Notes under the pieces: generated by a model
Databases searched by the model: none
What the model was told of the DNA's origin: nothing
What the model saw: the letters and a program-made list of their open reading frames with translations, nothing else
Part shown: positions 1 to 64,000 of the stretch, in pieces
Layout: the number at the start of each line of letters is the position of its first letter
How positions within the stretch are numbered: position 1 is the first letter of the stretch
Translations under genes and position numbers: made by a program
NCBI GenBank assembly: GCA_048941015.1
Contig: JBHLNZ010000009.1
Location: 16,169-80,168, forward strand
DNA from: Promethearchaeota archaeon
Lineage (GTDB): Archaea; Asgardarchaeota; Lokiarchaeia; Sigyniarchaeales; SOKP01
Direction: 5' to 3'
DNA: 64,000 nucleotides

Positions 1-398
1 CAGAAATTACATTATTATCTGCCCATGACATATCAAAGGAATTTAATATTCCTGAAAATGTAATTGGAATACTTATTGTTGGGTTCGGTACAAGCTTACC
101 AGAATTAATAGCAGATTTAACTGCTATAAGGAGAGAATCATTTGGAATTGCGGTAGGTGATATCTTAGGCTCTAATATATGTGATATCCTACTAGCTACA
201 GGATCAGGAGCTATTATAGTTAGTTTTAATGTTCCGATGATTATTTTATTTTTTGATATACCCTTTCTATTATTTGCGTTAACAATTGCTTTTTATCTCT
301 TATGGAGTCAAAAAACTTTAAAAAGATGGGAAGGCGTCCTTTTAATTAGTATTTATGCAGGCTATACGATTCTGAAATTATTTCTATTTCAAATTTAA
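1..398 (+). CDS. Ca2+/cation (Na+/Ca2+) antiporter, 5'-truncated by window edge
   Basis: Hand-translated in the frame starting at base 3: alpha-repeat motifs VGFGTSLPEL and GDILGSNICDI, hydrophobic helices, stop TAA at 396-398. Not in the ORF track. Confidence 0.88.
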   Translation, partial: EITLLSAHDISKEFNIPENVIGILIVGFGTSLPELIADLTAIRRESFGIAVGDILGSNICDILLATGSGAIIVSFNVPMIILFFDIPFLLFALTIAFYLLWSQKTLKRWEGVLLISIYAGYTILKLFLFQI

Positions 399-529
399 AT
401 TGAGTTTGATTAACTTATTTTCCTTTTTCAAACCATAAAATTAGTATAATGTTATTTATATGAGGAAAATATAAAGATTGGATTAATTCATCAAAATTTT
501 GATTGATCATGATGCTAAGAGTCTCTTGG

Positions 530-1138
530 TTAATTATTCAGGAATACCATCAGAGCAAGAATAAAGTAAAACAACTGAAAAGGTGTTACCATAATTCTTT
601 CAATTATCCCCCTATACTTACCTGAGGCAAAAATACCGGAGATAATTACACCAACTAATGATAGAATCGCTGAAATAAATGAAAAAATAGCAAAACCACT
701 CCATAGGGGTACGGATTGTAATCGAATCCAAAGTGCTACCATACCCGAAATAGCAAATATTCCCATTAGAACTACGAGGATAATATGCATTTTTCCTTTA
801 TAAGTTGTGAATTCTCCTCCCTCATCAAGAGGAAAGAAAAAAGCTACCAATATTCCCAAAATTGAACTAACCAGTAAAAGAACTGGTCCAATAATGGAAC
901 CTCCCCCGTCAGTGATTCCATCTTGTAATCCAATAAAAAAGACAAATAACAAAATACTTTCTGTAATCACGAGTAATTGGGCTAAACGTCTATTAGGAGC
1001 ACCAACTGCAAAAAGTGAACTTATATCATCATGGATATGGTTGTAACCTGATTGTTTACTACCAATTATAATCCACATCGCAGTATATATGATAGGACTC
1101 AGCATTCCACAAATTGCTAGAATTTGAAACAGATTCAT
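530..1138 (-). CDS. DUF998-like membrane protein
   Basis: About 5 TM helices; GYNHIHDDISSLFAVGAP, a KMH histidine and a GIIER motif as seen in DUF998. Confidence 0.75.
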   Translation of the reverse strand: MNLFQILAICGMLSPIIYTAMWIIIGSKQSGYNHIHDDISSLFAVGAPNRRLAQLLVITESILLFVFFIGLQDGITDGGGSIIGPVLLLVSSILGILVAFFFPLDEGGEFTTYKGKMHIILVVLMGIFAISGMVALWIRLQSVPLWSGFAIFSFISAILSLVGVIISGIFASGKYRGIIERIMVTPFQLFYFILALMVFLNN

Positions 1139-1369
1139 ATTAATTTGGTTTTTTGCTTAAAATTAAAACTTTACTATCTTTAATAAGGATGAGAAAATTA
1201 TATTTATAAAAAATAATTATCTCAGCTTAAACATATATAATCTACTTAAAACTAGATAATTTCCAACCTAAAAAAATAAAATCAGAATAATTAGTATTTT
1301 AATAAGTATTATGGAATTAAAGAAATTAGGTGATAAAAAATTATAGAAAAAATATCTGGTTTTCTCTTT

Positions 1370-1987
1370 TTGTTTATTATAATCACAAACCTTGCTAGTG
1401 ATTTTTTTGGTTATAAAACATTCGGTGATGTGGAATCAGAGGCTCAACTACAAAAGATTAATAAAAATCCTACAAAATTTAAAATTGGCGTAGTATTGAT
1501 ACTTATAGAGCACTTAAGCATAATAATTCTTGCTGTAACGTTGTTTATTGCTTTTAGTCCTTATAACATAATACTTGGAATTGTCTGGTCGATCTCTCGA
1601 ATAGGAGAAGGTTTGATCCAAATTTATGATAAAAAAAACTACTGGGGATTTCTCAACTTAGCAAAAAAGTACTCAGATACTAGTGATGCTGAAAAAGAAG
1701 TGGTAATTGATTTAGGTCGTAGCATTCTCAAAACAAAAACTTCTAGATTCTCATTTGCACAAATCTTATTCTCCATTGGTACACTCGCATACTCAATTTT
1801 GTTTGTTACCTATGGAGTTGTACCAATAATTATCGGGTGGTTTGGAATTGTTGCCAGTATTCTCTATGGTCTCGGTAATGTGATATTTCATATAAATTCT
1901 AACCTTAAAATCCTATGGAGCATCGGAGGTCTGTTAATTCTTCTTTTTGAAGTAATATTGGGAAGCTGGCTATTGTTTTTTGCTTAA
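1370..1987 (+). CDS. DUF4386-like membrane protein; true start probably near 1340
   Basis: Multi-TM; paralog of 5324-6007; the frame stays open upstream as KIIEKISGFLF, matching the paralog N-terminus. Confidence 0.7.
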   Translation: MFIIITNLASDFFGYKTFGDVESEAQLQKINKNPTKFKIGVVLILIEHLSIIILAVTLFIAFSPYNIILGIVWSISRIGEGLIQIYDKKNYWGFLNLAKKYSDTSDAEKEVVIDLGRSILKTKTSRFSFAQILFSIGTLAYSILFVTYGVVPIIIGWFGIVASILYGLGNVIFHINSNLKILWSIGGLLILLFEVILGSWLLFFA

Positions 1988-2198
1988 ATCTAATCATGAA
2001 ATTTTTGGGGAATAAAAAAGTGAAGAGCTTTATAATGGTTATAGGCTCCAATTGTTCATTTTTTTTCCACATCTGTAAAAAAAGCTTTATCAAAATCCCA
2101 ATTTGAATTATCATTCACAAATCTTGAAATAAAATAAAAAAAATTAAATTTAAAGAAATAAACACAACGTATACATAAAAAAGTAAATAAATATCATT

Positions 2199-2564
2199 TT
2201 GAGAGTGGAAGATTTGTATAATTATAAAACATTAATAGGTGAACTGCTAGGTGCGGCTATCGCAGTTGTTTGGATAGCTTTTGCCTTGGTTGGAAGGGGA
2301 AGTATGCTTTTTCTCGTTATTGCCATTGACCTTACTATATTGTTTGGTACATTATCTGGAGGACTTATTGGGCTCAGCAAAAAGGAAATTAATTATAAAG
2401 AAGTACTTGGTTGGCTTTTTGGAGCAAGTATTGGAGTTACTTGGATAACTTGGGCAATACTTTTCCCGGGCGATATGTTAGGTCTTGTTGTTGCCATCTC
2501 CCTTACAATATTATTTGGTGTATTATCTGGCGGTTTAATTAAATTAAGTGGTAAAAGCAAATAA
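2199..2564 (+). CDS. Small 4-TM membrane protein made of two internal repeats
   Basis: Halves align: LGAAIAVVW...LTILFGTLSGGLI and FGASIGVTW...LTILFGVLSGGLI. Confidence 0.7.
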   Translation: MRVEDLYNYKTLIGELLGAAIAVVWIAFALVGRGSMLFLVIAIDLTILFGTLSGGLIGLSKKEINYKEVLGWLFGASIGVTWITWAILFPGDMLGLVVAISLTILFGVLSGGLIKLSGKSK

Positions 2565-2636
2565 AGTACTAAGACACAAGAAAGATAGGAACATCTAAAC
2601 TATTTTTTTTTAATTAAGCATTAAGAGTTAATTAAA

Positions 2637-2891
2637 ATGAAAAAATGGACAGCATTTATAATTGGGTTAATCCTGGTTGTGATTTTTATAATCACTATGT
2701 TTATCCTACCACCACTATTAGGCTGGTATTATCCTAATATTTTGAGTTGGCAGGATTTTTTAGATTCTATTAGCACATTAGAAGGATTAATTATCGGGAT
2801 TGTTACTCAAGCGATTCCGATCATCTGTGTTACAATCGGAGCTATTTTTCTTCTAATTTTTGTGATTAAATTGATTCGGGGTAAAGAATAA
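2637..2891 (+). CDS. Small 2-TM hypothetical protein
   Basis: ATG start, two hydrophobic segments, co-oriented with neighbours. Confidence 0.65.
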   Translation: MKKWTAFIIGLILVVIFIITMFILPPLLGWYYPNILSWQDFLDSISTLEGLIIGIVTQAIPIICVTIGAIFLLIFVIKLIRGKE

Positions 2892-2947
2892 GCAAATTTT
2901 AATTAATTTTTTTTTAAAACAAATATTCATTTTCAAAAGGGTAATTA

Positions 2948-3901
2948 ATGGAGATAAAAATGGAAGATAGAGAAAAAATGAAAGCAGTAGTATATGAAAA
3001 TTATGGTTCACCAGAGGTTCTTAAAATAAAAGAAGTTGAAAAGCCTAACCCCCAAAAAAATGAAGTACTGATTAAAATACACGCAACATCAGTGACTATC
3101 GGCGATGTTATAGTACGAAGAGGTAAACACCCAACTTCTAAATTTCAAACTTTCATGCTACATATTATGTTAGGTTTTAGAAAACCTAAGAGATCTGTGC
3201 TAGGCATGGAATTAGCCGGAGAAATTGAAGCTATTGGAGAAGAGGTAAAGTTATATAAGAGAGGTGACAAGGTTTTTGCATCGACCGAATTCAAATTTGG
3301 TGCTTATGCTGAGTACAAATGTCTACCTGAAGATGGCATAATGGCACTAAAACCAACCAACATTAACTTTGTAGAAGCTGCTGGTGGCTTTGCTTCAGGA
3401 GGAGTGACAGCATTGACAGTTCTCAGAAAGGCAAATATCCAGAGTGGACAAAAAGTCTTGATCTATGGAGCATCAGGAAGCGTTGGTACTTTTGCAGTGC
3501 AGCTTGCCAAGTATTTTGGGGCAGAAGTCACTGGAGTATGTAGTACCACTAATTTAGAAATGGTGAAATCATTAGGGGCAGATAAAGTCATTGATTATAC
3601 TCAAGAAGATTTTACTCAAAGAGGACTTAAATATGATGTTATTTTTGATGCAGTGGCTCGAATTTCATCTTCCCACTGTAAAAATGCGCTCAAGAAGACG
3701 GGTATTTATCTTAATACTATAAAAGATTCTCCAAGCAAATTAAAAACTGAAGATTTAACTTATCTCAAGGAATTAATTGAAACTGGAAATTTAAGATCAG
3801 CTATAGATAGAATCTATCCATTGGAAGAAATTGTTAAAGCTCATGCCTATGTTGAAAAAGGGCATAAGAAGGGAAATGTTGTAATAAAAGTGGTGGATTG
3901 A
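2948..3901 (+). CDS. NAD(P)-dependent MDR-family oxidoreductase (zinc-free, quinone oxidoreductase-like)
   Basis: MKAVVY..YGSPEVL start, [15 protein letters not shown] Rossmann motif, GHKKGNVVI end. Confidence 0.9.
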
Positions 3902-4854
3902 TAATGAAAGCAATTGTATACACAAACTACGGACCTCCGGAGGTTCTTCAACTCAAGGAGGTCGAAAAACCAATTCCCAAAGACAAAGAAATATTGGTAA
4001 AAATATATGCGACAACTGTAAATTACGCAGCAAGATTAGTTCGAAGCGGTAAACACCCAGATAAAAAAGTTTATACTCTTGCGATACGATTAATGTATGG
4101 TCTAAGAAAGCCAAAAAGAAGTATACTCGGATATGAGTTTGCTGGAGAAGTTGAAGCAGTGGGAAAAGATGTAACTCTTTTTAAGAAAGGTGATCACGTT
4201 TTTGGGACAACAACTGGATTATTTTTTGGTACTTATGCTGAATATGTATGCATACCTGAGGAATGGAAGAAAGGGATGGTGGCAATAAAACCGGCTAGTA
4301 TGAGTTTTGAGGAAGCTGCTGTTATCCCTATTGGGGGTAGTACTGCATTGAATTACCTAAGAAAAGGAAATATACGAAGTGGACAAAAAGTCCTTATCTA
4401 TGGAGCTTCTGGGAGTAATGGTACCTTTGCAGTACAGCTTGCTAAATACTTCGGAGCAGAGGTCACCGCTGTATGTAGTACAAGGAATCTAGAAATGGTA
4501 AAATCTCTGGGAGCTGATAGTGTAATAGATTACACTAAAAAGGATTTTACTGAAAGCGGAATACTTTATGATCTTGTTTTTGATGCCGTTGGAAAAGCTT
4601 CATCTTCAGATTGCAAAAAAGTACTAGCTCCAAACGGAAACTATGTTTCAGTTTTAAAGGGTTCATATCGAGAAAAAGCTGAGGATTTGATTTTCTTAGG
4701 ACAGCTTTTTGAGGAAGGAAAGTTAAAACCAGTTATAGATAGAAGTTATCCCTTGGAAAAAACTGCCGAAGCACATGCCTATGTTGATAAAGGACATAAG
4801 AAAGGGAATGTAGTAATAATTGTGAAACATAATAACAAAAAAGAGGGGATATGA
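3898..4854 (+). CDS. NAD(P)-dependent MDR-family oxidoreductase, paralog 2
   Basis: Same motifs ([24 protein letters not shown]). Confidence 0.9.
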
Positions 4855-4861
4855 TAAAATT

Positions 4862-5230
4862 ATGGAAGATGTGAAAATAATACTCGCATTTATATGGGTA
4901 GCCACAATGCTAATTTATTTATTAGGTGATGTGCTACGCATTTTTGCTGGAGATTTTAAACCTGGTGAAGTAGAAGGTAAACCAGTATCGCATAAAATGT
5001 ACTTTGGTATGGCAATAATAATGGTAATTCCGATTGTTATGGTTGTTTTATCCATTATATTGGAGTTTCCTGTGAATGGTTGGGTAAACATAATCGTAGC
5101 CATTTCCTTTTTTGGTTTCAATCTCATTGGAATCAAGGGTTACAAGGCCTATGATATATTTTTACTAATTGTAAGTTTTATGTTTAACGTACTAATTATA
5201 TGGTATGCATCGGCTCGATTATTAATATAA
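4862..5230 (+). CDS. DUF6326-like membrane protein
   Basis: KIILAFIWVATMLIYLLGDVL N-terminal motif, 4 TM helices. Confidence 0.65.
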   Translation: MEDVKIILAFIWVATMLIYLLGDVLRIFAGDFKPGEVEGKPVSHKMYFGMAIIMVIPIVMVVLSIILEFPVNGWVNIIVAISFFGFNLIGIKGYKAYDIFLLIVSFMFNVLIIWYASARLLI

Positions 5231-5323
5231 ACTTTTTTAAATTTTTTAGCAGATACTATGTTTAATAAAAAATATATATTAAAAAAGAGGAAAAAAAATG
5301 AAGAATAAATTGGAGGGTTCCTA

Positions 5324-6007
5324 ATGATTATCTTAACGAGGTTATCTGGTTTTCTATATCTCCTTATCTTGGTTTTACAAATTGCAATGGCAGCATTTGG
5401 ATATATATTAGAACCAACACCAAAACATTATGAATCAGATTATAAGCTACAAAATTTTAACAAAGATCCAAAAAAGTTTAAAACTGGTGTCGGGATAGCA
5501 CTCATAGAACACTTTTGTGTAATTACACTAGCTATAATGTTGTTTATTGTAATTAGCCCATATAATATACTACTTGGAATTGTTTTGATAATCTTTCGAG
5601 TAGCAGAAGGCTCGATCCAAGTCTATATTGAAAAAGATTATTGGGGACTCCTTAATATAGCAAGAAGATATTCAACAGCTAGTGTTACGGAGAAAGATTC
5701 ATTGATGGATTCATATCAAAACATTCTCCAAACAAAAAGCTATAGATTCGCGTTTGCTATGATCGGTTGGTCAATTGGAACACTTGCATTTTCAATTGTG
5801 TTAGTTACTTACGGATTAGCAATCCCCTTTATTGGATGGTTAGGATTAGCTACCAGTATTTTGATTGGTTTCGCTAATGGGATGAAACTTGTAAAACCTG
5901 AAGTTAAGGCCTATGAATCTTTGTCATCATTTAGTGGTATATTAGCAATTTTATTTGAAGTACTTATCGGAATAGCGCTTATGTTTTTTCCACCCATTAT
6001 CCCATAG
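5324..6007 (+). CDS. DUF4386-like membrane protein
   Basis: Multi-TM; RLSGFLYL, RVAEG and FEVLIG motifs; paralog of 1370-1987. Confidence 0.7.
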   Translation: MIILTRLSGFLYLLILVLQIAMAAFGYILEPTPKHYESDYKLQNFNKDPKKFKTGVGIALIEHFCVITLAIMLFIVISPYNILLGIVLIIFRVAEGSIQVYIEKDYWGLLNIARRYSTASVTEKDSLMDSYQNILQTKSYRFAFAMIGWSIGTLAFSIVLVTYGLAIPFIGWLGLATSILIGFANGMKLVKPEVKAYESLSSFSGILAILFEVLIGIALMFFPPIIP

Positions 6008-6108
6008 CTAATACATTACAACTCATGAGAGGAAAAAAATTACTCAATTAATTATTTAGTAAGCACAAAGCCAGCAAATAAACAAATTTCAAAAAAAGAG
6101 AGATAATT

Positions 6109-7101
6109 ATGAAAGCGATTATATGGACAGAATATGGGCCACCAGATGTACTTAAACTCAAAGAGGTAGAAAAACCTAGTTCAAAGGATAATGAAATATT
6201 ATTAAAAATTCATGCTACATCAGTAACAATGGGCGATTGCGAGATGCGAAGTCTCAAATTTTCTCGCTCCTTGGCTCTCTTCATGAGATTGTATAATGGC
6301 TTAAGAAAACCAAGAAAAATCACAATATTAGGACAGGATGCAGCCGGAGAAATTGAAGCCGTAGGTAAAGATGTAACATTATTTAAGAAAGGTGACCAAG
6401 TTTTTGGGTCTACTGGGTTCAAAATGGGCGCATATGCTGAATATCTATGCCTTCCTGAAAAATGTATGATGGCACTAAAACCGACCAATATGAGCTATGA
6501 GGAAGCCGCCGCAGTACCTCTTGGAGGTCTTAATGCACTATATTTTCTTAAAAAAGCAAATATCAAAAGTGGAAAAAAGGTTTTAATTAATGGTGCAGGT
6601 GGAAGTATAGGTACTTTTGCGGTTCAACTTGCAAAGTCATTTGGGGCTATAGTGACTGGCGTGGACAGCACAGATAAATTGGAAATGCTACGTACCATTG
6701 GAATTGACCATGTAATTGATTACACTCAAGAAGATTTCACCAAGAAGGATGAGAGCTATGATGTTATTTTTGACGTAGTACGCAGGAGTTCGTTTTCAGG
6801 TTGTATAAGGGTGTTGAACAAAAACGGAATCTATCTTCAAACTAACCATGGGATTTTAAGGAGAGTTAGAGGACGATTGACTTCACTTAGAAGTAGCAAA
6901 AAAGTAATTAGTGGGGCAATATCAGAAAGAACAGAAGATTTAATGCATCTCAAAGAGCTTATTGAGGCTGGTAAGATCAAATCAGTTATAGATAGAAGTT
7001 ATGCACTGGAACAAACTGCTGAAGCTCATAAGTATGTTGAAACGGGACAAAAAAAGGGGAATGTAGTAATAGTTATAAAACACAATAAGTTGGAGGAATA
7101 G
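6109..7101 (+). CDS. NAD(P)-dependent MDR-family oxidoreductase, paralog 3
   Basis: [24 protein letters not shown]. Confidence 0.9.
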
Positions 7102-7103
7102 TT

Positions 7104-7571
7104 ATGAATTCTCTAATAGTTTTATATTCATATCATCATCATAATACTGAGAAGATTGCTAATGTCTTCGCAAAAGTTCTTGATGCTAAAATAAAAACAC
7201 CACAACAAATAGATCCTGAAGAGTTTCAGGAGTATAGCCTAATAGGTTTTGGTTCAGGGATATATAGTGCAAAACACCATAAACTTTTACTTGACCTTGC
7301 GGATACTCTTCCCCAAGCTCCCAACGAGAAAGCATTTATTTTTTCAACTAGTGCATTAACAGGAGAAAAGAAGATGGCTGAAGATCACTCGTTGCTTAGG
7401 GAAAAACTAAAATCAAAAGGTTATATAATCGTTGGTGAATTTCAATGTAAAGGTTTTAACATTAATAGTTTCATGAAATATTTTGGAGGAATGAACAAGG
7501 GAAGACCTAATGCTGAAGATCTCAAAAATGCAGAAAATTTTACTCAGAAACTTAAGCAGAGCCTGGAATAG
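7104..7571 (+). CDS. Flavodoxin family protein
   Basis: YSYHHHNTEKIA FMN-phosphate loop variant, GFGSGIY, GRPNAEDL. Confidence 0.85.
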   Translation: MNSLIVLYSYHHHNTEKIANVFAKVLDAKIKTPQQIDPEEFQEYSLIGFGSGIYSAKHHKLLLDLADTLPQAPNEKAFIFSTSALTGEKKMAEDHSLLREKLKSKGYIIVGEFQCKGFNINSFMKYFGGMNKGRPNAEDLKNAENFTQKLKQSLE

Positions 7572-7604
7572 TAGTGGATCTTGTACAGATTAACTTTGAA
7601 GAGC

Positions 7605-10037
7605 TTATTTTAATGGTATAAATAAATTATTTTTATACGCTTCATGCACCATGAAATAAGCTTCCTGATCTGAAACATTCATTTCTTTCGTAAGAATGGA
7701 AACGATTTCCGCAGGATAGAAACCCTCAGATCTAGGTATAAAGTCGTTTAAAATAGCTTTAAATGATTCAGAAACATCATATGTATTTAATTGCTTTAAA
7801 TTAATGGTACATTTTTTATTTAGGTTCATATTAAGACCTGTTTCAATTGTATCCTCAAAATCTTTGAAAACCTGGAGGTCTCCATCGAAGCTTTTTAAAT
7901 CATCAACATGCTTAGTTTCATAAGCCCTTAAAACTTGTCCACACTGTTGTTTTATTAAGTCTCCAAGACTTTTGTAAGAAACTAAACCTAATCTAAGATA
8001 TTCACCATCCATAAGGGTTATAGTAAATTCATTATATTGAATAATATTATCTCCGCCTTCACCACGAACTTTTAGACCCATTTGATTAGCAAGTTCATTT
8101 TTGAAACTTCCTATAGCAGATATAAAACCAGAGAATAAATTTTCATCCAATCCGATACCACCATGAAGGGCAATTTTAGAAAGACATAACCCTGATTCAT
8201 TGTGTATGGCCAAAATTGTAATAATACTAGTAATATCTTTAAAGTATTGTGCATCTGATAATTCTTCTTTAGTTAAATCTCTTGATTTTTGTATTTCGCC
8301 CTTATTTGATCCCCTCCGAATCAGAATTCCAGTAAGTATAATTGCCAATACTGCAACGATACTAACAATAATGATTACAATTAACTCAAGGGAAGGGGGT
8401 TCATCACCAGGGGTTTGGGAGCCATCAGGCGTGTGGGAAGTATCTTTTATTATGAGTACAGAATTAGAACCTGTTTTCCATGCAATATCTCGAGCATAAA
8501 AGGAAATATTTACATAACCATCACTTAATGTACTCCACGTGTCTTGGTCAATTGTACCGTTTTCTGTAAAGTAGTATTTTATACTGCTATTATTTATTGT
8601 ATACCACATGTAATAAATATAAGTTTCATTGACTAATACGTTAAATTCAGGAGCATTATTATCATATTTACCTGAAGTCGGAGTATTGATGTTAATAATG
8701 GGAGACCAATTATCCACAATAGGAAGACTGTCATTTGCATTAGCCGGACCAGAAATATTAAAGGGAATATCACCAATGTGATCGTTATTTAAATCTAAAC
8801 CAGTATAATTATCCCAATAATTCCCAACCATTGTATTATTCCAAAAGGTTGCTGATCCGTTATCAAAAGCATGAAATGTGTTTGAAATGAAGGAATTTCT
8901 ATAAAATAAATTATTAATATCAGAAGGATCATAAATGTACACTCCAAAATTATTATTATCTTTAATTATATTATCGTGAAATTCATTATCATCACAATTT
9001 ATATGTAATCTTATTGCATAATTTCCTGTATTATTGAAAAAATTTCGAGCTATTTCACCTCCATCACATCCACTCATATAAATTGCTGAAGAACCACCTG
9101 AAATTGTATTACCATTGATTTTATTCTGATAAGCATTTACCATGTACAAACCACTACCGCATTCTCTTATTTGATTATTAATTACTAAATTCTCATCAGA
9201 ACCAACCAATAATATTACATAACTATTAAGATTCTCAAACAAATTTAACGAAATATTATTTTGTTCGCAAAAACTTGCTACTCTAATTCCATAATCTTGT
9301 TGAATTGTGGCTGAATTTTTGATTGTGTTATTATTTATCAAATTCTCTCTACAATAATAATCAATATGAATTCCATAAATATTATTATCATATATCATAT
9401 TATCCAGAATTTTATTGTTATCACAATAATATCTAAGATATATTCCAGTATCCTGGAGATTTGTACCATCATTCTTTATTGTATTCCCAAGAATTTTATT
9501 ATCATTACAATATGAAGATAAATTAATCCCGTACAACCCATTATTAATTAATTTATTTTTTGAAATGGTATTATTAACACAATTAAACATGCTAATTCCT
9601 GAGTCTAAGTTGTCTAAGAGACTATTATTAATTATAGCCCCCTTATTCGAATTTTCTAATTTGATTCCCTTATCAGCCCCAAAAATAGTAACATTGTTAA
9701 TTTTAAAATAAACATTAGTGGAATTCTCAATCCAAATGCCACAACCTGTTGGAGAGTTGCTTGCATTAATTATCATGTTTTCAATTAAATAGGGATCCCC
9801 CCATATACCTGAACCAGAACACCAATCAGATTGATTAGCAACGGTCCAATTTAAATCGGTAATATGAATAAATGTAAAGTTATCCCAATATCCCGCTAAC
9901 TTTAAATTAGGTGTTCTAATTTTTAAATTCTCTTGAGCTGTGTCATTTGGATCTTCAATATTAATTTGTATAGAAATTGTAAAAATCGTCAGAAATAGTA
10001 TTAGAAATGCAATAAATGGTTTCATTTTTGTTTTCAC
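7605..10037 (-). CDS. Single-pass membrane protein: NosD-like parallel beta-helix, Ig-like domain, TM, cytoplasmic longin-like domain
   Basis: Signal peptide, Asn-rich beta-helix repeats, GNYWDNY..D..D.IGD motif, TM LIVIIIVSIVAVLAIILTGILI, then LAIHNESGLCL...LFSGFISAIGSF. Confidence 0.8.
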   Translation of the reverse strand: MKTKMKPFIAFLILFLTIFTISIQINIEDPNDTAQENLKIRTPNLKLAGYWDNFTFIHITDLNWTVANQSDWCSGSGIWGDPYLIENMIINASNSPTGCGIWIENSTNVYFKINNVTIFGADKGIKLENSNKGAIINNSLLDNLDSGISMFNCVNNTISKNKLINNGLYGINLSSYCNDNKILGNTIKNDGTNLQDTGIYLRYYCDNNKILDNMIYDNNIYGIHIDYYCRENLINNNTIKNSATIQQDYGIRVASFCEQNNISLNLFENLNSYVILLVGSDENLVINNQIRECGSGLYMVNAYQNKINGNTISGGSSAIYMSGCDGGEIARNFFNNTGNYAIRLHINCDDNEFHDNIIKDNNNFGVYIYDPSDINNLFYRNSFISNTFHAFDNGSATFWNNTMVGNYWDNYTGLDLNNDHIGDIPFNISGPANANDSLPIVDNWSPIININTPTSGKYDNNAPEFNVLVNETYIYYMWYTINNSSIKYYFTENGTIDQDTWSTLSDGYVNISFYARDIAWKTGSNSVLIIKDTSHTPDGSQTPGDEPPSLELIVIIIVSIVAVLAIILTGILIRRGSNKGEIQKSRDLTKEELSDAQYFKDITSIITILAIHNESGLCLSKIALHGGIGLDENLFSGFISAIGSFKNELANQMGLKVRGEGGDNIIQYNEFTITLMDGEYLRLGLVSYKSLGDLIKQQCGQVLRAYETKHVDDLKSFDGDLQVFKDFEDTIETGLNMNLNKKCTINLKQLNTYDVSESFKAILNDFIPRSEGFYPAEIVSILTKEMNVSDQEAYFMVHEAYKNNLFIPLK

Positions 10038-10271
10038 TATAAAATACCCCTTTATTCCCTAATGAATGATAAAATTATTCTATAAAAAATATAAAGTTCA
10101 TAAATATAGGTTTTTGTTTTTTCAATTAAATAGAAAATTTTCTATTAGAGATGAGTATTTCGGGAATATGCACCTAGTGCCGAAAGAAAAAATAAATGAG
10201 TGAGCAGGAAAAACTATTAAAGTTATTAGATTCATATGATGTGATACACAAATAAAAAAAATAGTTAGATT

Positions 10272-10925
10272 ATGGAAGAACAAAAGATAATTGAAACAGA
10301 AAATCTTAGAAAATATATTAATAAATTAGATATTGATACTTTTGGTATTGCTGACATGCTTTTTTTAAAGGAAATGGAGACTGGTCTTCCTACAGATGTA
10401 AAGAAATTCGTAGATGTGTTTCCTTATGCGATTGTATTGGGAGCTCAATATGGAAAGTTAGGGAAAAAAGCATCTGGAGGCGAAACTGCACTATTTTTAG
10501 AAAAAGCTGCCTTTTCAATAATGGAATATTTAGAAGATAAAGGTTATAAACAACTTATTATTCATACTGAAGACGAATTTGATCCTATTAATCGCTTAGG
10601 ATTTATGTCGCTTAAACTCTTAGCAAAAACGGCTGGACTTGGATGGCAAGGAAGGTCATTATTAATTGTATCTCCAGAATATGGTCCTTTACATCGTCTA
10701 ATTGCTATTTTGACCGATATCCCGCTTCAAGCAAACAAAGTAATTAAAAATGAATGTGGTGACTGCCGAAAATGTATAGAAGCTTGTCCTCAGAATGCTC
10801 TTACTTTTAATAATTTTAAAGATCATCCTCAACATAGGGAGGATGTATTGAATATTAAGTCTTGTTTGGGAGATAATGGATGTATGATATGTATTTTGTC
10901 CTGTCCTTGGTTAAAAAAATCTTAA
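10272..10925 (+). CDS. QueG/reductive dehalogenase-like Fe-S protein
   Basis: AGLGWQGRSLLIVSPEYGP; CGDCRKCIEACP; GCMICILSCPW. Confidence 0.8.
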   Translation: MEEQKIIETENLRKYINKLDIDTFGIADMLFLKEMETGLPTDVKKFVDVFPYAIVLGAQYGKLGKKASGGETALFLEKAAFSIMEYLEDKGYKQLIIHTEDEFDPINRLGFMSLKLLAKTAGLGWQGRSLLIVSPEYGPLHRLIAILTDIPLQANKVIKNECGDCRKCIEACPQNALTFNNFKDHPQHREDVLNIKSCLGDNGCMICILSCPWLKKS

Positions 10926-11032
10926 TATTTTAAAAAATAATTTTATTCAAACTATACATGAGATTATATTATCTAATGTATAATGAATTACCTGATTAAT
11001 GATGATTTATGACAAGAATTAAATAGAAATCA

Positions 11033-11464
11033 TTAATGGTGAGAATTTTTAAATGCTTTTGCGCAATGTATACAGCAAAAATTCAATTCTTTACCCTTAA
11101 TTGTTTCAACATGAAAATCTTCATAAAGTTTAACACCACAGCTAGCACATACTTTCAATTTTGATTCTATAGCTGCTTCAATTAAGTTACTAAAGCGCTG
11201 AAAAATGTTATCAATAAACTCTTTTCCCGATGTGGTTAATTGAAATCCTTTTGATTTTTTTGATTTTGGATTAGGAGTGGGAATTATATATCCTTCTGAT
11301 TGGAGCTTATTTAAAAAATCATATATATAAGTTGGGCTTGCCGTCTTCCCTAAATCTGATTCAAGCCGCTTTATAATATAATATCCCGTGACTGACTTTT
11401 TAGATTTTAATAATGTTAAAGTATAAAACTTTGTTAGGTTTTGGATTTTAATACTATCACTCAA
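11033..11464 (-). CDS. PadR-type winged-helix regulator with C-terminal TRASH-like metal-binding domain
   Basis: TGYYIIKRL..SPTYIY..L..EGYI..FQLTTSG; CASCG...FCCIHC; divergent from the copper genes. Confidence 0.82.
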   Translation of the reverse strand: MSDSIKIQNLTKFYTLTLLKSKKSVTGYYIIKRLESDLGKTASPTYIYDFLNKLQSEGYIIPTPNPKSKKSKGFQLTTSGKEFIDNIFQRFSNLIEAAIESKLKVCASCGVKLYEDFHVETIKGKELNFCCIHCAKAFKNSHH

Positions 11465-11571
11465 TTAATGAACTCCTCCATTTCATAATCTTAGGATATT
11501 AATGGAAAATCCCTATATTAATAATAGCTTTTATAATTTATAAATATATATTTTATAATAACAATTCTTAA

Positions 11572-11593
11572 ATATATACTTTAACATATATAT
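11572..11593. promoter_or_regulatory. Candidate copper-regulon operator ATATATAC-N6-ATATATAT
   Basis: One arm mismatch to the perfect palindrome at 12862-12883; lies between the regulator and the gene at 11629. Confidence 0.45.
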
Positions 11594-11628
11594 CCCAAAA
11601 TAATAATAAAATAAAAATTGATGAAAAA

Positions 11629-11916
11629 ATGATATTTGATACTTTTTATGATGGAGATTTTCATGTGATGGATTGGTGGTTTAATTTATTTGGACCATAT
11701 TCATGGCTTATTATGGCATTAGGAATGGGGTTTTATATCGCATTAAGCATCATAATTGCCTATTATGTTCATAAAGACGCTATAAGAAGAGGAATTGTTA
11801 ATTCTGAAGTATGGTTAATAATTGCTTTGATTTTTAATGTACTAGGTTTATTACTTTATCTTCTTGTAAGAGGAAATTACAGTAAACGGATTTCAAGTGA
11901 AAAAAGTAAGCAATAA
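11629..11916 (+). CDS. Small membrane protein (PLDc_N-like)
   Basis: YYVHKDAIRRG...W...GLLLYLLVR pattern. Confidence 0.7.
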   Translation: MIFDTFYDGDFHVMDWWFNLFGPYSWLIMALGMGFYIALSIIIAYYVHKDAIRRGIVNSEVWLIIALIFNVLGLLLYLLVRGNYSKRISSEKSKQ

Positions 11917-11936
11917 TAAAAATAGGGGATAAGTTT

Positions 11937-12284
11937 ATGATATTAGATTATAGTCATGATTATATGAATCAAATGATGGATTGGGGTTCAAATGGATGGA
12001 TCATCTTAGTTTTAGGCGGTGCCATTTTTCTTTTATTTATTATAATTCTTTTATATTTTTTGTCTCGAGGACGTAATCATCAAGAGAATTTCCCGAATAA
12101 TAAGCAAGATATAATTTATAATAAGAATGAACTGTTGAACATTCCAAATAGTTATAGCTCTAGACCAGTCAAGGATAATGTAAAAAGTGATTATGATGCT
12201 GTTAATTATTGCCCTGCTTGTGGAGAAAAAATAAATGGAACAGAAGTAAAATTTTGCCCTTTTTGCGGAGCTCGAATTTTATGA
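11937..12284 (+). CDS. Membrane-anchored zinc-ribbon protein
   Basis: His/Met-rich N-terminus, one TM, CPACG...FCPFCG. Confidence 0.75.
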   Translation: MILDYSHDYMNQMMDWGSNGWIILVLGGAIFLLFIIILLYFLSRGRNHQENFPNNKQDIIYNKNELLNIPNSYSSRPVKDNVKSDYDAVNYCPACGEKINGTEVKFCPFCGARIL

Positions 12285-12690
12285 TTAATATCATCAATTA
12301 AATTATTCTTTTTTTATATGTACTTACATTCTGAAGCTAAGACTAGCTAAATTTTAGATTATAAAAAGCCAAAATCTAATAGAGTTTAAAATTAATATTT
12401 TAAAATAAAAATCTCAGAATCCTTAATTTTTTTCCTTCTTGGGATAAAAATAGACATAAAATCCAAAAATAATGCTATTAAATGTTAAAAAAACCCATAA
12501 TATTAATATGAAAAAGAATTCAAAAGTACCCAGTTCAAGACTAAAATAACAACCTATTAAGAACTAATCCCAATTTTTAATTATCCTCCGTTATTAAAAA
12601 AAAAATATTAGGGTAGAGCACATCACACATTGAGTTTCAAATGTATATTCTCTGCATTCTACTATTTCTTAGATTAATATTCGTTATATT

Positions 12691-12813
12691 CTACATTTTA
12701 TCATGCTCGTGCATGTGTTCCATTTCTTTTTTGTGTTCATGTTCATGCATATGTTTCATTTCTTTTTTGTGTTCATGCTCATGCTCACTTTCTTCATTCT
12801 CATGACAATCCAT
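12691..12813 (-). CDS. 40-aa His/Met/Glu-rich peptide, putative metal-binding (not in ORF track)
   Basis: Hand translation MDCHENEESEHEHEHKKEMKHMHEHEHKKEMEHMHEHDKM*; AAGGGA upstream of the ATG; divergent from copB. Confidence 0.75.
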   Translation of the reverse strand: MDCHENEESEHEHEHKKEMKHMHEHEHKKEMEHMHEHDKM

Positions 12814-12861
12814 AAGTTTTCCCTTTTTTTAAATTAAATTCTATTTAATATATATTTCATG

Positions 12862-12883
12862 ATATATACTAATACGTATATAT
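12862..12883. promoter_or_regulatory. Perfect palindrome ATATATAC-N6-GTATATAT, candidate operator
   Basis: Between the peptide gene and copB; near-copy at 11572. Confidence 0.5.
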
Positions 12884-13081
12884 TTAAATGTATTTCTTTA
12901 GTTTAATAACTTCTTTAAATTAGTTTCATAACAGTAAATTCTTTTAAAAAACCTGCTCAAAAACTTAGAAAAGTAATCGAGGAGGTTGGATTGGATTAAA
13001 GGGACTATTGAATTTTAAATATTATGAATTATAAATAAAAAATTTATAATCCTTCTTAAAAAATACTAGATATAAGGGAAT

Positions 13082-15172
13082 TTGATGAAAAGGATGAAAA
13101 TTAATAAAGTTAAAGATAAAAAACAAGATAAAACCAAATTATTATCAGATAAAAAAAGTATAAGAAACGACTCTCATAATACCCATGATATGAGCGAAAT
13201 GGGGCATAAAGGAAAAATAGACCAATCTACTCACCATAGAATGATGATAAAAGATTTTCGGCGAAGATTTTATGTCTCGTTAATCGTTACCATACCGATT
13301 TTGATATTATCTCCTACTATTCAAGGATGGTTAGGATTGAATATCGTTATTCCCGGTGTGGATTTTATTCTACTAGCTATGGCGTCATTCATTTTCTTTT
13401 ATGGTGGATGGCCCTTTCTTAAGGGAATTGTAAATGAGTTAAAGAAAAAGTCACCGGGAATGATGACCTTGATTGCGGTAGCTATTGCAGTAGCATATTT
13501 TTATAGTACAGCTACTATATTTGGATTGGAAGGAGATCCATTTTTTTGGGAATTAGCGACTTTAATTGATATTATGCTTCTTGGGCATTGGATTGAAATG
13601 AAATCCGTTTTAGGAGCTTCTAGAGCTTTAGAAAAATTGGTAGAATTAATGCCATCAACAGCTCATTTAATAAAAGATGAAGAGATCGTTGACGTAGGAC
13701 TTAGTGAACTGAAAAAAGGAGACATAGTTTTAATAAAACCTGGTGAGAAAATACCCTCCGATGGATCGATTATAAAAGGCTCGAGTTTTATAGATGAATC
13801 CATGTTAACGGGAGAATCTGTACCAGTTGAAAAAGAAAATGGAGACTTAGTTATTGGAGGATCGGTGAATGGGGATGGTTCCCTTGAAATTCAAGTAGAA
13901 AGTACAGGAGAAGATTCCTATTTGTCAAAAGTTATCAATTTAGTAAGGGATGCCCAAGCATCCAAATCAAAAACTCAACGACTTGCTGATAAAGCGGCAT
14001 TTTGGCTTACGATTATAGCTCTTACGGTAGGATTCACCACACTTTTTACTTGGTTATCGTTAGGAAAATCTTTTAATTTTTCAATTGAAAGAATGGCAAC
14101 AGTAATGGTTATTACCTGTCCACATGCTCTTGGACTAGCAATTCCTCTAGTTGTTGCAATTTCAACATCAATCTCAGCAAAAAGTGGATTATTGATAAGG
14201 AATCGAACTGCATTTGAAGCTTCTAGAAAAATTACTACTATAGTATTTGATAAAACTGGAACATTAACAAAAGGCACTTTTGGTGTAAATCTTGTTCAAT
14301 CATTTGACAGTGATTATGATGAAGAGAAAATTATTGAAATTGCAGCTTCTTTGGAGCAAAATTCTGAGCATCCAATTGCGAAGGGAATAGTTGAAAAAGC
14401 ACATGTAATGAATCTTACCTTACAACAACCTTCAGATTTTAAAGCTATCAAGGGTAAAGGCGTTGAAGGAAAGATTAATGGAAAACTAGTTAGTGTAATT
14501 AGTCCAAACTATTTAAAAGAACTAGATATAATCATCCCAGAAAACTTGAAGAGAGGCCCTATAGATACTGTGGTATTTATTCTTCTGAGTGAAAATAAAT
14601 TAATTGGTGCTATTAGTCTTTCTGATCAAATCCGTGAAGATTCTTTTGAGGCTATTAAGAATTTAAAATCTATGGGTATTAAATGTTGGATGTTAACTGG
14701 TGATAATAGGAAGACTGCTAAAGCAGTTGCAGAGGAATTAAATCTTGATGGATATTATGCTGAAGTTCTTCCTCATGAAAAGTTAGAAAAAGTTAAAGAG
14801 TTGCAATCTAAAGGTGAATTTGTTGCTATGACTGGTGATGGAATTAATGATGCTCCTGCTTTAGCTCAAGCTGATGTAGGAATTGCAATTGGATCTGGTA
14901 CTGATGTTGCTGCTGAAACGGCAGACATCATTCTAGTAAATAGTAATCCAGAAGATGTAAATTCTCTCATTGGATTTGGAAAAGCAACTTATAGTAAAAT
15001 GATTCAAAACCTAATTTGGGCAACAGGCTATAACATATTTGCAATTCCACTTGCCGCAGGAGTTCTAATTAGTCTCGGAATATTAATTAACCCTGCAATC
15101 GGGGCAATTCTTATGTCTTTAAGTACAATTATCGTTGCAATAAATGCCCGATTTCTAAAGTTAAAGAAATAA
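13082..15172 (+). CDS. copB: Copper-exporting P1B-3 ATPase
   Basis: His-rich N-terminus, TGES, CPH in [21 protein letters not shown] and MSLST. Confidence 0.93.
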
Positions 15173-15295
15173 TCAATTTTTTTCCTTAATAATTCTTTAA
15201 ATTTTACTATTAGAAAGCCTTAAATAGTCGAAATTGATATTAATCCCCACAGCAATATCTAATTAAAATATAGCAAGTTAATTTTAATAAGAGAG

Positions 15296-15613
15296 GTGAA
15301 ATCACAAATGGTATATTTCTTAACTGTAATCTACTTTCCCGGAGAGAAGGCAGAACAAATAGGTAAAGTTTTACCAAAATTACCAAAACTTCCCGATTTT
15401 GTTAAACCCCCCCAAATTTTTGCTACAGTTTCTAGTGATAATGGACAAATTAAAGCATATGGAATTTATGAAGTTGATGATAATAAATCTCATGAAGGAT
15501 ACGTTGCAATTGCAAAACGTTTAACGGGCTATTTTGAAATAGAAGGAGTACAATATAAAATAGAACCTTTAATGACGCTACGGGAAGCATTAGCTATCAT
15601 AGGACTCGGATAA
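15296..15613 (+). CDS. Hypothetical protein (likely ATG start at 15308)
   Basis: AGGTGA SD precedes the ATG; ordinary globular composition. Confidence 0.65.
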   Translation: MKSQMVYFLTVIYFPGEKAEQIGKVLPKLPKLPDFVKPPQIFATVSSDNGQIKAYGIYEVDDNKSHEGYVAIAKRLTGYFEIEGVQYKIEPLMTLREALAIIGLG

Positions 15614-15773
15614 AATTTCCATAAATTTTTCATATAAACCATTTAATTAACTTTTTTTTTATAAATTTATTTAATGGTAAGCTCGGTATTATCGGCCTTT
15701 ACCCATAATCCTGAAATTGATAAATCTTCATTATTTTAAAATATAAAAAAATAAAATTTTTACATTTATAACT

Positions 15774-16295
15774 TCAATCTCTTGGTAATATTCCACCAAT
15801 AACTCCTAATATTCCTCCAGCAAGTAATAGATAATTCCCTAGTGATACAGAAGCTCCATATCCCATTGGTCCAATTATTATATTGAGGGGAAATCCACCT
15901 AAAGTTTCACTTGAAAATGGAGCAATATAATCTATAACATTTGGAGGAACATTGAAAGGACCAGAGATAATAGCAAGTGCCATCGCGATCGGCATAATAG
16001 CTCCAATTATAGGAATTACTCGGTTTTTTACACCGAGTAAGATTAGAATACCCGAAAATAGAAAGAATATAAGACATCCTCCTACAATATAAAGAACAAA
16101 GCCAGGTACTCCTGATCCCCAACTAGCAGCAATAGATTCTGCATTTGCAAATGTTTCTGGTAAACTCATAATGATCCCTATACCATGCCCATAGTAAAGA
16201 GTGCCAGTTATATCAACTACAAACCACGCAAAGACAAAGGTTGCAAGTAGAGTTATAATTCCACCTATTAAACTTAAAAGTTTTCCTAATTCCAT
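15774..16295 (-). CDS. Hypothetical 4-TM membrane protein
   Basis: AGGTGA SD 7 nt before ATG; hydrophobic helices. Confidence 0.7.
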   Translation of the reverse strand: MELGKLLSLIGGIITLLATFVFAWFVVDITGTLYYGHGIGIIMSLPETFANAESIAASWGSGVPGFVLYIVGGCLIFFLFSGILILLGVKNRVIPIIGAIMPIAMALAIISGPFNVPPNVIDYIAPFSSETLGGFPLNIIIGPMGYGASVSLGNYLLLAGGILGVIGGILPRD

Positions 16296-16452
16296 TCTTG
16301 TTTCACCTATTCTTTTTACATTTAATTAAATAACAGGTGTTATATTACACCTTAAAATATTTACTTAATAAACTTTCTTTTTTTAATTTATTATCCAATA
16401 TATTCAGCAATAATTAACTATAAATAAATGATAAAAGAATATTGTTATAATT

Positions 16453-18018
16453 ATGAGTGAAATTCAAGAACAATCCGAATCTACTACGGAATTTCGACTA
16501 TCAAAAAAGAAATTTCTATTTAATTTAATAAAATTAATTCCAAAGATGAGAAGGATAAGGAAACGGGTTGAAAGAATTCTAAGTGATACTAAAGTACCAA
16601 CTCTTGACGTTAAAGCTCCTTCTGCAGAGACTATTCAGAAAGATTTAGAAGATATTTGTAAAGTTCCACATCGAAGAATTGGCACTAATGAAGCTCATCA
16701 AATTGAAGATTTTTTATTAAGCAAATTAAAAGAATTTGGTTTAGAATCCTTAAAAAAAGAACCTATTGATGTAATTAATTGGACTGCTTCAAAATGGAAA
16801 TTGCTTGTATCATCAAACGGAAACCAGATTGAAATTCCCTGCTTTTATGTTCTTAACACTGGTTTTACAAATGGTGAAGGGATAACAGCACCTTTAGTTT
16901 ATGTTGGTACTGGTCAAATAAAGGATTTTAAGGGAGTTGATGTTCAAGGTAAGATTGTTGTGGCTGACATTGAATGTCCAACTTTACCTTTAGGAAAATT
17001 GATAAAGTTAGCAAAACTGTATTATGTTTCTGATCCATCAAACTCAATTGATACAACTACTAAACTTATATTGACCTTTGTGTTGTCGAATATGCCTCCA
17101 CAGGCTTTAGGTGGGAAAAGAAGGGAAGATTCGGTTTATTGGCGGGCATTTGATAGAGGTGCTCTAGGTTTAATATTGATTTTAAGGGATTATCCGTCAA
17201 ATATTAATAGCCACTGGGGGCCATATGATGGTGTTATGAAACCGATTCCTGCATTATATGTTGGCAAATATGATGGAATTAAAGTTCGAGAATTAACTCA
17301 AGAAAACAGCTCTCTTGGTACAATTATTCTCGAAGGAGTTCAAGAACCTGCTATAGCACATAATATATGGGGTATCTTACCTGGAAGATCAGAAGAAATG
17401 ATTATGATCTCCAGTCATCATGATTCAGCATTCAAGGGTGCTTCTGAAGATGGTACTGGAGTCGCGATGGTCTTAGCTCAATTAAGAGCATGGTCAAAAG
17501 TTCCAAAAAATGATCGTCCAAGATCGTTATTATTTTGCTTATCTGCAGGACATCTATATGGTGGAATAGGCGCCGAAGCATTTGCCCGTAAATATAAAAA
17601 CAGCTTCTTGAAAGACGTACTTGTAGACGTCAACTTAGAACATATGTGTGCAAAAGAAGTCGAAGAAGATCCTGAAACTCACAATTTTAAGTTTACAAAT
17701 AATTTAGCAATGGGAGCGGTATTTCTTTCACAAAATGAAAATTTAGTAGCACCCGTAGTTAAAGTTTGTAAGGATTACAATATAGACAGAATGATGTTAA
17801 TTCCGGATAACTTTTTTGCAACACCTCCAATCGGAGAAGCAGGGCATTTTGTAACGCAAGCAGATTTAAAAGTAATTCATTGGATTAGATCTCCCTATTA
17901 TTTATTGACCGCAGAAGATACACTGGATAAAATTAATATGGATAAACTTAATTCTACTGCCCAATGTATCACTGAATTAATTAATTTACTAATGATTCTT
18001 CCAAAAGAAAAATTTTAA
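16453..18018 (+). CDS. M28-family metallopeptidase with PA domain
   Basis: HRRIGT, APLVYVG..VQGKIVV (PA domain), SSHHDS, GASEDGTG. Confidence 0.8.
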   Translation: MSEIQEQSESTTEFRLSKKKFLFNLIKLIPKMRRIRKRVERILSDTKVPTLDVKAPSAETIQKDLEDICKVPHRRIGTNEAHQIEDFLLSKLKEFGLESLKKEPIDVINWTASKWKLLVSSNGNQIEIPCFYVLNTGFTNGEGITAPLVYVGTGQIKDFKGVDVQGKIVVADIECPTLPLGKLIKLAKLYYVSDPSNSIDTTTKLILTFVLSNMPPQALGGKRREDSVYWRAFDRGALGLILILRDYPSNINSHWGPYDGVMKPIPALYVGKYDGIKVRELTQENSSLGTIILEGVQEPAIAHNIWGILPGRSEEMIMISSHHDSAFKGASEDGTGVAMVLAQLRAWSKVPKNDRPRSLLFCLSAGHLYGGIGAEAFARKYKNSFLKDVLVDVNLEHMCAKEVEEDPETHNFKFTNNLAMGAVFLSQNENLVAPVVKVCKDYNIDRMMLIPDNFFATPPIGEAGHFVTQADLKVIHWIRSPYYLLTAEDTLDKINMDKLNSTAQCITELINLLMILPKEKF

Positions 18019-18092
18019 TAGAAATTTTCAAGACATAAAGGTTTTAAATTGATTTTGATTAGTAATAAATATTTTTATTACAATGAGAAATT

Positions 18093-19337
18093 ATGAGTAA
18101 ATATTTCAAGAGATCTAATATTATATATTCAATTTCTATATGTATTTTGTTTATTCTGACCCTTCAATATTTTATTTCTTTTAGAAATTCAAATTTGGCA
18201 AGCCTAGAAAACAATTTGAAATTAAACGTATCAGAACCTGATTATTGGCCAACATCGGGTTGGATAACTTCCTTACCAGAGACTCAGGATATGTCTTCAA
18301 AAAAATTGGAAGCAATGGAGAATTATATAGAAAATCAGAACATAGATCATTATATTGATTCCTTATTAATTATAAGGAATGGATATCTTGTATATGAATC
18401 ATATCCTTCAGATATGTATGACGCGAATGATCGTCATCATATTTATTCATGTACGAAAGTATTTACTTCAGCTCTTATTGGCATTGCCCTAAATGAAGGT
18501 TATATTACTGGGATTAATGATTTTGTCATTGATTATTTCCCAAATAAAACGTTTGATAACATGGATTCTCGAAAGGAAGCAATAACGATTAAACATTTAT
18601 TAACTATGACTTCCGGATTAGAATGGACAGATGATATCAATTACTATCTGTTGGCTCACTCTACTGATTGGGTTCAATATATTTTGGATCAGCCTATGGT
18701 ATCTGAACCCGGGGAGATATGGAACTATAATACAGGCAATTCTCACTTATTATCAGCCATTATTGACCAAGAAACCCCAAGTGGAACTTCTGCTTATGCT
18801 AAAACAAAAATTTTTGATCCCTTAAATATTACAAATTATTCATGGAATTTAGACTATCTAGGAATTCCAATAGGAGGGACTTTATTATATCTGACCCCAA
18901 GAGACATGGCGAAGTTTGGATTTCTATACCTTCATAAAGGTAATTGGAATGGTACTCAACTTATTCCTTCTAGCTGGGTTGTTGAATCTACTACATCTTC
19001 TGAGGATGTTGACTTTGATAGAGGTCATGGAACTGGATATGGATACAAATGGTGGATCTATAAATGGGCTAATGCTTACACTGCCCGGGGGTCTTTTGAG
19101 CAATATATTGCAGTAATTCCGGATTTTAATTTAGTAGTAGTGTCTACTGGAAATAACTATTTTCAGTTTATCAGATTGTTGGTTAACTATATCCTTCCCT
19201 CTGCTGGTTTTTATCCTAATTTAAACGTTATCTTAATTATTTCCCTTAGTATTGGTTCAGCTGCTTTAGTTGTAGTTATAGGATTCATCTATTATCGCTT
19301 TCGTAAAAAGAGAGTAAAAGAAAATACATCTAACTAA
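18093..19337 (+). CDS. Membrane-anchored serine hydrolase (beta-lactamase/PBP-like family)
   Basis: SCTK (SxxK), HLLTMTSG, WNYNT, TPRDMAKFG; N-terminal signal and C-terminal TM with basic tail. Confidence 0.88.
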   Translation: MSKYFKRSNIIYSISICILFILTLQYFISFRNSNLASLENNLKLNVSEPDYWPTSGWITSLPETQDMSSKKLEAMENYIENQNIDHYIDSLLIIRNGYLVYESYPSDMYDANDRHHIYSCTKVFTSALIGIALNEGYITGINDFVIDYFPNKTFDNMDSRKEAITIKHLLTMTSGLEWTDDINYYLLAHSTDWVQYILDQPMVSEPGEIWNYNTGNSHLLSAIIDQETPSGTSAYAKTKIFDPLNITNYSWNLDYLGIPIGGTLLYLTPRDMAKFGFLYLHKGNWNGTQLIPSSWVVESTTSSEDVDFDRGHGTGYGYKWWIYKWANAYTARGSFEQYIAVIPDFNLVVVSTGNNYFQFIRLLVNYILPSAGFYPNLNVILIISLSIGSAALVVVIGFIYYRFRKKRVKENTSN

Positions 19338-19464
19338 TTAATTTTTTACACTTTTTTTCATGAATATTTATTCGATATTCTTAAATATTCTCAAAAATAA
19401 TTTTATTTAGTTAAGGATAATGAATAATTATTCTAAAAAGAAAAAAATTGAGCTGATATAGAAA

Positions 19465-19656
19465 TTGAGAAGTTATCAAGAAATAATAAAAGGAGATATT
19501 TTTGATAAGAAAGATTCCTACATTGTGAGTGGTAAACATACTAAAATGTGTTGGGGTTGCGAGACTAAACATAAGGAAGGTTACATGGTTAGAGATGTCT
19601 CGAAAATGCGAAGTATTTTCTTCTGCCAAGATTGTTATGACAAATTGAATTCGTAA
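19465..19656 (+). CDS. Small zinc-finger protein
   Basis: CWGC...FCQDC. Confidence 0.6.
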   Translation: MRSYQEIIKGDIFDKKDSYIVSGKHTKMCWGCETKHKEGYMVRDVSKMRSIFFCQDCYDKLNS

Positions 19657-19680
19657 AAAGTTATTTAATTTTAATAAGCA

Positions 19681-21762
19681 TTATATAGTTTCTTTAGCAA
19701 TTTGGGTTTGATGATTTCTTTTTTTGAACGTGAAAATATCCGTAACAAAAGAATCCAAAACCCTCTCATGAGAAATAATAATCATTTGAGATGTATTAAG
19801 GGTATTAAAAATTTCTTGCATTCGATTAACCTGTTGTTGACTGAATCCATCGGTGGGCTCGTCTAATATTAATAAATCTTTTGTTTTAATCTCTTGATAT
19901 CTTTCATTTATTATTTTATTTAATCCCAATCTATAAGCTAAAGAAATCGCACTTTTTTCTCCTCCTGAAAGATCATGAAAAGGCGAGTCATGACCGTTAA
20001 CATTGATTAAAGGTTGAAAATCATCGGGGCGGATCTCAACTTCTATATTTCCTTCCTCGATAAGGATATTAAACCATTCTTTAAAATATAAATTGAAATC
20101 GTTAGCACTAGAAACCATTATTTCTCTTTCAATGTCTCTTAATAATGTTGGGAACTCTTGGATTAGCCAATTTCGTATATCAGTCAAATATACCAGTTTT
20201 TGATTTAATCTTTTTTTAAGTGCTATATTAGATTTTATCTGATCAATTTCTTGTGTCAAAAATTCAATAACTTTCTCTTCAGCACTTAATTTTTTTTCTA
20301 ATTCACTTTTCTCGGAATTGAGTTTATCCACTTTTTCTTCTACGCTTTTTACAGTATCACTAACTTCTTTCTCTAACTTTCTTAAGCTTTGAATATCAGG
20401 GGCTCTAAAAGCACTTAATATCTCCTTTAACTCTTTCTGTAATTTTTCAATTTTTATAGCTAAATCTCTAAGCTGTTGTTTAAGATCTTTTTCTTGTTTC
20501 TTACTTGTTTCAAGTAACTTTTCGTATAATTCTTTTTTTTCTTTATTTATTTTATATTCTTGATAATCATGAAAATCTTCTTCTAATTTATTAATTTCTT
20601 TTGATAATAAATCCAATTCTTTTGAGATTGAATCTTTAGTTATATGTGCTTCATTGAGCTCTTTTCTAAATCTCTCTTCTTCATGAATTTCTTGTCCACA
20701 TAAAGAACATTTTCCTTGTTCTAATAATTTATCAACATCTTTTATTTTTTGCACTATTACAGCTTTATTTTTTTCTTTGCTTGAAATATGTTTTCTTAAT
20801 TCCGAAATTTGCTCGTTAAATTGTTTTTCATTTAATTCTACAGATAATTTTTTAAGTATAATTTTCCCTACATCATTTTCATACATTTTAATATTATTTT
20901 GAACAGTGTCAAGTTCTTTAATACTTTTTTTCCTTAACTCTTGACTTTCTTTGTATAAACTTTCTTTATTCTCTAATTCTATTATTTTTTTTGCGAAATC
21001 TTCTTTTTTCAATCTTGCTTTTATGAGATCTTGTATGGTATTGTCAATTTCTTTTTGTTTGAATTCCCTATTCTTTTTCAAATCATTAATTTTTGATTTT
21101 TGATTTTTTAATTCCATTTCTTTTTCAATGATTAATTCCTCAAGATTTTCAAATTGGTTGAGTCTAAGGCTTATTTCTTTAATTTTATCTCTTAAATAAT
21201 CTGATATAATATTTATATTTCTTAAAGAAATCTCATATTTCTCAATACCAAAAACATCCTTGAGAATTTCAAAGCGAGTATCTGGATTCGCTTCTAAAAT
21301 TTCCTTTACGGATTCTTGAGGTGTGTATACTGTATATCTAAATAAATCGATACTTTTAGCTCTTTCATATCTTGGGATCGAATAATTAAGAATTTCTAAT
21401 ATTTTTCTCCGTAAATCAGTAGCAGCAAATGAAATCTTACTCCCATTTATGGATAATGAACCTTTTGTTTGAGAAATCTGACCTTTACTATTTTTTGAAA
21501 GACCTCTTTCTATCGTATATCGATTCTCATCGATTAAAAAAGTGAGTTTTACAAGAGCTTTATTTTCACCACGTCTTAAAAGGGAATCACCGCTTAAATC
21601 TGCACTTGTTAATATTCCAAATAATGCGAATTCTAATGCTTTCAATACTGAAGATTTACCACTACCAATATCTCCAAAAAAGAGCATTGTTGTTTGAGGA
21701 AAAGGTATTGTTAAGTTTTTGATACTTCTAATATTATTAATTATAATTGATTCTAAAATCAA
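19681..21762 (-). CDS. rad50: DNA double-strand break repair ATPase Rad50
   Basis: Walker A GDIGSGKSS, coiled coil with CSLC zinc hook, LSGGE, LDEPT, ISH. Confidence 0.95.
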   Translation of the reverse strand: MILESIIINNIRSIKNLTIPFPQTTMLFFGDIGSGKSSVLKALEFALFGILTSADLSGDSLLRRGENKALVKLTFLIDENRYTIERGLSKNSKGQISQTKGSLSINGSKISFAATDLRRKILEILNYSIPRYERAKSIDLFRYTVYTPQESVKEILEANPDTRFEILKDVFGIEKYEISLRNINIISDYLRDKIKEISLRLNQFENLEELIIEKEMELKNQKSKINDLKKNREFKQKEIDNTIQDLIKARLKKEDFAKKIIELENKESLYKESQELRKKSIKELDTVQNNIKMYENDVGKIILKKLSVELNEKQFNEQISELRKHISSKEKNKAVIVQKIKDVDKLLEQGKCSLCGQEIHEEERFRKELNEAHITKDSISKELDLLSKEINKLEEDFHDYQEYKINKEKKELYEKLLETSKKQEKDLKQQLRDLAIKIEKLQKELKEILSAFRAPDIQSLRKLEKEVSDTVKSVEEKVDKLNSEKSELEKKLSAEEKVIEFLTQEIDQIKSNIALKKRLNQKLVYLTDIRNWLIQEFPTLLRDIEREIMVSSANDFNLYFKEWFNILIEEGNIEVEIRPDDFQPLINVNGHDSPFHDLSGGEKSAISLAYRLGLNKIINERYQEIKTKDLLILDEPTDGFSQQQVNRMQEIFNTLNTSQMIIISHERVLDSFVTDIFTFKKRNHQTQIAKETI

Positions 21763-21764
21763 AT

Positions 21765-23108
21765 TTACTCCTCCTCGTCAGTTATGTCGAAAGTAGTGAG
21801 AAACTTTTGTATTAAATCATCATTATATTCTTTAACTTTCTGTCCTTCTTCTCTTTCATCACCTAAAGCTTCTAATATTTCGTGAATTCTCGTTTCCATA
21901 ATCTCCTTGGAGATATTTTTAATTTTTGTTTGTTGAGCATGTTCATGAATTAATATCTTCTCTATTTCTTTGTTTGTTTTTCCTACAACAACACTTTTGG
22001 ATCGATATTCTCTTGAAGAAAGTGCATTTTTATTCAATAAAACCTCTATAGCACCCTTCTCAAAAAAATATTGTTTAATCTCATTAGTTTTAATTTCATA
22101 AGCTTTTCCAGAGGATAAGGTACCTTTTATTCTGATGGTAACTATTTTATCCTTAACATTCAAACTTGATATTGATTTTTTAATATGATCAAGAGCTTCT
22201 TTAACATTTTTATTATTACAATCAATCGAAATTGAGCAGATTTCCTTCACTTTAAGTGGAACAAACTTAACGTGTAGATTAGAAATCTTTAGATTCTCAT
22301 CCAAATCTCCAGAAACTAAACAAAAGCCACCATATTGATAGTTTTCAAGTTCTCGAAAATCCGTGGGATACATAGATCCAGGATAAATTACATTATTCTT
22401 CTCAGTAATGTTAAGTGGTTCTTCCTTCTCTCTTAATGTTTCAGGAACAGTTTTATGAAGATGTCCTCCAGCATAATAATCAAAACCTGTAGGCAATAAC
22501 GATTTGGGAGCGGATTCCATATCTCTATATTCCTTAGGTTTTAATTCACTTAATAAAGTATGAAGTACAAAAATTTTGGCCCCTTTTTCACTTTGAAGAT
22601 TATGTCTAATTAAATTATTATAATCCTCTATCTCTAAGCTCCTTTTCCTTGCTCTTAAACCTGTTATCTTTATTTTAGTCTTAGGATCTTCTGTGAATAT
22701 CAATTTTAACTTATCTTGACTGGTTATCTCGCCCTTTGAAACATCATTATATAATTCAGCGGAAACTAAAGGAAGAATCATGGTTTTATTGGAAGGAGAA
22801 AAATCATGGGATCCCATAATTCCATAAACAGGAATGTCATTATCTTTTAATTTTTTCAACTGTCTAACAGATAAGTCAACAATAGGGATACTAGGGTTGC
22901 TAACATCATACAAATCACCGCTTATTATGACAAAGTTGACTTTCTCTTTAATAATTATATCAATTGCTTGTTCAAATACCTCAAAACCCATTTGATTTAG
23001 GGTTTCATTTCGCCATGCTCCTAAATGACAATCTGCTAAATGAGCAAATTTAATCTTCATTTTTTTCCCTTGTTGTTCATCAAATAATTTAGTTTGCTGT
23101 GTTTTCAT
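21765..23108 (-). CDS. mre11: DNA repair nuclease Mre11
   Basis: ADCHLG, SGDLYD, GSHD, GHLH, YPGS phosphoesterase motifs; adjacent to rad50. Confidence 0.94.
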
Positions 23109-24697
23109 GAAAATCCTGGTGAAATTCTTTTAGTTTTTTTTGTAACTTGTTCTTTTTTAGCCCCCTTTATGAAATCTTCAAATAAGGGAATACTAATTGG
23201 AACTGCAAATTTAGTGAAAGTAGAAGTGACTATTGCTTCCCCTTTATCTAAACTTCCAATAGTTTGATAATCTTCAGATAAATCTTGTGCTGAGCTTTCA
23301 ATTAAAGCTCTCCGCTCAGGGCCCATCTCATTTCCTAAGATGATCTTAGTATTCATATTAGCTAATATTTCACGGTCTATTACGCTAGGTAGTTGGGTAA
23401 TAGCAATAAGTCCAATTTGAAATTTTCTTCCTTCACGAGCAATTTTTCCGAATACATTATCTATAGACTCTAATACTTTTTTTCCAATTACTCGTGGAGC
23501 TTCTTCTATTACAATAGAAATCACTGGTTTATCTTGTAATTGATCTTTAAATTTCAATCTTCTATATTCATTGAAAATACTTTCTACAATAATAGAAGCA
23601 ATAAAGATTTCCTCAGAACCTTGAAATAATGACGTATCTATTATTACAGTTTTACCTTTTGTTAAAGAAGTTATTATATCATGTGTAATTTGTTCATGAC
23701 CATCAAAAGTATGAATGCCATTTTCCAAGATATTTCCATCATCATCAGTAGTAATCCGTAATAGTAATCCAATTTTCCTTCTTAGAACTTCTATGGTATT
23801 AGGATGTATTCCTGACTGATTTCGACGTTCTTCAGTGAATTCATTAAACATTTCACGAATCCAATTTGTCTTATATGCTCTATAAAATGCAACGAGAGCC
23901 TGTATTTGAGGATCACTAAGTGTGATACTATCTATTATATGTCCAGGATTTATTAAATTAATATTAAACCGTAAATTAAAAGCGCCAGGTATTGATCTAA
24001 TTGTATAGTAGTCTAAAAATTCATCTCTTTTAGGATGGTCTCGTAATCCTTTTTGAGTTATGCTTCCGTAATATTCATTGTGAGGATCAAATACTAACTT
24101 CCCACATTTATCATTTTCCATAAGATCATATAACATTACTTTCACTAAGTTTGACTTTCCCCTTCCTGTTGCTGCGGGTATTAAGATATGGTGCTTTAAT
24201 ACTTCTATCGCATCTAATTTTACCTCAATATCCATAATTTTAGAGCCAGAACGTACCTTCCCTAAGCTTAATGGTGCATCAAACTGCTCTTCCTTAAAAA
24301 ACTGAAGATGACCATCTTCTAAATTATATATATCAGAAAAGAATTTTGGTAATTTCTTCGGTATTGATAACTCAAATTTCTTGGTTTCAGAATTTTTATT
24401 CACGGCTATTAATTCTCTTGCTTGAGCAAGAACATAATTTCTCAATTCAGGCTCATAAATTTTAAGATCAGAAGATTCCCTTTCTAATCCATATCCCGCC
24501 ATGAGTTCTAACGAACTTTCTGGGATTTGAGAACCATAAAATAAATCTTTAATTTGGAATATAGAATAATTATCTTTATTTTCTCCAGCAACAAATAATT
24601 CTCCAAGCTCAAATTCTTTATCAGATTTCTGTCTTAATATTAATTTAACAAAAGTACCTGATACAAAACTACCAATTTTATCTCCTAAAACGCTCAT
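23105..24697 (-). CDS. herA: HerA helicase/ATPase
   Basis: [38 protein letters not shown]. Confidence 0.92.
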
Positions 24698-24711
24698 TTT
24701 TTAATCTTTCA

Positions 24712-25836
24712 CTAATTTTTTCTTATTGAATTTAATAAATCATGCGCATCAATAGATCTTATGCGCGGTAGTATAAATTTATCATAAATTTCTGAATCGA
24801 ATTCAGACAATAGATGTACTTTTTGTGGTTCAATTTCTCTTTGACCTATTCTACATAATTGATCCACTTTTATTAATCCATATGGATAACCTGGAAACGA
24901 TAAATCATTTGAGTTTAAAGCAATATTAGAGATTATTATCTCTTTTTCATGTTGGTTCAATTTATTAGATTGTTCCAGATATATATCAAACCTGAATGGT
25001 GAACGTGCATATTTATGTAGTTTTATAAAATAAACATCAGCTAAATTATCTGCTTTAGTTAATTTGTATATTGGGTGATAATACCATTCTTCTTCAGTAA
25101 ATTTATTATTACCCACTATATCAATTAAAGAAATTAAAGAGTCTCCATTTTTTGTGATTAATCTACAGGATTTTGAAAGTCCTGTTACATAAACATTTTT
25201 TGTTTGAGCAACAGAATACAAATCTTTCACTATAAGAATTTCATTTTTATAGCCTGTTTGAAGGGATCCATCTCTAATAAAAATATCTCCACTCTCTAAT
25301 TCATTATCAATAAATTTCATAGCGTAAGACCATTCAGCAAATCTCATTGCTACACCTCCAAAAATCTCTATATTAGGCATAAATCGAAAACCCATCATCA
25401 TTCGAACTTCATCAATAGGGATTATTATTTCTTCTTTAGGTAGAAAATCATTAAATTTTGATTCTCTAGGAAATAAGTGCGTATTATAAGCCATTTTTCC
25501 GTCAGATAATGGTTGAAGGATCGTTGCGGTATAGAATTCTATTACTTCTGGAGTATTTGCAAGGTTGCATACCATATTATTTTCAAATTTTACTCCTGCA
25601 ACTCTGCTTAAACTTATATTAAAATCTGCCCCGCTTAAAATCGAAGAAGAACCTCCATCTACAAACCCCAGTTTTCTGATATCATTACATTCCGGGATTC
25701 TAAAAAAGCGGTCTTCTGTAATATCAAAACTTACCTCATCATCTCCCTCAGAATACGGAACATCGTCCTCTGCTAATTCCCTTTTACAGCTTTGAATAAA
25801 ATCAATGCATTCCTTCAATGGAGACTTTTTTTCCAT
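24712..25836 (-). CDS. nurA: NurA nuclease
   Basis: FVDGG, RDGSL, GLSK, GYPYGL; in operon with herA, mre11 and rad50. Confidence 0.88.
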   Translation of the reverse strand: MEKKSPLKECIDFIQSCKRELAEDDVPYSEGDDEVSFDITEDRFFRIPECNDIRKLGFVDGGSSSILSGADFNISLSRVAGVKFENNMVCNLANTPEVIEFYTATILQPLSDGKMAYNTHLFPRESKFNDFLPKEEIIIPIDEVRMMMGFRFMPNIEIFGGVAMRFAEWSYAMKFIDNELESGDIFIRDGSLQTGYKNEILIVKDLYSVAQTKNVYVTGLSKSCRLITKNGDSLISLIDIVGNNKFTEEEWYYHPIYKLTKADNLADVYFIKLHKYARSPFRFDIYLEQSNKLNQHEKEIIISNIALNSNDLSFPGYPYGLIKVDQLCRIGQREIEPQKVHLLSEFDSEIYDKFILPRIRSIDAHDLLNSIRKN

Positions 25837-26097
25837 AAAAATATAACTTATCTGTTTTTGTATTATAATTTTATTATAATTTAATTTTTAACAGTTTAAT
25901 TTTATTAAATCCTTATTATGTCTTTTTACCATTTTAAAAGAATATAATCAATTAAGTAAATTGAGCTCGGAGTTTTTAAAAAAAAAAAGACTAATTTAGT
26001 TTTATGAATTTTAAAAAAATTCAGCAATGTAAAATCTTAAAAGTTGATTTATATAATTATCTTGCATACTAATTCCGTATAACAAGTTGAAAATTGG

Positions 26098-27033
26098 ATG
26101 AAATCTAAATCTAAAGAAAAAATAATGGTTTTATTTATCATTTTTGCTTTTTCTTTTTTTATTAGCATCAGGCTGAATTTCAAAAGTGTTGAAATGAATA
26201 CAGATATATCAGAAAATGAAACATTAAATATATCAGACATTTCAGGAAAAATTCATATTAATAATAATTGGTCTGATGCTAAGATAGCAGGAAAATGCAC
26301 AGGATATGGTAATTCTACTCATCCTTATGTTATAGAAGATCTAATTATCGATGCAGAAAATATAGGAAATTGTATTTTAATTGAAAATACTAATGATTAC
26401 TTTATAATTGAGAATTGTACTCTTTATAATTCAGATGATACATACATTATAACTCATGCTGGAATTACTTTAATTAATGTCACGAATGGTGTAATAACTA
26501 ATAATACTCTTTATGATAACTTTGATGGAATTTATTTAAATTCAAGCACTAATGATATCATCATTGGAAATATAATTTATAATAGCATTAATGCCGATAT
26601 TGAATTGTTATACTCTGGTGGCAATATAATATATCTTAACAGTTTTCAATCAACTCATATTGATATTTTTTATTTGTATTCAATTAATACTTACAGTTCG
26701 CAGAAAAAGCTAATTTATACCTATAATGGGAAGAATCACACTAATTTCCTGGGTAATTACTGGGAAGGATATAGCGGATTAGATGAGGATGACGATGGAA
26801 TTGGAGACTCTCCCCATACTATTGTACCTTTTGAACCTGGACCCGGCAAATCTGTTTTAACGGACAATTACCCTTTAATAGAACCTCTATCAAACTATAA
26901 GATCATTGGATTTGCAGAAGAAAGTCCTGGAGCAATTCCTGGATACAATTCATTCTTATTTATTGGATTAATTAGTATTACTATAATATTTTTCCTTAAA
27001 AGTACTAAAAAAGGTCTAAAATTAAAATTTTAA
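26098..27033 (+). CDS. NosD-like beta-helix surface protein with IPGY C-terminal sorting tail
   Basis: Signal peptide, PYVIEDLII, GNYWEGY..D.DDDGIGD, IPGY-TM-basic tail. Confidence 0.82.
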   Translation: MKSKSKEKIMVLFIIFAFSFFISIRLNFKSVEMNTDISENETLNISDISGKIHINNNWSDAKIAGKCTGYGNSTHPYVIEDLIIDAENIGNCILIENTNDYFIIENCTLYNSDDTYIITHAGITLINVTNGVITNNTLYDNFDGIYLNSSTNDIIIGNIIYNSINADIELLYSGGNIIYLNSFQSTHIDIFYLYSINTYSSQKKLIYTYNGKNHTNFLGNYWEGYSGLDEDDDGIGDSPHTIVPFEPGPGKSVLTDNYPLIEPLSNYKIIGFAEESPGAIPGYNSFLFIGLISITIIFFLKSTKKGLKLKF

Positions 27034-27051
27034 TTTTTTTTCTTTTTTTTT
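27034..27051 (+). terminator. Oligo-T archaeal-type terminator
   Basis: Long T tract directly after the stop codon, between convergent genes. Confidence 0.55.
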
Positions 27052-27089
27052 ATTGAAAAGCTAACAAAAATAGAAATAAAGAATACAAA

Positions 27090-27947
27090 CTAAATTAAAA
27101 TTTTATTAAATTCATTTCCTAATTTTTCTGGAAGCTCTCCTAAATAGGAATTTGGTTCGGCAAATAGTAGATAAAAATATGGTTCAAATAGACCGTTTAA
27201 ACTCGGGCCTACATTCGATTTATAAATATAAACCCAGATTTGCGTATTATCATATTCAGATTGGCGATAAATCCAATTTAAAGGAGAAATTTCGGGAATA
27301 TTTCCAATATTTCTTAAAATTTCATGAATATTTTCTAATGAGTACTTTTTACCTATTACTGTTATAGGAGATAAATCAAATGAAGTTATACAAATTCCAT
27401 TAAGCCCATAATTTTTCATCTCAAGTAAAAAATCATTACCGACATGTTTAATTTTACTTTTATGCCTACGTAATTGAATTTTTGCTTTAGCATCAGTTAA
27501 TATATCTATTATTTTTTCTTCTTCTGAAGGTAGGATTTCCATAGATGAGTCGAGAGGGATTTTTTTAGTAATAATTGAATTATAAATCAAATTTATTTTT
27601 TCATGAAAAGATTTATGAAATAAATAAGGTTCCGTTTGAGCAGTAATTAAAACATTACCACTATAGTTGGTTTTAATTCTATTACTATTTGTGTTTTCAT
27701 TCGAATTGAATTCAAGAACATCTATTTTTTTATCCATGCTATGTGCAAATTTAAATAATGCTGATACCAATCCTGCATGAAGTTCAAATGCATTGGCTTG
27801 ATTAAAATTAAGATTCTGTTCGAGATTGCTTTTTGAGAAATCAAAAAATCTAAGATACAATTTAATTTTCTTTGGCGGGTCTTCAACAATTAAATGATAA
27901 TAGGGAAATCCCTCACTTGATATAACAGAAAATGTATATATTGTCAA
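27090..27947 (-). CDS. Hypothetical protein with longin/roadblock-like domain(s)
   Basis: FSVISSEGFPYY...AGLVSALFKF resembles the longin pattern; second half GLNGICITSFDLSPI. Confidence 0.55.
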   Translation of the reverse strand: MTIYTFSVISSEGFPYYHLIVEDPPKKIKLYLRFFDFSKSNLEQNLNFNQANAFELHAGLVSALFKFAHSMDKKIDVLEFNSNENTNSNRIKTNYSGNVLITAQTEPYLFHKSFHEKINLIYNSIITKKIPLDSSMEILPSEEEKIIDILTDAKAKIQLRRHKSKIKHVGNDFLLEMKNYGLNGICITSFDLSPITVIGKKYSLENIHEILRNIGNIPEISPLNWIYRQSEYDNTQIWVYIYKSNVGPSLNGLFEPYFYLLFAEPNSYLGELPEKLGNEFNKILI

Positions 27948-28114
27948 CTTTTAGCTTTTTCTCTATATAATTATCTTTTTAACCAACTTCAATATATTAG
28001 TATGATTTTATAAAGTTTTGCTGCGAAATAATCAATCAAAGCAAATCTTAATGAGTTTTCCTTAATAAAACTGAAAATATATTAAATAAAAAAAGAATTT
28101 TTTATATGGTTTTT

Positions 28115-28297
28115 CTAATCATCTAGAAGGTCCTCTTTTCCTTCTTTAACTGCTTTTTTAAATCCTTTTTTAACACTTCCTTTTTTAACGCCTTTTTTTA
28201 CACCTTTACCAATAGCTTCGCTTCCTGTAAGTTCCTCTGCGAGACCTCCAGCAACTTTAGCAAAACCTTTCTTGAATTTTTTACCAAGTCCACCCAT
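28115..28297 (-). CDS. 60-aa Lys/Gly-rich peptide
   Basis: AGAGGA SD before ATG, T tract downstream, repeated KKG(F/V) units. Confidence 0.7.
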   Translation of the reverse strand: MGGLGKKFKKGFAKVAGGLAEELTGSEAIGKGVKKGVKKGSVKKGFKKAVKEGKEDLLDD

Positions 28298-28459
28298 AAT
28301 ATATCATCCTCTTTATTATAATTACAAATTAAAATTATCTTATTCAATAGTAATAGAAGTTCTATTTATATTTCTCTTTTTAATTAAACAAAAAAGCTGT
28401 TTTATAATGTCCAATTCTCCTTCTATAAAACATTAATTCTATAAGTTGATAAGAATTAA

Positions 28460-29416
28460 TTGGATTATTATTACAAAGAAGGAATAAATATGTCTCAAAG
28501 TAAAATTTTAGAGAAAATTTATAAAAAATTGGATGAGAATGGTTATAAAGGGAAGATTATTTCTGCAAAACATATTCCAGACTTACAAAATGATATAAAA
28601 AAACATTATGAATTAAATCTATTTGACCCTGAATTTTATAACGAATTTAAATCTTATTTTGAATTTAAACCAGATGTAGATTTACCTGAAATTAATTCTC
28701 TTTTTATTCTAGCAATCCCACAACCACAATATGAGGCAATTTTCCACTGGAATAGTGAAAAAATTTCATTATTAATACCTCCTACCTATTTACATGGTCT
28801 AAGAATAATAAACCAAACTAAAGATCTTCTTAATATAATTCTTAATCAAGAAGGTTATAAGGTGGAATATGGTTTTCTTCCTGCTAAAACCTTGGCAGTC
28901 CGTAGTGGTTTAGCTGAATATGGCAGAAATAATATTACTTATGTGCCAGGAATGGGCAGTTTCCATCGTTTATTGGCATTTTATTCCGATTTTCCTGTTG
29001 AGTTTGATATTTGGCAAGAATTAAGGTTGATGGATCTATGCAAAGAATGTTCTGCTTGTATTCGTAGATGTCCAACAGGAGCGATCCCAAAAGATAGAAT
29101 TCTCTTACATGCTGAACGATGTTTAACCTTCCATAATGAACACCCAGGAAATATACCTTTTCCTGAATGGATCGATTCTTCATGGCACAATTGCTTAGTC
29201 GGATGTCTTCATTGCCAGAAAGTCTGTCCAGCAAATAAAAAAGTAATTAATTGGACAGAACCAGGGCCAATTTTTAATGAACAAGAGATAAAGCAAATAT
29301 TAAATGGCAAAACGGTGGAAGAACTCCAGCCAGAAACCAAAACCAAAATAGAAGAATTTGATCTTATAAATTATTATGAAGTTCTCCCCAGAAATCTAAG
29401 TGTTTTTTTAAATTAA
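28460..29416 (+). CDS. QueG-like (epoxyqueuosine reductase family) 4Fe-4S protein
   Basis: RSGLAEYGRNN..GMGS, CKECSACIRRCP, RCLT, GCLHCQKVCP. Confidence 0.82.
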   Translation: MDYYYKEGINMSQSKILEKIYKKLDENGYKGKIISAKHIPDLQNDIKKHYELNLFDPEFYNEFKSYFEFKPDVDLPEINSLFILAIPQPQYEAIFHWNSEKISLLIPPTYLHGLRIINQTKDLLNIILNQEGYKVEYGFLPAKTLAVRSGLAEYGRNNITYVPGMGSFHRLLAFYSDFPVEFDIWQELRLMDLCKECSACIRRCPTGAIPKDRILLHAERCLTFHNEHPGNIPFPEWIDSSWHNCLVGCLHCQKVCPANKKVINWTEPGPIFNEQEIKQILNGKTVEELQPETKTKIEEFDLINYYEVLPRNLSVFLN

Positions 29417-29511
29417 ATATTTAAAGTATTTTTTTATACTATCAAATCAACTGAAAGCAAATAATGTAAGTAGATTTAATATCAAAATAAAAATTAATTT
29501 AATTAAAAAAA

Positions 29512-30054
29512 ATGGCACGTTTAGAGAAATGGATTGAGAAAGAGGGAGAAGATGTTCTTCGGGATATAGGAGTAAAAGAAAGCCAAAAAGTGTTAGATTT
29601 TGGATGTGGATCAGGAGTGTATTCTATAATTGCTTCAAAAATTGTTGGTAATTCTGGTAAGATTTATGCAATAGATTCTGATGAAAAAGGTCTGCTTGTT
29701 GATTTAATCGAAAAGGTAAAGAAAAAAAAAATCAAGAATATTGAGATTATTAAGACTTCGGGTGAGATAGATTTTAGATTTCCTAATGAAAGTATTGACG
29801 TAATTTTTATGTATGATATTCTTCATTTATTAAACGATGATGAAATAGATAAGCTAATCAAAGAATCCAATCGCCTTCTTAAAAAAGGAGGGTTTATTTC
29901 TTACCATGTGACTCATGTTGGAGAAGTTAATTTAGAGGAGATTCATAATAAAGTGAAAAATAATGGTTTTTCAATTAATAGAAAATTCAAAAAACCTATG
30001 TTTCACTGGGCTTGGATTGAAGATTCTACTATTTTTAATTATTATAAGGAATAA
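29512..30054 (+). CDS. Class I SAM-dependent methyltransferase
   Basis: VLDFGCGSG, LLKKGG. Confidence 0.88.
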   Translation: MARLEKWIEKEGEDVLRDIGVKESQKVLDFGCGSGVYSIIASKIVGNSGKIYAIDSDEKGLLVDLIEKVKKKKIKNIEIIKTSGEIDFRFPNESIDVIFMYDILHLLNDDEIDKLIKESNRLLKKGGFISYHVTHVGEVNLEEIHNKVKNNGFSINRKFKKPMFHWAWIEDSTIFNYYKE

Positions 30055-30135
30055 ATTGAAGCTTCACTTTATCTATGGTAATCTTTTAATTATTTGTTTA
30101 AAATATAAATAGTCTTCTTTCTTAATCTGTAAATA

Positions 30136-30612
30136 ATGTATCCTACTGAAATTCCCTATAATTTTAAATCAAATAACCCAATCGAAGAATATGCGGAAGT
30201 AAAACCAAGTAAAGTTCATGGATTAGGCTTATTTGCAAAGAAATTAATTCCAAAAGGTACGATATGGTGGCACGCTCGTCCGCAAGATGTATTAATAATA
30301 ACTAAAGATCAATTTTTAAAATTAGATTCTTCTCATAAATCCGCTAAGATGGAAAATTTTATGAAAAGTCTCCTTACATATTCCTACTATGAAAGAGACC
30401 TTGATGCTCTTATTTTTTGCTTAGATGATTCGAGATTCGTAAATCATTCATTCGATGCCAATTCAGGAGCGTCTGAAGATGAAAATGGATTTTGTGCAGT
30501 AGCTCAAAAGGATATTAAACCTGGTGAAGAAATTACAGAAGATTATTCAAGATATACCATTTGTTCATGGTTAAAAAAGTATAAAGAGTATTTTGATCCT
30601 TGTTGTTGGTAA
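30136..30612 (+). CDS. SET-domain protein (putative lysine methyltransferase)
   Basis: SKVHGLGLFA, RFVNHSFDAN, DIKPGEEITEDY. Confidence 0.9.
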   Translation: MYPTEIPYNFKSNNPIEEYAEVKPSKVHGLGLFAKKLIPKGTIWWHARPQDVLIITKDQFLKLDSSHKSAKMENFMKSLLTYSYYERDLDALIFCLDDSRFVNHSFDANSGASEDENGFCAVAQKDIKPGEEITEDYSRYTICSWLKKYKEYFDPCCW

Positions 30613-30710
30613 TAAGAAAAGAGATACATTTTTGTCACATTTTTTATATATTAGCTTTTCTTAGTCAACCTTACTAATAATTTTAAAAGAAATCCAAAAA
30701 TCTTTAAAAG

Positions 30711-31106
30711 GTGGAATGTGTAAGAAAAATGGCTGAAATTTCAAAAGAAGCGAAAATTGTATTTTTAATAAATATTATTGTTTGCTTTATCTTTGCTTTT
30801 TTCTTTTTTGGAATCCCAGAAATTTATTATGATTTAGTTGGCGGTGTTGGATTTTCTGCTGTTTGTTGGCGTCAAATAGGAGGAACAATTCTAATCCTTG
30901 GCTTATTTGGTATAATTGCTTTAATAAGAAAAGAATGGGAGCAAGTAAGAATATATTGGGAATTTGGAATAGCGTTCATAATACTCTTAATCGTTATAGA
31001 TTTATGGTTTGGAATTGGAGTATATGGTGCATTTGAATATACGTTGATAGTTGAGATAGTATTAGCTGTGATCAATATCTTTTTTTACATACGAGAAAGA
31101 AAATAG
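30711..31106 (+). CDS. Hypothetical 4-TM membrane protein (likely ATG start at 30729)
   Basis: Four hydrophobic helices. Confidence 0.7.
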   Translation: MECVRKMAEISKEAKIVFLINIIVCFIFAFFFFGIPEIYYDLVGGVGFSAVCWRQIGGTILILGLFGIIALIRKEWEQVRIYWEFGIAFIILLIVIDLWFGIGVYGAFEYTLIVEIVLAVINIFFYIRERK

Positions 31107-31268
31107 AAAATTAAAATATAACTTTTTTTTATTTTTGGTTTGAAAATAATTTCTGATTAGATTTTGGTTAGATAAGGTAAATTAAGCTATTTTCTAATAA
31201 ACCATAATGAGCAGATTTAAACATTCAATTTTTTACTTAGATATAATTATAAATAGATTTTAAAAAAG

Positions 31269-31736
31269 GTGATAAATATTTATAAAAAGATTCTTTTAGG
31301 TATTGATAAATCTGATCACTCAACGAAAGCAGTTGAGAGAGCTCTGGAAATTCAAAAAAGAGATAATAGTGAAGTAGTTATATTTCATTCTGTTTTACAC
31401 AAATTATCTGATATTAGACCAACATTTGCGGGTATAAATATAAGTGCCGGTGAATCATTAAATTATGAGATCCATGAAGATCGCGTAAAAGAAGCAAGTA
31501 AATTATTAGAAGATATAAAGAAAAAGTTTGAGGGTTCTTCTGCAAAAGTTGAAACACGATTGGCTTACGATATTGGACCACAGTATTATATTGAGGAAAA
31601 AGTAAGAGAAGAAGGTTATGATTTAGTAATTCTGGGTTGTCAAGGCGAGCACTCAAAACTGAAGAGGACAATTTTAGGAACTGTACCTGAATATGTATTG
31701 AATCACGTTGAATCAGATGTTTTAGTTGTTAAATAA
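31269..31736 (+). CDS. Universal stress protein
   Basis: YKKILLGIDKS, DLVILGCQG..ILGTV..VLVVK. Confidence 0.92.
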   Translation: MINIYKKILLGIDKSDHSTKAVERALEIQKRDNSEVVIFHSVLHKLSDIRPTFAGINISAGESLNYEIHEDRVKEASKLLEDIKKKFEGSSAKVETRLAYDIGPQYYIEEKVREEGYDLVILGCQGEHSKLKRTILGTVPEYVLNHVESDVLVVK

Positions 31737-31817
31737 TTTTTTCCCCGTTAATTTTTTTAGTTTAAATGATACTTTCTAATAAAATTTCTATATGATTAAT
31801 AATTTTCATTAATAACA

Positions 31818-32537
31818 ATGGACACTGATTTAATTTGGAACCAACAAAAATGGACTAAACCGGCGCGCTCTTTAACTGAAGGCCTTAAGAAATTCCCAGA
31901 GGATTCTAAAATCATATTAATCATTCGACATTCTCATAGAAACTCTATTAAAAGTTTAAATGATATGGGTGATCTAAAATTAACACCAATAGGGCATGAG
32001 ATAGCTAAATTATTTGGGAGTAAATTACCGACAAGCAGAGATGTAAAACTTTATTATAGTCCAATTGAACGCTGTGTAGAAACTGCACAAGATATTTTGA
32101 TTGGATTTAATTCTATAAATGGAAACGGTAATTTGGTGGAAGATTTAAATGTATTATATGATATAGGAGTTGATGCAGAATACTTTTTTGAAGAAGTTTC
32201 AAAATATCCTTTTGTATATTTTCTTTATAGATGGATTGCAGATTTATATCCAGAAAGTATAGTTCAACCCTTTAATAAATTTTGCCGGGAGGCTGCAAAT
32301 ATTATTTGGAATAAATCCTCATTATCGAACGAAAATGATAATAATTCTCTTTATATTCACGTTTCTCATGATCTCATGATTTTAAGTTATCGTCTAGGAT
32401 GGTTTGGATTATCTCCCAGTGATAGATGGCCTTCATTTCTAGATGGATTTGCTTTCTCAATTAATGAGGATCATATCTTATTATTAGATCAGGGTAAATT
32501 TAGTAAAATAGAAATTCCTTACTGGTGGAATCGTTGA
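31818..32537 (+). CDS. Histidine phosphatase family protein
   Basis: IIRHS, LTPIG, SPIERCVETA, VSHD. Confidence 0.85.
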   Translation: MDTDLIWNQQKWTKPARSLTEGLKKFPEDSKIILIIRHSHRNSIKSLNDMGDLKLTPIGHEIAKLFGSKLPTSRDVKLYYSPIERCVETAQDILIGFNSINGNGNLVEDLNVLYDIGVDAEYFFEEVSKYPFVYFLYRWIADLYPESIVQPFNKFCREAANIIWNKSSLSNENDNNSLYIHVSHDLMILSYRLGWFGLSPSDRWPSFLDGFAFSINEDHILLLDQGKFSKIEIPYWWNR

Positions 32538-32603
32538 TATATCCTACTAATTTGAAGATATTGAAGTAAAAATCTTCTTATTATTATCGAAATTATAAAA
32601 AAA

Positions 32604-33083
32604 TTAAAACTCAAATCTACATTTAGTGCATACTCTTTTCTTTGCATAAATTCTTCTTGGAATATAGCTAAGTATCCGATTTTTATCATCAACCTCTTTG
32701 ATTGCAAATCCTGAGGCTCCACAATTCGGACATTGTCTCTTTACAAATCCTATATCTGTACTATATGTCCCTGTAGGAGAGATTTTTGGAAGATTTATTT
32801 GAGGCGCTTGTGATGGTGGTGAAGGTTTGAATTGTGGAGGAGGATGAAATGTAGGTTGAGAATTTGATGCAGAATAAGAATTTGATGTATACTGTTGTTG
32901 AGTATCTTGAATTCGAGCTTTTAATTGTTCATTTTCATTTATAAGTTGATTAATATAACGATCTTTTTCCTCAAGAAGAGATTGATAATTTACTAATTGT
33001 CTTTGTAATTCATCTATTTGATTTGATAAATATAATATTTTATTTTCCCAATCGGCTATGAGATCATCCATATTATTATACAT
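32604..33083 (-). CDS. Coiled-coil, Pro-rich linker, zinc-ribbon protein
   Basis: N-terminal heptads, PPPQFKPSPP, CPNC...CTKC. Confidence 0.75.
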   Translation of the reverse strand: MYNNMDDLIADWENKILYLSNQIDELQRQLVNYQSLLEEKDRYINQLINENEQLKARIQDTQQQYTSNSYSASNSQPTFHPPPQFKPSPPSQAPQINLPKISPTGTYSTDIGFVKRQCPNCGASGFAIKEVDDKNRILSYIPRRIYAKKRVCTKCRFEF

Positions 33084-33308
33084 TAGATAAATAGACTCCT
33101 TATTTTAACTTTGGTGTGTTTTTTTACTATTGTACTTAGTACCGACATAAATATAAATATTATTAAAAACTATTAAAAAAATTAATAACCATAATCTTGA
33201 GAACAAACCTAAAAATTATCTTAAAGAAAAGATAGATAAGCATGAATAGAGAATTTTTGTGCTTTAATGAATTTTAAACTTTAATGATATAAAAAAATAG
33301 AACCAAAC

Positions 33309-34337
33309 ATGTCAAGGCTAAAAAACTTTTTTAGGCCATTTTATTCCAAAACCGCTCCAATTCTAAATGAAGTTGGAACTGAAAAACCCAATAGCATAGC
33401 TTCAATGGAATTTGTAAAGTTGGGAGAAATAGATCAGTGGATTCTCATTCGTAGTCATAATCTTGATAATCCATTATTATTATTATTGCATGGTGGACCT
33501 GGTTCAGCAGACTCCCCATTAGCTTATAAATTTCAGAGTGAACTTGAAGAACATTTTATTGTTGTTAATTATGATCAAAGAGGGGCAGGTAAATCCTATT
33601 CTAAAAAGATTCCAAAAGAATCGATGAAAATTGAACAATTTGTATCTGATACATATAATTTAATTATACTACTTAAAAAAAGATTTAATAAAGAGAAAAT
33701 TTATCTAGTTGGCCACTCCTGGGGAAGTATGTTAGGCACTCTTCTTGTACTACGTTATCCTGAGCTTTTTTATGCATATATTGGAGTTGGACAAGTAGTG
33801 AATCTTATCGATAATGAAATTTTTTCCTTCCAATTCACCCTTAAGGAAGCTAAAAAAAGAGATAATAAGAAAGCCATTAAGCAACTTGAAAAGATAAGAC
33901 CTTATTCAGGCGAAAAATTAGCTCACTTAAGAATTCAGAGGAAATGGTTAAAGAAATTTGGAGGTGTTCTTCACAATGAAACAAGTATGTGGCCATTACT
34001 TAAAATTGGCATGTGTTCTCCCGAATACAATTTTGCTGATTTTATTAGATATATTAGAGGTACACGTTTTTCTATTAAAAATCTTTGGAATGATTTATTC
34101 GAATTAGACTTCTTTAAAGAAATCAAGGAATGTAAGGTACCTATATACTTCTGTATTGGCCGATATGATTATAATGCTCCATTTGAGTTATCGGAACGAT
34201 TCTTTAAGCAATTAAAGGCCCCTATAAAAAAATTTATATGGTTCGAGAATTCAGCTCATTGCCCTAATTTTGAAGAACCTAAGAAGTTCAAGAACTTTTT
34301 AATCAATGAAATGCTTCCAGAAACTTATAATGAATAA
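33309..34337 (+). CDS. Alpha/beta hydrolase (proline iminopeptidase-like)
   Basis: HGGPG, DQRGAG, GHSWG, GRYD, SAH. Confidence 0.9.
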   Translation: MSRLKNFFRPFYSKTAPILNEVGTEKPNSIASMEFVKLGEIDQWILIRSHNLDNPLLLLLHGGPGSADSPLAYKFQSELEEHFIVVNYDQRGAGKSYSKKIPKESMKIEQFVSDTYNLIILLKKRFNKEKIYLVGHSWGSMLGTLLVLRYPELFYAYIGVGQVVNLIDNEIFSFQFTLKEAKKRDNKKAIKQLEKIRPYSGEKLAHLRIQRKWLKKFGGVLHNETSMWPLLKIGMCSPEYNFADFIRYIRGTRFSIKNLWNDLFELDFFKEIKECKVPIYFCIGRYDYNAPFELSERFFKQLKAPIKKFIWFENSAHCPNFEEPKKFKNFLINEMLPETYNE

Positions 34338-34342
34338 TATAT

Positions 34343-35362
34343 TTAAATAACTTCTTTCCCACACTTCGGACAGATTCTGGCATCAAAATCTATAAAATTT
34401 CCACAATTCTGGCATTTCACTTTAATACCTGATCTTCTAAAAATAGGTAATCCGCTTGACAAATCATTAAGAAAATCTGACATGGTATCATAATTTACAA
34501 TTAAGTAGTCACCATCAATAACAAAATTAAATCTCTTTGCCCATTCAAATACTTTGTTAGTAAAATCTTCTTCGTCCATACCTAAAGCTATACGCATCAT
34601 ATCTAGTTTTAAACGATTTGAAACCTGGAGCATTGACTTTATTTGATCTATTCGTTCTTTCTCTTGTTTCTTTCTCTCTATCTGCTCTGCTTCTTTATAA
34701 TCTTTTGCTTGATTAATTAGATTATAAAATTTTTCTGTTTTGGATTTATCATTGGAGTATTTTCCTAATTTTTTTTTAACCGTTATATATGAATAATTTT
34801 CATCTTGATAAGTTTGAATCCCCACATTAGGATTGGAATCTTGTATATTATTAATGATTCTCATAATTTCTTTGACTTTTATCTGATGAATAACTCCCTC
34901 TTTGAAAGGTTTAAATGACAAAAAATCTTCAGTTAAAAAAATAATTCCTTTTCCTAGGTTTTTATTTTGAATATCATCGCTTTCCTTCCAACACTTACCA
35001 TTTGCTTCAAATAAAATCATCTTTTCATTTTTGAATGTCAAACGAGTTAACTGTCGAAATAATTCTTTAGTCAATTTTTTTGAGGTAGAATATGATGATT
35101 TCTCTTTTTTATGAGGATAAAAGGTGAAATAAGTTCCTTTTTTATTCATTAGTTCAATTGTTGGTAATTTGAATCTCTTTTGAATATAAAAGTTCTCAAT
35201 ATCAGAGACCAATATCTGAAATAATATTTTATCTTTATCAGATTTAAACAAAAAACCTTTCTCTGTTAATTTTATTTTGCCTCTAGATTTTTTTGAGATT
35301 AATCCCAGATATGTAGGGGTTCCGGTTGCGAAGTTGCCAAAAGATTCAAAAAGGATTACCAT
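34343..35362 (-). CDS. Tandem PH/GRAM-like domains, winged-helix (PCI-like) region and zinc ribbon
   Basis: Two repeats with G(K/I)I(K/F)LTE..F cores; helical region ending FVIDGDYL; CQNC..CPKC. Confidence 0.6.
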   Translation of the reverse strand: MVILFESFGNFATGTPTYLGLISKKSRGKIKLTEKGFLFKSDKDKILFQILVSDIENFYIQKRFKLPTIELMNKKGTYFTFYPHKKEKSSYSTSKKLTKELFRQLTRLTFKNEKMILFEANGKCWKESDDIQNKNLGKGIIFLTEDFLSFKPFKEGVIHQIKVKEIMRIINNIQDSNPNVGIQTYQDENYSYITVKKKLGKYSNDKSKTEKFYNLINQAKDYKEAEQIERKKQEKERIDQIKSMLQVSNRLKLDMMRIALGMDEEDFTNKVFEWAKRFNFVIDGDYLIVNYDTMSDFLNDLSSGLPIFRRSGIKVKCQNCGNFIDFDARICPKCGKEVI

Positions 35363-35422
35363 TTCAAGTTCATAATAATATTATAAGAATTTATAATTTT
35401 ACATTATATTCATAAAAGATAT

Positions 35423-35485
35423 AAAAAAAAATTGGGAAATATCAAGAAAAATAAGAAGCCAAGAATATTTTCCTTGATGTGTTTC
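35423..35485 (-). terminator. Hairpin plus U-tract after the cold-shock gene
   Basis: Imperfect inverted repeat ATATCAAGAAAAATA / TATTTTCCTTGATGT followed on the minus strand by a T run. Confidence 0.5.
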
Positions 35486-35537
35486 TTTTTTTTTTGATGT
35501 TTCCTTTGTTTATTTTAATACTTTGATGTTCTATTCC

Positions 35538-35792
35538 TTAATAGTCTCTTCTTCGAGACTTAAAACTTGGACGAGGGGCTTTCTCAGTAATTGTAAGATT
35601 ACTTGCTTGTGGACCTTTTTGACCTTCTACAATCTCAAATTCCACAACGTCACCTTCAAATAATTTTTTAAATTCATCATCTGGTCCTTGTATAGCAGAG
35701 AAATGAACAAATACGTCTCCAGAGCCATCATCACAAGTTATAAAACCATAGCCTTTGCGGCTATCAAACCACTTTACTGTTCCTTTTACCAT
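35538..35792 (-). CDS. csp: Cold-shock domain protein
   Basis: GTVKWFD, KGYGFI (RNP1), VFVHFS (RNP2), KGPQA. Confidence 0.96.
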
Positions 35793-35946
35793 TAAAAAAA
35801 CCTAATGAACCAATTGAGTACATTATATATATAGTACTCGTCACTCAAACAAAAGCATGGGTTTGTAATAAAATTTAGCATCTAATTAGTATTTTAAAAG
35901 TAAAAAAGTAAAAAATATAAATAACAGCAAATTGAAGTAAAATATC

Positions 35947-36768
35947 ATGTCATATGCAGATGTAAATAATATCAAGTTATATTATGAAATTCATGGAGAA
36001 GGATATCCAATCTTCTTATTACATGGATATGGTGCTACAAATAAGGTTTGGATAGCTCAGGTTGGAGCGTTATCCAAACATTTTAAGGTTATTGTGTACG
36101 ATCAACGAAGTTCTGGTAGATCTGATCATCCTACTACAGAATATACACTTGATACATTAGTAGAGGACTTAAAAGGATTAATGGAATTTTTAAAAATAGA
36201 GAAAACTCATCTTATGGGACAGTCTATGGGGGGATGGGTCTCTCAGAATTTCGCGCTAAAATATCCAGAGAAAGTTAATAAACTTGTGTTAATCGGTACA
36301 AATCATAAAGGAGCAGGACTTTATATACTTAAAAATACCATGATTGACCTTTATGAAGCTGCTAAAACTAATAAAGAAGAAGCATTTTGGAAATATGCTA
36401 AGTTAATGCACCATCGGAGATTCTTGAAAGAAATGAAGGAGGATCCAAAAAAAAAATTTTATGGCTTATGGTCCGCTGAAGATTTGATTGAGGAATTAAC
36501 TGATAATCAAATGACACCTGAAGATTATGAAATGTTCGAAAAAGCAGGTTCTATGCATAATCTTTTAGATCGTTTATCAGAATTGAAACATCCCGCAATA
36601 TTAATTGGTGGTGATAGTGATAAAATGTCTCCAAAGTTAGTTTTAGATGAGATGCATGCTGTATTACCAAATAGTCAAATACATATCATTGAAAAAGCGG
36701 GCCATCATGTGTTTATAGAAGAAGCCCCTACCGTAAACCAACTAATTATCGATTTCTTAAAAAATTAA
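35947..36768 (+). CDS. Alpha/beta hydrolase
   Basis: LLHG, GQSMGG, AGH. Confidence 0.9.
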   Translation: MSYADVNNIKLYYEIHGEGYPIFLLHGYGATNKVWIAQVGALSKHFKVIVYDQRSSGRSDHPTTEYTLDTLVEDLKGLMEFLKIEKTHLMGQSMGGWVSQNFALKYPEKVNKLVLIGTNHKGAGLYILKNTMIDLYEAAKTNKEEAFWKYAKLMHHRRFLKEMKEDPKKKFYGLWSAEDLIEELTDNQMTPEDYEMFEKAGSMHNLLDRLSELKHPAILIGGDSDKMSPKLVLDEMHAVLPNSQIHIIEKAGHHVFIEEAPTVNQLIIDFLKN

Positions 36769-36851
36769 ATGTATTTTTTTTAATACTTTTATTAGTTTTT
36801 CTATGGAATTATAAGGTTAAATAAAGCGTTAAATTTTAAAATAAATTGACT

Positions 36852-37343
36852 TTAAATTCTTTTAAATTTCTTCCGTTCTAAATAAAGCACACGTTTATAA
36901 TCCTGAAAACCATTTTTAAAATAAAATGAATTAGCTTTCTCATTTTTTGAAGCAACATTTAATTCTATTCTATCTAATCCTTGGGAATATACCCATTCAA
37001 TTGATCTATCTAACAATCTGGTTCCAATTCCCCTTCTACGATACGTAGATTTCACAACTAAATCATAAATAGCTCCATATTTCTCATATAAGTATACAGG
37101 AGGGTATAGATCAATTTTAACCAAAACAAATCCGAGTATTTTATCATCTTCTTGTGCTACAAAAATTGTTGCTTCACTGGAATTTAATAATTCCTTTATA
37201 AAAGATTCATAATTTAAATGAGCATCTTCTCGTCTTTTGAAAAACTGATCTAATTGCGTATGATAATCAATCATTTCGGTCCATAATTCAACAATAGCAG
37301 GAATATGAGTCTCTTTTGCTTCAATTATGTTAATAATGATCAA
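36852..37343 (-). CDS. GNAT acetyltransferase
   Basis: YRRRGIGTRL, N..A..FY..GF. Confidence 0.9.
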   Translation of the reverse strand: MIIINIIEAKETHIPAIVELWTEMIDYHTQLDQFFKRREDAHLNYESFIKELLNSSEATIFVAQEDDKILGFVLVKIDLYPPVYLYEKYGAIYDLVVKSTYRRRGIGTRLLDRSIEWVYSQGLDRIELNVASKNEKANSFYFKNGFQDYKRVLYLERKKFKRI

Positions 37344-37457
37344 CTCTGATTTTCAGATTAATAATGAAAATTTAATAGTTATTCTATTAATCATTATTTA
37401 GTTATTTATGCTTTTAGCTCAATATTTAAAAAAATTACTTTAAGGTGCTAAGATGAT

Positions 37458-38003
37458 ATGACAGAATTAAATAAATTAACTGTTTCTCAATTAGAAAAGT
37501 TAGCTAAAGAGTGTTCAGTTAAGTTTAAAAAAAGTGATAAAAAAGCTCTAAAAATTTCTAAAATATTAGATGCTGACATTGAAAAAGATCGCCTTACACA
37601 ATTAATACACAAATACATGAGCAAAAGCAAGGAATCTAAAAAGATTAGTAAAGAAATAATTTCTGAATTAAAGGGAAGGATAAGACTGCTCGAAGAACAA
37701 GTAAAATTTTTAATGTCAAAAATCAGTGTTTCTGAAGTTACAATCGATACGGAAGCTAATAGAGATTTAATAACAATAACCAGTGATTTAGGTGATATCA
37801 AAAAATTCATTAAAGCACTTATACCACCAGGAGAAGTAATAACAATTGATGAACTAATTGAACTAAAAGAAATTCAAAAAATTCCTTTAGTAGCGTTAAA
37901 ACATGCTATATATGATTTAATCGATGAAAAGATCTTTGAAGCAAGAGAGGGAAATTCTCGACACACTATTGGTAAAAGAATAGGAATCCTAATAAGAAAT
38001 TAA
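37458..38003 (+). CDS. Hypothetical nucleic-acid-binding protein (HeH/Rho-N-like, coiled coil, winged-helix-like)
   Basis: LNKLTVSQLEKLAK N-terminus; central heptads. Confidence 0.55.
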   Translation: MTELNKLTVSQLEKLAKECSVKFKKSDKKALKISKILDADIEKDRLTQLIHKYMSKSKESKKISKEIISELKGRIRLLEEQVKFLMSKISVSEVTIDTEANRDLITITSDLGDIKKFIKALIPPGEVITIDELIELKEIQKIPLVALKHAIYDLIDEKIFEAREGNSRHTIGKRIGILIRN

Positions 38004-38022
38004 AAAAATTCAATATTATTTT

Positions 38023-38037
38023 GTGTAATTCTTGCAC
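38023..38037. promoter_or_regulatory. Candidate sulfur-regulon box GTGTAA-N3-TTGCAC
   Basis: GTGTAATTCTTGCAC immediately upstream of a TTTATATA TATA box; 14 of 15 bases identical to 42629-42643. Confidence 0.65.
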
Positions 38038-38087
38038 CTTTTTTTATATAAACGAAAATCATTTCTATTTTGATAATTTTCTAATGA

Positions 38088-38903
38088 ATGGAAAAAATGA
38101 ATTTAACTGAAAATCAAATTAAAAGATATTCACGTCAGATTGTTTTAAAAGAAGTGGGTGGAATAGGTCAAAAAAAGTTAATGAATTCAAAGATAACATT
38201 AATTGGATTAGGTGCCCTCGGTTCTCCTGTTGCTTATTACTTAGCAGCAGCAGGCATAGGAAAATTAAAAGTTATTGATTACGATATTGTCGAGATATCT
38301 AACCTCCATAGACAAATTCTTCATTTTACAAAGGATATCAATAGATTAAAAACTGAGAGTGCTATTGAAAAACTTAATGAGATAAACCCTGATTGTGAAG
38401 TAGTTATAATAAATAAGATGATAAATTCAAATAATTCTAAGCAGGTTTTAAAGGATTCGGATTTTGTAATAGACGGTTCTGATAATATTCCGACTAAAAT
38501 GTTAATTAATGATACTTGTATAAATCTCGAGATACCATTTACAATAGCAGGAGTATTGAGATTTCAAGGGCAAATTATGACAGTAATTCCAAAAGAAAAG
38601 ACAGCTTGTTATAGATGTATTTTTGGTGATGCAACTGATGGTGATAACAGCCTAAGTTGTTCACAAGCAGGGGTAATAGGATTTATTCCAGGGATTTTTG
38701 GGTGTATTGAAGCTAATGAGGCAATAAAATATATTCTCCAAATTGGTGAATTGATTACTAATAAAATATTATATATAGATCTTCTAAAAAATAATTTTGA
38801 TTTTATAAAAGTTTTGAAAGACAAAAATTGTATTGCTTGTGGAGACAATGCTAAAGATTTGGTTGAGATATTAGATTACAGAGGTAATTTGTGTAATGAA
38901 TAA
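38088..38903 (+). CDS. MoeB/ThiF (E1-like) sulfur-carrier adenylyltransferase
   Basis: RYSRQI, GLGALG, SNLHRQ, CYRC, SCSQAG, CIAC. Confidence 0.93.
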   Translation: MEKMNLTENQIKRYSRQIVLKEVGGIGQKKLMNSKITLIGLGALGSPVAYYLAAAGIGKLKVIDYDIVEISNLHRQILHFTKDINRLKTESAIEKLNEINPDCEVVIINKMINSNNSKQVLKDSDFVIDGSDNIPTKMLINDTCINLEIPFTIAGVLRFQGQIMTVIPKEKTACYRCIFGDATDGDNSLSCSQAGVIGFIPGIFGCIEANEAIKYILQIGELITNKILYIDLLKNNFDFIKVLKDKNCIACGDNAKDLVEILDYRGNLCNE

Positions 38904-39153
38904 TCAAATAGATATGGACGATATTTCAATGATAGATATAAGGGGAAAAATGTGTCCAATGACTTTTGTATATACAAAACTAAAATTAGAAGAACTTCAA
39001 CCGGGTTCGATTTTAAAAGTATTACTAGATTTTCCCCCTGCTCTGAAAAATATTCCAGAAAGTTGTAAACGACAAAATTTAGCAGAAGTTATCAAAATTC
39101 GAGAGCTCAACAAGGGTAAGAATGAATGGTTAATAACTTTAAAAAAAATATAG
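38896..39153 (+). CDS. tusA: TusA-family sulfurtransferase
   Basis: IDIRGKMCPM, LKVLLD. Confidence 0.88.
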   Translation: MNNQIDMDDISMIDIRGKMCPMTFVYTKLKLEELQPGSILKVLLDFPPALKNIPESCKRQNLAEVIKIRELNKGKNEWLITLKKI

Positions 39154-40187
39154 AAAGCATTGATTCAGTTGAGCTTAAAAAGGCGAAGAATTTATTAGGT
39201 CTCGGCTTGATCTCGGGAGGTTTAGATAGCCTATTAGCCTGCCTCATCCTAAAACTTCAAAATATAGATATTATTGGATTAAATTTTAAATCCCCTTTCT
39301 GTGTGTGTGATAAGGCATATAAAAGTGCTGAATGTGGTTTGAACCTTTATTATGATAAGTTAGGTATAAACGTTCATTATTTAAAAAAAGAAGATGATTA
39401 TTTAGAACTAGTAAAATCTCCCAAATTTGGGTATGGTAAAAGTTTAAATCCTTGCATTGATTGTCGGATATATATTCTAAAAAGAGCTAAGAAGTATGCA
39501 GAAGAAATTAAAGCTGATTTAATTTTTACCGGAGAAGTTTTAAACCAAAGACCTAAATCTCAGAATAGACAAGCTTTAAAGATCATAGAACGAGAAGCTG
39601 GTCTTGAGGGAAAATTATTAAGACCTTTGTCTGCATTATTATTGGAACCAACAATTTTTGAAAAAAAAGGTGATATTGATAGAACTAAATTATTTGGGAT
39701 AAATGGACGCAGTAGAAAGATCCAAGTTAGTATTGCTCAGAGATATGGATTATTAGATTCATATTATGCCTGCGGGGGATGTTTATTAACAGATAAAGGA
39801 TTTTCTAATAGAATGAAAGACTATATTAAGTATAATATAAAATTGAAAATGGTTGATATATCACTTTTAAAAATTGGACGTCATTTTAGGTTTAATCGAT
39901 CTAAAATTATAGTAGGAAGAAATGAGTTGGAAAATAAGCTCTTACTGCAACTTAAAAATCCAAAGGATTTAATTATGGAAGCTAAAAAAGTGGTAGGACC
40001 AATAACAATTATACAAGGAAGAATCAATCATCAAATAATAAAATTTGCTGCGAAATTAACATTAAGATATTCAGATAGCACAAAAAAATATGGCAAAATT
40101 GTCTATGGAACAACAATCGATTCCTTAAATGAGTCCATTATTGTTAGTCAAATAATGGAAGAGAATTTAAGATCACATATTATATAA
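39126..40187 (+). CDS. PP-loop tRNA sulfurtransferase (ThiI/MnmA-like, Cys-motif type)
   Basis: SGGLDS, NPCIDCR, TGEVLNQRP, GGCLLT, GRHFR, VGRN. Confidence 0.8.
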   Translation: MVNNFKKNIESIDSVELKKAKNLLGLGLISGGLDSLLACLILKLQNIDIIGLNFKSPFCVCDKAYKSAECGLNLYYDKLGINVHYLKKEDDYLELVKSPKFGYGKSLNPCIDCRIYILKRAKKYAEEIKADLIFTGEVLNQRPKSQNRQALKIIEREAGLEGKLLRPLSALLLEPTIFEKKGDIDRTKLFGINGRSRKIQVSIAQRYGLLDSYYACGGCLLTDKGFSNRMKDYIKYNIKLKMVDISLLKIGRHFRFNRSKIIVGRNELENKLLLQLKNPKDLIMEAKKVVGPITIIQGRINHQIIKFAAKLTLRYSDSTKKYGKIVYGTTIDSLNESIIVSQIMEENLRSHII

Positions 40188-40211
40188 TGAAGCGAAGGAC
40201 CAATCTTGTTT

Positions 40212-40757
40212 TCATTTTTTAAATCTCATTACTTTTTTAAGTTTACAATATTTACAGTTACCATCACATCCATCTTCTAAGATAGGTTCAAGAATCTCCG
40301 ATTCAACATCCATTGGTAATACTAGATCTTTAATAATATACGTTACAACATCCATAGACACTTTTTGAACTTGAGAATTATTTCTGAAATGATGATTCAC
40401 AATATTATCGATTTTTTTAATTTTTGTATTAACTATTAAAACGACCATATTATGCTCTCCACTTGTTCTAAAAGCGTTAAGCATAAAAGGACATTGTTCC
40501 ACCATCTTTATAATTTCCGTTGGATTCTTTACATTTAAATATACAATTGCTAATTGAATATCTAAATTCTTAAAATTTAATCCAGCTTGAACCTGTAAAA
40601 TACCCTTATTCTTAAGCTTTTTCAATCTTGCTCCTATAGATGGTTGACTTCTTTTTACAATTTCACCAATTTGAGTATGAGTTAAGTTTGGATCTTCTTG
40701 TAATAGAGAAATTACTCTTAAGTCAATCTTATCTAACTTTAATTTTTTATTAGACAT
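40212..40757 (-). CDS. Lrp/AsnC regulator with Cys-rich tail
   Basis: LDKIDLRVI HTH, RAM domain SGEHN, CDGNCKYC. Confidence 0.88.
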   Translation of the reverse strand: MSNKKLKLDKIDLRVISLLQEDPNLTHTQIGEIVKRSQPSIGARLKKLKNKGILQVQAGLNFKNLDIQLAIVYLNVKNPTEIIKMVEQCPFMLNAFRTSGEHNMVVLIVNTKIKKIDNIVNHHFRNNSQVQKVSMDVVTYIIKDLVLPMDVESEILEPILEDGCDGNCKYCKLKKVMRFKK

Positions 40758-40769
40758 TGTAATATTGAA

Positions 40770-41699
40770 TTATGTTTCAAATAGTTCTGTAGATAAATAT
40801 CTTTCTCCCGTGTCTGGTAAAATTACTACTAAATTATCTCCTTTTTTAAAATCGTTTGAAGCTTTGTAAATTCCAGCCCATGCTGCAGCTCCCGCAGAAA
40901 CTCCAACAAAAATTCCTTCTAATTTAGCTAACTTTCTGGCTGTTTGTACAGCATCATCATATTCGACTTGAATTATTTCGTCATAAATTTCAGTATTTAA
41001 TACTTCAGGTACAAATCCGGCACCAATACCTTGAATTTTATGCGAACCTGGCTCTCCTCCGGACAGTACTGGAGAGTCTTGTGGTTCAACAGCATAGATT
41101 TTCACATGATCCCCAATTCTTTGTTTAAGAATTTCTCCAACCCCCGTTATCGTTCCCCCTGTACCAATCCCCGCTACAAAACCATTTACTTTTCCATCAA
41201 GATCATTGTATATTTCTTCAGCAGTAGTTTTGCGATGAATTTCTGGGTTTGCCTTATTTTTAAACTGTTGAGGAATAAAAATTTTCTTATTCTCTTTAGC
41301 TAATTCTTCAGCCTTCTCAATCGCTCCTTTCATCCCTTTATTAGCAGGAGTTAAGATTAATTCTGCTCCATATGCTTTTAGTATTTTTCTTCTTTCAATT
41401 GACATACTATCTGGCATAGTAAGAATCAATTTATAATTTTTAGCAGCACATACTAAAGCTAAACCTATACCGGTATTTCCTGAGGTGGGTTCAACTATTG
41501 TAGTATCCTTATTAATTAAATTTGCCTTTTCAGCCTCTTCAATCATAGCCATACAAATTCTATCTTTGACACTTGCTCCGGGATTAAAAGCTTCAACTTT
41601 AACAAAGATATTTGGATTAACATCTTTAGTAATTCTATTGAGTCTTACTAAAGGTGTATTTCCTATTGTTTCTATTATATTATTATATACTTTTCCCAT
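40770..41699 (-). CDS. cysK: Cysteine synthase A
   Basis: IGNTPLV, SVKDR (PLP Lys), TSGNTG, GTGGT, HKIQGIG, PDTGERYLST. Confidence 0.97.
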   Translation of the reverse strand: MGKVYNNIIETIGNTPLVRLNRITKDVNPNIFVKVEAFNPGASVKDRICMAMIEEAEKANLINKDTTIVEPTSGNTGIGLALVCAAKNYKLILTMPDSMSIERRKILKAYGAELILTPANKGMKGAIEKAEELAKENKKIFIPQQFKNKANPEIHRKTTAEEIYNDLDGKVNGFVAGIGTGGTITGVGEILKQRIGDHVKIYAVEPQDSPVLSGGEPGSHKIQGIGAGFVPEVLNTEIYDEIIQVEYDDAVQTARKLAKLEGIFVGVSAGAAAWAGIYKASNDFKKGDNLVVILPDTGERYLSTELFET

Positions 41700-41733
41700 T
41701 TATAGATACACTCTTTATTTATTAATAAAATCT

Positions 41734-42567
41734 TTAAATACCTCCACCATCTAATCCATAATAGATTTCTATCTCTTTTTCAGGTTGTTTAATTCTAAGT
41801 TTTTTCTCTAAATTTTCTAACCTAGAATTTATTGTTGAAATTGTAATTGTAATTGGATCAGGAAGATCACCATGAGAAAGATCAATCTTTTTAATTCTTT
41901 CTCCCTCTCGAGCTATAATCTTTCCAGGAACGCCAACTACTACGGAGTTTGGAGGTACATTATTCACAACTACAGAATTCGCCCCAATTCTTACATTATC
42001 TCCGATTTTTATAGGTCCTAATAACTTTGCACCTGTACCAATAACAATATTATTACCCAACGTCGGATGCCTCTTTCCTGGATCTATCATGGTCCCTCCA
42101 AGAACTACCCCTTGATAAATAGTTACATTATCACCGATTTTTGCTGTTTCTCCGATAACAACACCCCCTCCATGGTCAATAAAAAAATCCTTTCCTATTT
42201 CAGCACCAGGATGAATTTCTATTCCAGTTAGTTCTCTAGTAATTTCTGAAAGATATCGTGGGACGAACGGCATATTAATATTCCAAAAAAAATGAGCAAT
42301 ACGATGTAAAAGAATTGCTTTTATTCCAGGATAACTTGTTAAAACTTCTAAAAGAGAACGAGCAGCGGGATCTTTATTAAATGCTGCGCTAACATCAGAT
42401 ATAAAGAAATCCAAAATTTTTTGTAAATTTTGATCTACTTCTTCACGATTTAACTCTTCTAATCGAAAATCTAATTTTAAAATGCATTCTGTGCAAAAAT
42501 TATAATTATTCCGTTCTTTATCGCCTAAAGTCTTACCACAATTTAAGCAGTTTAGAAATTCTTCCAT
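41734..42567 (-). CDS. cysE: Serine O-acetyltransferase with N-terminal CxxC...CxxC extension
   Basis: DPAA, GIEIHPGA, IDHG, KRHP hexapeptide repeats; ends GGGI. Confidence 0.95.
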   Translation of the reverse strand: MEEFLNCLNCGKTLGDKERNNYNFCTECILKLDFRLEELNREEVDQNLQKILDFFISDVSAAFNKDPAARSLLEVLTSYPGIKAILLHRIAHFFWNINMPFVPRYLSEITRELTGIEIHPGAEIGKDFFIDHGGGVVIGETAKIGDNVTIYQGVVLGGTMIDPGKRHPTLGNNIVIGTGAKLLGPIKIGDNVRIGANSVVVNNVPPNSVVVGVPGKIIAREGERIKKIDLSHGDLPDPITITISTINSRLENLEKKLRIKQPEKEIEIYYGLDGGGI

Positions 42568-42628
42568 TTTCTAATTATTTTTCGGTATTTTATTAAGTAA
42601 AAAACTATTTATCGGCATAAAAAATTAA

Positions 42629-42643
42629 GTGTAATTTTTGCAC
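42629..42643. promoter_or_regulatory. Candidate sulfur-regulon box GTGTAA-N3-TTGCAC
   Basis: GTGTAATTTTTGCAC upstream of cysE. Confidence 0.65.
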
Positions 42644-42860
42644 CAATATATTAAATAACTTCTTACTCTTAAGGAAAATAATAAAGGAAATGAACTAAAG
42701 TCATTTTTCTAATTTGCAAAACATTTTTTAAACTAATTCTACTAAATAAAGATTTTGGATTGGGGAGAAAAGATATTATAATTATTATTTTCGATATTAA
42801 TAATTCATAACAATAAAGAATTAATATTTCACAAATTTGTTTTTATTAGAATCATAAAAG

Positions 42861-43547
42861 GTGTTTTTAAAAATTAACATTATTCCGTTTATAACTTCAG
42901 TAATATCCTTTACTTTTGCATTTTTACTCCTTTATCAATTTATTATAAGAAGAAAAATTCATCAATTATTGTGGACTTTAGCTATTTTTTCATACGGAAT
43001 TGCATCATTAATGGAATTTTTAATGAACCCTGATTTGCTTAATTTTAATGGTATTTTATTCAACACTTTTTATTTTAATTCTTCTTTATTAGTAGGACTT
43101 TTAGGTGCAGGTCAACTATATTTAATTACTCAACATAAAATTTCTGCTATATTTTTAGGATTTATAATAACCCTTTCAATAGGATTAATAATTTCTTTGA
43201 GTTTAACTCCCTTCCCAACTGGATTAAGTTTTTTAGGTGAACTTGGTAAAGACATAAGAATAATTTCGGATGCTTATCCATATTCAGTAAGAATTTATGC
43301 AATACTATTAGCATCAGTTGGAGGTACTATGCTACTTTTTGGCTCTTTATACAGTTTCATTAGAGATAGAACAAGATACTATACTCTTTTTTTCGCATTA
43401 GGTGCTTTAATGCCAATGCTTCGGAATATACCATTCGGTTACTTAGGAAATGAATTAATTGGGTTAATATTCTTATTCTTGGGATTCCTTTTAAGCATGT
43501 TTCATCTTAAAAGTCAAAAGATCCAGGAATCCTCAATTCCTTCTTAG
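42861..43547 (+). CDS. Hypothetical 7-TM membrane protein
   Basis: About 7 hydrophobic segments; HQLLW and LGAGQLYL. Confidence 0.7.
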   Translation: MFLKINIIPFITSVISFTFAFLLLYQFIIRRKIHQLLWTLAIFSYGIASLMEFLMNPDLLNFNGILFNTFYFNSSLLVGLLGAGQLYLITQHKISAIFLGFIITLSIGLIISLSLTPFPTGLSFLGELGKDIRIISDAYPYSVRIYAILLASVGGTMLLFGSLYSFIRDRTRYYTLFFALGALMPMLRNIPFGYLGNELIGLIFLFLGFLLSMFHLKSQKIQESSIPS

Positions 43548-43563
43548 AAAAGTTAAAATTCTT

Positions 43564-43851
43564 TTAACCACCAGCTATAGCAGGTAAAAAAGCAATTTCA
43601 TCTCCCTTATGAATCAAAGTCTCTAAACCATGATATGAGCGAAGGTGTTTTCCATTTAATACTAATATTATATATTTATTCAATAGATCTTGAGAAGATA
43701 GGATTTGATTTTTAAAATCCTCCCCATATCTCAAAATTAATTTTCCAATTAAATCTTTAATAGAAGATTCTTCATCAATAGATAACATTAATTCTTCTTC
43801 TTCTGTTAAGTCTGCTAATAATGATAAAAATTTTATTTTTACATCAATCAA
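43564..43851 (-). CDS. MoaD/ThiS/SAMP ubiquitin-like sulfur carrier
   Basis: Beta-grasp pattern LVLNG..GDEIAFLPAIAGG with C-terminal GG. Confidence 0.92.
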   Translation of the reverse strand: MIDVKIKFLSLLADLTEEEELMLSIDEESSIKDLIGKLILRYGEDFKNQILSSQDLLNKYIILVLNGKHLRSYHGLETLIHKGDEIAFLPAIAGG

Positions 43852-43969
43852 ATAGGGAAACTCCTAAAAATCATAATTTCATATGTATAATAGGAATTAA
43901 AGTAATTATTTATTTTGATTATAAAACTTAAATAATTTTAAAATAAATATGGATTTTATATAACTAAAT

Positions 43970-44929
43970 TTGAGCTATTTAAAAATGAAAGATAGTCTTA
44001 ATATAGGACACTTGTCGACAGCTTATCATACAAATTTTATTTTAATGGGAGAGAAAAGATTAAGTAAAGATCTCAATAGAAATATCAACTGGCTTCTATT
44101 TGGAACAGGCCCAGCGATGGTTAAGGCTTTTTTAAATGGGAAAATTGATGCTGGCTATATGGGTTTGCCTCCCGCAATCATAGGAATAAGTAATGGGGCT
44201 CCAATTAAATGTGTTGCGGGGGGGCATGTTGAAGGGACAATAATGATCGCTCAAGATGAATATAAAAATATTAAAGAGTTAAATAATAATATAGGAGATG
44301 TATTGTCTCAGTTTAAAGGAGAGACTATTGGGGTTCCTAGTAGGGGATCTATTCATGATGTTATTTTAACTCATTTTTTAAACAAATATCATCTAATAAA
44401 TGAAGTACATATAAAGAACTATAAACAAGCAGAATTTATAGCAATAGATATGGAAAAAAATATATTAGCAGGGGGTGTTGGTACTCCTGCATTAGCTGTT
44501 TTTGCTCAAACAATTTTAAAATCCCAACTTATAATTCCCGCTCAATATTTATGGCCAAATAATCCTAGTTACGGTGTATTTTTTCATGAATCTTATATTA
44601 AAAATTATCCTGAAATAATAATTAAGTTTCTTAAACATCATAAAGAGGCATCAACTCTACTTCGAACTGATCAATCAATAGCCGCTGAAAAAATTTCTAA
44701 TACGTTTGGAATTATAACTAAATCTTATGCTGAATCTGTTTTAAAAATATCCCCCAAATATTGTATCGCACTTACAGAAAATTATGTAAAAGCAACAATG
44801 GAATTTGTTAATAAACTCCATGAATTGGGCTATATCAATGAAAATCTTGAAGTTGACGATATTTTCTACTTTAATTTTGTAAAAGAAGTACATCCTGAAG
44901 ATGATCATTATATAAGCCTCAAAAATTAA
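43970..44929 (+). CDS. SsuA/NMT1-type substrate-binding fold protein, no signal peptide
   Basis: FGTGPAMV..GKIDAGYMGLPP, IGVPSRGSIHD. Confidence 0.8.
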   Translation: MSYLKMKDSLNIGHLSTAYHTNFILMGEKRLSKDLNRNINWLLFGTGPAMVKAFLNGKIDAGYMGLPPAIIGISNGAPIKCVAGGHVEGTIMIAQDEYKNIKELNNNIGDVLSQFKGETIGVPSRGSIHDVILTHFLNKYHLINEVHIKNYKQAEFIAIDMEKNILAGGVGTPALAVFAQTILKSQLIIPAQYLWPNNPSYGVFFHESYIKNYPEIIIKFLKHHKEASTLLRTDQSIAAEKISNTFGIITKSYAESVLKISPKYCIALTENYVKATMEFVNKLHELGYINENLEVDDIFYFNFVKEVHPEDDHYISLKN

Positions 44930-45018
44930 GAATTTAGCTAGAATACTAAATTTAAAATATAAACCCTTATAATAGTGCAAGAATAAAATTCATATAAAAT
45001 ATTAATTATAGTTTCTAT

Positions 45019-45582
45019 ATGCAACTTGATCATATTGATAAGCAAATTATAAATGCTCTGTTTTTAAACGGACGTGAGAGTCTCACTAATCTTGAAAAAA
45101 TTATTTTCAAATCTAAGCAAGAAACAATGAGTCATACGGGAATCTCTAAAAGAATTTCTAGATTAGAAGAAGCAGACATTCTTAAGGTTCAAGCAAATGC
45201 AAATATAAAAAGATTAGGTTATAAAGCTTTATTTATTCTGATGGAAATGCGGAATTATGAAGAAGAAAGAAAGATAATTGAAGCTTATTCAGAATGTCCA
45301 AGAGTATTTTTGTTAGCCCATGTTACAGGACAGTATAATTTAATATTAGGGATAATGGGGCAGAGCATTGAAGTTTTACATAGATTTCTTAATTATTGTG
45401 GCCCTACCAATAAGGAAGGTATATTACATTCAGCAACTATATTTGTCTCAGAATTAATTACTCCTACATTTTTGCCATTCAATATATTTAGTTCAGAAAG
45501 TAAAGAACAAAAGTGTGGTAACATGTGTGCAGAATGTACCGCATATTTAGATGGTAAATGCAGGGGTTGTGGAGAATTTTAA
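45019..45582 (+). CDS. Lrp/AsnC regulator with Cys-rich tail
   Basis: HTH, ECPRV, TGQYNL, CGNMCAEC..CRGC. Confidence 0.88.
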   Translation: MQLDHIDKQIINALFLNGRESLTNLEKIIFKSKQETMSHTGISKRISRLEEADILKVQANANIKRLGYKALFILMEMRNYEEERKIIEAYSECPRVFLLAHVTGQYNLILGIMGQSIEVLHRFLNYCGPTNKEGILHSATIFVSELITPTFLPFNIFSSESKEQKCGNMCAECTAYLDGKCRGCGEF

Positions 45583-45671
45583 TTGCTCATATTAACATAA
45601 TTTAATTTTTATTATTGAAGTTCGTTAATAGTTCTTTAACTTTTTATATAAAGACGATCTTTAATTTTTAC

Positions 45672-45750
45672 TGTTTCAAATTGAAACAATTAAGGAGAAA
45701 ATGTTTGAAATTAAAACTAAAGTGAGTATAATTGTTTAATGTAATCAAAC
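45672..45750. promoter_or_regulatory. Triplet of 15-bp GTTT-N7-AAAC boxes (45673, 45703, partial 45734)
   Basis: First box is the palindrome TGTTTCAA-A-TTGAAACA; spacing 30 and 31 bp; TATA-like sequence follows. Confidence 0.65.
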
Positions 45751-45801
45751 TAGCAAAATATAAGGATATTTTTTTTAAATCATCGATTCTAATCATATAT
45801 T

Positions 45802-46365
45802 ATGGAATTAGACAAAATTGATAAACAAATTCTAAATGCATTATTCATTGATGGAAGAGAGAGCTTAAGTAACTTAAGTAACCAAGTCGAAAAATCAGAT
45901 CAACAAAAAATGAGTCATACAGGAATAGCAAAAAGAATTTCTAAATTAGAAGATTCTAGAATTTTAAAGGTTCAAGGAAATATTAGTATTTCAGAGCTTA
46001 ATTATTATACGGCTTTTATACTTATGGAAATGAAAAATTATGACGAAATTCAAACCATAATAGATCAATACTCCGAATGCCCAAGAGTTTTCTTATTAGC
46101 TCATGTGACTGGACAATATAACTTAATTTTTGGAATAATAGGACAGAATGTTGATGTTTTACGCAGATTTATAAATTATTGTGGTCCTACTAATAAAAAA
46201 GGTATTTTGCATTCAGCGATTATCTTTGCTTCTGACATTATAAACCCAAAATTTCTACCTATAGACCTTTTTAGTGGCGTTAGTAAAGAGCATAAATGTG
46301 GTAATATCTGTAAGGGTTGTGAAGCATTTCTCAAAGGCGATTGCTGTGGGTGCGGTAATTTTTAA
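45802..46365 (+). CDS. Lrp/AsnC regulator with Cys-rich tail (tandem paralog)
   Basis: Same length as and collinear with 45019-45582; CGNICKGC..CCGC. Confidence 0.88.
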   Translation: MELDKIDKQILNALFIDGRESLSNLSNQVEKSDQQKMSHTGIAKRISKLEDSRILKVQGNISISELNYYTAFILMEMKNYDEIQTIIDQYSECPRVFLLAHVTGQYNLIFGIIGQNVDVLRRFINYCGPTNKKGILHSAIIFASDIINPKFLPIDLFSGVSKEHKCGNICKGCEAFLKGDCCGCGNF

Positions 46366-46672
46366 TAATTCCAAAATCAATTTAAGTCTTTTAAATTTTT
46401 CAATAGTTTTGCATTTTACTGTATTAGTTTGAACTCTTGTCTAAAATTAATTTGTGCTATAGAATTGAATTTCAAAAACTCCTCGAAATTCTTTTAAAAA
46501 TGAAGTAAAAGAATAAAAAATTGTGAAGATTATTTACTAATAGAATATAATTATAGAATATTTTTATCCATTTAATTCCATTTTTAATTCTTTTTCTATC
46601 GTAAATAATTTATAAACCAAATTTATAAATAGAATTTTTGGACTAGCCTGTCTAAAGTAAAGAAATTTTTTT

Positions 46673-46748
46673 GTTTCATATTTAAACTAATCAGAAGAAT
46701 TCATTAGATCTTTAAACCCATATTAATTAAATTGTTTAAATTATCCAG
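46673..46748. promoter_or_regulatory. GTTT-N7-AAAC box triplet (46673 full; 46703 and 46734 half sites)
   Basis: GTTTCATATTTAAAC; same 30/31-bp spacing; TTATAAAA follows. Confidence 0.55.
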
Positions 46749-46915
46749 ATCTAGTAAAACTTATAAAAGAAGTAATAAGTTTTAAAAATTAAGGTGATAT
46801 TTTAAAAAGAATTGAAAAAATAGAATTTTCATAAACTTTTTAAGAAATATTTAGAACAAATCTAAAAATATAAAATAGCAAAAAACCAAAATTAAACAAA
46901 TATTTACACGAAAAA

Positions 46916-47566
46916 GTGAGTAATTTAATGAAAAAAAGAATAATCCCTCTTTTAATAATCAGTAGCTTTCTTTTAATAACAATTGGAGGAGTTGTAGCAT
47001 ATCCTTCTTCTATTGAGACTTTTGCTGGTGGATCACATACAGGATGTCATGCTGGTGTTAGTCCTACTACTGAGAGTGTTGGTGCGACAGTAACCTGTAA
47101 TTCTGTAGAAGGTACTTCTTTAAATGCAGGTCAACAGTTCACTATAAATGTTGTAATTGAAAATTTTACTGAAGCGTTAACTATAGATAGAAATAGTATG
47201 GTGAGTGTAGCAGTTCCCCGTACTCGAGGCGATAATGCAGCATTTGGCACCCTTTTAGAAGATCCTATAAGAGAACATGATGTTACATTAGATGTTAATG
47301 GAGATTCAAATGTTTCGGTAACTTTTAACTTAATAGCTCCATTCACTAACGGAGATTATGATATCGTCGTTGATGTTTTAGCTGCCGCAAATCATACTGA
47401 TGGAAGTGCTTTAGGTATAATTTATGCAACAGATACTTTAAGCATAACAGTCAGCGGTGGCCTGATTCCTGGTTTTGAAGTCTATACCTTGATTGGAGTG
47501 CTTATAATAACAACTGCATCAATATTAATGATTGTACGTCGTAGGAAACTTAAAGCTTCAAAATAA
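46916..47566 (+). CDS. Exported HxxCH-motif protein (Reeler-like beta domain) with IPGF sorting tail
   Basis: Signal peptide ..VVA|YPS, SHTGCH, TFNLIAP, IPGF-TM-RRRK. Confidence 0.75.
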   Translation: MSNLMKKRIIPLLIISSFLLITIGGVVAYPSSIETFAGGSHTGCHAGVSPTTESVGATVTCNSVEGTSLNAGQQFTINVVIENFTEALTIDRNSMVSVAVPRTRGDNAAFGTLLEDPIREHDVTLDVNGDSNVSVTFNLIAPFTNGDYDIVVDVLAAANHTDGSALGIIYATDTLSITVSGGLIPGFEVYTLIGVLIITTASILMIVRRRKLKASK

Positions 47567-47776
47567 AATCTAATTCTTTATTATTTTTTTTTTTATTTAT
47601 AGACCTATATTAACGATTAATCAATAAGAATAAATTTTAAAAACAAATTAAAATAACTCCCAATTAAAAGGAATTAAAGATAATTTTTAATCAATATTAA
47701 TACAACTAATATTTACCATAATTATACAAATATAAACACATATATTACAAAAGATTATATTCATCTGTGTGATAAA

Positions 47777-48487
47777 ATGAAGGAAATCTCTAACTGGTTC
47801 AAAAGAGACTATTTACTTGTCATCTCAATTTCATTACTAATTATAAACTTATTTTTAATTTTTTTATTAACATTCTTTAGTCGTATCGTTTACATGATTT
47901 TTTTTTATCATGTTTCGTCGGCTTGGCTTTCTTACTTTTCATTTGCTATAAGTTTAATTTGTCATATTTTATACTTAAAACAAAAAAAATTGTCTTGGAA
48001 TCGTCTTGGTAAAAATAGTATTATTGTAGGAGAATTTTTTTGTGCCGTAACTCTTATTACAGGGTCGTTATGGTATAATGCAACCTCAGGAGGTTATAGT
48101 AATATTTATTGGCAATGGAGCGATGCAAGACAGACCATGACTTTAGTCTTATTCCTTTCTTATCTATCTTATTTAATTTTTGGGAATATGATTGAAGAAA
48201 GAGAAAAAAAAGCTAAATTAACTTCTATATTGGGGGTCATACTTTTTCCCACAGTTCCTCTAAGTTATTTTTCTGCAATTATATTCGCAAGTCTACATCC
48301 GTTAATAAATCCTAATCCAAGTCAATCAGGATATATTTATTGGGACTTCATGAAGCTATTTATATTATTTCTTAATTTAATAGCAATATCTCTATTTTTC
48401 ATTCATGTTGTAAAAGATTTAGTAGAATTAGATAAAACTAAAGAAAGATTAAATGAAATTATACAAAAAAATTTGAGAGAAGAATAA
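47777..48487 (+). CDS. ccmC: Cytochrome c maturation heme transfer protein CcmC
   Basis: FYHVSSAW, TGSLW...YWQWSDAR (WWD-like), SLHP, 6 TM. Confidence 0.88.
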   Translation: MKEISNWFKRDYLLVISISLLIINLFLIFLLTFFSRIVYMIFFYHVSSAWLSYFSFAISLICHILYLKQKKLSWNRLGKNSIIVGEFFCAVTLITGSLWYNATSGGYSNIYWQWSDARQTMTLVLFLSYLSYLIFGNMIEEREKKAKLTSILGVILFPTVPLSYFSAIIFASLHPLINPNPSQSGYIYWDFMKLFILFLNLIAISLFFIHVVKDLVELDKTKERLNEIIQKNLREE

Positions 48488-48492
48488 AAAAA

Positions 48493-48636
48493 ATGTCACA
48501 GCTTCTATTAGACTCCATTACAATGACAATTAGTTACGTTTTATTTTGGTTCGTTATTATTATTTTAATTTTATATCCTAAATTGCGTCTAAAAAAAATA
48601 CGAAAAAGAATTAAGAATTTGGAGAAAAATAAATAA
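48493..48636 (+). CDS. ccmD: CcmD-like single-TM peptide (not in ORF track)
   Basis: Hand translation MSQLLLDSITMTISYVLFWFVIIILILYPKLRLKKIRKRIKNLEKNK*; YxxxW TM and basic tail; sits between ccmC and ccmE. Confidence 0.7.
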   Translation: MSQLLLDSITMTISYVLFWFVIIILILYPKLRLKKIRKRIKNLEKNK

Positions 48637-48651
48637 GAGTAAGAGATTAAA

Positions 48652-48990
48652 TTGAAAAAAACGAAAATCATAGCTATTTTAGCAGTTATATTATCTTTAA
48701 GTCTTATTATTATATTAATATTTATCAATATACGCCCATATCTTAAAGTTTCCCAAGTTGTTTCGAATCCAACAAAATATGATAATCGTGAAATTCAAGT
48801 AATAGGGATTGTACAAGATTTTTCAGGAGGCAATTTTAATTTAACAGAAAATACCGATAGAATACTAATTGATGTATCTGAGATAACAATACCAAGTGAA
48901 TTGGAAAATGGACTTCAAATAGTTGTAATGGGGCGATTTAATGCAACATTGATTTTAGAAGCAATACAAATTCTTACTCAATGTAGTTAA
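48652..48990 (+). CDS. ccmE: Heme chaperone CcmE, Cys type, C-terminally short
   Basis: N-terminal TM, YLKVSQV, IQVIGIV, IVVMG...EAIQILTQCS*. Confidence 0.85.
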   Translation: MKKTKIIAILAVILSLSLIIILIFINIRPYLKVSQVVSNPTKYDNREIQVIGIVQDFSGGNFNLTENTDRILIDVSEITIPSELENGLQIVVMGRFNATLILEAIQILTQCS

Positions 48991-48997
48991 CGCTTAT

Positions 48998-49723
48998 TTA
49001 ATCAAAAAGCAGATTTTGAGAGACTAAACTCAAAATTGAAGCCATAAGAATGATATGTGCAACTAAAAATAAAATTTCATAAAGATAATCAAATATTAAT
49101 GCTAATTCTAACAATTTGATATTAATTGATATTATAGGAGTTGTTATTGGCAATATTATTGGAAATAATATAATTGGCAAAATAAATGATTTTTTTTTAG
49201 CATACATAGAAAGTGCTGATACTATTGTACCGCAGATTGATAGATCTATTGTAGGTAAAATAATACCTAAAACCAAATAATTCATTAATTGAGAAAATTT
49301 TAAATCAGGTATTAAAGGATTAGAAATAAAGAAACTAAAAAGAAGAAGTATAATTTCAATAAAACTTAATATTATAAAGCAGAAAAATATCTTGCTAAAT
49401 ATTAATATGTTAGCAGATATAGGTGAAGAAATTAAACCCCCTAAAGTCCCAGAGTCTTTTTCTTTAATAAATAATTTTGCCATTACAAATATTAGAGTAA
49501 AAAAAATTATTAACCATAACTCAATTATAAAGATCTCAAGCGGCATACTCTGATATTGTGTACTGAAGCTATATACAGAAGAAAAAATAAATATAGAAAT
49601 AATATCAAAAAGAAAGATTGAAACTATATCATTTATTTGGCGAACTTCTGATTTTAAATCCTTTCTTAATATCAAAAAAAATAACTTAATACTTTGTTTC
49701 AATTTCAGTTTCATTTGATTCAC
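48998..49723 (-). CDS. ccmB: Heme exporter permease CcmB
   Basis: RKDLKSEVR, FIKEKDSGTL, LPIILFPIILP. Confidence 0.88.
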   Translation of the reverse strand: MNQMKLKLKQSIKLFFLILRKDLKSEVRQINDIVSIFLFDIISIFIFSSVYSFSTQYQSMPLEIFIIELWLIIFFTLIFVMAKLFIKEKDSGTLGGLISSPISANILIFSKIFFCFIILSFIEIILLLFSFFISNPLIPDLKFSQLMNYLVLGIILPTIDLSICGTIVSALSMYAKKKSFILPIILFPIILPITTPIISINIKLLELALIFDYLYEILFLVAHIILMASILSLVSQNLLFD

Positions 49724-49735
49724 TAAAATATTACC

Positions 49736-50458
49736 TTAAAAATATGATTCTATTTGAATTTCGCTATAATTTTCTCTTGTAAGGGATTTGTTAATCTTTC
49801 CCTTCTTTAAAATAATTAAATCATCACAAATTTTTGATAATAAATCGATTTTATGGGTAGTAAGAATTATAGTCACATTTTTTTCATTTTTCAAATTTTG
49901 AAGAAAGTTTGTCGATAATTCAGTTGCTTTATAGTCTAAACCTGAAAAAGGCTCATCTAAAAATAAAATGGATGGATCATGAATTAGAACTCTAATTAAT
50001 TCAACTTTTTGTTTCATTCCATGAGATAAGTTTCGAATGGGTTCATCTAGCCAGTCCTGGATTTCAAATAAAGTAGTATACTTCTCTATTTTATTTTTTA
50101 TATCATTTTTATTAAAATTATAATGTAGATTATCATAAAATCTTAAATTTTCACTGATCGTCAATTCCTCATAAAGAAAGGATTCATCAGTAGTAATCCC
50201 AGTTTTTTTTTTAATATAATATGGATCTTCCTCATAATTATATCCTTGGATGTTAACTTTTCCAGAAGAAGGTTTTAATAACCCTGATAAAATCTTAATT
50301 AGTGTTGTCTTTCCCGCTCCATTCGCTCCCGCTATCCCGAAAATTGTATTTTCTTTTACTTTAAATGAAATATTTTTTAACGCAAAAAAGTATCCAAATT
50401 GTTTTGAAACATTTTTACAATTTATGATTTCTTTATTTTTGATTGCCAAATTCTTCAA
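49736..50458 (-). CDS. ccmA: ABC ATPase CcmA
   Basis: GANGAGKTT, LSHGMKQ, LDEPF, TTH; directly upstream of ccmB. Confidence 0.88.
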   Translation of the reverse strand: MKNLAIKNKEIINCKNVSKQFGYFFALKNISFKVKENTIFGIAGANGAGKTTLIKILSGLLKPSSGKVNIQGYNYEEDPYYIKKKTGITTDESFLYEELTISENLRFYDNLHYNFNKNDIKNKIEKYTTLFEIQDWLDEPIRNLSHGMKQKVELIRVLIHDPSILFLDEPFSGLDYKATELSTNFLQNLKNEKNVTIILTTHKIDLLSKICDDLIILKKGKINKSLTRENYSEIQIESYF

Positions 50459-50554
50459 CTTATACTTATAAGATTTAATTTTAGAGTTTCTTATAAAATG
50501 AACTGGTTTAATTATTTTAAATTTAAATTAATAAATAAAAAAAATATTAAAAGT

Positions 50555-53245
50555 TTATTTAATAAATCTCTTAGTTCTAGATTTCATCCATAGAATAATA
50601 GATATAATCGGAATAGCTAAAGTAGTTGAAATTATTAGAGTTAAATCAAATCCCGATACTAATTCTTGATTAGAATTAATATTTGGTTGAGATACAATTT
50701 TTTTAACTGTCGCATCTTTAAATCCTAAGTGTGCTAATGTATCATTTGCATAAAACCTAATTAAAATATCCCCATTAGGCATGTTATCCCATAAATCTTG
50801 TTGTAACGTTTCGGTTAAACCTTGGATAGTTATATTATTAGACCAGTGAGTTCCATTATATAATGAATACCATATACTATCTAAGTTTGGTTCTGTTATG
50901 GAAATAGTAAAAATTGGAGCGTTCGCTCCGCTTTCTATGGGAAATGAAAGTACTGACAAAATGGGAGCACTTATATCTCCAATTATATTAATGAAGTTTG
51001 TAGTATTTGTATTTCCAGCAAAGTCAGTAGCATTTACTTGAACTGAATATGTTCCATCTTCAGTAATCATAAACGTAGTATTCCATATATCACTCCCTTG
51101 ATAATTTAGTTGAATGAATTGAATCTCACTAGGGGTTATTATCGTAGCCCATAATCCATTTGCATTGATGTCCGAGCTTCTATTTATAGCGGTAATTACT
51201 GTTAGACCATTTGATGGATTTGGAGAAACATAATCCAGTATTATATCAGGGGCAGAGATATCACCTGCGATATCAAGTAGATTAGTGGTATTTGTATTTC
51301 CAGCAAAGTCAGTAGCATTTACTTGAACTGAATATGTTCCATCTTCAGTAATCATAAACGTAGTATTCCATATATCACTCCCTTGATAATTTAGTTGAAT
51401 GAATTGAATCTCACTAGGGGTTATTATCGTAGCCCATAATCCATTTGCATTGATGTCCGAGCTTCTATTTATAGCGGTAATTACTGTTAGACCATTTGAT
51501 GGATTTGGAGAAACATTATCCAGCATTATATCAGGAGCATCAATATCGCCATAAAATGAATCTATTGTATATCCAATATTAGAATAAAGATCTGTCCCAT
51601 TTATTTTTACAATATGAATTCCTGTATCAAGAACTGTATAATTAGTTATCCATGTTCTTGGGCCACCTGTAGGGTACATCGTCCTATAAATAACTGTGTT
51701 ATTTGGAGCTGTTATATTTAACAATGGATTTCCAAATAACGGTTCATTTGATATAACAGTAATATATGTAAATCCATTTGATGGATTTGGATTTATTGTA
51801 CTTACAGTAAGAATTGGGGGGAAAAGATCGTCCGATACAACTTCAAAATACCTTTTGCTTACATTTACATTTCCAGCAGCATCCGTAATGTTAATTTCTA
51901 TCCAATAAAATCCTAGAGGGATAAAACTATTATTTTCAAAACTAAACAATCCGCTAGTTGATCCACTTGGATCAATTTGTGGTTTATTTTGAGCAACACC
52001 CCATCGAGAATCGTTTATAAAAATATTTAAAATATTACTACCTGTTCCATATGCCCATCCATTTATTGCAATAACGTTTCCTCCAATACTCTCTCCATCG
52101 TTTCCAGGATTTGTAATATTAACAAAAGGATTCACTATATCACCTGTAATGGTAGTTAATGTTGAGATATTGACATTTCCCGCTAAATCAGTAGCATTTA
52201 TTTGAACTGAGTATGTTCCATCTTCTGTAATAGTAAATGTGTTATTCCATTCATCTCCTCCTTGATAAAGTAAATCAAGAAAAACTTTTTTAGCACTTGG
52301 GGTTGTTATAGTTGCTCTTATTCCATCATTATTGATATCTGAACTGTAATTAATAGCACTTATAGTAGTTACTCCATTTGAAGGATCTGGGAGTACACTT
52401 TGTAGGTTAATCGATGGTGCTGTATTGTCAATAATCACATTTACAGATTCAGTATTATTCACGTTTGAAGGACTTGCACTATCATTTGCTTTTACAGTTA
52501 TGCTATAAAAACCATCAAATGCAGATAAAGTGTCCCATACGGCATCATAATATGAATCGACGTTTAAAGCCATTAGAATTGTTTGATTGTATGAACTTGC
52601 ATTAGTAATTTCTGCCCAGACTGAATCAATACCACTACCTCCATAGTCAACTACACTTGCGTTTATTATTATATTGCCTCTTCCATAGTTATTATTTAGT
52701 GGGTTTAAAATCGAAACTTCAGGCGGTAAGGTATCTGATGGAGCTGATTGAACTGTAATTGCATAATTACTTGATGCCCAGATGGTTTCGCTCCCACTTT
52801 TTCTATAAATCGCATCAGCGGTTAAGATGTATAATTGTTCTGAAACAGGAGCTGTAACTTGAAAATTAAATATCGCTGAATCTCCAGATGTAATATCTGC
52901 AGATACCATAGTAGTATTAAAACTAAATTGTTTGTTGTTTCCTCTGCCTGGATTTCCACTGGGGAATCCAAGTTTAAGCTCCTTTCCGTCCGCTTCATAG
53001 AAACTTTTTACTTGAACAGAAAGCATAAAAACCTCTCCAGGATCTACAGTATCTCCAGAATTCGATACAAATGATATATATCCAGTACTACTTTGAGTCG
53101 ATGAAGCAAAGTGGCACGAAGATCCATGAGAAGTTCCGTTAAAATCATCAAAATAGCTTGTATAAGCAACAGTAAATCCCGTCAATACAATTAGAAAGAA
53201 GATTGTAATTATTAGAGATAGAATCTTTCTTTTTCTATTTTTCGT
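50555..53245 (-). CDS. Large surface protein: HxxxCH domain on a stalk of Ig-like repeats with C-terminal anchor (track start 53185; signal peptide extends to about 53245)
   Basis: In-frame upstream KNRKRKILSLIITIFFLIVL, ..TVA|YTS, SHGSSCH, FQVTAP, repeated D..AP...DG.Y...ATD.AGN units, VSGF-TM-basic tail. Confidence 0.8.
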   Translation of the reverse strand, partial: TKNRKRKILSLIITIFFLIVLTGFTVAYTSYFDDFNGTSHGSSCHFASSTQSSTGYISFVSNSGDTVDPGEVFMLSVQVKSFYEADGKELKLGFPSGNPGRGNNKQFSFNTTMVSADITSGDSAIFNFQVTAPVSEQLYILTADAIYRKSGSETIWASSNYAITVQSAPSDTLPPEVSILNPLNNNYGRGNIIINASVVDYGGSGIDSVWAEITNASSYNQTILMALNVDSYYDAVWDTLSAFDGFYSITVKANDSASPSNVNNTESVNVIIDNTAPSINLQSVLPDPSNGVTTISAINYSSDINNDGIRATITTPSAKKVFLDLLYQGGDEWNNTFTITEDGTYSVQINATDLAGNVNISTLTTITGDIVNPFVNITNPGNDGESIGGNVIAINGWAYGTGSNILNIFINDSRWGVAQNKPQIDPSGSTSGLFSFENNSFIPLGFYWIEINITDAAGNVNVSKRYFEVVSDDLFPPILTVSTINPNPSNGFTYITVISNEPLFGNPLLNITAPNNTVIYRTMYPTGGPRTWITNYTVLDTGIHIVKINGTDLYSNIGYTIDSFYGDIDAPDIMLDNVSPNPSNGLTVITAINRSSDINANGLWATIITPSEIQFIQLNYQGSDIWNTTFMITEDGTYSVQVNATDFAGNTNTTNLLDIAGDISAPDIILDYVSPNPSNGLTVITAINRSSDINANGLWATIITPSEIQFIQLNYQGSDIWNTTFMITEDGTYSVQVNATDFAGNTNTTNFINIIGDISAPILSVLSFPIESGANAPIFTISITEPNLDSIWYSLYNGTHWSNNITIQGLTETLQQDLWDNMPNGDILIRFYANDTLAHLGFKDATVKKIVSQPNINSNQELVSGFDLTLIISTTLAIPIISIILWMKSRTKRFIK
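51003..51516. repeat. Intragenic tandem duplication, 285-bp period, 229 bp identical (51003-51231 = 51288-51516)
   Basis: Direct base-by-base comparison; corresponds to one 95-aa Ig-like unit. Confidence 0.92.
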
Positions 53246-53362
53246 TGAAAATCACCTTTAACTTTTTATTATTACGTTAAATTTTTAAACTTAAAATCAA
53301 ATTTTATTAAAATTTAGAATTAATTTAATCAAAAATTTGATATCTTTTAATCTTTTGTTAAT

Positions 53363-53438
53363 CAGAGTAATTTAAACAATCGATTTGCTTTCAGTTTCAA
53401 GTTTAAACATTTCTAAAAAAAAAGTTTAAATTATAAAT
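53363..53438. promoter_or_regulatory. GTTT-N7-AAAC box triplet (half 53363, full 53394, near-full 53424)
   Basis: GTTTCAAGTTTAAAC and GTTTAAATTATAAAT; 31/30-bp spacing; upstream of the stalk protein gene. Confidence 0.6.
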
Positions 53439-53504
53439 TAAGAATTTGATAAATTGGCCTGATAAAAAGGATAGTTTAAAAAATAAGACTCAATAGTTAT
53501 AAGT

Positions 53505-55214
53505 TTAAGTAACATTCTTTTTTAAAAAAAATAGTATAAAAATAGAGGGGATAATCCCAACTAGTAGAAAAATAAATCCAGAAATATAAAAAATATCTAA
53601 AATCATACCATAATTAATATCAATTAAAGTTCCTATCAAGATAAATGATATTCCTCCATGAATTATTGTCTTTGAATTTATTCTAAAAAATCTCTGGATT
53701 CCCATTTTAAGATTATTTCTCTTTATTAGTTTAAAGAGTGAAGCAAATAGAGCATAATAATATATAGACATAAAAGGATTAATCCAAATGTCAATCAAAA
53801 CTACTAATACTAATGATACAATCAATTGAATTAAAAATGTAATAACCATTGTAAGAGTTATCCATTTCACTTTAAAAATATCTTGCAAGGAACAAAAAAT
53901 AAGTGATACTGCTAATATAATAGCTAAAATAAAGGTGCTAATTATAAAAAAGTTCGGACCAACCAAAATTGTATTAATATTTATGAAATTTGAGATGAGA
54001 TTCGTTAACGGTGGAATTATAAGCCCAAAAGTGCACACAAATGATAAACAAAATAAAATAAGATAACTTAAGTAATCAAAAAAGTTCCTAATTTTATGAT
54101 ATTCTTCTAAAAGATAATTTAAAACTTCATAAATTACATACATAGCTAATATCAATAAACTAATACCAATTACTACAACCCATAAAGCTAATCCTGCGTC
54201 CCCAGTAAATGCATGAAGAGAGCTTAATCCTCCTCCTCTAGTTATAAGAGTAGCAAACATTATTGAAAAGAAAATTAAGATTGCATTTACTTTTAAAATT
54301 TTGGCATTTTTCACTTTGAATATATTGGAATGAAAATAAGCAGTACAAAAAAACCAAGGAATGAGAGAGACTACTTCAACCGGATCCCAACCCCAATACC
54401 TACCCCAACTTGAAGTAATTTTTGCCCAATAAGCCCCTAAACTAATGCTTAAGGTAATAACTAACCATCCAAATTTTAAACTAAAATTATAAAATGATTT
54501 CTGATAAGGATTTTTTAAAGATAATTTTGGCTTTATAGTTTCTACAATATTTATAGTAAATGGGATTAAAAAGATGGCATATGCAATAAAAGTAAAGAAG
54601 GGATGCCAAATCATAAAAGGAGATATTAAGATTGGATTCAGACCACGACCATCTGGATATATTATAGGTTCTTCAACTTTAAAAGGATTTAATGAAAACA
54701 AAATTACTAAGAAACTTATCGAGATTAGCATGGAAATTACGCTTGACCAGATAAAAACAGAGTCTTCTTTATCTTGGTTTTTAATCCGATAAAAAAAAAT
54801 AACTATTGAATTAAATACCATCCAAGTCATTATTGAACCTGCTTCTCCTGCCCATATTGCTACAATTTTATAAATAAGTGATAAATTTGATTCACTATAA
54901 CTCCATACATATACAAGATTATAATAGTCATTCACAAAACCATATTCTAAAAGTAAAAATATTGAAATTGATAGAGCCATGTTGAGTGATGCTAAATAAA
55001 AATAATTCTCTCTTTTTAAAATTAAATAGATTAAATCAATAATCACAGTTATAATATTCAAAAAAATTAATATATTTGCGAGATTGGATATTATTTTAAT
55101 TTTTAAATCTAAATTTACTAGATTCAATAAATTAGGAATAATTACAGCGATTGTTATAATTATTATTAAATCAGATATTATAACTGTTTTTAAAGAATTT
55201 TTATTAAATCTCAT
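53505..55214 (-). CDS. ccmF: Cytochrome c synthetase CcmF (compact form)
   Basis: WAGEAGS, GLNPIL..IWHP, GAYWA..WGRYWGWDPVE, AYFH, SLHAF, IIHGG. Confidence 0.93.
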   Translation of the reverse strand: MRFNKNSLKTVIISDLIIIITIAVIIPNLLNLVNLDLKIKIISNLANILIFLNIITVIIDLIYLILKRENYFYLASLNMALSISIFLLLEYGFVNDYYNLVYVWSYSESNLSLIYKIVAIWAGEAGSIMTWMVFNSIVIFFYRIKNQDKEDSVFIWSSVISMLISISFLVILFSLNPFKVEEPIIYPDGRGLNPILISPFMIWHPFFTFIAYAIFLIPFTINIVETIKPKLSLKNPYQKSFYNFSLKFGWLVITLSISLGAYWAKITSSWGRYWGWDPVEVVSLIPWFFCTAYFHSNIFKVKNAKILKVNAILIFFSIMFATLITRGGGLSSLHAFTGDAGLALWVVVIGISLLILAMYVIYEVLNYLLEEYHKIRNFFDYLSYLILFCLSFVCTFGLIIPPLTNLISNFININTILVGPNFFIISTFILAIILAVSLIFCSLQDIFKVKWITLTMVITFLIQLIVSLVLVVLIDIWINPFMSIYYYALFASLFKLIKRNNLKMGIQRFFRINSKTIIHGGISFILIGTLIDINYGMILDIFYISGFIFLLVGIIPSIFILFFLKKNVT

Positions 55215-55375
55215 TAAAAAATCTAAATTTCAAAAATTAAAAAATATTTTTAAAAAATTATTGGAAATAATATTTAATAAGAGAAGAATAAAAGTAATTA
55301 GGTGCCATTTTTACATTAAAATTTTAAATTCATTAATAATTATTAAATGCAAATTTTATTAATTTTGACAAATGA

Positions 55376-55390
55376 GTTTATAATTAAAAC
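55376..55390. promoter_or_regulatory. GTTT-N7-AAAC box
   Basis: GTTTATAATTAAAAC between divergent ccmF and the gene at 55409. Confidence 0.45.
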
Positions 55391-55408
55391 TATTCAACCC
55401 TTTCAATA

Positions 55409-56275
55409 ATGTTAAATAAAAAAGTCATTCTAATAATTTCTACTTTTGTAGGCGTCATATTTGTCTCTATTCTTTTAAATGCAAATGCTTACCCTAGCTA
55501 TACTCAACCTCATGAAGATTGTCATACAGTTCCAGGAGGTTATTCAATTGGAACTAATATAAGTACATCAAATTCTATCAATGCTTCAGCTGTTATAACT
55601 TTTAATATTACAGCTACTGGTTCAAGCTTGTTTATTCAAGCACCTTCAGATGCTAAAGAAAATAATCAATTTACCATTTTACCCACCACTACTAGAATAT
55701 TAGATAATTCTGGTAATGATTTAAATCCAAATCTAAATGCAATGACAGTTACTTTTAATATAACAGCCCCATCCGAAGATGGATATTATACTATTCTCAT
55801 TTTAGCTGGAGATAATTCTGTCTCTGGTAGTCCACCTCCTTTCGATTACCTAGAGATCGCGTTTAGTATCGGGGGTGTTCTTCCACCGGGCCCAAGAATA
55901 GAAATATTTAATCACTTTGAAATCTATATAGGATTAACGGCCTTATTACTACTATCTATAGGAACAGTTTTAGTATTGATAAATGAAAATAAATTTGTAA
56001 AAATACACGGTATTTTTGCTGGATCTTCATGGATTTTAACACTTATTAATGTTATATCGTTGGTGATTTTTAATCCGTCAATTTGGAGCTCTTTCTCTTT
56101 TGGAATACACTGGTCTCATATCATCTTAGGAGGTGTAGGGTTGCTTACAGGCTTGTTCAGTATGCTTTTTGGAATCGCAGCAGAACGAAAATATGCAAAA
56201 TTAACTGGATATATTACTTTAATTTGTTGGTGGGCTGCTTTCTTTTCAGGTTTTTTAATGGTTCCATTATTTTAA
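55409..56275 (+). CDS. Exported HxxCH domain fused to a 4-TM cytochrome b561-like domain
   Basis: ..ANA|YPS, PHEDCH, FNITAP; TM histidines NHF, KIHG and IHWSHIILG. Confidence 0.72.
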   Translation: MLNKKVILIISTFVGVIFVSILLNANAYPSYTQPHEDCHTVPGGYSIGTNISTSNSINASAVITFNITATGSSLFIQAPSDAKENNQFTILPTTTRILDNSGNDLNPNLNAMTVTFNITAPSEDGYYTILILAGDNSVSGSPPPFDYLEIAFSIGGVLPPGPRIEIFNHFEIYIGLTALLLLSIGTVLVLINENKFVKIHGIFAGSSWILTLINVISLVIFNPSIWSSFSFGIHWSHIILGGVGLLTGLFSMLFGIAAERKYAKLTGYITLICWWAAFFSGFLMVPLF

Positions 56276-56282
56276 AAATTGG

Positions 56283-57800
56283 GTGAAAACTAAAATGAAT
56301 AATTCTAATGCTAAAGAATTAAATACTGAATCTAACAAAGTAGATTCACAAGATATAAAGGAAATAAAAGATAAACGAAATTTTGAAGAGGTTGTGAAAG
56401 AATTTATCTCTCCCTATCACGTTAGTTCCAATCCATATGAACTTGAATCTGCATCCGCCGATCTCACATCACTCCCTTCATACCATTATAAATTTAAAAA
56501 AAATTATCTTGCTAACTTATTAATCCGCCCCGCAGATACAAATAGCCTTTCTATGTTAATAAAAAAATGTAAAGAACGAAAAATCCCGGTAACAATAAGA
56601 GCTGCTGGTACTTCATGCTTCTCCTCAGCCACTCCATCAAAAGGTGGAGTAATCATAGATACGCGCAGATTAAATAAAATATTTAATATTGATAAAGAAA
56701 ATATGACAGCAAAAGTAGGAGTTGGCATTTCTTGGTTAAATTTAATTGAAAAACTTTCTGATTATGGTCTTGCGCCCAAATGCTATCCTACAAGCTTTAA
56801 AACATCTTGTGTTGGTGGTTTTATAGCCACTCCAGGAACTGCTGGTATAGGTGTATTAAAAAATGGATCAATGAAAGATTCGATTCTCAATTTAAAGCTA
56901 GTCCTCCCTGATGGAGAAATAACGAACATTTCGAAAGATTCTAAAGGAGAATTATCCCTCGAAGACATTGTTGGAACTTATGGAATATACGGTGCTATAT
57001 CTGAGGTTGATTTATCTATTACAACGCTAAAAACTTCTTTGGAGATAATTGGTTATGGTTTTAACTCTAACCATGAAGCTATAGAATTTTATCGAAAATT
57101 AAAAAATTCTCTTCCCAATAAACCATTCTTTATATCAATTTCAGAACGAAAATTTGAAACCTATTCACATATTAATTTTCCTGATCAAGATTGGCTAGTT
57201 TGGGCGGTTTTTTATGATGATCCAAAAACAACATCCCAAAATGTATCTACATCAGAAAAATTTGCTTTAGAATTAAACGGAAAAACTGTCGATAAATTAT
57301 ATTTAAAAGAAAAATGGCGTGATATCAGTGATGCTGAAATAGCTATTGGAAGATCAAGTAGAAATCTAATCTTTCAAGAATATTGGATTTCTGATGAGAG
57401 ACTTGAGATATTTATTGAAAAATATCTTAAGAAAAGTCAAAAATATAAATTTCCAACTGCATTATATGCAATTTCGGGGATTCCGGGTTGGACTAGAGTC
57501 AAAGTCTTTGGTTTATCTGATATCGTTAAAACTATTGAATTTTTCACAGTTAAGGCGTTTTTGCATGATCTTTCAGTACAAGCATTCGCACAAGGGGATA
57601 GAGTCTATACCATAGGAATTGTAAATACATTTTATTTGCTTAAATATAGACCAGAATTAGTATCTAAAAGCAAAATATTAAAAAAACAACTAGATCCAGA
57701 GGATTTATTTAATTCTTATCGTATAGTTAAATCTAGGTTAAAATTCTGGAGGATATCGTTACTATTTAACACAGCTAAATTATTATATAAAATTTTTTGA
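56283..57800 (+). CDS. FAD-binding oxidoreductase (VAO/GlcD-like)
   Basis: IPVTIRAAGTS, CVGGFIAT, LVLPDGE, GTYGIYGAI, LDPEDLFN. Confidence 0.85.
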   Translation: MKTKMNNSNAKELNTESNKVDSQDIKEIKDKRNFEEVVKEFISPYHVSSNPYELESASADLTSLPSYHYKFKKNYLANLLIRPADTNSLSMLIKKCKERKIPVTIRAAGTSCFSSATPSKGGVIIDTRRLNKIFNIDKENMTAKVGVGISWLNLIEKLSDYGLAPKCYPTSFKTSCVGGFIATPGTAGIGVLKNGSMKDSILNLKLVLPDGEITNISKDSKGELSLEDIVGTYGIYGAISEVDLSITTLKTSLEIIGYGFNSNHEAIEFYRKLKNSLPNKPFFISISERKFETYSHINFPDQDWLVWAVFYDDPKTTSQNVSTSEKFALELNGKTVDKLYLKEKWRDISDAEIAIGRSSRNLIFQEYWISDERLEIFIEKYLKKSQKYKFPTALYAISGIPGWTRVKVFGLSDIVKTIEFFTVKAFLHDLSVQAFAQGDRVYTIGIVNTFYLLKYRPELVSKSKILKKQLDPEDLFNSYRIVKSRLKFWRISLLFNTAKLLYKIF

Positions 57801-57934
57801 TAAAATGTTCGAAAGGTGATTAGCATAATTTTTATCAACAAAAATTCTATTCAAATAAATTATAACAATTACATTTAATTTTTATTAATTATATTTTTAA
57901 TTTGGGACAATTTAAAACTAAGAGAAAGATTTAA

Positions 57935-59299
57935 ATGAGTGAAAGTAAAGAAGAACAAGATTTAAGAGATGTAGTTACAACAGGTCCTCCTGTTGCAGGT
58001 TTAGTTTCTCCCTCAAAAGAAAATTTAATAGAACCTAAAAGTAAAAAAAAAGAGAAATACTCCTATGAACGTTGCACACATTGTGGTTATTGCCGACATG
58101 TATGTAAGGTTTATAATACTTCATGGTCGGAAACTGATTATGCTGGTGGGCGAAATAGGATCATTAAAGCACTTGATAGTCATGATATTAAATTTGACAA
58201 TGAAAAAATAATACCTTCTGTATTTCGGTGTATGCTTTGCGGTAACTGTAGAGTGGTTTGTCCTGTAGGAATAGATACTTTAGAAGTTTTTCAAAATTTT
58301 CGTAAAGAAGTTGTAAAAAAAGGAGCAATACCTGCCAAGTTAAAAGTTCTAAAAAATTCAATTATCGAGAATAATAATCCCTTTTTAGAAAAACACATAG
58401 ATAGATTTAATTGGTGTAATGCTTGTGAAGAAGGAAAAGAAGCATACGAGCGAACAAAACGAGATCTTGAATCAATAAAGGCAGAAGTTGATCTAAAAGT
58501 TCCTAAACGTATACCTGGTAAAGTTGGTTATTTTGTTGGATGCACTTCTTCATACAGAAATAAAGAGTTAGTAACTGCTACTAGCCAAGTTTTAGCAAAA
58601 CTTGGAGTTAAATTTGTACTTTTTCCTGAGGAACGATGCTGTGGGTCAGTATTATTTAGAACCGGGTTAGAAGATGAGGCTATGGAATTAGTAAAGCATA
58701 ATTATAAAACAATTCTAGAGAGTGGTGTGTCTGAAGTTGTATTTTCTTGTTCAGGATGCTTTTCCACGTTTAATCTCGAATATACTAAGTATGCAGGACA
58801 TAAACTTGAATTTGATCTTTATCATTTAACACAATATGTATTAAAGACTGTTAAGGAAAAAAATTTAAAGATCCGATATACACAACGAACAAAAGAAGAT
58901 CCTTTACTTATTACTTATCACGATCCTTGCCATCTGGGAAGATACTGTGGAGTTTATGAAGAACCAAGAGAACTATTAAATATGATTGAAGGTATCAAAT
59001 TATTTGAGATGAAGCATAACAGAGATATGTCATGGTGTTGTGGTGCCGGGGGTGGAGTAAAAGCCTTATACGGTGAGATTGCAGGTGAGATAGGCAGAGA
59101 TAGATTGATTGAAACACGTACTTGTATGGTAAGAATACGCGAAGACCGTTTAAAAGAAGCATTAGAAACTAACGCTGAAGTTCTTGTTAGTTCTTGTGTT
59201 TTTTGTAAAAATAATTTATTTGAAGTTGCGACTGAAGACAACTCACCTATAAAAGTTATGGATATCTCACAACTTCTTAACGATTGTGAATTCTATTAA
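57935..59299 (+). CDS. HdrD/GlcF-like Fe-S oxidoreductase (two 4Fe-4S motifs and two CCG domains)
   Basis: CTHCGYCRHVC, CMLCGNCRVVCP, YFVGC, CCG, YHDPCHLGR, CCGAGGG. Confidence 0.92.
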   Translation: MSESKEEQDLRDVVTTGPPVAGLVSPSKENLIEPKSKKKEKYSYERCTHCGYCRHVCKVYNTSWSETDYAGGRNRIIKALDSHDIKFDNEKIIPSVFRCMLCGNCRVVCPVGIDTLEVFQNFRKEVVKKGAIPAKLKVLKNSIIENNNPFLEKHIDRFNWCNACEEGKEAYERTKRDLESIKAEVDLKVPKRIPGKVGYFVGCTSSYRNKELVTATSQVLAKLGVKFVLFPEERCCGSVLFRTGLEDEAMELVKHNYKTILESGVSEVVFSCSGCFSTFNLEYTKYAGHKLEFDLYHLTQYVLKTVKEKNLKIRYTQRTKEDPLLITYHDPCHLGRYCGVYEEPRELLNMIEGIKLFEMKHNRDMSWCCGAGGGVKALYGEIAGEIGRDRLIETRTCMVRIREDRLKEALETNAEVLVSSCVFCKNNLFEVATEDNSPIKVMDISQLLNDCEFY

Positions 59300-59307
59300 A
59301 AAGTAAA

Positions 59308-61362
59308 TTAAATCCCAATTAATTTGGGAAGAACTTTCATCTTATTATTATTTAATAATAACTTTTTTAAAGATGAGAGATTTTCAATAGATTTAGGCAA
59401 ATATATTAATTCATTACTATTTAACCATAATTCTTCAAGAGAGTTTAAAAAACAAATTGAGTCTGGAAGAGCTTTAAGCTTATTTTCATCTAAATTCAAT
59501 ATTTTTAGCTTTTGAAGTGATCCTATTGAATGGGGAAGTTTGGTTAATCTATTGTTATTTAACCTTAAAATTTTTAAAGATATTAAATTTCCAATTAAAT
59601 TTGGTAAGAATGATATAAAATTCCAAGTTAAATCTAAAGTTTCGAGAGAAGAAAGAAGCGTTATTGCATCAGGGATTTCTTTTAATTTGTTGTTCATTAA
59701 ATAAATATGTCTAATTGACTTTAAAGAACCAATAGAAATGGGTAATGATAATAATTTATTCCAACCTAATCTTAAAATTTCTAATGATTTAAGGGTACCA
59801 AGTGACTCTGATATAGTGGTTAATTGATTTTCTTCTAAATTTAACGATTTTAATGAAGTTAGTAAGTTTAAAGTAGAAGGAAGTCTAGTTAATAAATTTT
59901 TATTAAGATCCAGTGTTTCAAGGGACCTAAGTAAACCAATAGATTCAGGTAAAACACCTAATTTGTTTGAACTTAAAACTAAATCTTTTAAGTGTTCTAT
60001 ATAACCAATCGAATCTGGAATTTTATTCAATAGATTTCCCTTTAAACTTAAAAATTCTAAAGAAGAAAGATATCCTAATGAGTTAGGTATTTTAGATATC
60101 TTATTATCATTTAAACTCAAATGCTTTAATCTATAAAAAGCTCCTATTGAAAAAGGTAATTTATTCAGGCGATTCTTGTTTAAATTTAAAATCTTTAAAG
60201 AAGTTAAAGATCCTATGTTTTTAGGTAAAGATTCTATATTATTTCCTTCTAAGTTAAGGATCTCAAGATATTTAAATGAACATAGATAGTCTGGCAAGAT
60301 ATAAATTTTACAATTTTTCAAAATTAAAGTACGTATTGAACTAAAGTATTGAAATACTTCTGGTATAGAAACTAAATCCCAATTGTTAAGTTCAATATGA
60401 GAAATCTCTCCAAACTCAACTTTATAATCGATCGGTATATTTTTCTTTTTTAAAAACAAAATACTTAGGTAATTTCTTAAGATATTTGCTAACTTAGAAA
60501 TAGAAAGATTATCTAATGATTTACAAGTAGTTAGTAATCTATTGATTGAATTATCGAATTTTTCATCTTTTAATTTATTTAATTGGGTTATTATTGAATC
60601 TTTGGCAATCTCATTATTAAGATATTCCATTGCAGATATTAACGCTATTGAAAATTTAAACGATAATTCACATTTGAGAGTCCATTCTAATGGAAAGAAT
60701 CTAATATTCCTCAAATGTTTCAAATTTTTTACTCCAAAAATATCCGTATAATCTTGAAGATATTCCCGAACTTTCCAATAAGTTATCTTAACATTAACTT
60801 TTGAAAAATCTAGTTCGATTACTAAACCATCTTTCAATTGGTATTCAAGATCTTTAATTTTCTTTTTTAAAGATAAGATTGTTATATAATTAATTAAAAT
60901 CTCAGTTAAATTTTGAATAGGATAATTAAAACAGTAATTATCTAAACTTTTCTTGAATTTATCTAATTCCATTTTTTTGATTTCTTCCATCAGTGTTGAA
61001 TTCACTCGTTCATCTGTTAAAGTTCTTAATGAATTTATTAAGATTAAAAGACAATTATATGAGGTTTCATGTTGCAATGCCCATAAAAAAGGAGTAATTG
61101 CTTTATCAAGAAATTTCTTTTTTATAACATTAGCAGCAGCATATCTTAAATTTTCACTAGGATCAGAAATTAGAATACTTTCAAGTAAAGGATAAAATTT
61201 CTCATCTTTTATATTAATTTTATCTAAAGTTTCTATACATTCTTGTATAATAATATCGTCATCAATTTGTTCAATCAAAAGAACTAATAAATCTAAAGCG
61301 TCTGATTTATTTAACTTCTGACTTAGAAAATCATTATAAATACTTTTTGGAGATATTACCAT
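59308..61362 (-). CDS. Leucine-rich repeat protein with N-terminal HEAT-like region
   Basis: Many 23-aa L.L..N.L..LP.SIG.L..L repeats. Confidence 0.93.
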   Translation of the reverse strand: MVISPKSIYNDFLSQKLNKSDALDLLVLLIEQIDDDIIIQECIETLDKINIKDEKFYPLLESILISDPSENLRYAAANVIKKKFLDKAITPFLWALQHETSYNCLLILINSLRTLTDERVNSTLMEEIKKMELDKFKKSLDNYCFNYPIQNLTEILINYITILSLKKKIKDLEYQLKDGLVIELDFSKVNVKITYWKVREYLQDYTDIFGVKNLKHLRNIRFFPLEWTLKCELSFKFSIALISAMEYLNNEIAKDSIITQLNKLKDEKFDNSINRLLTTCKSLDNLSISKLANILRNYLSILFLKKKNIPIDYKVEFGEISHIELNNWDLVSIPEVFQYFSSIRTLILKNCKIYILPDYLCSFKYLEILNLEGNNIESLPKNIGSLTSLKILNLNKNRLNKLPFSIGAFYRLKHLSLNDNKISKIPNSLGYLSSLEFLSLKGNLLNKIPDSIGYIEHLKDLVLSSNKLGVLPESIGLLRSLETLDLNKNLLTRLPSTLNLLTSLKSLNLEENQLTTISESLGTLKSLEILRLGWNKLLSLPISIGSLKSIRHIYLMNNKLKEIPDAITLLSSLETLDLTWNFISFLPNLIGNLISLKILRLNNNRLTKLPHSIGSLQKLKILNLDENKLKALPDSICFLNSLEELWLNSNELIYLPKSIENLSSLKKLLLNNNKMKVLPKLIGI

Positions 61363-61434
61363 CTTAAAACTCAGATTTATAAAAATTTTTAATATATAAT
61401 GAAGTAATAAGAAAAATTAATTTTTAGTTTAGTT

Positions 61435-61659
61435 TTACTGCATTTCAACGCTTAACAAATTTGCGTAAATTTCGTTACCCTTTTTATCATTAATCGAAAA
61501 TTTTAATTGAGGACTACCTTTTAGAAGTAAATCAAAGTAGAATCCTAATTTTTCTTTTGATTTTACATTAAAATTTGGTATTATCTTTAGAATATCAGAT
61601 GGGTTTTCAAATTCTTCAACTTTAGCTTCTGCTACTTCTAGATCAAGCATATATTTCAC
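61435..61659 (-). CDS. Small hypothetical protein
   Basis: AAGGA upstream, plausible composition, TATA and box triplet upstream. Confidence 0.55.
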   Translation of the reverse strand: MKYMLDLEVAEAKVEEFENPSDILKIIPNFNVKSKEKLGFYFDLLLKGSPQLKFSINDKKGNEIYANLLSVEMQ

Positions 61660-61737
61660 ATCCTTATTTTTTAATTTCTATTAATTTAATTAACCTAAAA
61701 ATAAAATAGAAAGACATAAATATAAATCTTTCCCCTA

Positions 61738-61814
61738 CTGGTTAATTTAAACAATTGAATCAGTTTTAGTTTCAATATAATACTAAAAACACTTTTTTTG
61801 TTACAATTTAGAAC
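61738..61814. promoter_or_regulatory. Degenerate GTTT-N7-AAAC triplet (61738, 61769, 61800)
   Basis: GTTTCAATATAATAC and GTTACAATTTAGAAC; 31/31-bp spacing; flanks resemble 53363-53408. Confidence 0.45.
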
Positions 61815-61989
61815 ATAAATTTGGAAAATATGATCGTAATCAAAAATATTTTATCCAATTCTTGATCGAATCCCAACATAAATTCATTTTTTGTGATTGA
61901 TTCCAAATATTTTTATAAAAATACTGAATAAATTAGGCAATATAACAATTAAAAATATAATTCAAAAATAAACTGAAAAAGTAAAGAAT

Positions 61990-63096
61990 TTAAAGTATAG
62001 ACTCATAAGCTTCAATTGTAGCAGAGCAAGAACCATATCTAACACAACCAGCTATATTTTCTAGCGGATTCACTCCAAAATCACACATCATCTTTGCTGC
62101 TCGTTTGTAAATTTCTGTAAAAAAGTCGGTATTCATGGCTGGAAAATTAAAATAATCATCTGGCATTGATCTTGCTGGTACTATATAAGGAATAACTCCT
62201 ATTGATACAATTTTCTTTAAAGATTCAATAAACTCATTTGCATTTTCTCCAAATCCGCATAATAAAAAGGTTTCTACTTGATTTTCCCCAAATATATCAA
62301 TAGAATACTCCCAATTATCTTTGTATAATCTAAATGGAATGCTTGCCTTACCGGGCGTGAACATACTTCGCAATAACTTGTCAAGGATTTCAATATGAAT
62401 CCCAATTGTATCTGCTCCCGCTTCCTTTAATTTATTTATGCATTCTAAATCTTTCATAGGCTCAATTTGTACATGGATAGAAAGCTCGGGAAAGGTGTTT
62501 TTAATACCTTTTAGAATATCTAAATATTTTTCTAATACTGTATCATCTTCGCACAAGAATCCAGTTATTACTGTAATATGATTGCATCTTCCTTCATTCT
62601 TCGCAGCATTAATTACTTCAGAAATTTGTTGATAATTTTTTTCAATTATAGTGTTTCCTGATTCAATTCCACAAAACTTGCATGCATAACCACATCTCCA
62701 ATATCTACATTTCTGATAAATAGTAGTAGCTAGACAATCTTTCCCATGAACTAGAGCAATTTTATTCATCAAAATTCCTTCAGATGTTCTTAATTCGTAA
62801 AAATTAGGCGCTTGAATTTCTTTTAAGATACAAAATAAATCATTGTTTCTACTATCAACCACTTCATAATGCTCATTTTTTCTTTTTAATGTCAAATTTG
62901 TTTCTTTAGATGCATTTTTCCTATTAAGCCCTAAAGGAACATTTATAATATAGTTACTTTGATTTTCAAGGAAAAAATATCCGCCTCCAAATGGTCCTAC
63001 TCTTCCTCTACGAAATTTAAAATTATTAACTAAATTCTTTTCCACTTTAACTCCTTTACATAATAATTCTATTTTTTTTGGTAAAATTATTGACAA
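61990..63096 (-). CDS. Radical SAM protein (MSMEG_0568-like, expanded Cys motif)
   Basis: IALVHGKDCLATTIYQKCRYWRCGYACKFCGI; C-terminal AGCVRYGSCS. Confidence 0.85.
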   Translation of the reverse strand: MSIILPKKIELLCKGVKVEKNLVNNFKFRRGRVGPFGGGYFFLENQSNYIINVPLGLNRKNASKETNLTLKRKNEHYEVVDSRNNDLFCILKEIQAPNFYELRTSEGILMNKIALVHGKDCLATTIYQKCRYWRCGYACKFCGIESGNTIIEKNYQQISEVINAAKNEGRCNHITVITGFLCEDDTVLEKYLDILKGIKNTFPELSIHVQIEPMKDLECINKLKEAGADTIGIHIEILDKLLRSMFTPGKASIPFRLYKDNWEYSIDIFGENQVETFLLCGFGENANEFIESLKKIVSIGVIPYIVPARSMPDDYFNFPAMNTDFFTEIYKRAAKMMCDFGVNPLENIAGCVRYGSCSATIEAYESIL

Positions 63097-63146
63097 TTAT
63101 TTCTACCTCTCTATAACAATTTTAATTAAATTATCCTCGTTAAAAA

Positions 63147-63818
63147 TTACTGAACTTTAACACGTTCTAATAAGGAATTCCAAAAAATTTCTTTAAAATC
63201 TCCTGAAGAATTAAATTTATTAAGTTTATAGGTTATAGCTTTTGCTTGACATGCTCTGGCACAAGTTCCACATCCTATACACTTTTCTTGTTTGAAAGAT
63301 ACTTTTTTAGACTTTGAATCAGATGTTTTTTTTAATCTTGTGAAAGCATTCACAGGACATACTTCAACACATGACATACATGAAACACATTTATCCCAAT
63401 TAACCTTTATTTCTCCTACAAAATACTTTTTTATTTTTTCTTGAAACTTTTCACTAAAAACTGATTCAGATTCCAATTTTGGAACAACTTTTGAAGATAC
63501 AACCCCCGTCTGTTCGATCTCAATTTCTTTGCCGTCTTTTTTTAATTTTATGGCTGATACTGGACAAATATAAGCACACGTGCCGCAAAATGAGCATTTT
63601 GTAATATCAGGGATTTCTGGTTTTAAGTCTTCAGTTTTAATTCGAATTTTACCATTTAATTCTAAACTTGAAATTACATTATTCGGACAAGCATTAATAC
63701 ATAAACCGCACCCGATACATTTCTCTTTACTAATTTCAATTCCAAAACTCTCTGTATAGAATCTTTCTACCACTTTAATCATATTATAATTATCAAGTCT
63801 TTTTACTCTGGGATACAT
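63147..63818 (-). CDS. Polyferredoxin with four 4Fe-4S motifs
   Basis: Four CxxCxxCxxxC(P) motifs. Confidence 0.9.
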   Translation of the reverse strand: MYPRVKRLDNYNMIKVVERFYTESFGIEISKEKCIGCGLCINACPNNVISSLELNGKIRIKTEDLKPEIPDITKCSFCGTCAYICPVSAIKLKKDGKEIEIEQTGVVSSKVVPKLESESVFSEKFQEKIKKYFVGEIKVNWDKCVSCMSCVEVCPVNAFTRLKKTSDSKSKKVSFKQEKCIGCGTCARACQAKAITYKLNKFNSSGDFKEIFWNSLLERVKVQ

Positions 63819-63865
63819 ATTATCTTTTCTCTTTTACTTGTTTAAATTTGATATTAATATTATTC

Positions 63866-64000
63866 TTACTCCTTAATTTTAGAGGCTTTTTGAACTGCGT
63901 TATTGATCATTGGGGATAACTGGTCACTTCCGAAATGATTTTGGATTATAGCGGAACTAGGACAAGCTGATGCACATGTTCCACATCCTTTACATAAAAT
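63866..64000 (-). CDS. hdrA: C-terminus of an HdrA-like protein (truncated by window edge)
   Basis: Hand translation ILCKGCGTCASACPSSAIIQNHFGSDQLSPMINNAVQKASKIKE*, typical of the HdrA C-terminus. Confidence 0.7.
   Translation of the reverse strand: MLCKGCGTCASACPSSAIIQNHFGSDQLSPMINNAVQKASKIKE

Follow-up and report, generated by a model that had tools for sequence, protein, structure and literature searches.

The gene set described here, encoded on a 64,000-nucleotide stretch of DNA (the window) from a Loki-type Asgard archaeon, probably carries electrons across the membrane, as judged from its sequence. Its core consists of three consecutive genes on the plus strand, named here by the positions at which they start, which encode a membrane subunit with a signal peptide, a monoheme c-type-like domain and a four-helix transmembrane (TM) domain (55409..56275), a cytoplasmic VAO/PCMH-type flavoprotein of the GlcD/D-lactate dehydrogenase superfamily (56283..57800) and a cytoplasmic HdrD/GlcF/TfrB-type Fe-S protein (57935..59299). 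We lean, by a modest degree, towards the view that the three products form one membrane-bound redox complex that would conduct electrons from the cytoplasm to the outside via heme b and heme c. A redox link between cytoplasm and outside, as an earlier note on this DNA had proposed, is the best reading since the genes are linked in relatives, co-occur with ccm genes and encode an exported domain homologous to CxxCH domains. No published description of the gene set was found in the literature.

Gene content and organization

The order, strands and coordinates of the three genes agree with the earlier note. The end of 55409 lies 7 nt before the next listed start, GTG 56283, and the flavoprotein gene always follows the four-helix gene. 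The flavoprotein and Fe-S genes are separated by an AT-rich gap of 134 nt, so that their co-transcription is only putative. Neighbouring genes encode a CcmABCEF set and, as anchored proteins, two paralogues of the exported domain, namely a short heme-type surface protein (46916..47566, plus strand), CcmC, which delivers heme to CcmE (47777..48487, plus), a CcmE-like heme chaperone with the C-terminus ...TQCS (48652..48990, plus), CcmB (48998..49723, minus), the ABC ATPase CcmA (49736..50458, minus), a long heme-type surface protein (50555..53251, minus) and, divergent from the 55409 operon, the heme lyase CcmF (53505..55214, minus). The ccm open reading frames are intact, and none of the thiol-redox genes CcmG/H is present at the locus.

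A GTTT-N7-AAAC box (55376..55390), located 19 nt 5' of the 55409 ATG, is common to this operon and other heme genes and is partly conserved in relatives. Seven such boxes occur in the window against 2.3 expected, all within 45673-59979; others precede 45802, 46916 and 53251, and two lie inside genes. Two tandem Lrp/AsnC-type proteins with Cys-rich tails (45019..46365, plus), syntenic with the locus in relatives, are candidate regulators.

The exported heme-type domain and its anchored paralogues

Following the signal peptide, the 55409 product carries an Ig-like beta-sandwich at residues about 40-155 with the motif PHEDCH (H-x2-C-H); in the AF2 model (pLDDT 81.5) strands occupy residues 46-154 and helices residues 169-282. 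As the earlier note had supposed, a local iterated profile search recovered the same putative heme domain from 46916 (E 1e-30) and from the N-terminal part of 50555 (E 3.7e-24), and N-terminal signal peptides are present on these window proteins. The motifs read H-x2-C-H in 55409 and 46916 (SHTGCH) and H-x3-C-H in 50555 (SHGSSCH), none being CxxCH or CxnCH. In the case of a distant, Thor-named Asgard family (f9), the homologues have canonical CxxCH or Cx3-5CH where proteins of the family of the window lineage (f1) read H-x2-4-CH (iterated profile search and alignment A4; the span is also given as C-x2-5-C-H versus H-x2-4-C-H), and the motif C and H are the sole invariant columns of the domain in this alignment. 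The exported domain is thus probably a monoheme cytochrome c domain, in which the first thioether Cys is replaced by His. CcmC/CcmF (PF01578) genes were found in 14/14 sampled genomes that bear the fusion, which upholds the proposed tie between fusion and ccm genes in relatives, and the c domain is joined to helix 1 in all 14 ccm-positive f1 genomes.

The cytochrome reading is weakened by the HxxCH in place of CxxCH in the window protein, as single-Cys heme motifs are poorly handled by Escherichia coli System I (PMC3268396). A precedent is provided by the single-cysteine cytochromes c of Euglenozoa ((A/F)xxCH), in which a lone thioether Cys likewise precedes the proximal His, although Ala or Phe and not His replaces the first Cys and maturation proceeds by the kinetoplastid system, whereas a System I variant would act on the window domain. 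Cytochrome f likewise has a beta-sandwich fold and a heme motif close to the mature N-terminus, which begins Tyr-Pro, but is absent among the fold matches of the exported domain. Fold searches returned generic Ig sandwiches and four-helix bundles, with no solved cytochrome significantly matched; Reeler gave no Pfam match, and the N-domain model retrieved generic Ig, MG and MSP sandwiches with a best Z of 8.9.

The two paralogues appear to be surface-anchored. 46916 ends in the Loki-CTERM sorting signal NF033507 (PGFE, TM helix and basic tail; 20.9 bits versus a cut-off of 19.9), and 50555 in a C-terminal anchor composed of SGFD and a TM helix. The listed TTG start of 50555 excludes a signal peptide encoded in frame upstream (53251-53186), for which no canonical ATG, GTG or TTG start was found. 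The description of 50555 as an HxxCH heme domain on roughly eight Ig-like units holds with respect to architecture, as eight beta-sandwiches are present, one being the heme-type domain and the others seven Ig-like units that begin at residues 151, 253, 349, 452, 547, 642 and 737, but not with respect to the motif, HGSSCH being H-x3-C-H. The suggestion that heme domains at three heights form a conduit has to be abandoned, because the tip heme of 50555 would sit on seven non-redox Ig units; a single heme on such a stalk cannot conduct lengthwise, so the stalk is no wire and the tip heme could work by collision or swinging alone.

The four-helix membrane domain

The TM domain of 55409 comprises four helices (residues 169-282) with conserved histidines on helices 1, 2 and 3, three outside and one inside. 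Among 49 sequences from three clades, H200 and H237 are conserved in 49/49, H169 in 48/49 and H234 in 47/49, while G201, G241, G248, N214 and W274 are invariant and no conserved His or Met is found on helix 4. Helices 1 and 3 carry the outer His pair, an arrangement also seen in b561-type bundles, and binding of heme b by the domain is a plausible prediction; that the inner site has only one conserved ligand, H200, counts against it.

The designation of the domain as b561-like, on the other hand, did not survive closer inspection. The 55409 product matched no Pfam family at E <= 5 and had no Pfam or NCBIfam match, and a PDB profile search matched nothing. Sub-threshold matches to b561 (PF03188) were obtained for 6/32 homologues (best E 0.011) and weak ones to DUF420 (PF04238; CtaM/YozB) for 15/32 (best E 0.0076); a DUF420 Atlas feature with a score of 0.80 serves as a lead only, and one JGI record bears the name YozB/DUF420. 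The 4-TM family DUF420 has been proposed to be ancestral to the heme A synthase CtaA (PMC8239418). Cytochrome b561 possesses six TM helices and four conserved His on helices 2-5 that bind two hemes b, and membership of 55409 is rejected on its four helices, the missing fourth His position on helix 4 and the lack of a significant Pfam or PDB match. What 55409 would share with eukaryotic b561/FRRS1-type ferric reductases and DUF420/CtaA bundles is the principle of a compact heme bundle, ligated by His, that passes electrons through the membrane to an extracytoplasmic domain, with an outer His pair on helices i and i+2, a likeness drawn from sub-threshold Pfam matches and language-model leads.

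The cytoplasmic subunits

No TM helix was found in the 56283 or 57935 product. The former belongs to the VAO/PCMH superfamily by its match to FAD_binding_4 (E 4.8e-32), and has glycolate oxidase, LctD and D-lactate dehydrogenase among its PDB matches. Its GlcD equivalog score of 101.7 bits, far below the cut-off of 567.9, and a divergent C-terminal half without a recognised domain mean that the sequence does not fix the substrate. The 57935 product is of the HdrD/GlcF type, with two [4Fe-4S] motifs in a 4Fe-4S dicluster domain and two CCG domains (PF02754 twice, E 1.3e-30), each with a complete CXnCCGXmCXXC motif; 18 orthologues retain every [4Fe-4S] and CCG cysteine without variation. Its best NCBIfam match is TfrB, the thiol:fumarate reductase subunit (176.6 bits), its GlcF equivalog score is 91.5 against a cut-off of 333, and among solved structures 9ojn comes closest to the CCG part (E 3.4e-33). 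With both scores below the equivalog cut-offs and no GlcE gene at the locus, the pair is not a GlcDEF glycolate oxidase.

Conservation among Asgard genomes

That the oxidoreductase genes might not stay linked in relatives had been named as the observation that would count against the proposal; linkage is instead retained throughout. The four-helix, FAD and CCG genes are consecutive, co-directional and separated by short gaps at 13/13 orthologous loci, the triplet also occurs at 6 loci where the four-helix protein is without the heme domain, and at 16 f9 loci FAD and CCG genes come next after a four-helix gene. Beside ccmABC in f9, one FAD and CCG pair follows a cyt-Ig-4TM fusion and another a 4-TM-only protein, and four paralogous FAD/CCG pairs are present together with canonical multiheme cytochromes. 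The window CcmF had no match in five genomes with the 4-TM form alone, and PF01578 had none in three genomes with this form (G071, G141 and G261). As the 4-TM-only version keeps the FAD and CCG genes in genomes where ccm was not detected, the triplet can be regarded as the core and the cytochrome ectodomain as an add-on.

Quinone and heme supply

The menaquinone prenyltransferase MenA (TIGR00751) was found neither in the host genome nor in five near-complete f1 genomes with the module, and MqnA/D was not found in the host genome, so that the electron route may be quinone-independent. A MenB-like match proved to be a BadI/MenB-type crotonase in an acyl-CoA cluster. In f9, MenA is located in or beside the homologous island in 5/5 genomes, above the cut-off in four, which suggests that the ancestral module may have been quinone-coupled. 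As ALAD (PF00490) was not found in the host genome (95% complete), nor in any of 71 f1 and 41 f9 genomes, the cell may be a heme auxotroph that scavenges heme, a point that weighs against the proposed heme-dependent complex.

Proposed electron route and alternative interpretations

Building on gene content, domain homologies, conservation and linkage, a route can be proposed that assigns heme sites, subunit contacts, direction, substrate and acceptor. The flavoprotein would oxidise a small organic substrate in the cytoplasm, probably a 2-hydroxy acid, and pass the electrons to the HdrD/GlcF-type subunit with its 2 x [4Fe-4S] and two CCG noncubane-cluster domains, which would dock at the cytoplasmic face of the four-helix domain of 55409. 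There the membrane would be crossed on His-ligated heme b, with an outer-face heme bound by H169 together with H234 or H237 and a second, inner-face heme at H200. The fused extracytoplasmic H-x2-C-H monoheme domain, matured by the neighbouring CcmABCEF, would accept the electrons and transfer them by collision to the two lipid- or TM-anchored paralogues, 46916 near the membrane and 50555 on its seven-Ig stalk, from which they would finish on a putative outside acceptor.

Sequence fixes no direction of electron flow, and the complex might run inward, with surface cytochromes taking electrons from a partner, a mineral or reduced humics and electrons crossing the four-helix domain so that a cytoplasmic disulfide or 2-oxo acid is reduced, either by the CCG protein or by the flavoprotein acting as a reductase. 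HdrD/HdrB-type CCG proteins do catalyse disulfide reduction with electrons supplied by membrane cytochromes b, as in HdrDE, and TfrB is the best match of 57935; FAD_binding_4 enzymes of the GlcD/D-lactate dehydrogenase clade are, however, mostly dehydrogenases or oxidases, and fermentative, syntrophic Asgards need electron sinks more than electron sources, which makes inward flow unlikely. Comparably doubtful is that the four-helix domain is an anchor or a cytochrome b that feeds a lipid-soluble carrier after the model of GlcDEF, EtfD/EMO and HdrDE, the c ectodomain and surface cytochromes being a side branch or a separate system. The existence of the core without heme c domain or ccm genes and the MenA genes of the f9 island speak for such a carrier, while the failure to find MenA in the host and five near-complete f1 genomes and MqnA/D in the host and the consistent fusion of the c domain to helix 1 speak against it.

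The non-canonical motif, the generic Ig sandwich returned by fold searches and the missing ALAD could also mean that the H-x2-C-H domain is heme-free, a metal site or adhesion module on an ordinary membrane-associated dehydrogenase, with the ccm genes being relics or serving other clients. This is improbable given that no residues of the domain other than the motif C and H are invariant, that CxxCH stands at the corresponding position in distant homologues, that ccm genes, intact in the window, co-occur in 14/14 genomes and that f9, equally without ALAD, nevertheless has canonical multiheme cytochromes. The divergent arrangement with ccmF, the lack of CcmG/H at the locus and the apparent heme auxotrophy would finally suit a module for heme handling, providing reductant across the membrane that keeps scavenged or CcmE-bound heme ferrous for attachment, or reductive heme or iron uptake. 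This proposal is very hard to sustain, as modules of the same kind occur in genomes where ccm was not found and the four paralogous FAD/CCG pairs of f9 fit catabolic diversity.

Relation to known systems and biological significance

The complex favoured here, leading from cytoplasm to outside, resembles HdrDE, DsrMK(JOP), Tmc and Hmc of methanogens and sulfate reducers, in which an HdrD-type protein with 2x[4Fe-4S] and two CCG domains is likewise encoded in one operon with a His-bearing heme membrane subunit; Dsr, Tmc and Hmc also possess extracytoplasmic c-type cytochromes. It differs from these in that 55409, a four-helix protein of an unannotated Asgard-restricted family, is not NarI/HdrE-like, in that its c heme domain is fused to the membrane subunit, monoheme and HxxCH, and in that the electron input is an FAD_binding_4 flavoprotein. 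Assignment to the HdrDE/DsrMK type is rejected, as 55409 departs in architecture from the NarI/HdrE-like di-heme cytochrome b partner. Flavoproteins wired to the membrane through noncubane clusters are known from mycobacterial EtfD (PMC13083937) and EMO of Syntrophus (10.64898/2026.08.18.745454), in which the route equally leads from flavoprotein over CCG clusters to membrane hemes b. In these, however, a single polypeptide comprises the CCG and membrane parts, and electrons travel from ETF as donor to (methyl)menaquinone as acceptor, whereas the window has separate genes, a GlcD-like donor, no MenA found in the host and, putatively, an outward-facing c heme. GlcDEF and D-lactate dehydrogenase with a CCG partner share the membrane-associated pair of FAD_binding_4 and GlcF-like proteins, the window pair lacking GlcE and having its own dedicated membrane subunit.

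It is a far-reaching and rather doubtful possibility that Loki-type Asgards that produce no heme and no quinone carry out extracellular electron transfer independent of quinones, with anchored monoheme shuttles and heme scavenged from partners. Electrons would then pass from the dehydrogenase over the four-helix heme b and the fused His-for-Cys heme c to lipid-anchored monoheme cytochromes, with the 50555 heme on its roughly 25-30 nm Ig stalk as a tethered shuttle. If true, partner cells or minerals would receive the electrons directly, and eukaryogenesis models, which assume hydrogen/formate syntrophy, would gain direct interspecies electron transfer in addition.

Descriptions of Lokiarchaeia and Thorarchaeia present them as fermenting or acetogenic organisms reliant on hydrogen or formate transfer, and to our knowledge CxxCH screens have reported no cytochromes in them. 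As objects for study the locus offers a new domain for electron transfer in the membrane, a naturally occurring heme c motif with His in place of Cys, handled by a System I variant, and a three-protein complex that is concrete, expressible and testable. The conserved Asgard-restricted module suggests that some Lokiarchaeia and Thorarchaeia are able to transport electrons of a respiratory type through the membrane to their surface, which would change metabolic and syntrophy models of the closest archaeal relatives of eukaryotes.

Organization of the locus

In the 64-kb window, which has a GC content of ~29%, the locus at 45.0-59.3 kb opens with two tandem Lrp/AsnC regulators (45019-46365) and holds 46916, an exported protein of 216 aa with an SHTGCH motif and a Loki-CTERM anchor, ccmC and ccmE on the plus strand, ccmB and ccmA on the minus strand, the minus-strand gene 50555 (876 aa), in which an SHGSSCH motif is followed by Ig-like repeats, and a minus-strand ccmF. 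The latter is divergent from a plus-strand trio composed of 55409 (288 aa, PHEDCH and four TM helices), 56283 (505 aa, FAD_binding_4) and 57935 (454 aa, two [4Fe-4S] and two CCG motifs), with intergenic gaps of 7 nt between 55409 and 56283 and of 134 nt between 56283 and 57935. The earlier description of these genes stands except for 50555, the motif of which is H-x3-C-H, with seven Ig units behind the heme-type domain and the signal peptide upstream of the listed TTG, in a frame without a canonical start codon. The stretch 53186-53256 (minus strand) encodes this signal peptide in frame behind a TGA of that frame (53254-53252) and an SD-like GGTGAT (53256-53251), with no ATG, GTG or TTG, which suggests either a non-canonical start (e.g. 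ACG 53245 or ATT 53224) or an error in sequencing. A 285-bp tandem duplication at 51003-51539 (1.9 copies, 98% matches), either recent or an assembly collapse/expansion, gives two near-identical Ig units in 50555.

GTTT-N7-AAAC palindromic boxes occur seven times in the whole window, with 2.3 expected, and all seven fall inside the 14-kb locus (45673-59979). The boxes fall mostly in promoters of the Lrp, heme-protein and dehydrogenase genes, with five of the seven preceding the regulator, the genes for heme proteins and the 55409 operon; they are in part conserved among close relatives, a pattern consistent with a single regulon. Both Lrp/AsnC paralogues end in a Cys-rich tail (CGNxC..C-x7-CxGC) and neighbour the ccm/cytochrome locus in relatives as well. 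The CcmE-like protein (48652-48990) ends in LTQCS, retaining the archaeal Cys with no Tyr four residues on. Downstream, at 59308-63818, lie genes for a HEAT and leucine-rich-repeat protein of 684 aa and for a ferredoxin-like protein with four clusters, separated in this window by a radical SAM gene; their synteny with the operon extends to most relatives in family f1.

Conservation of the module in Asgard archaea

Close homologues of 55409 number more than 180, all from Asgard MAGs. A profile of 32 homologues matched 60 of the 301 sampled genomes of the phylum, confined to three families: the family of the window-type Loki genomes (f1, 18/68), a third family (f2, 4/7) and a distant, Thor-named family (f9, 37/76). 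The window proteins were mapped onto 36 retrieved loci. Wherever a full-length 55409 orthologue is present (13/13 loci), it is directly succeeded by co-oriented FAD and CCG genes, and the ccm genes and both heme-protein paralogues adjoin the orthologous loci wherever the contig is long enough. The linkage of the oxidoreductase genes to the HxxCH/ccm genes, which the earlier note had set as the refuting test, held in relatives by a wide margin, and synteny rules out a chance adjacency of the dehydrogenase genes.

Six other loci possess the 4-TM domain only, behind extra N-terminal helices, with FAD and CCG genes adjoining. No ccm genes lie near these six loci; the window's CcmF as query matched nothing in five 4-TM-only genomes, nor did PF01578 in three of this type (G071, G141 and G261), while CcmC/CcmF are present in 14/14 genomes with the cytochrome-4TM fusion. 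The core of the module is the 4-TM protein with the FAD and CCG proteins; the add-on, found solely with ccm, consists of the c-type ectodomain plus the paralogues at the surface.

The f9 records, named Thorarchaeota and with a GC content of 44-49%, present the module in a 20-kb island. In it, FAD-CCG pairs come after both a cyt-Ig-4TM fusion and a 4-TM-only protein, the latter pair being succeeded by ccmABC; two more pairs are in the order CCG-FAD, and a short monoheme protein with an anchor is accompanied by a DUF2231 membrane protein. A multiheme NrfA/c554-like cytochrome adjoins the island, and MenA is located in or beside it in 5/5 genomes. At one such locus (L054, G140:C1:117000-136900) and its flanks, the island includes an amine-oxidase-like flavoprotein, and CcmF and a MenA homologue are found just beyond.

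The exported heme-type domain

A local iterated profile search places the three domains of the window in one group with those of f9 (E 1e-24 to 1e-53); in the window's own genome it recovered both paralogous heme domains, which single-protein and narrow-profile searches had missed. In the alignment of 34 sequences, the motif Cys and His are the sole invariant columns. The f9 motifs read CxxCH, Cx3CH, Cx4CH or Cx5CH, whereas f1 shows H-x2-4-CH at the matching place with equally variable spacing. In each of the three architectures, His has thus taken the place of the first thioether Cys across f1; in a few paralogues, this position is occupied by neither residue. As E. coli System I handles single-Cys motifs poorly (PMC3268396), Asgard Ccm must presumably differ from it.

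In the domain models (pLDDT 81.5 and 87.7), the motif is carried by an arm at the N-terminus of an Ig-like sandwich. Fold searches with the N-domain alone returned Ig, macroglobulin and MSP domains only (best Z 8.9), the absence of cytochrome f, DOMON and Reeler from the matches listed not excluding them, and the whole 55409 model matched just generic Ig sandwiches and four-helix bundles, so that the exported domain resembles no solved cytochrome. The putative heme at the tip of 50555, on seven non-redox Ig domains, can only be a tethered colliding carrier and no wire.

The membrane domain and its cytoplasmic partners

H200, H237, G201, N214, G241, G248 and W274 are invariant in an alignment of 49 sequences that covers three clades, with H169 retained in 48/49 and H234 in 47/49; helix 4 has no conserved His or Met. 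With the topology of the four helices set by the exported N-terminus of 55409, H169 (helix 1) and H234/H237 (helix 3) are predicted near the outer face and H200 (helix 2) some two turns deep on the cytoplasmic side. This pattern fits one outer bis-His heme and a second, incompletely ligated inner heme, the sixth ligand of which could be absent or come from a second protomer or a partner; spanning the membrane would require two centres. In our working model, the domain would act like a small trans-membrane heme bundle. At a further locus (L044, G225:C58), two tandem cyt-4TM fusion paralogues read LGCH, which has no Cys or His in the first place of the motif, and carry Gln instead of H234; the stretch fetched contains no FAD or CCG match.

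The domain had been called b561-like. Weak matches to b561 were obtained with 6/32 homologues (best E 0.011), and to DUF420, a 4-TM family proposed as ancestor of the heme A synthase CtaA (PMC8239418), with 15/32 (best E 0.0076), language-model scores being 0.76 for b561 and 0.80 for DUF420. The window protein itself matched neither of these nor any other family in that search, a profile of the TM alignment matched no PDB entry, and structural matches of the membrane domain are generic four-helix bundles only. Since the similarity to either family is sub-threshold and no solved relative emerges, membership in b561 is rejected.

On the cytoplasmic side, 56283 is a VAO/PCMH flavoprotein closest to glycolate oxidase, LctD and D-lactate dehydrogenases in the FAD domain only; its C-terminal half is unrecognised, and the f9 homologues match FAD-oxidase_C. 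All Fe-S and CCG cysteines are invariant in 57935, which has 9ojn as its best solved relative and TfrB, LdhH, GlpC and GlcF as best family matches, each under its cut-off. Neither protein has a TM helix. In EtfD and the related EMO, electrons pass from a flavoprotein via noncubane clusters to membrane hemes b (PMC13083937; 10.64898/2026.08.18.745454).

Quinone and heme supply

MenA was not found in the window's own genome (95% complete) or in five nearly complete module-bearing f1 genomes, and MqnA/D were not found either. A MenB-like match is a sub-threshold crotonase that scores equally as BadI and sits in an acyl-CoA dehydrogenase/hydroxyacyl-CoA dehydrogenase cluster; an MqnE-like radical SAM protein is sub-threshold as well (354 bits vs 434). 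With MenA located at the f9 island and not found in these f1 genomes, the f1 module looks like a reduced version, probably independent of quinone, with the c heme fused straight onto the membrane domain.

Porphobilinogen synthase (ALAD, PF00490) was found neither in the window's genome nor among the f1 (0/71) and f9 (0/41) genomes. Both families carry ccm genes, and this lack does not count against heme binding because f9, likewise with no ALAD found, has canonical multiheme cytochromes. These archaea are apparently heme auxotrophs, which scavenge heme while maturing cytochromes c.

Implications

HdrDE, DsrMKJOP, Tmc/Hmc and EtfD/EMO share a common logic with the route proposed for the module, leading from a flavoprotein via a CCG Fe-S protein and membrane hemes to outer c hemes. 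A search of the accessible literature on ccm, cytochromes, extracellular electron transfer and HdrD/GlcD in Asgard archaea yielded no publication on this module. The conserved module is real. Judged from sequence, a trans-membrane redox system is the slightly favoured reading of its function, and a full extracellular electron-transfer chain appears unlikely. What is new is an unannotated, Asgard-restricted family of four-helix membrane proteins, fused to an Ig-fold putative monoheme domain with His for the first Cys, and with a GlcD-like flavoprotein as its partner, in lineages where neither quinone nor heme synthesis could be detected.

Follow-up and report, generated by a model that had tools for sequence, protein, structure and literature searches.

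Known haem-attachment systems and the Asgard locus

Methanosarcina acetivorans has a streamlined archaeal System I that lacks CcmH/I; there CcmABCEF, its CcmE being of the CxxxY type, is both required and enough (PMC9084895). The ccmD gene was described as missing from archaeal genomes (PMC9084895). In Euglenozoa, the mitochondrial cytochromes c and c1 carry the motif (A/F)xxCH; their haem is naturally held by a single thioether to the second Cys, and the neighbouring His is the ligand (PMC8262978). The Ccm system of E. coli handles single-Cys substrates very poorly, and they stall as a covalent CcmE-haem-cytochrome adduct (PMC3268396).

The window analysed here is a stretch of 64,000 nucleotides from an Asgard archaeon. 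The first-pass annotation had described ccm genes interleaved with three exported paralogues, called here clients A, B and C. Pfam confirms ccmA, ccmB, ccmC, ccmE and ccmF, with the ccmD-like gene below threshold, and these six genes are located between the paralogues. The features are:

46916–47566, + strand: client A, exported surface protein of 216 aa (ORF); Ig-like domain, then a Loki-CTERM (PGF-type) anchor
47777–48487, + strand: ccmC (PF01578, E 6e-16; TIGR01191, E 9e-21)
48493–48636, + strand: ccmD-like small membrane protein of 47 aa (PF04995 is the top Pfam match, sub-threshold)
48652–48990, + strand: ccmE, ending ...ILTQCS-stop (PF03100, E 2.8e-7)
48998–49723, − strand: ccmB (PF03379, E 1.9e-10)
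49736–50458, − strand: ccmA, ABC ATPase (PF00005, E 1e-31)
50555–53245, − strand: client B, surface protein of ~896 aa (ORF); Pfam Big_13 and related repeats
53505–55214, − strand: ccmF, short form of 569 aa (PF01578, E 1e-26; TIGR00353, E 1e-43)
55409–56275, + strand: client C, 288 aa; Ig-like domain, then a 4-helix membrane domain
56283–57800, + strand: FAD-binding dehydrogenase of the GlcD / D-lactate dehydrogenase type (PF01565, E 5e-32)
57935–59299, + strand: Fe-S/CCG protein resembling HdrD, GlcF and TfrB (PF02754 CCG, E 1e-30; Fer4_8)

The ccmD-like frame matches PF04995 with E 1.4e-4 and 22.3 bits, the cut-off being 25.6. Its L006 orthologue gives the identical sub-threshold outcome, and the position between ccmC and ccmE is conserved. 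As read from its genes, the Ccm set is a complete but remodelled haem-attachment machine. It resembles the M. acetivorans System I in having CcmA, B, C, E and F, in the Cys rather than His as the haem residue of CcmE, in the His ligands and WWD-type loop of CcmC and CcmF, and in that CcmH was not found. However, the Asgard CcmE stops two residues past the Cys and has no Tyr, the CcmC WWD loop is four residues longer and reads W-S-D-A-R for W-D-P-R, and CcmF is ~120 aa shorter, without the C-terminal outer domain. The Asgard locus also differs in its ccmD-like gene and in its clients, which have one Cys, not two.

Client proteins

The motifs HTGCH, HGSSCH and HEDCH, the leaders, the Y(P/T)S mature starts and the F(N/Q)xxAP motifs are all present as first annotated. 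Client A has a signal peptide, a predicted mature start YPSS, HTGCH at 47036–47050 and later FNLIAP; translation probably starts from the ATG at 46928. GGSHxGCH is invariant in 4 client A homologues (62–85% identity). The anchor of client A scores 20.9 bits against NF033507 Loki-CTERM (cut-off 19.9), and the AF2 model of its domain (pLDDT 79) is a beta-sandwich fold.

Client B has a leader, the mature start YTSY, HGSSCH at 53111–53128 (minus strand) and later FQVTAP. The N-terminal domain common to the three clients is followed by Ig-like repeats and then by a C-terminal anchor. ATG, GTG and TTG are all absent from the leader of client B. Its start position is occupied by ACG (53245–53243), where aligned relatives show ATG or TTG, and thus client B is perhaps poorly expressed, or not expressed, in its own genome.

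Client C has a leader, the mature start YPSY, HEDCH at 55511–55525 and later FNITAP (AF2 model, pLDDT 89.6). Its 4-helix domain contains three well-conserved His, H142, H173 and H210 in mature numbering. Exhaustive search retrieved 76 representatives of the C-family.

The common N-terminal domain is borne out by phmmer matches between A and B (E 1e-7 to 2e-9) and by hhalign of the A-family and C-family profiles (probability 98.6%, E 1e-15). A, B and C are divergent members of a single Asgard family, Ig-like in fold. No literature or annotation was found for this family, and no published account of one-Cys clients together with a remodelled Ccm. NCBIfam NF041895 'choice-of-anchor V' matches some members, client B among them, always below its cut-off. 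Fold comparison of the client domain returned a generic Ig/macroglobulin-like sandwich and no haem-protein match above background; cytochrome f (2jxm_B) ranked 29 with Z 7.8 and rmsd 4.1 over 132 residues, whereas generic Ig-like matches reach Z 11.

The haem motif across the family

When the A, B and C families are aligned jointly, invariance is confined to the second Cys and the motif His. Among 50 aligned C-family sequences, 50/50 have the motif His and 47/50 the second Cys. The same alignment column holds CxxCH or Cx3-4CH in other members. This two-Cys motif is carried by all clients of the sister lineage (f7) and by 16 of the 172 collected proteins with a CH motif. The upstream position, filled in 35 rows, contains Cys in 15, His in 10 and Pro in 4, and entire clades have neither His nor Cys there. 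The upstream His is therefore unnecessary for attachment; it is a feature of one clade, fixed in every client of its own lineage. A check proposed beforehand was whether HxxCH is conserved among homologues and co-occurs with ccm. The domain does co-occur with Ccm (see below), while the His proved clade-specific. Nor is the same substitution in three paralogues, which had been taken to argue against sequencing error, independent evidence: a single change of state suffices in the domain tree.

A, B and C have much in common with the two-Cys Asgard members (f7, and metagenomic proteins such as P0010): the domain, the DN..F and AP motifs, a leader with an X-Pro start, all three architectures, and a locus syntenic for ccm and CCG/FAD genes. 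The two-Cys members differ in having CxxCH or Cx3-4CH, a CcmE ending CPS(K/R)Y and a long CcmF.

Like the Euglenozoan cytochromes, the Asgard clients are predicted to be one-thioether c-type proteins using the second motif Cys, with the next His as ligand. The Euglenozoan proteins, from another domain of life, are class I and all-alpha whereas the Asgard domain is an Ig-like beta sandwich; their maturation does not use Ccm, and in place of the first Cys they have Ala or Phe where the Asgard clients have His. Engineered XXXCH and CXXXH variants likewise offer one Cys and a His to the E. coli System I. Unlike these, the Asgard single-Cys state is natural, conserved, and accompanied by altered CcmE, CcmC and CcmF.

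Cytochrome f is a beta-sandwich c-type cytochrome with its haem motif near a Tyr-Pro mature N-terminus, and it uses the N-terminal amino group as sixth ligand of the iron. Similarly, Pro follows the first residue after the predicted cleavage site in 46/50 C-type proteins, and the family alignments reveal no conserved Met or second His in the client domain as a sixth-ligand candidate. There is no detectable sequence relation between the two, however, and position 2 of client B is Thr rather than Pro.

Remodelling of the Ccm proteins

Alignment with CcmC of f7, f18 and f22 shows that the WWD loop is SGGYSNIYWQWSDARQT here versus WG-TYWNW-DPRQT in the other Asgard lineages. Despite the altered loop, CcmC retains both haem-ligand His. 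CcmE retains its haem-binding Cys, yet the Tyr of CxxxY and the entire tail are absent, the protein ending Cys-Ser-stop. The ending Q-C-S(T)-stop was found in five family genomes and further ccmE-bearing loci, whereas CPS(K/R)Y is found in f7, f18 and most f22 genomes. The stop codon differs between relatives (TAA, TAG, TGA), and no CxxxY is conserved out of frame; the Cys-Ser terminus is therefore genuine. CcmF keeps the WWD motif and four His but has no ~110-aa C-terminal extracytoplasmic domain, which alignment shows to be present in the sister-lineage CcmF of 684–697 aa. Even where the C protein of a relative is down to 51% identity, the ccm genes are intact.

All His-type client loci showing ccmE (11 genomes or contigs) end in Q-C-S(T)-stop, and the f7 genomes with two-Cys clients have a CPS(K/R)Y CcmE in 9/9. 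In this single contrast between two lineages, the upstream His coincides with three changes of the machine, in the CcmE tail, the CcmC WWD loop and the CcmF C-terminal domain. CcmE tail and client motif may be linked through a single evolutionary event, since the domain tree needs one change, and their link is to be read as a two-lineage correlation, not a statistical association.

Co-occurrence and haem supply

Sampling of 151 Asgard genomes turned up the client domain in 14, each of which also encodes PF01578 Ccm genes, opposite to a distribution mostly in ccm-less genomes. Same-genus genomes without the domain are also without Ccm. As first annotated, no CxxCH is found in the window, in any open frame of at least 50 aa. 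The assembly of the host genome comprises 144 contigs, with a completeness of 95%. It contains no credible candidate for a secreted CxxCH protein that this Ccm might serve elsewhere, no multi-CxxCH ORF, and neither PF00034 nor CcmH; its CxxCH contexts resemble Fe-S or zinc sites. Among frames with a leader and H-x(2-4)-CH genome-wide, A, B and C are the only real genes. Contig C91 has a 566-aa ORF with a leader-like N-terminus and a CxxCH close to the C-terminus.

ALAD is absent from this genome and from all sampled f1, f7 and f22 genomes, and porphobilinogen deaminase is also absent from this genome. Without a tetrapyrrole pathway haem must be scavenged, and by gene content the haem supply of the Asgard clients depends on uptake from outside.

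Proposed single-thioether attachment and its alternatives

A, B and C are likely Asgard-specific exported mono-haem c-type cytochromes with one thioether, matured by the neighbouring remodelled CcmABC(D)EF. This is the best reading because Ccm is altered relative to the sister lineage, no other plausible clients are present, relatives have CxxCH or Cx3-4CH in the same column, and every genome with the domain has Ccm. As the sole plausible clients carry His-x(2-3)-Cys-His where relatives carry CxxCH, one-Cys c-type cytochromes are probably made; and as His stands in for the first motif Cys in the clients of this lineage, a one-thioether haem is probable. The predicted single thioether is well supported by comparison. 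The first-pass annotation, a dedicated Ccm variant with the upstream His as a second covalent anchor or ligand, is partly supported: the upstream His is not family-wide, and its part as anchor or ligand is hypothetical. The invariant Cys would form the lone thioether and the adjacent invariant His would be the proximal iron ligand. An archaeal streamlined System I, remodelled in its own lineage, would attach the haem and, possibly helped by the client His, would free it from CcmE without a second client thiol. Such one-Cys cytochromes would escape CxxCH screens, as had been anticipated.

Bonds between His and a haem vinyl are established in CcmE and cyanobacterial GlbN. The covalent His-haem bond of CcmE is described in PMC3268396. 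If the client His bonded a vinyl through its nitrogen, as in GlbN or holo-CcmE, the remodelled Ccm would anchor the haem doubly, by thioether and His. The His does occupy the exact column of the first Cys, which normally binds the haem 2-vinyl in cytochromes c. It is invariant in all A-, B- and C-type clients of the lineage across 51–100% identity, its spacings of 2 to 4 parallel those seen as Cx2-4CH in the sister lineage, and H-x(2-5)-CH occurs in 128/172 collected CH-motif proteins. However, other clades show Pro, Tyr, Leu, Glu or Gly there, or CxCH spacing, so the client fold works without it, and a fixed His may just as well be needed for recognition by CcmF or CcmE, as a base for CcmE release, or for contact with a propionate. 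Double anchoring is unlikely.

Two further readings deny the clients a haem. His/Cys/His triads are Cu and Zn ligands in many proteins, and H-x(2-3)-C-H could be a Cu, Zn or Fe site or a redox-active thiol on a surface adhesin, with Ccm a relic or put to other use (e.g. the b-type haem of a membrane domain). The generic Ig-like sandwich is found in many adhesins, B bears long Ig repeats, the organism is unable to make haem, and one relative has an automatic UniRef name starting 'Cytochrome oxidase subu'. Yet relatives show classical CxxCH or Cx4CH, and conservation of C-H alone is a haem c signature, unlike a three-ligand metal site. The domain is syntenic with Ccm besides co-occurring with it, six intact ccm genes persist through deep divergence in the absence of any other client, and the sister lineage, likewise unable to make haem, has canonical motifs; a metal or thiol site is improbable. 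It is very improbable that A, B and C lost their cofactor and are decaying or re-purposed while Ccm serves an unrecognised client, with a more degenerate motif or in an unassembled part. The incomplete, fragmented assembly, the C91 frame and the non-canonical start of B would fit such a loss, but C-H is invariant in all lineage clients, the client genes adjoin ccm in every relative, the domain and Ccm are gained or lost jointly within the genus, and the genome offers no PF00034 or multi-haem candidate.

Neighbouring redox genes

For the predicted single-thioether cytochromes, the downstream genes point to a possible electron partner. The FAD dehydrogenase matches TIGR00387 glcD (E 4e-29) below the cut-off, and the Fe-S/CCG protein matches the NCBIfam TfrB, LdhH and GlcF models, all sub-cut-off. 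This Fe-S/CCG protein probably feeds electrons from the cytoplasm into the membrane domain of C. The conserved FAD dehydrogenase, Fe-S/CCG protein and 4-helix His domain suggest an outward electron route, in which protein C would link the cytoplasmic FAD/Fe-S-CCG dehydrogenase, via b-type haem in its 4-helix domain, to the outer c-haem domain. Electrons may then move from C to the surface-anchored A and B. The FAD dehydrogenase gene always follows the C-type cytochrome gene, and all contigs of sufficient length, those of CxxCH members included, have the gene order ccmF, C-type gene, FAD_binding_4, Fer4/CCG.

Candidate client proteins

Three exported paralogues lie beside the ccm genes and are the candidate clients of the haem-attachment machinery:

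A, 46916–47566; motif HTGCH
B, 50555–53245, minus strand; motif HGSSCH
C, 55409–56275; motif HEDCH

The first-pass annotation located the three motifs correctly, and each protein has the hydrophobic leader, the predicted mature start Y-P/T-S and the later F(N/Q)xxAP that it described. The homology of the three is also borne out, with a phmmer E of ~1e-8 between A and B and an hhalign probability of 98.6% between the profiles of the A and C families. As claimed, CxxCH is missing from every open frame of the window, and the motifs HTGCH, HGSSCH and HEDCH are not canonical haem c motifs (CxxCH, CxnCH or CxxCK). The leaders predict export of A, B and C to the outer face of the membrane, and A has a Loki-CTERM anchor.

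AF2 folds the outer domain into an Ig-like beta sandwich, which in C is followed by four membrane helices; the pLDDT is 89.6 for the model of C and 79 for that of the A domain. Searched by fold (Foldseek against the PDB, a wide search with two models, and the ESM Atlas), the outer domain matched nothing more specific than generic Ig-like, macroglobulin and PapD-like structures, and the membrane domain nothing beyond generic helical bundles. A sequence search of the PDB gave nothing significant. A language-model search for look-alikes returned a Reeler-containing cluster at 0.83, a lead only, which the fold searches did not support. Against NF041895 (choice-of-anchor V, cut-off 42 bits), the N-terminal domain of B scores 20 bits and the relative P0199 37.2 bits. 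A and C have no match, and the cut-off is reached by none of A, B, C and P0199.

The leader of B lacks a standard start codon; ACG stands at 53243–53245 (minus strand), where its nearest two relatives read TTG and ATG. The first standard start is the TTG at 53185, and its use would remove the signal peptide. This ACG may be used as a rare start codon, may have arisen recently and inactivated the gene, or may be a base error. Loss of the start by a homopolymer frameshift from an upstream GTG was rejected, since B, when aligned with its relatives, simply has ACG where they have ATG or TTG.

Ccm machinery

Pfam and NCBIfam searches confirm ccmC, ccmE, ccmB, ccmA and ccmF at the positions previously assigned to them. 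CcmA is the ABC ATPase (PF00005, E 1e-31) and CcmB the permease (PF03379, E 1.9e-10). A membrane ORF of 47 residues between ccmC and ccmE has CcmD as its top Pfam match, below threshold (22.3 versus 25.6 bits), and its orthologue in a Loki-type contig is likewise a best but sub-threshold CcmD match. CcmC matches PF01578 and TIGR01191 and retains both His ligands. Its WWD loop, YWQWSDARQT, has a 4-residue insertion, reads W-S-D-A-R and differs in the alignment from that of other Asgard lineages.

CcmF (PF01578, E 1e-26) carries WGRYWGWDPVE, WHP, YFHS, SLHAF and IIHGG in alignment with the CcmF of the sister lineage, the family f7. Its four conserved His presumably have the roles of those in E. 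coli CcmF. The protein is 569–583 residues long in the His-type lineage, to which the window belongs, as against 684–697 in the sister lineage; it keeps the WWD motif and the four His without the C-terminal extracytoplasmic domain of about 110 residues. The WWD loop of CcmC likewise sets the His-type lineage apart from the sister lineage.

CcmE has its haem-binding Cys, yet the Tyr of the archaeal CxxxY motif is missing and the protein ends in Q-C-S-stop. Every visible CcmE in the window's family (f1) and in ten further loci from public genomes ends in Q-C-S-stop or Q-C-S-T-stop, with a stop codon that differs between genomes (TAA, TAG or TGA) at a constant position. A frameshift hiding CxxxY one base out of frame was considered and rejected: other genomes do not keep that frame, and the stop varies in codon but not in place. 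The stop after Cys-Ser is thus judged to be real, because its codon varies in place and the out-of-frame CxxxY of the window is not conserved.

Like the streamlined archaeal System I (CcmABCEF), the window has CcmA, CcmB and a CcmF with WWD and four His, and lacks CcmH/I, for which no PF03918 match was found in the 95%-complete genome. It departs from that system in CcmE, where the Cys of CxxxY is present and the Tyr absent.

Motif variation in the client family

An exhaustive search with C yielded 76 cluster representatives, and a profile search yielded 191 more proteins, all of them unannotated and derived from Asgard MAGs or sediment metagenomes. Of the proteins collected, 172 contain a CH motif within the first 75 residues, and their motifs were tallied.

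Motif states in the 172-protein tally (motif, number of proteins)
HxxCH, 110
Hx3-5CH, 18
CxxCH, 13
Cx3-5CH, 3
CxCH, 8
CH without upstream Cys or His, 15

The CxxCH and Cx3-4CH relatives share the alignment column of the clients' motif, being canonical haem c homologues at the same site. In the C-family alignment of 50 sequences the motif His is invariant and the second Cys is kept in 47/50; Pro occupies mature position 2 in 46/50. Among the 35 rows filled at the first motif position, 15 have Cys, 10 His and 4 Pro. Only C-H is invariant when the A, B and C families are aligned jointly. With a variable first position and an invariant C-H, the column is apparently the pattern of a haem c site that has lost its first Cys repeatedly. 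Conservation of the first His therefore holds in part: H-x(2-4)-CH is found in every client of the His-type lineage, whereas the motif column is variable across the family.

A tree of the C-type representatives requires at least 16 changes among motif states. The C of the window sits there in a well-supported clade of eight sequences, all with His, and the sister of this clade, P0010, has CNSCH. In the tree of client domains all sister-lineage sequences form one clade, and a single Cys-to-His event followed by duplication would therefore be enough to account for A, B and C. Parallel Cys-to-His changes in three pre-existing paralogues find no support in this tree, where the clients of the sister lineage are a single clade and one change is enough. 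The first-pass annotation had taken the same substitution in three divergent paralogues to argue against sequencing error. The paralogues are not three independent observations, since one change would account for them all.

All A-, B- and C-type clients of the sister lineage have CxxCH or Cx3-4CH, and its CcmE ends in the archaeal CPS(K/R)Y plus a tail. By comparison, every client in the window's family and in the ten further loci, whose C proteins are 51–95% identical, has H-x(2-4)-CH. These loci were found with a narrower alignment and come from His-clade genomes only, and the comparison of CcmE tails is without P0010 (CxxCH) and the xCH and CxCH clades, whose contigs are too short. The link between CcmE tail and client motif is likewise one contrast between two lineages. 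Shortening of CcmF did not strictly go along with loss of the first Cys, because P0010, a CxxCH member, adjoins a short CcmF of the f1 type.

Co-occurrence of clients and Ccm

The sample covered 151 Asgard genomes across the phylum. The N-terminal client domain occurs in 14 of them, from the window's family and the sister lineage, and all 14 have ccmC/ccmF, in agreement with the proposed co-occurrence. Within the window's genus, genomes with the domain have Ccm and genomes without it have none. Ccm occurs without the N-terminal domain in three further families, and also in a single f2 genome, where the membrane domain is present alone. Homologues of the four-helix membrane domain also stand alone in four genomes (G071, G141, G089 and G012) that have neither Ccm nor the outer domain, so the membrane module is not confined to proteins with the putative c-haem domain.

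The order ccmF, C-type gene, FAD_binding_4, Fer4/CCG is kept in every contig that shows the region, those of CxxCH members included. On the P0010 contig (L003:1-423) a gene beside ccmF resembles, by eye, a fragment of a type I (Sec11/S26-type) signal peptidase and not ccmA/B, so the gene order around ccmF is not fixed.

The host genome has 3.59 Mb in 144 contigs, with 29.4% G+C and 95% completeness; the window lies within contig C123. No PF00034 cytochrome c and no multi-CxxCH ORF was found in this 95%-complete genome as a competing client, and its CxxCH contexts are typical of Fe-S or zinc proteins. Genome-wide, A, B and C are the only real genes in which a leader is followed by H-x(2-4)-CH. 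Near-identical relatives of the genome's proteins come from MAGs labelled Promethearchaeota, Hodarchaeota, Hermodarchaeota, Lokiarchaeota and Thorarchaeota, which marks the host as an Asgard archaeon. At least three studies of sediment or mangrove metagenomes have runs with DNA near-identical to 46916–56275, and no RNA run is among the sequencing runs listed with it.

On a Loki-type contig (L006:2-1009), a surface protein with PF09459 (EB_dh, DOMON-like, haem-binding) and the motif CQVMCH (Cx3CH) is encoded upstream of two A-like HGACH genes and a ccm cluster. The window's genome yielded no homologue of EB_dh. Immediately upstream of client A are two tandem regulators of the Lrp/AsnC type (45019–45582 and 45802–46365) with Cys-rich C-terminal tails, CGNMCAEC...CRGCG and CGNICKGC...CCGCG.

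Proposed haem attachment

Haem c is probably attached to A, B and C through the single Cys. The invariant client Cys would supply a thioether and the adjacent His would ligate the iron; the altered CcmE tail, CcmC loop and CcmF would then let the haem leave CcmE without a second client thiol. We infer this two-step sequence from results in two other systems. With one-Cys substrates, the E. coli machine builds up a covalent CcmE-haem-cytochrome adduct, an intermediate trapped during transfer (PMC3268396). In Methanosarcina, CcmABCEF is both required and enough, and haem attachment depends on the Cys in the CxxxY motif of CcmE (PMC9084895).

The client His may serve as a base, a recognition element or a covalent partner. 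That it is covalently linked to the haem is unlikely. We also hold improbable a hybrid double attachment by a remodelled Ccm, with a Cys thioether and a bond from His-N to a vinyl group. The truncated CcmE, with a Cys-haem adduct lacking the Tyr ligand, would in that case have co-evolved to pass haem to a non-thiol nucleophile. Such an attachment, if true, would add a class of covalent haem linkage that is new for electron-transfer cytochromes.

With haem bound through the one Cys, the lineage would hold a natural System I that apparently accepts one-Cys substrates, the kind that stalls the E. coli machine, and the changes in CcmE, CcmC and CcmF could reveal how CcmE releases haem. Cytochrome c counts based on CxxCH in genome surveys would miss the client family, and Loki-type Asgard archaea scored as cytochrome-free may own a surface electron-transfer module. 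Literature searches turned up no account of HxxCH cytochromes, nor of Ccm clients in Asgard archaea.

As to the sixth ligand, the alignments show no conserved Met or second His in the client domain. The X-Pro mature start suggests, as a lead only, ligation by the N-terminal amine as in cytochrome f. The match to cytochrome f (2jxm_B, Z 7.8 over 132 residues) is within the Ig-like background, and the likeness at position 2 is the Pro of the C-type sequences (46/50).

Haem supply and proposed electron route

The window's genome has neither ALAD (PF00490) nor porphobilinogen deaminase (PF01379), so haem must be scavenged by the host. Only seven of the 151 sampled Asgard genomes have ALAD, and none of the seven belongs to the window's family, the sister lineage or the family f22. 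From this gene content the Ccm-bearing lineages with these clients look like haem auxotrophs. Since the sister lineage, with its canonical motifs, also lacks ALAD, the absence is no argument against haem use.

Three His are well conserved in the membrane domain of C: on helix 1 H142 (37/46 sequences) at the outer end, on helix 2 H173 (37/41) at the inner end, and on helix 3 H210 (36/39), again at the outer end. A fourth, H207, is kept in 23/38. Di-haem membrane domains of the cytochrome b561/ferric reductase type bind two b haems through four conserved His on their helices; C, with four helices, has the three well-conserved His and H207. Matches of the membrane domain to STEAP and cytochrome b6 (Z about 10) are no better than those to unrelated helical bundles.

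Two genes always follow C, one for a GlcD-like FAD enzyme and then one for an Fe-S/CCG protein resembling HdrD, GlcF and TfrB. Their position next to C suggests that a cytoplasmic dehydrogenase passes electrons by way of C to A and B, which are anchored at the surface. Such a route would tie a cytoplasmic dehydrogenase of the 2-hydroxyacid type to the cell surface in haem-scavenging Asgard archaea, and would matter for models of syntrophy in the prokaryotes most closely related to eukaryotes.

The loci of the sister lineage (L029–L040, in G140, G087, G137, G005, G134, G149 and G120) are much larger, with up to eight copies of the client domain. They encode giant B-type proteins of 1415–1483 residues and stand-alone membrane-domain copies of 136 residues, and four or five CCG/Fe-S paralogues are interleaved with the cytochrome genes.
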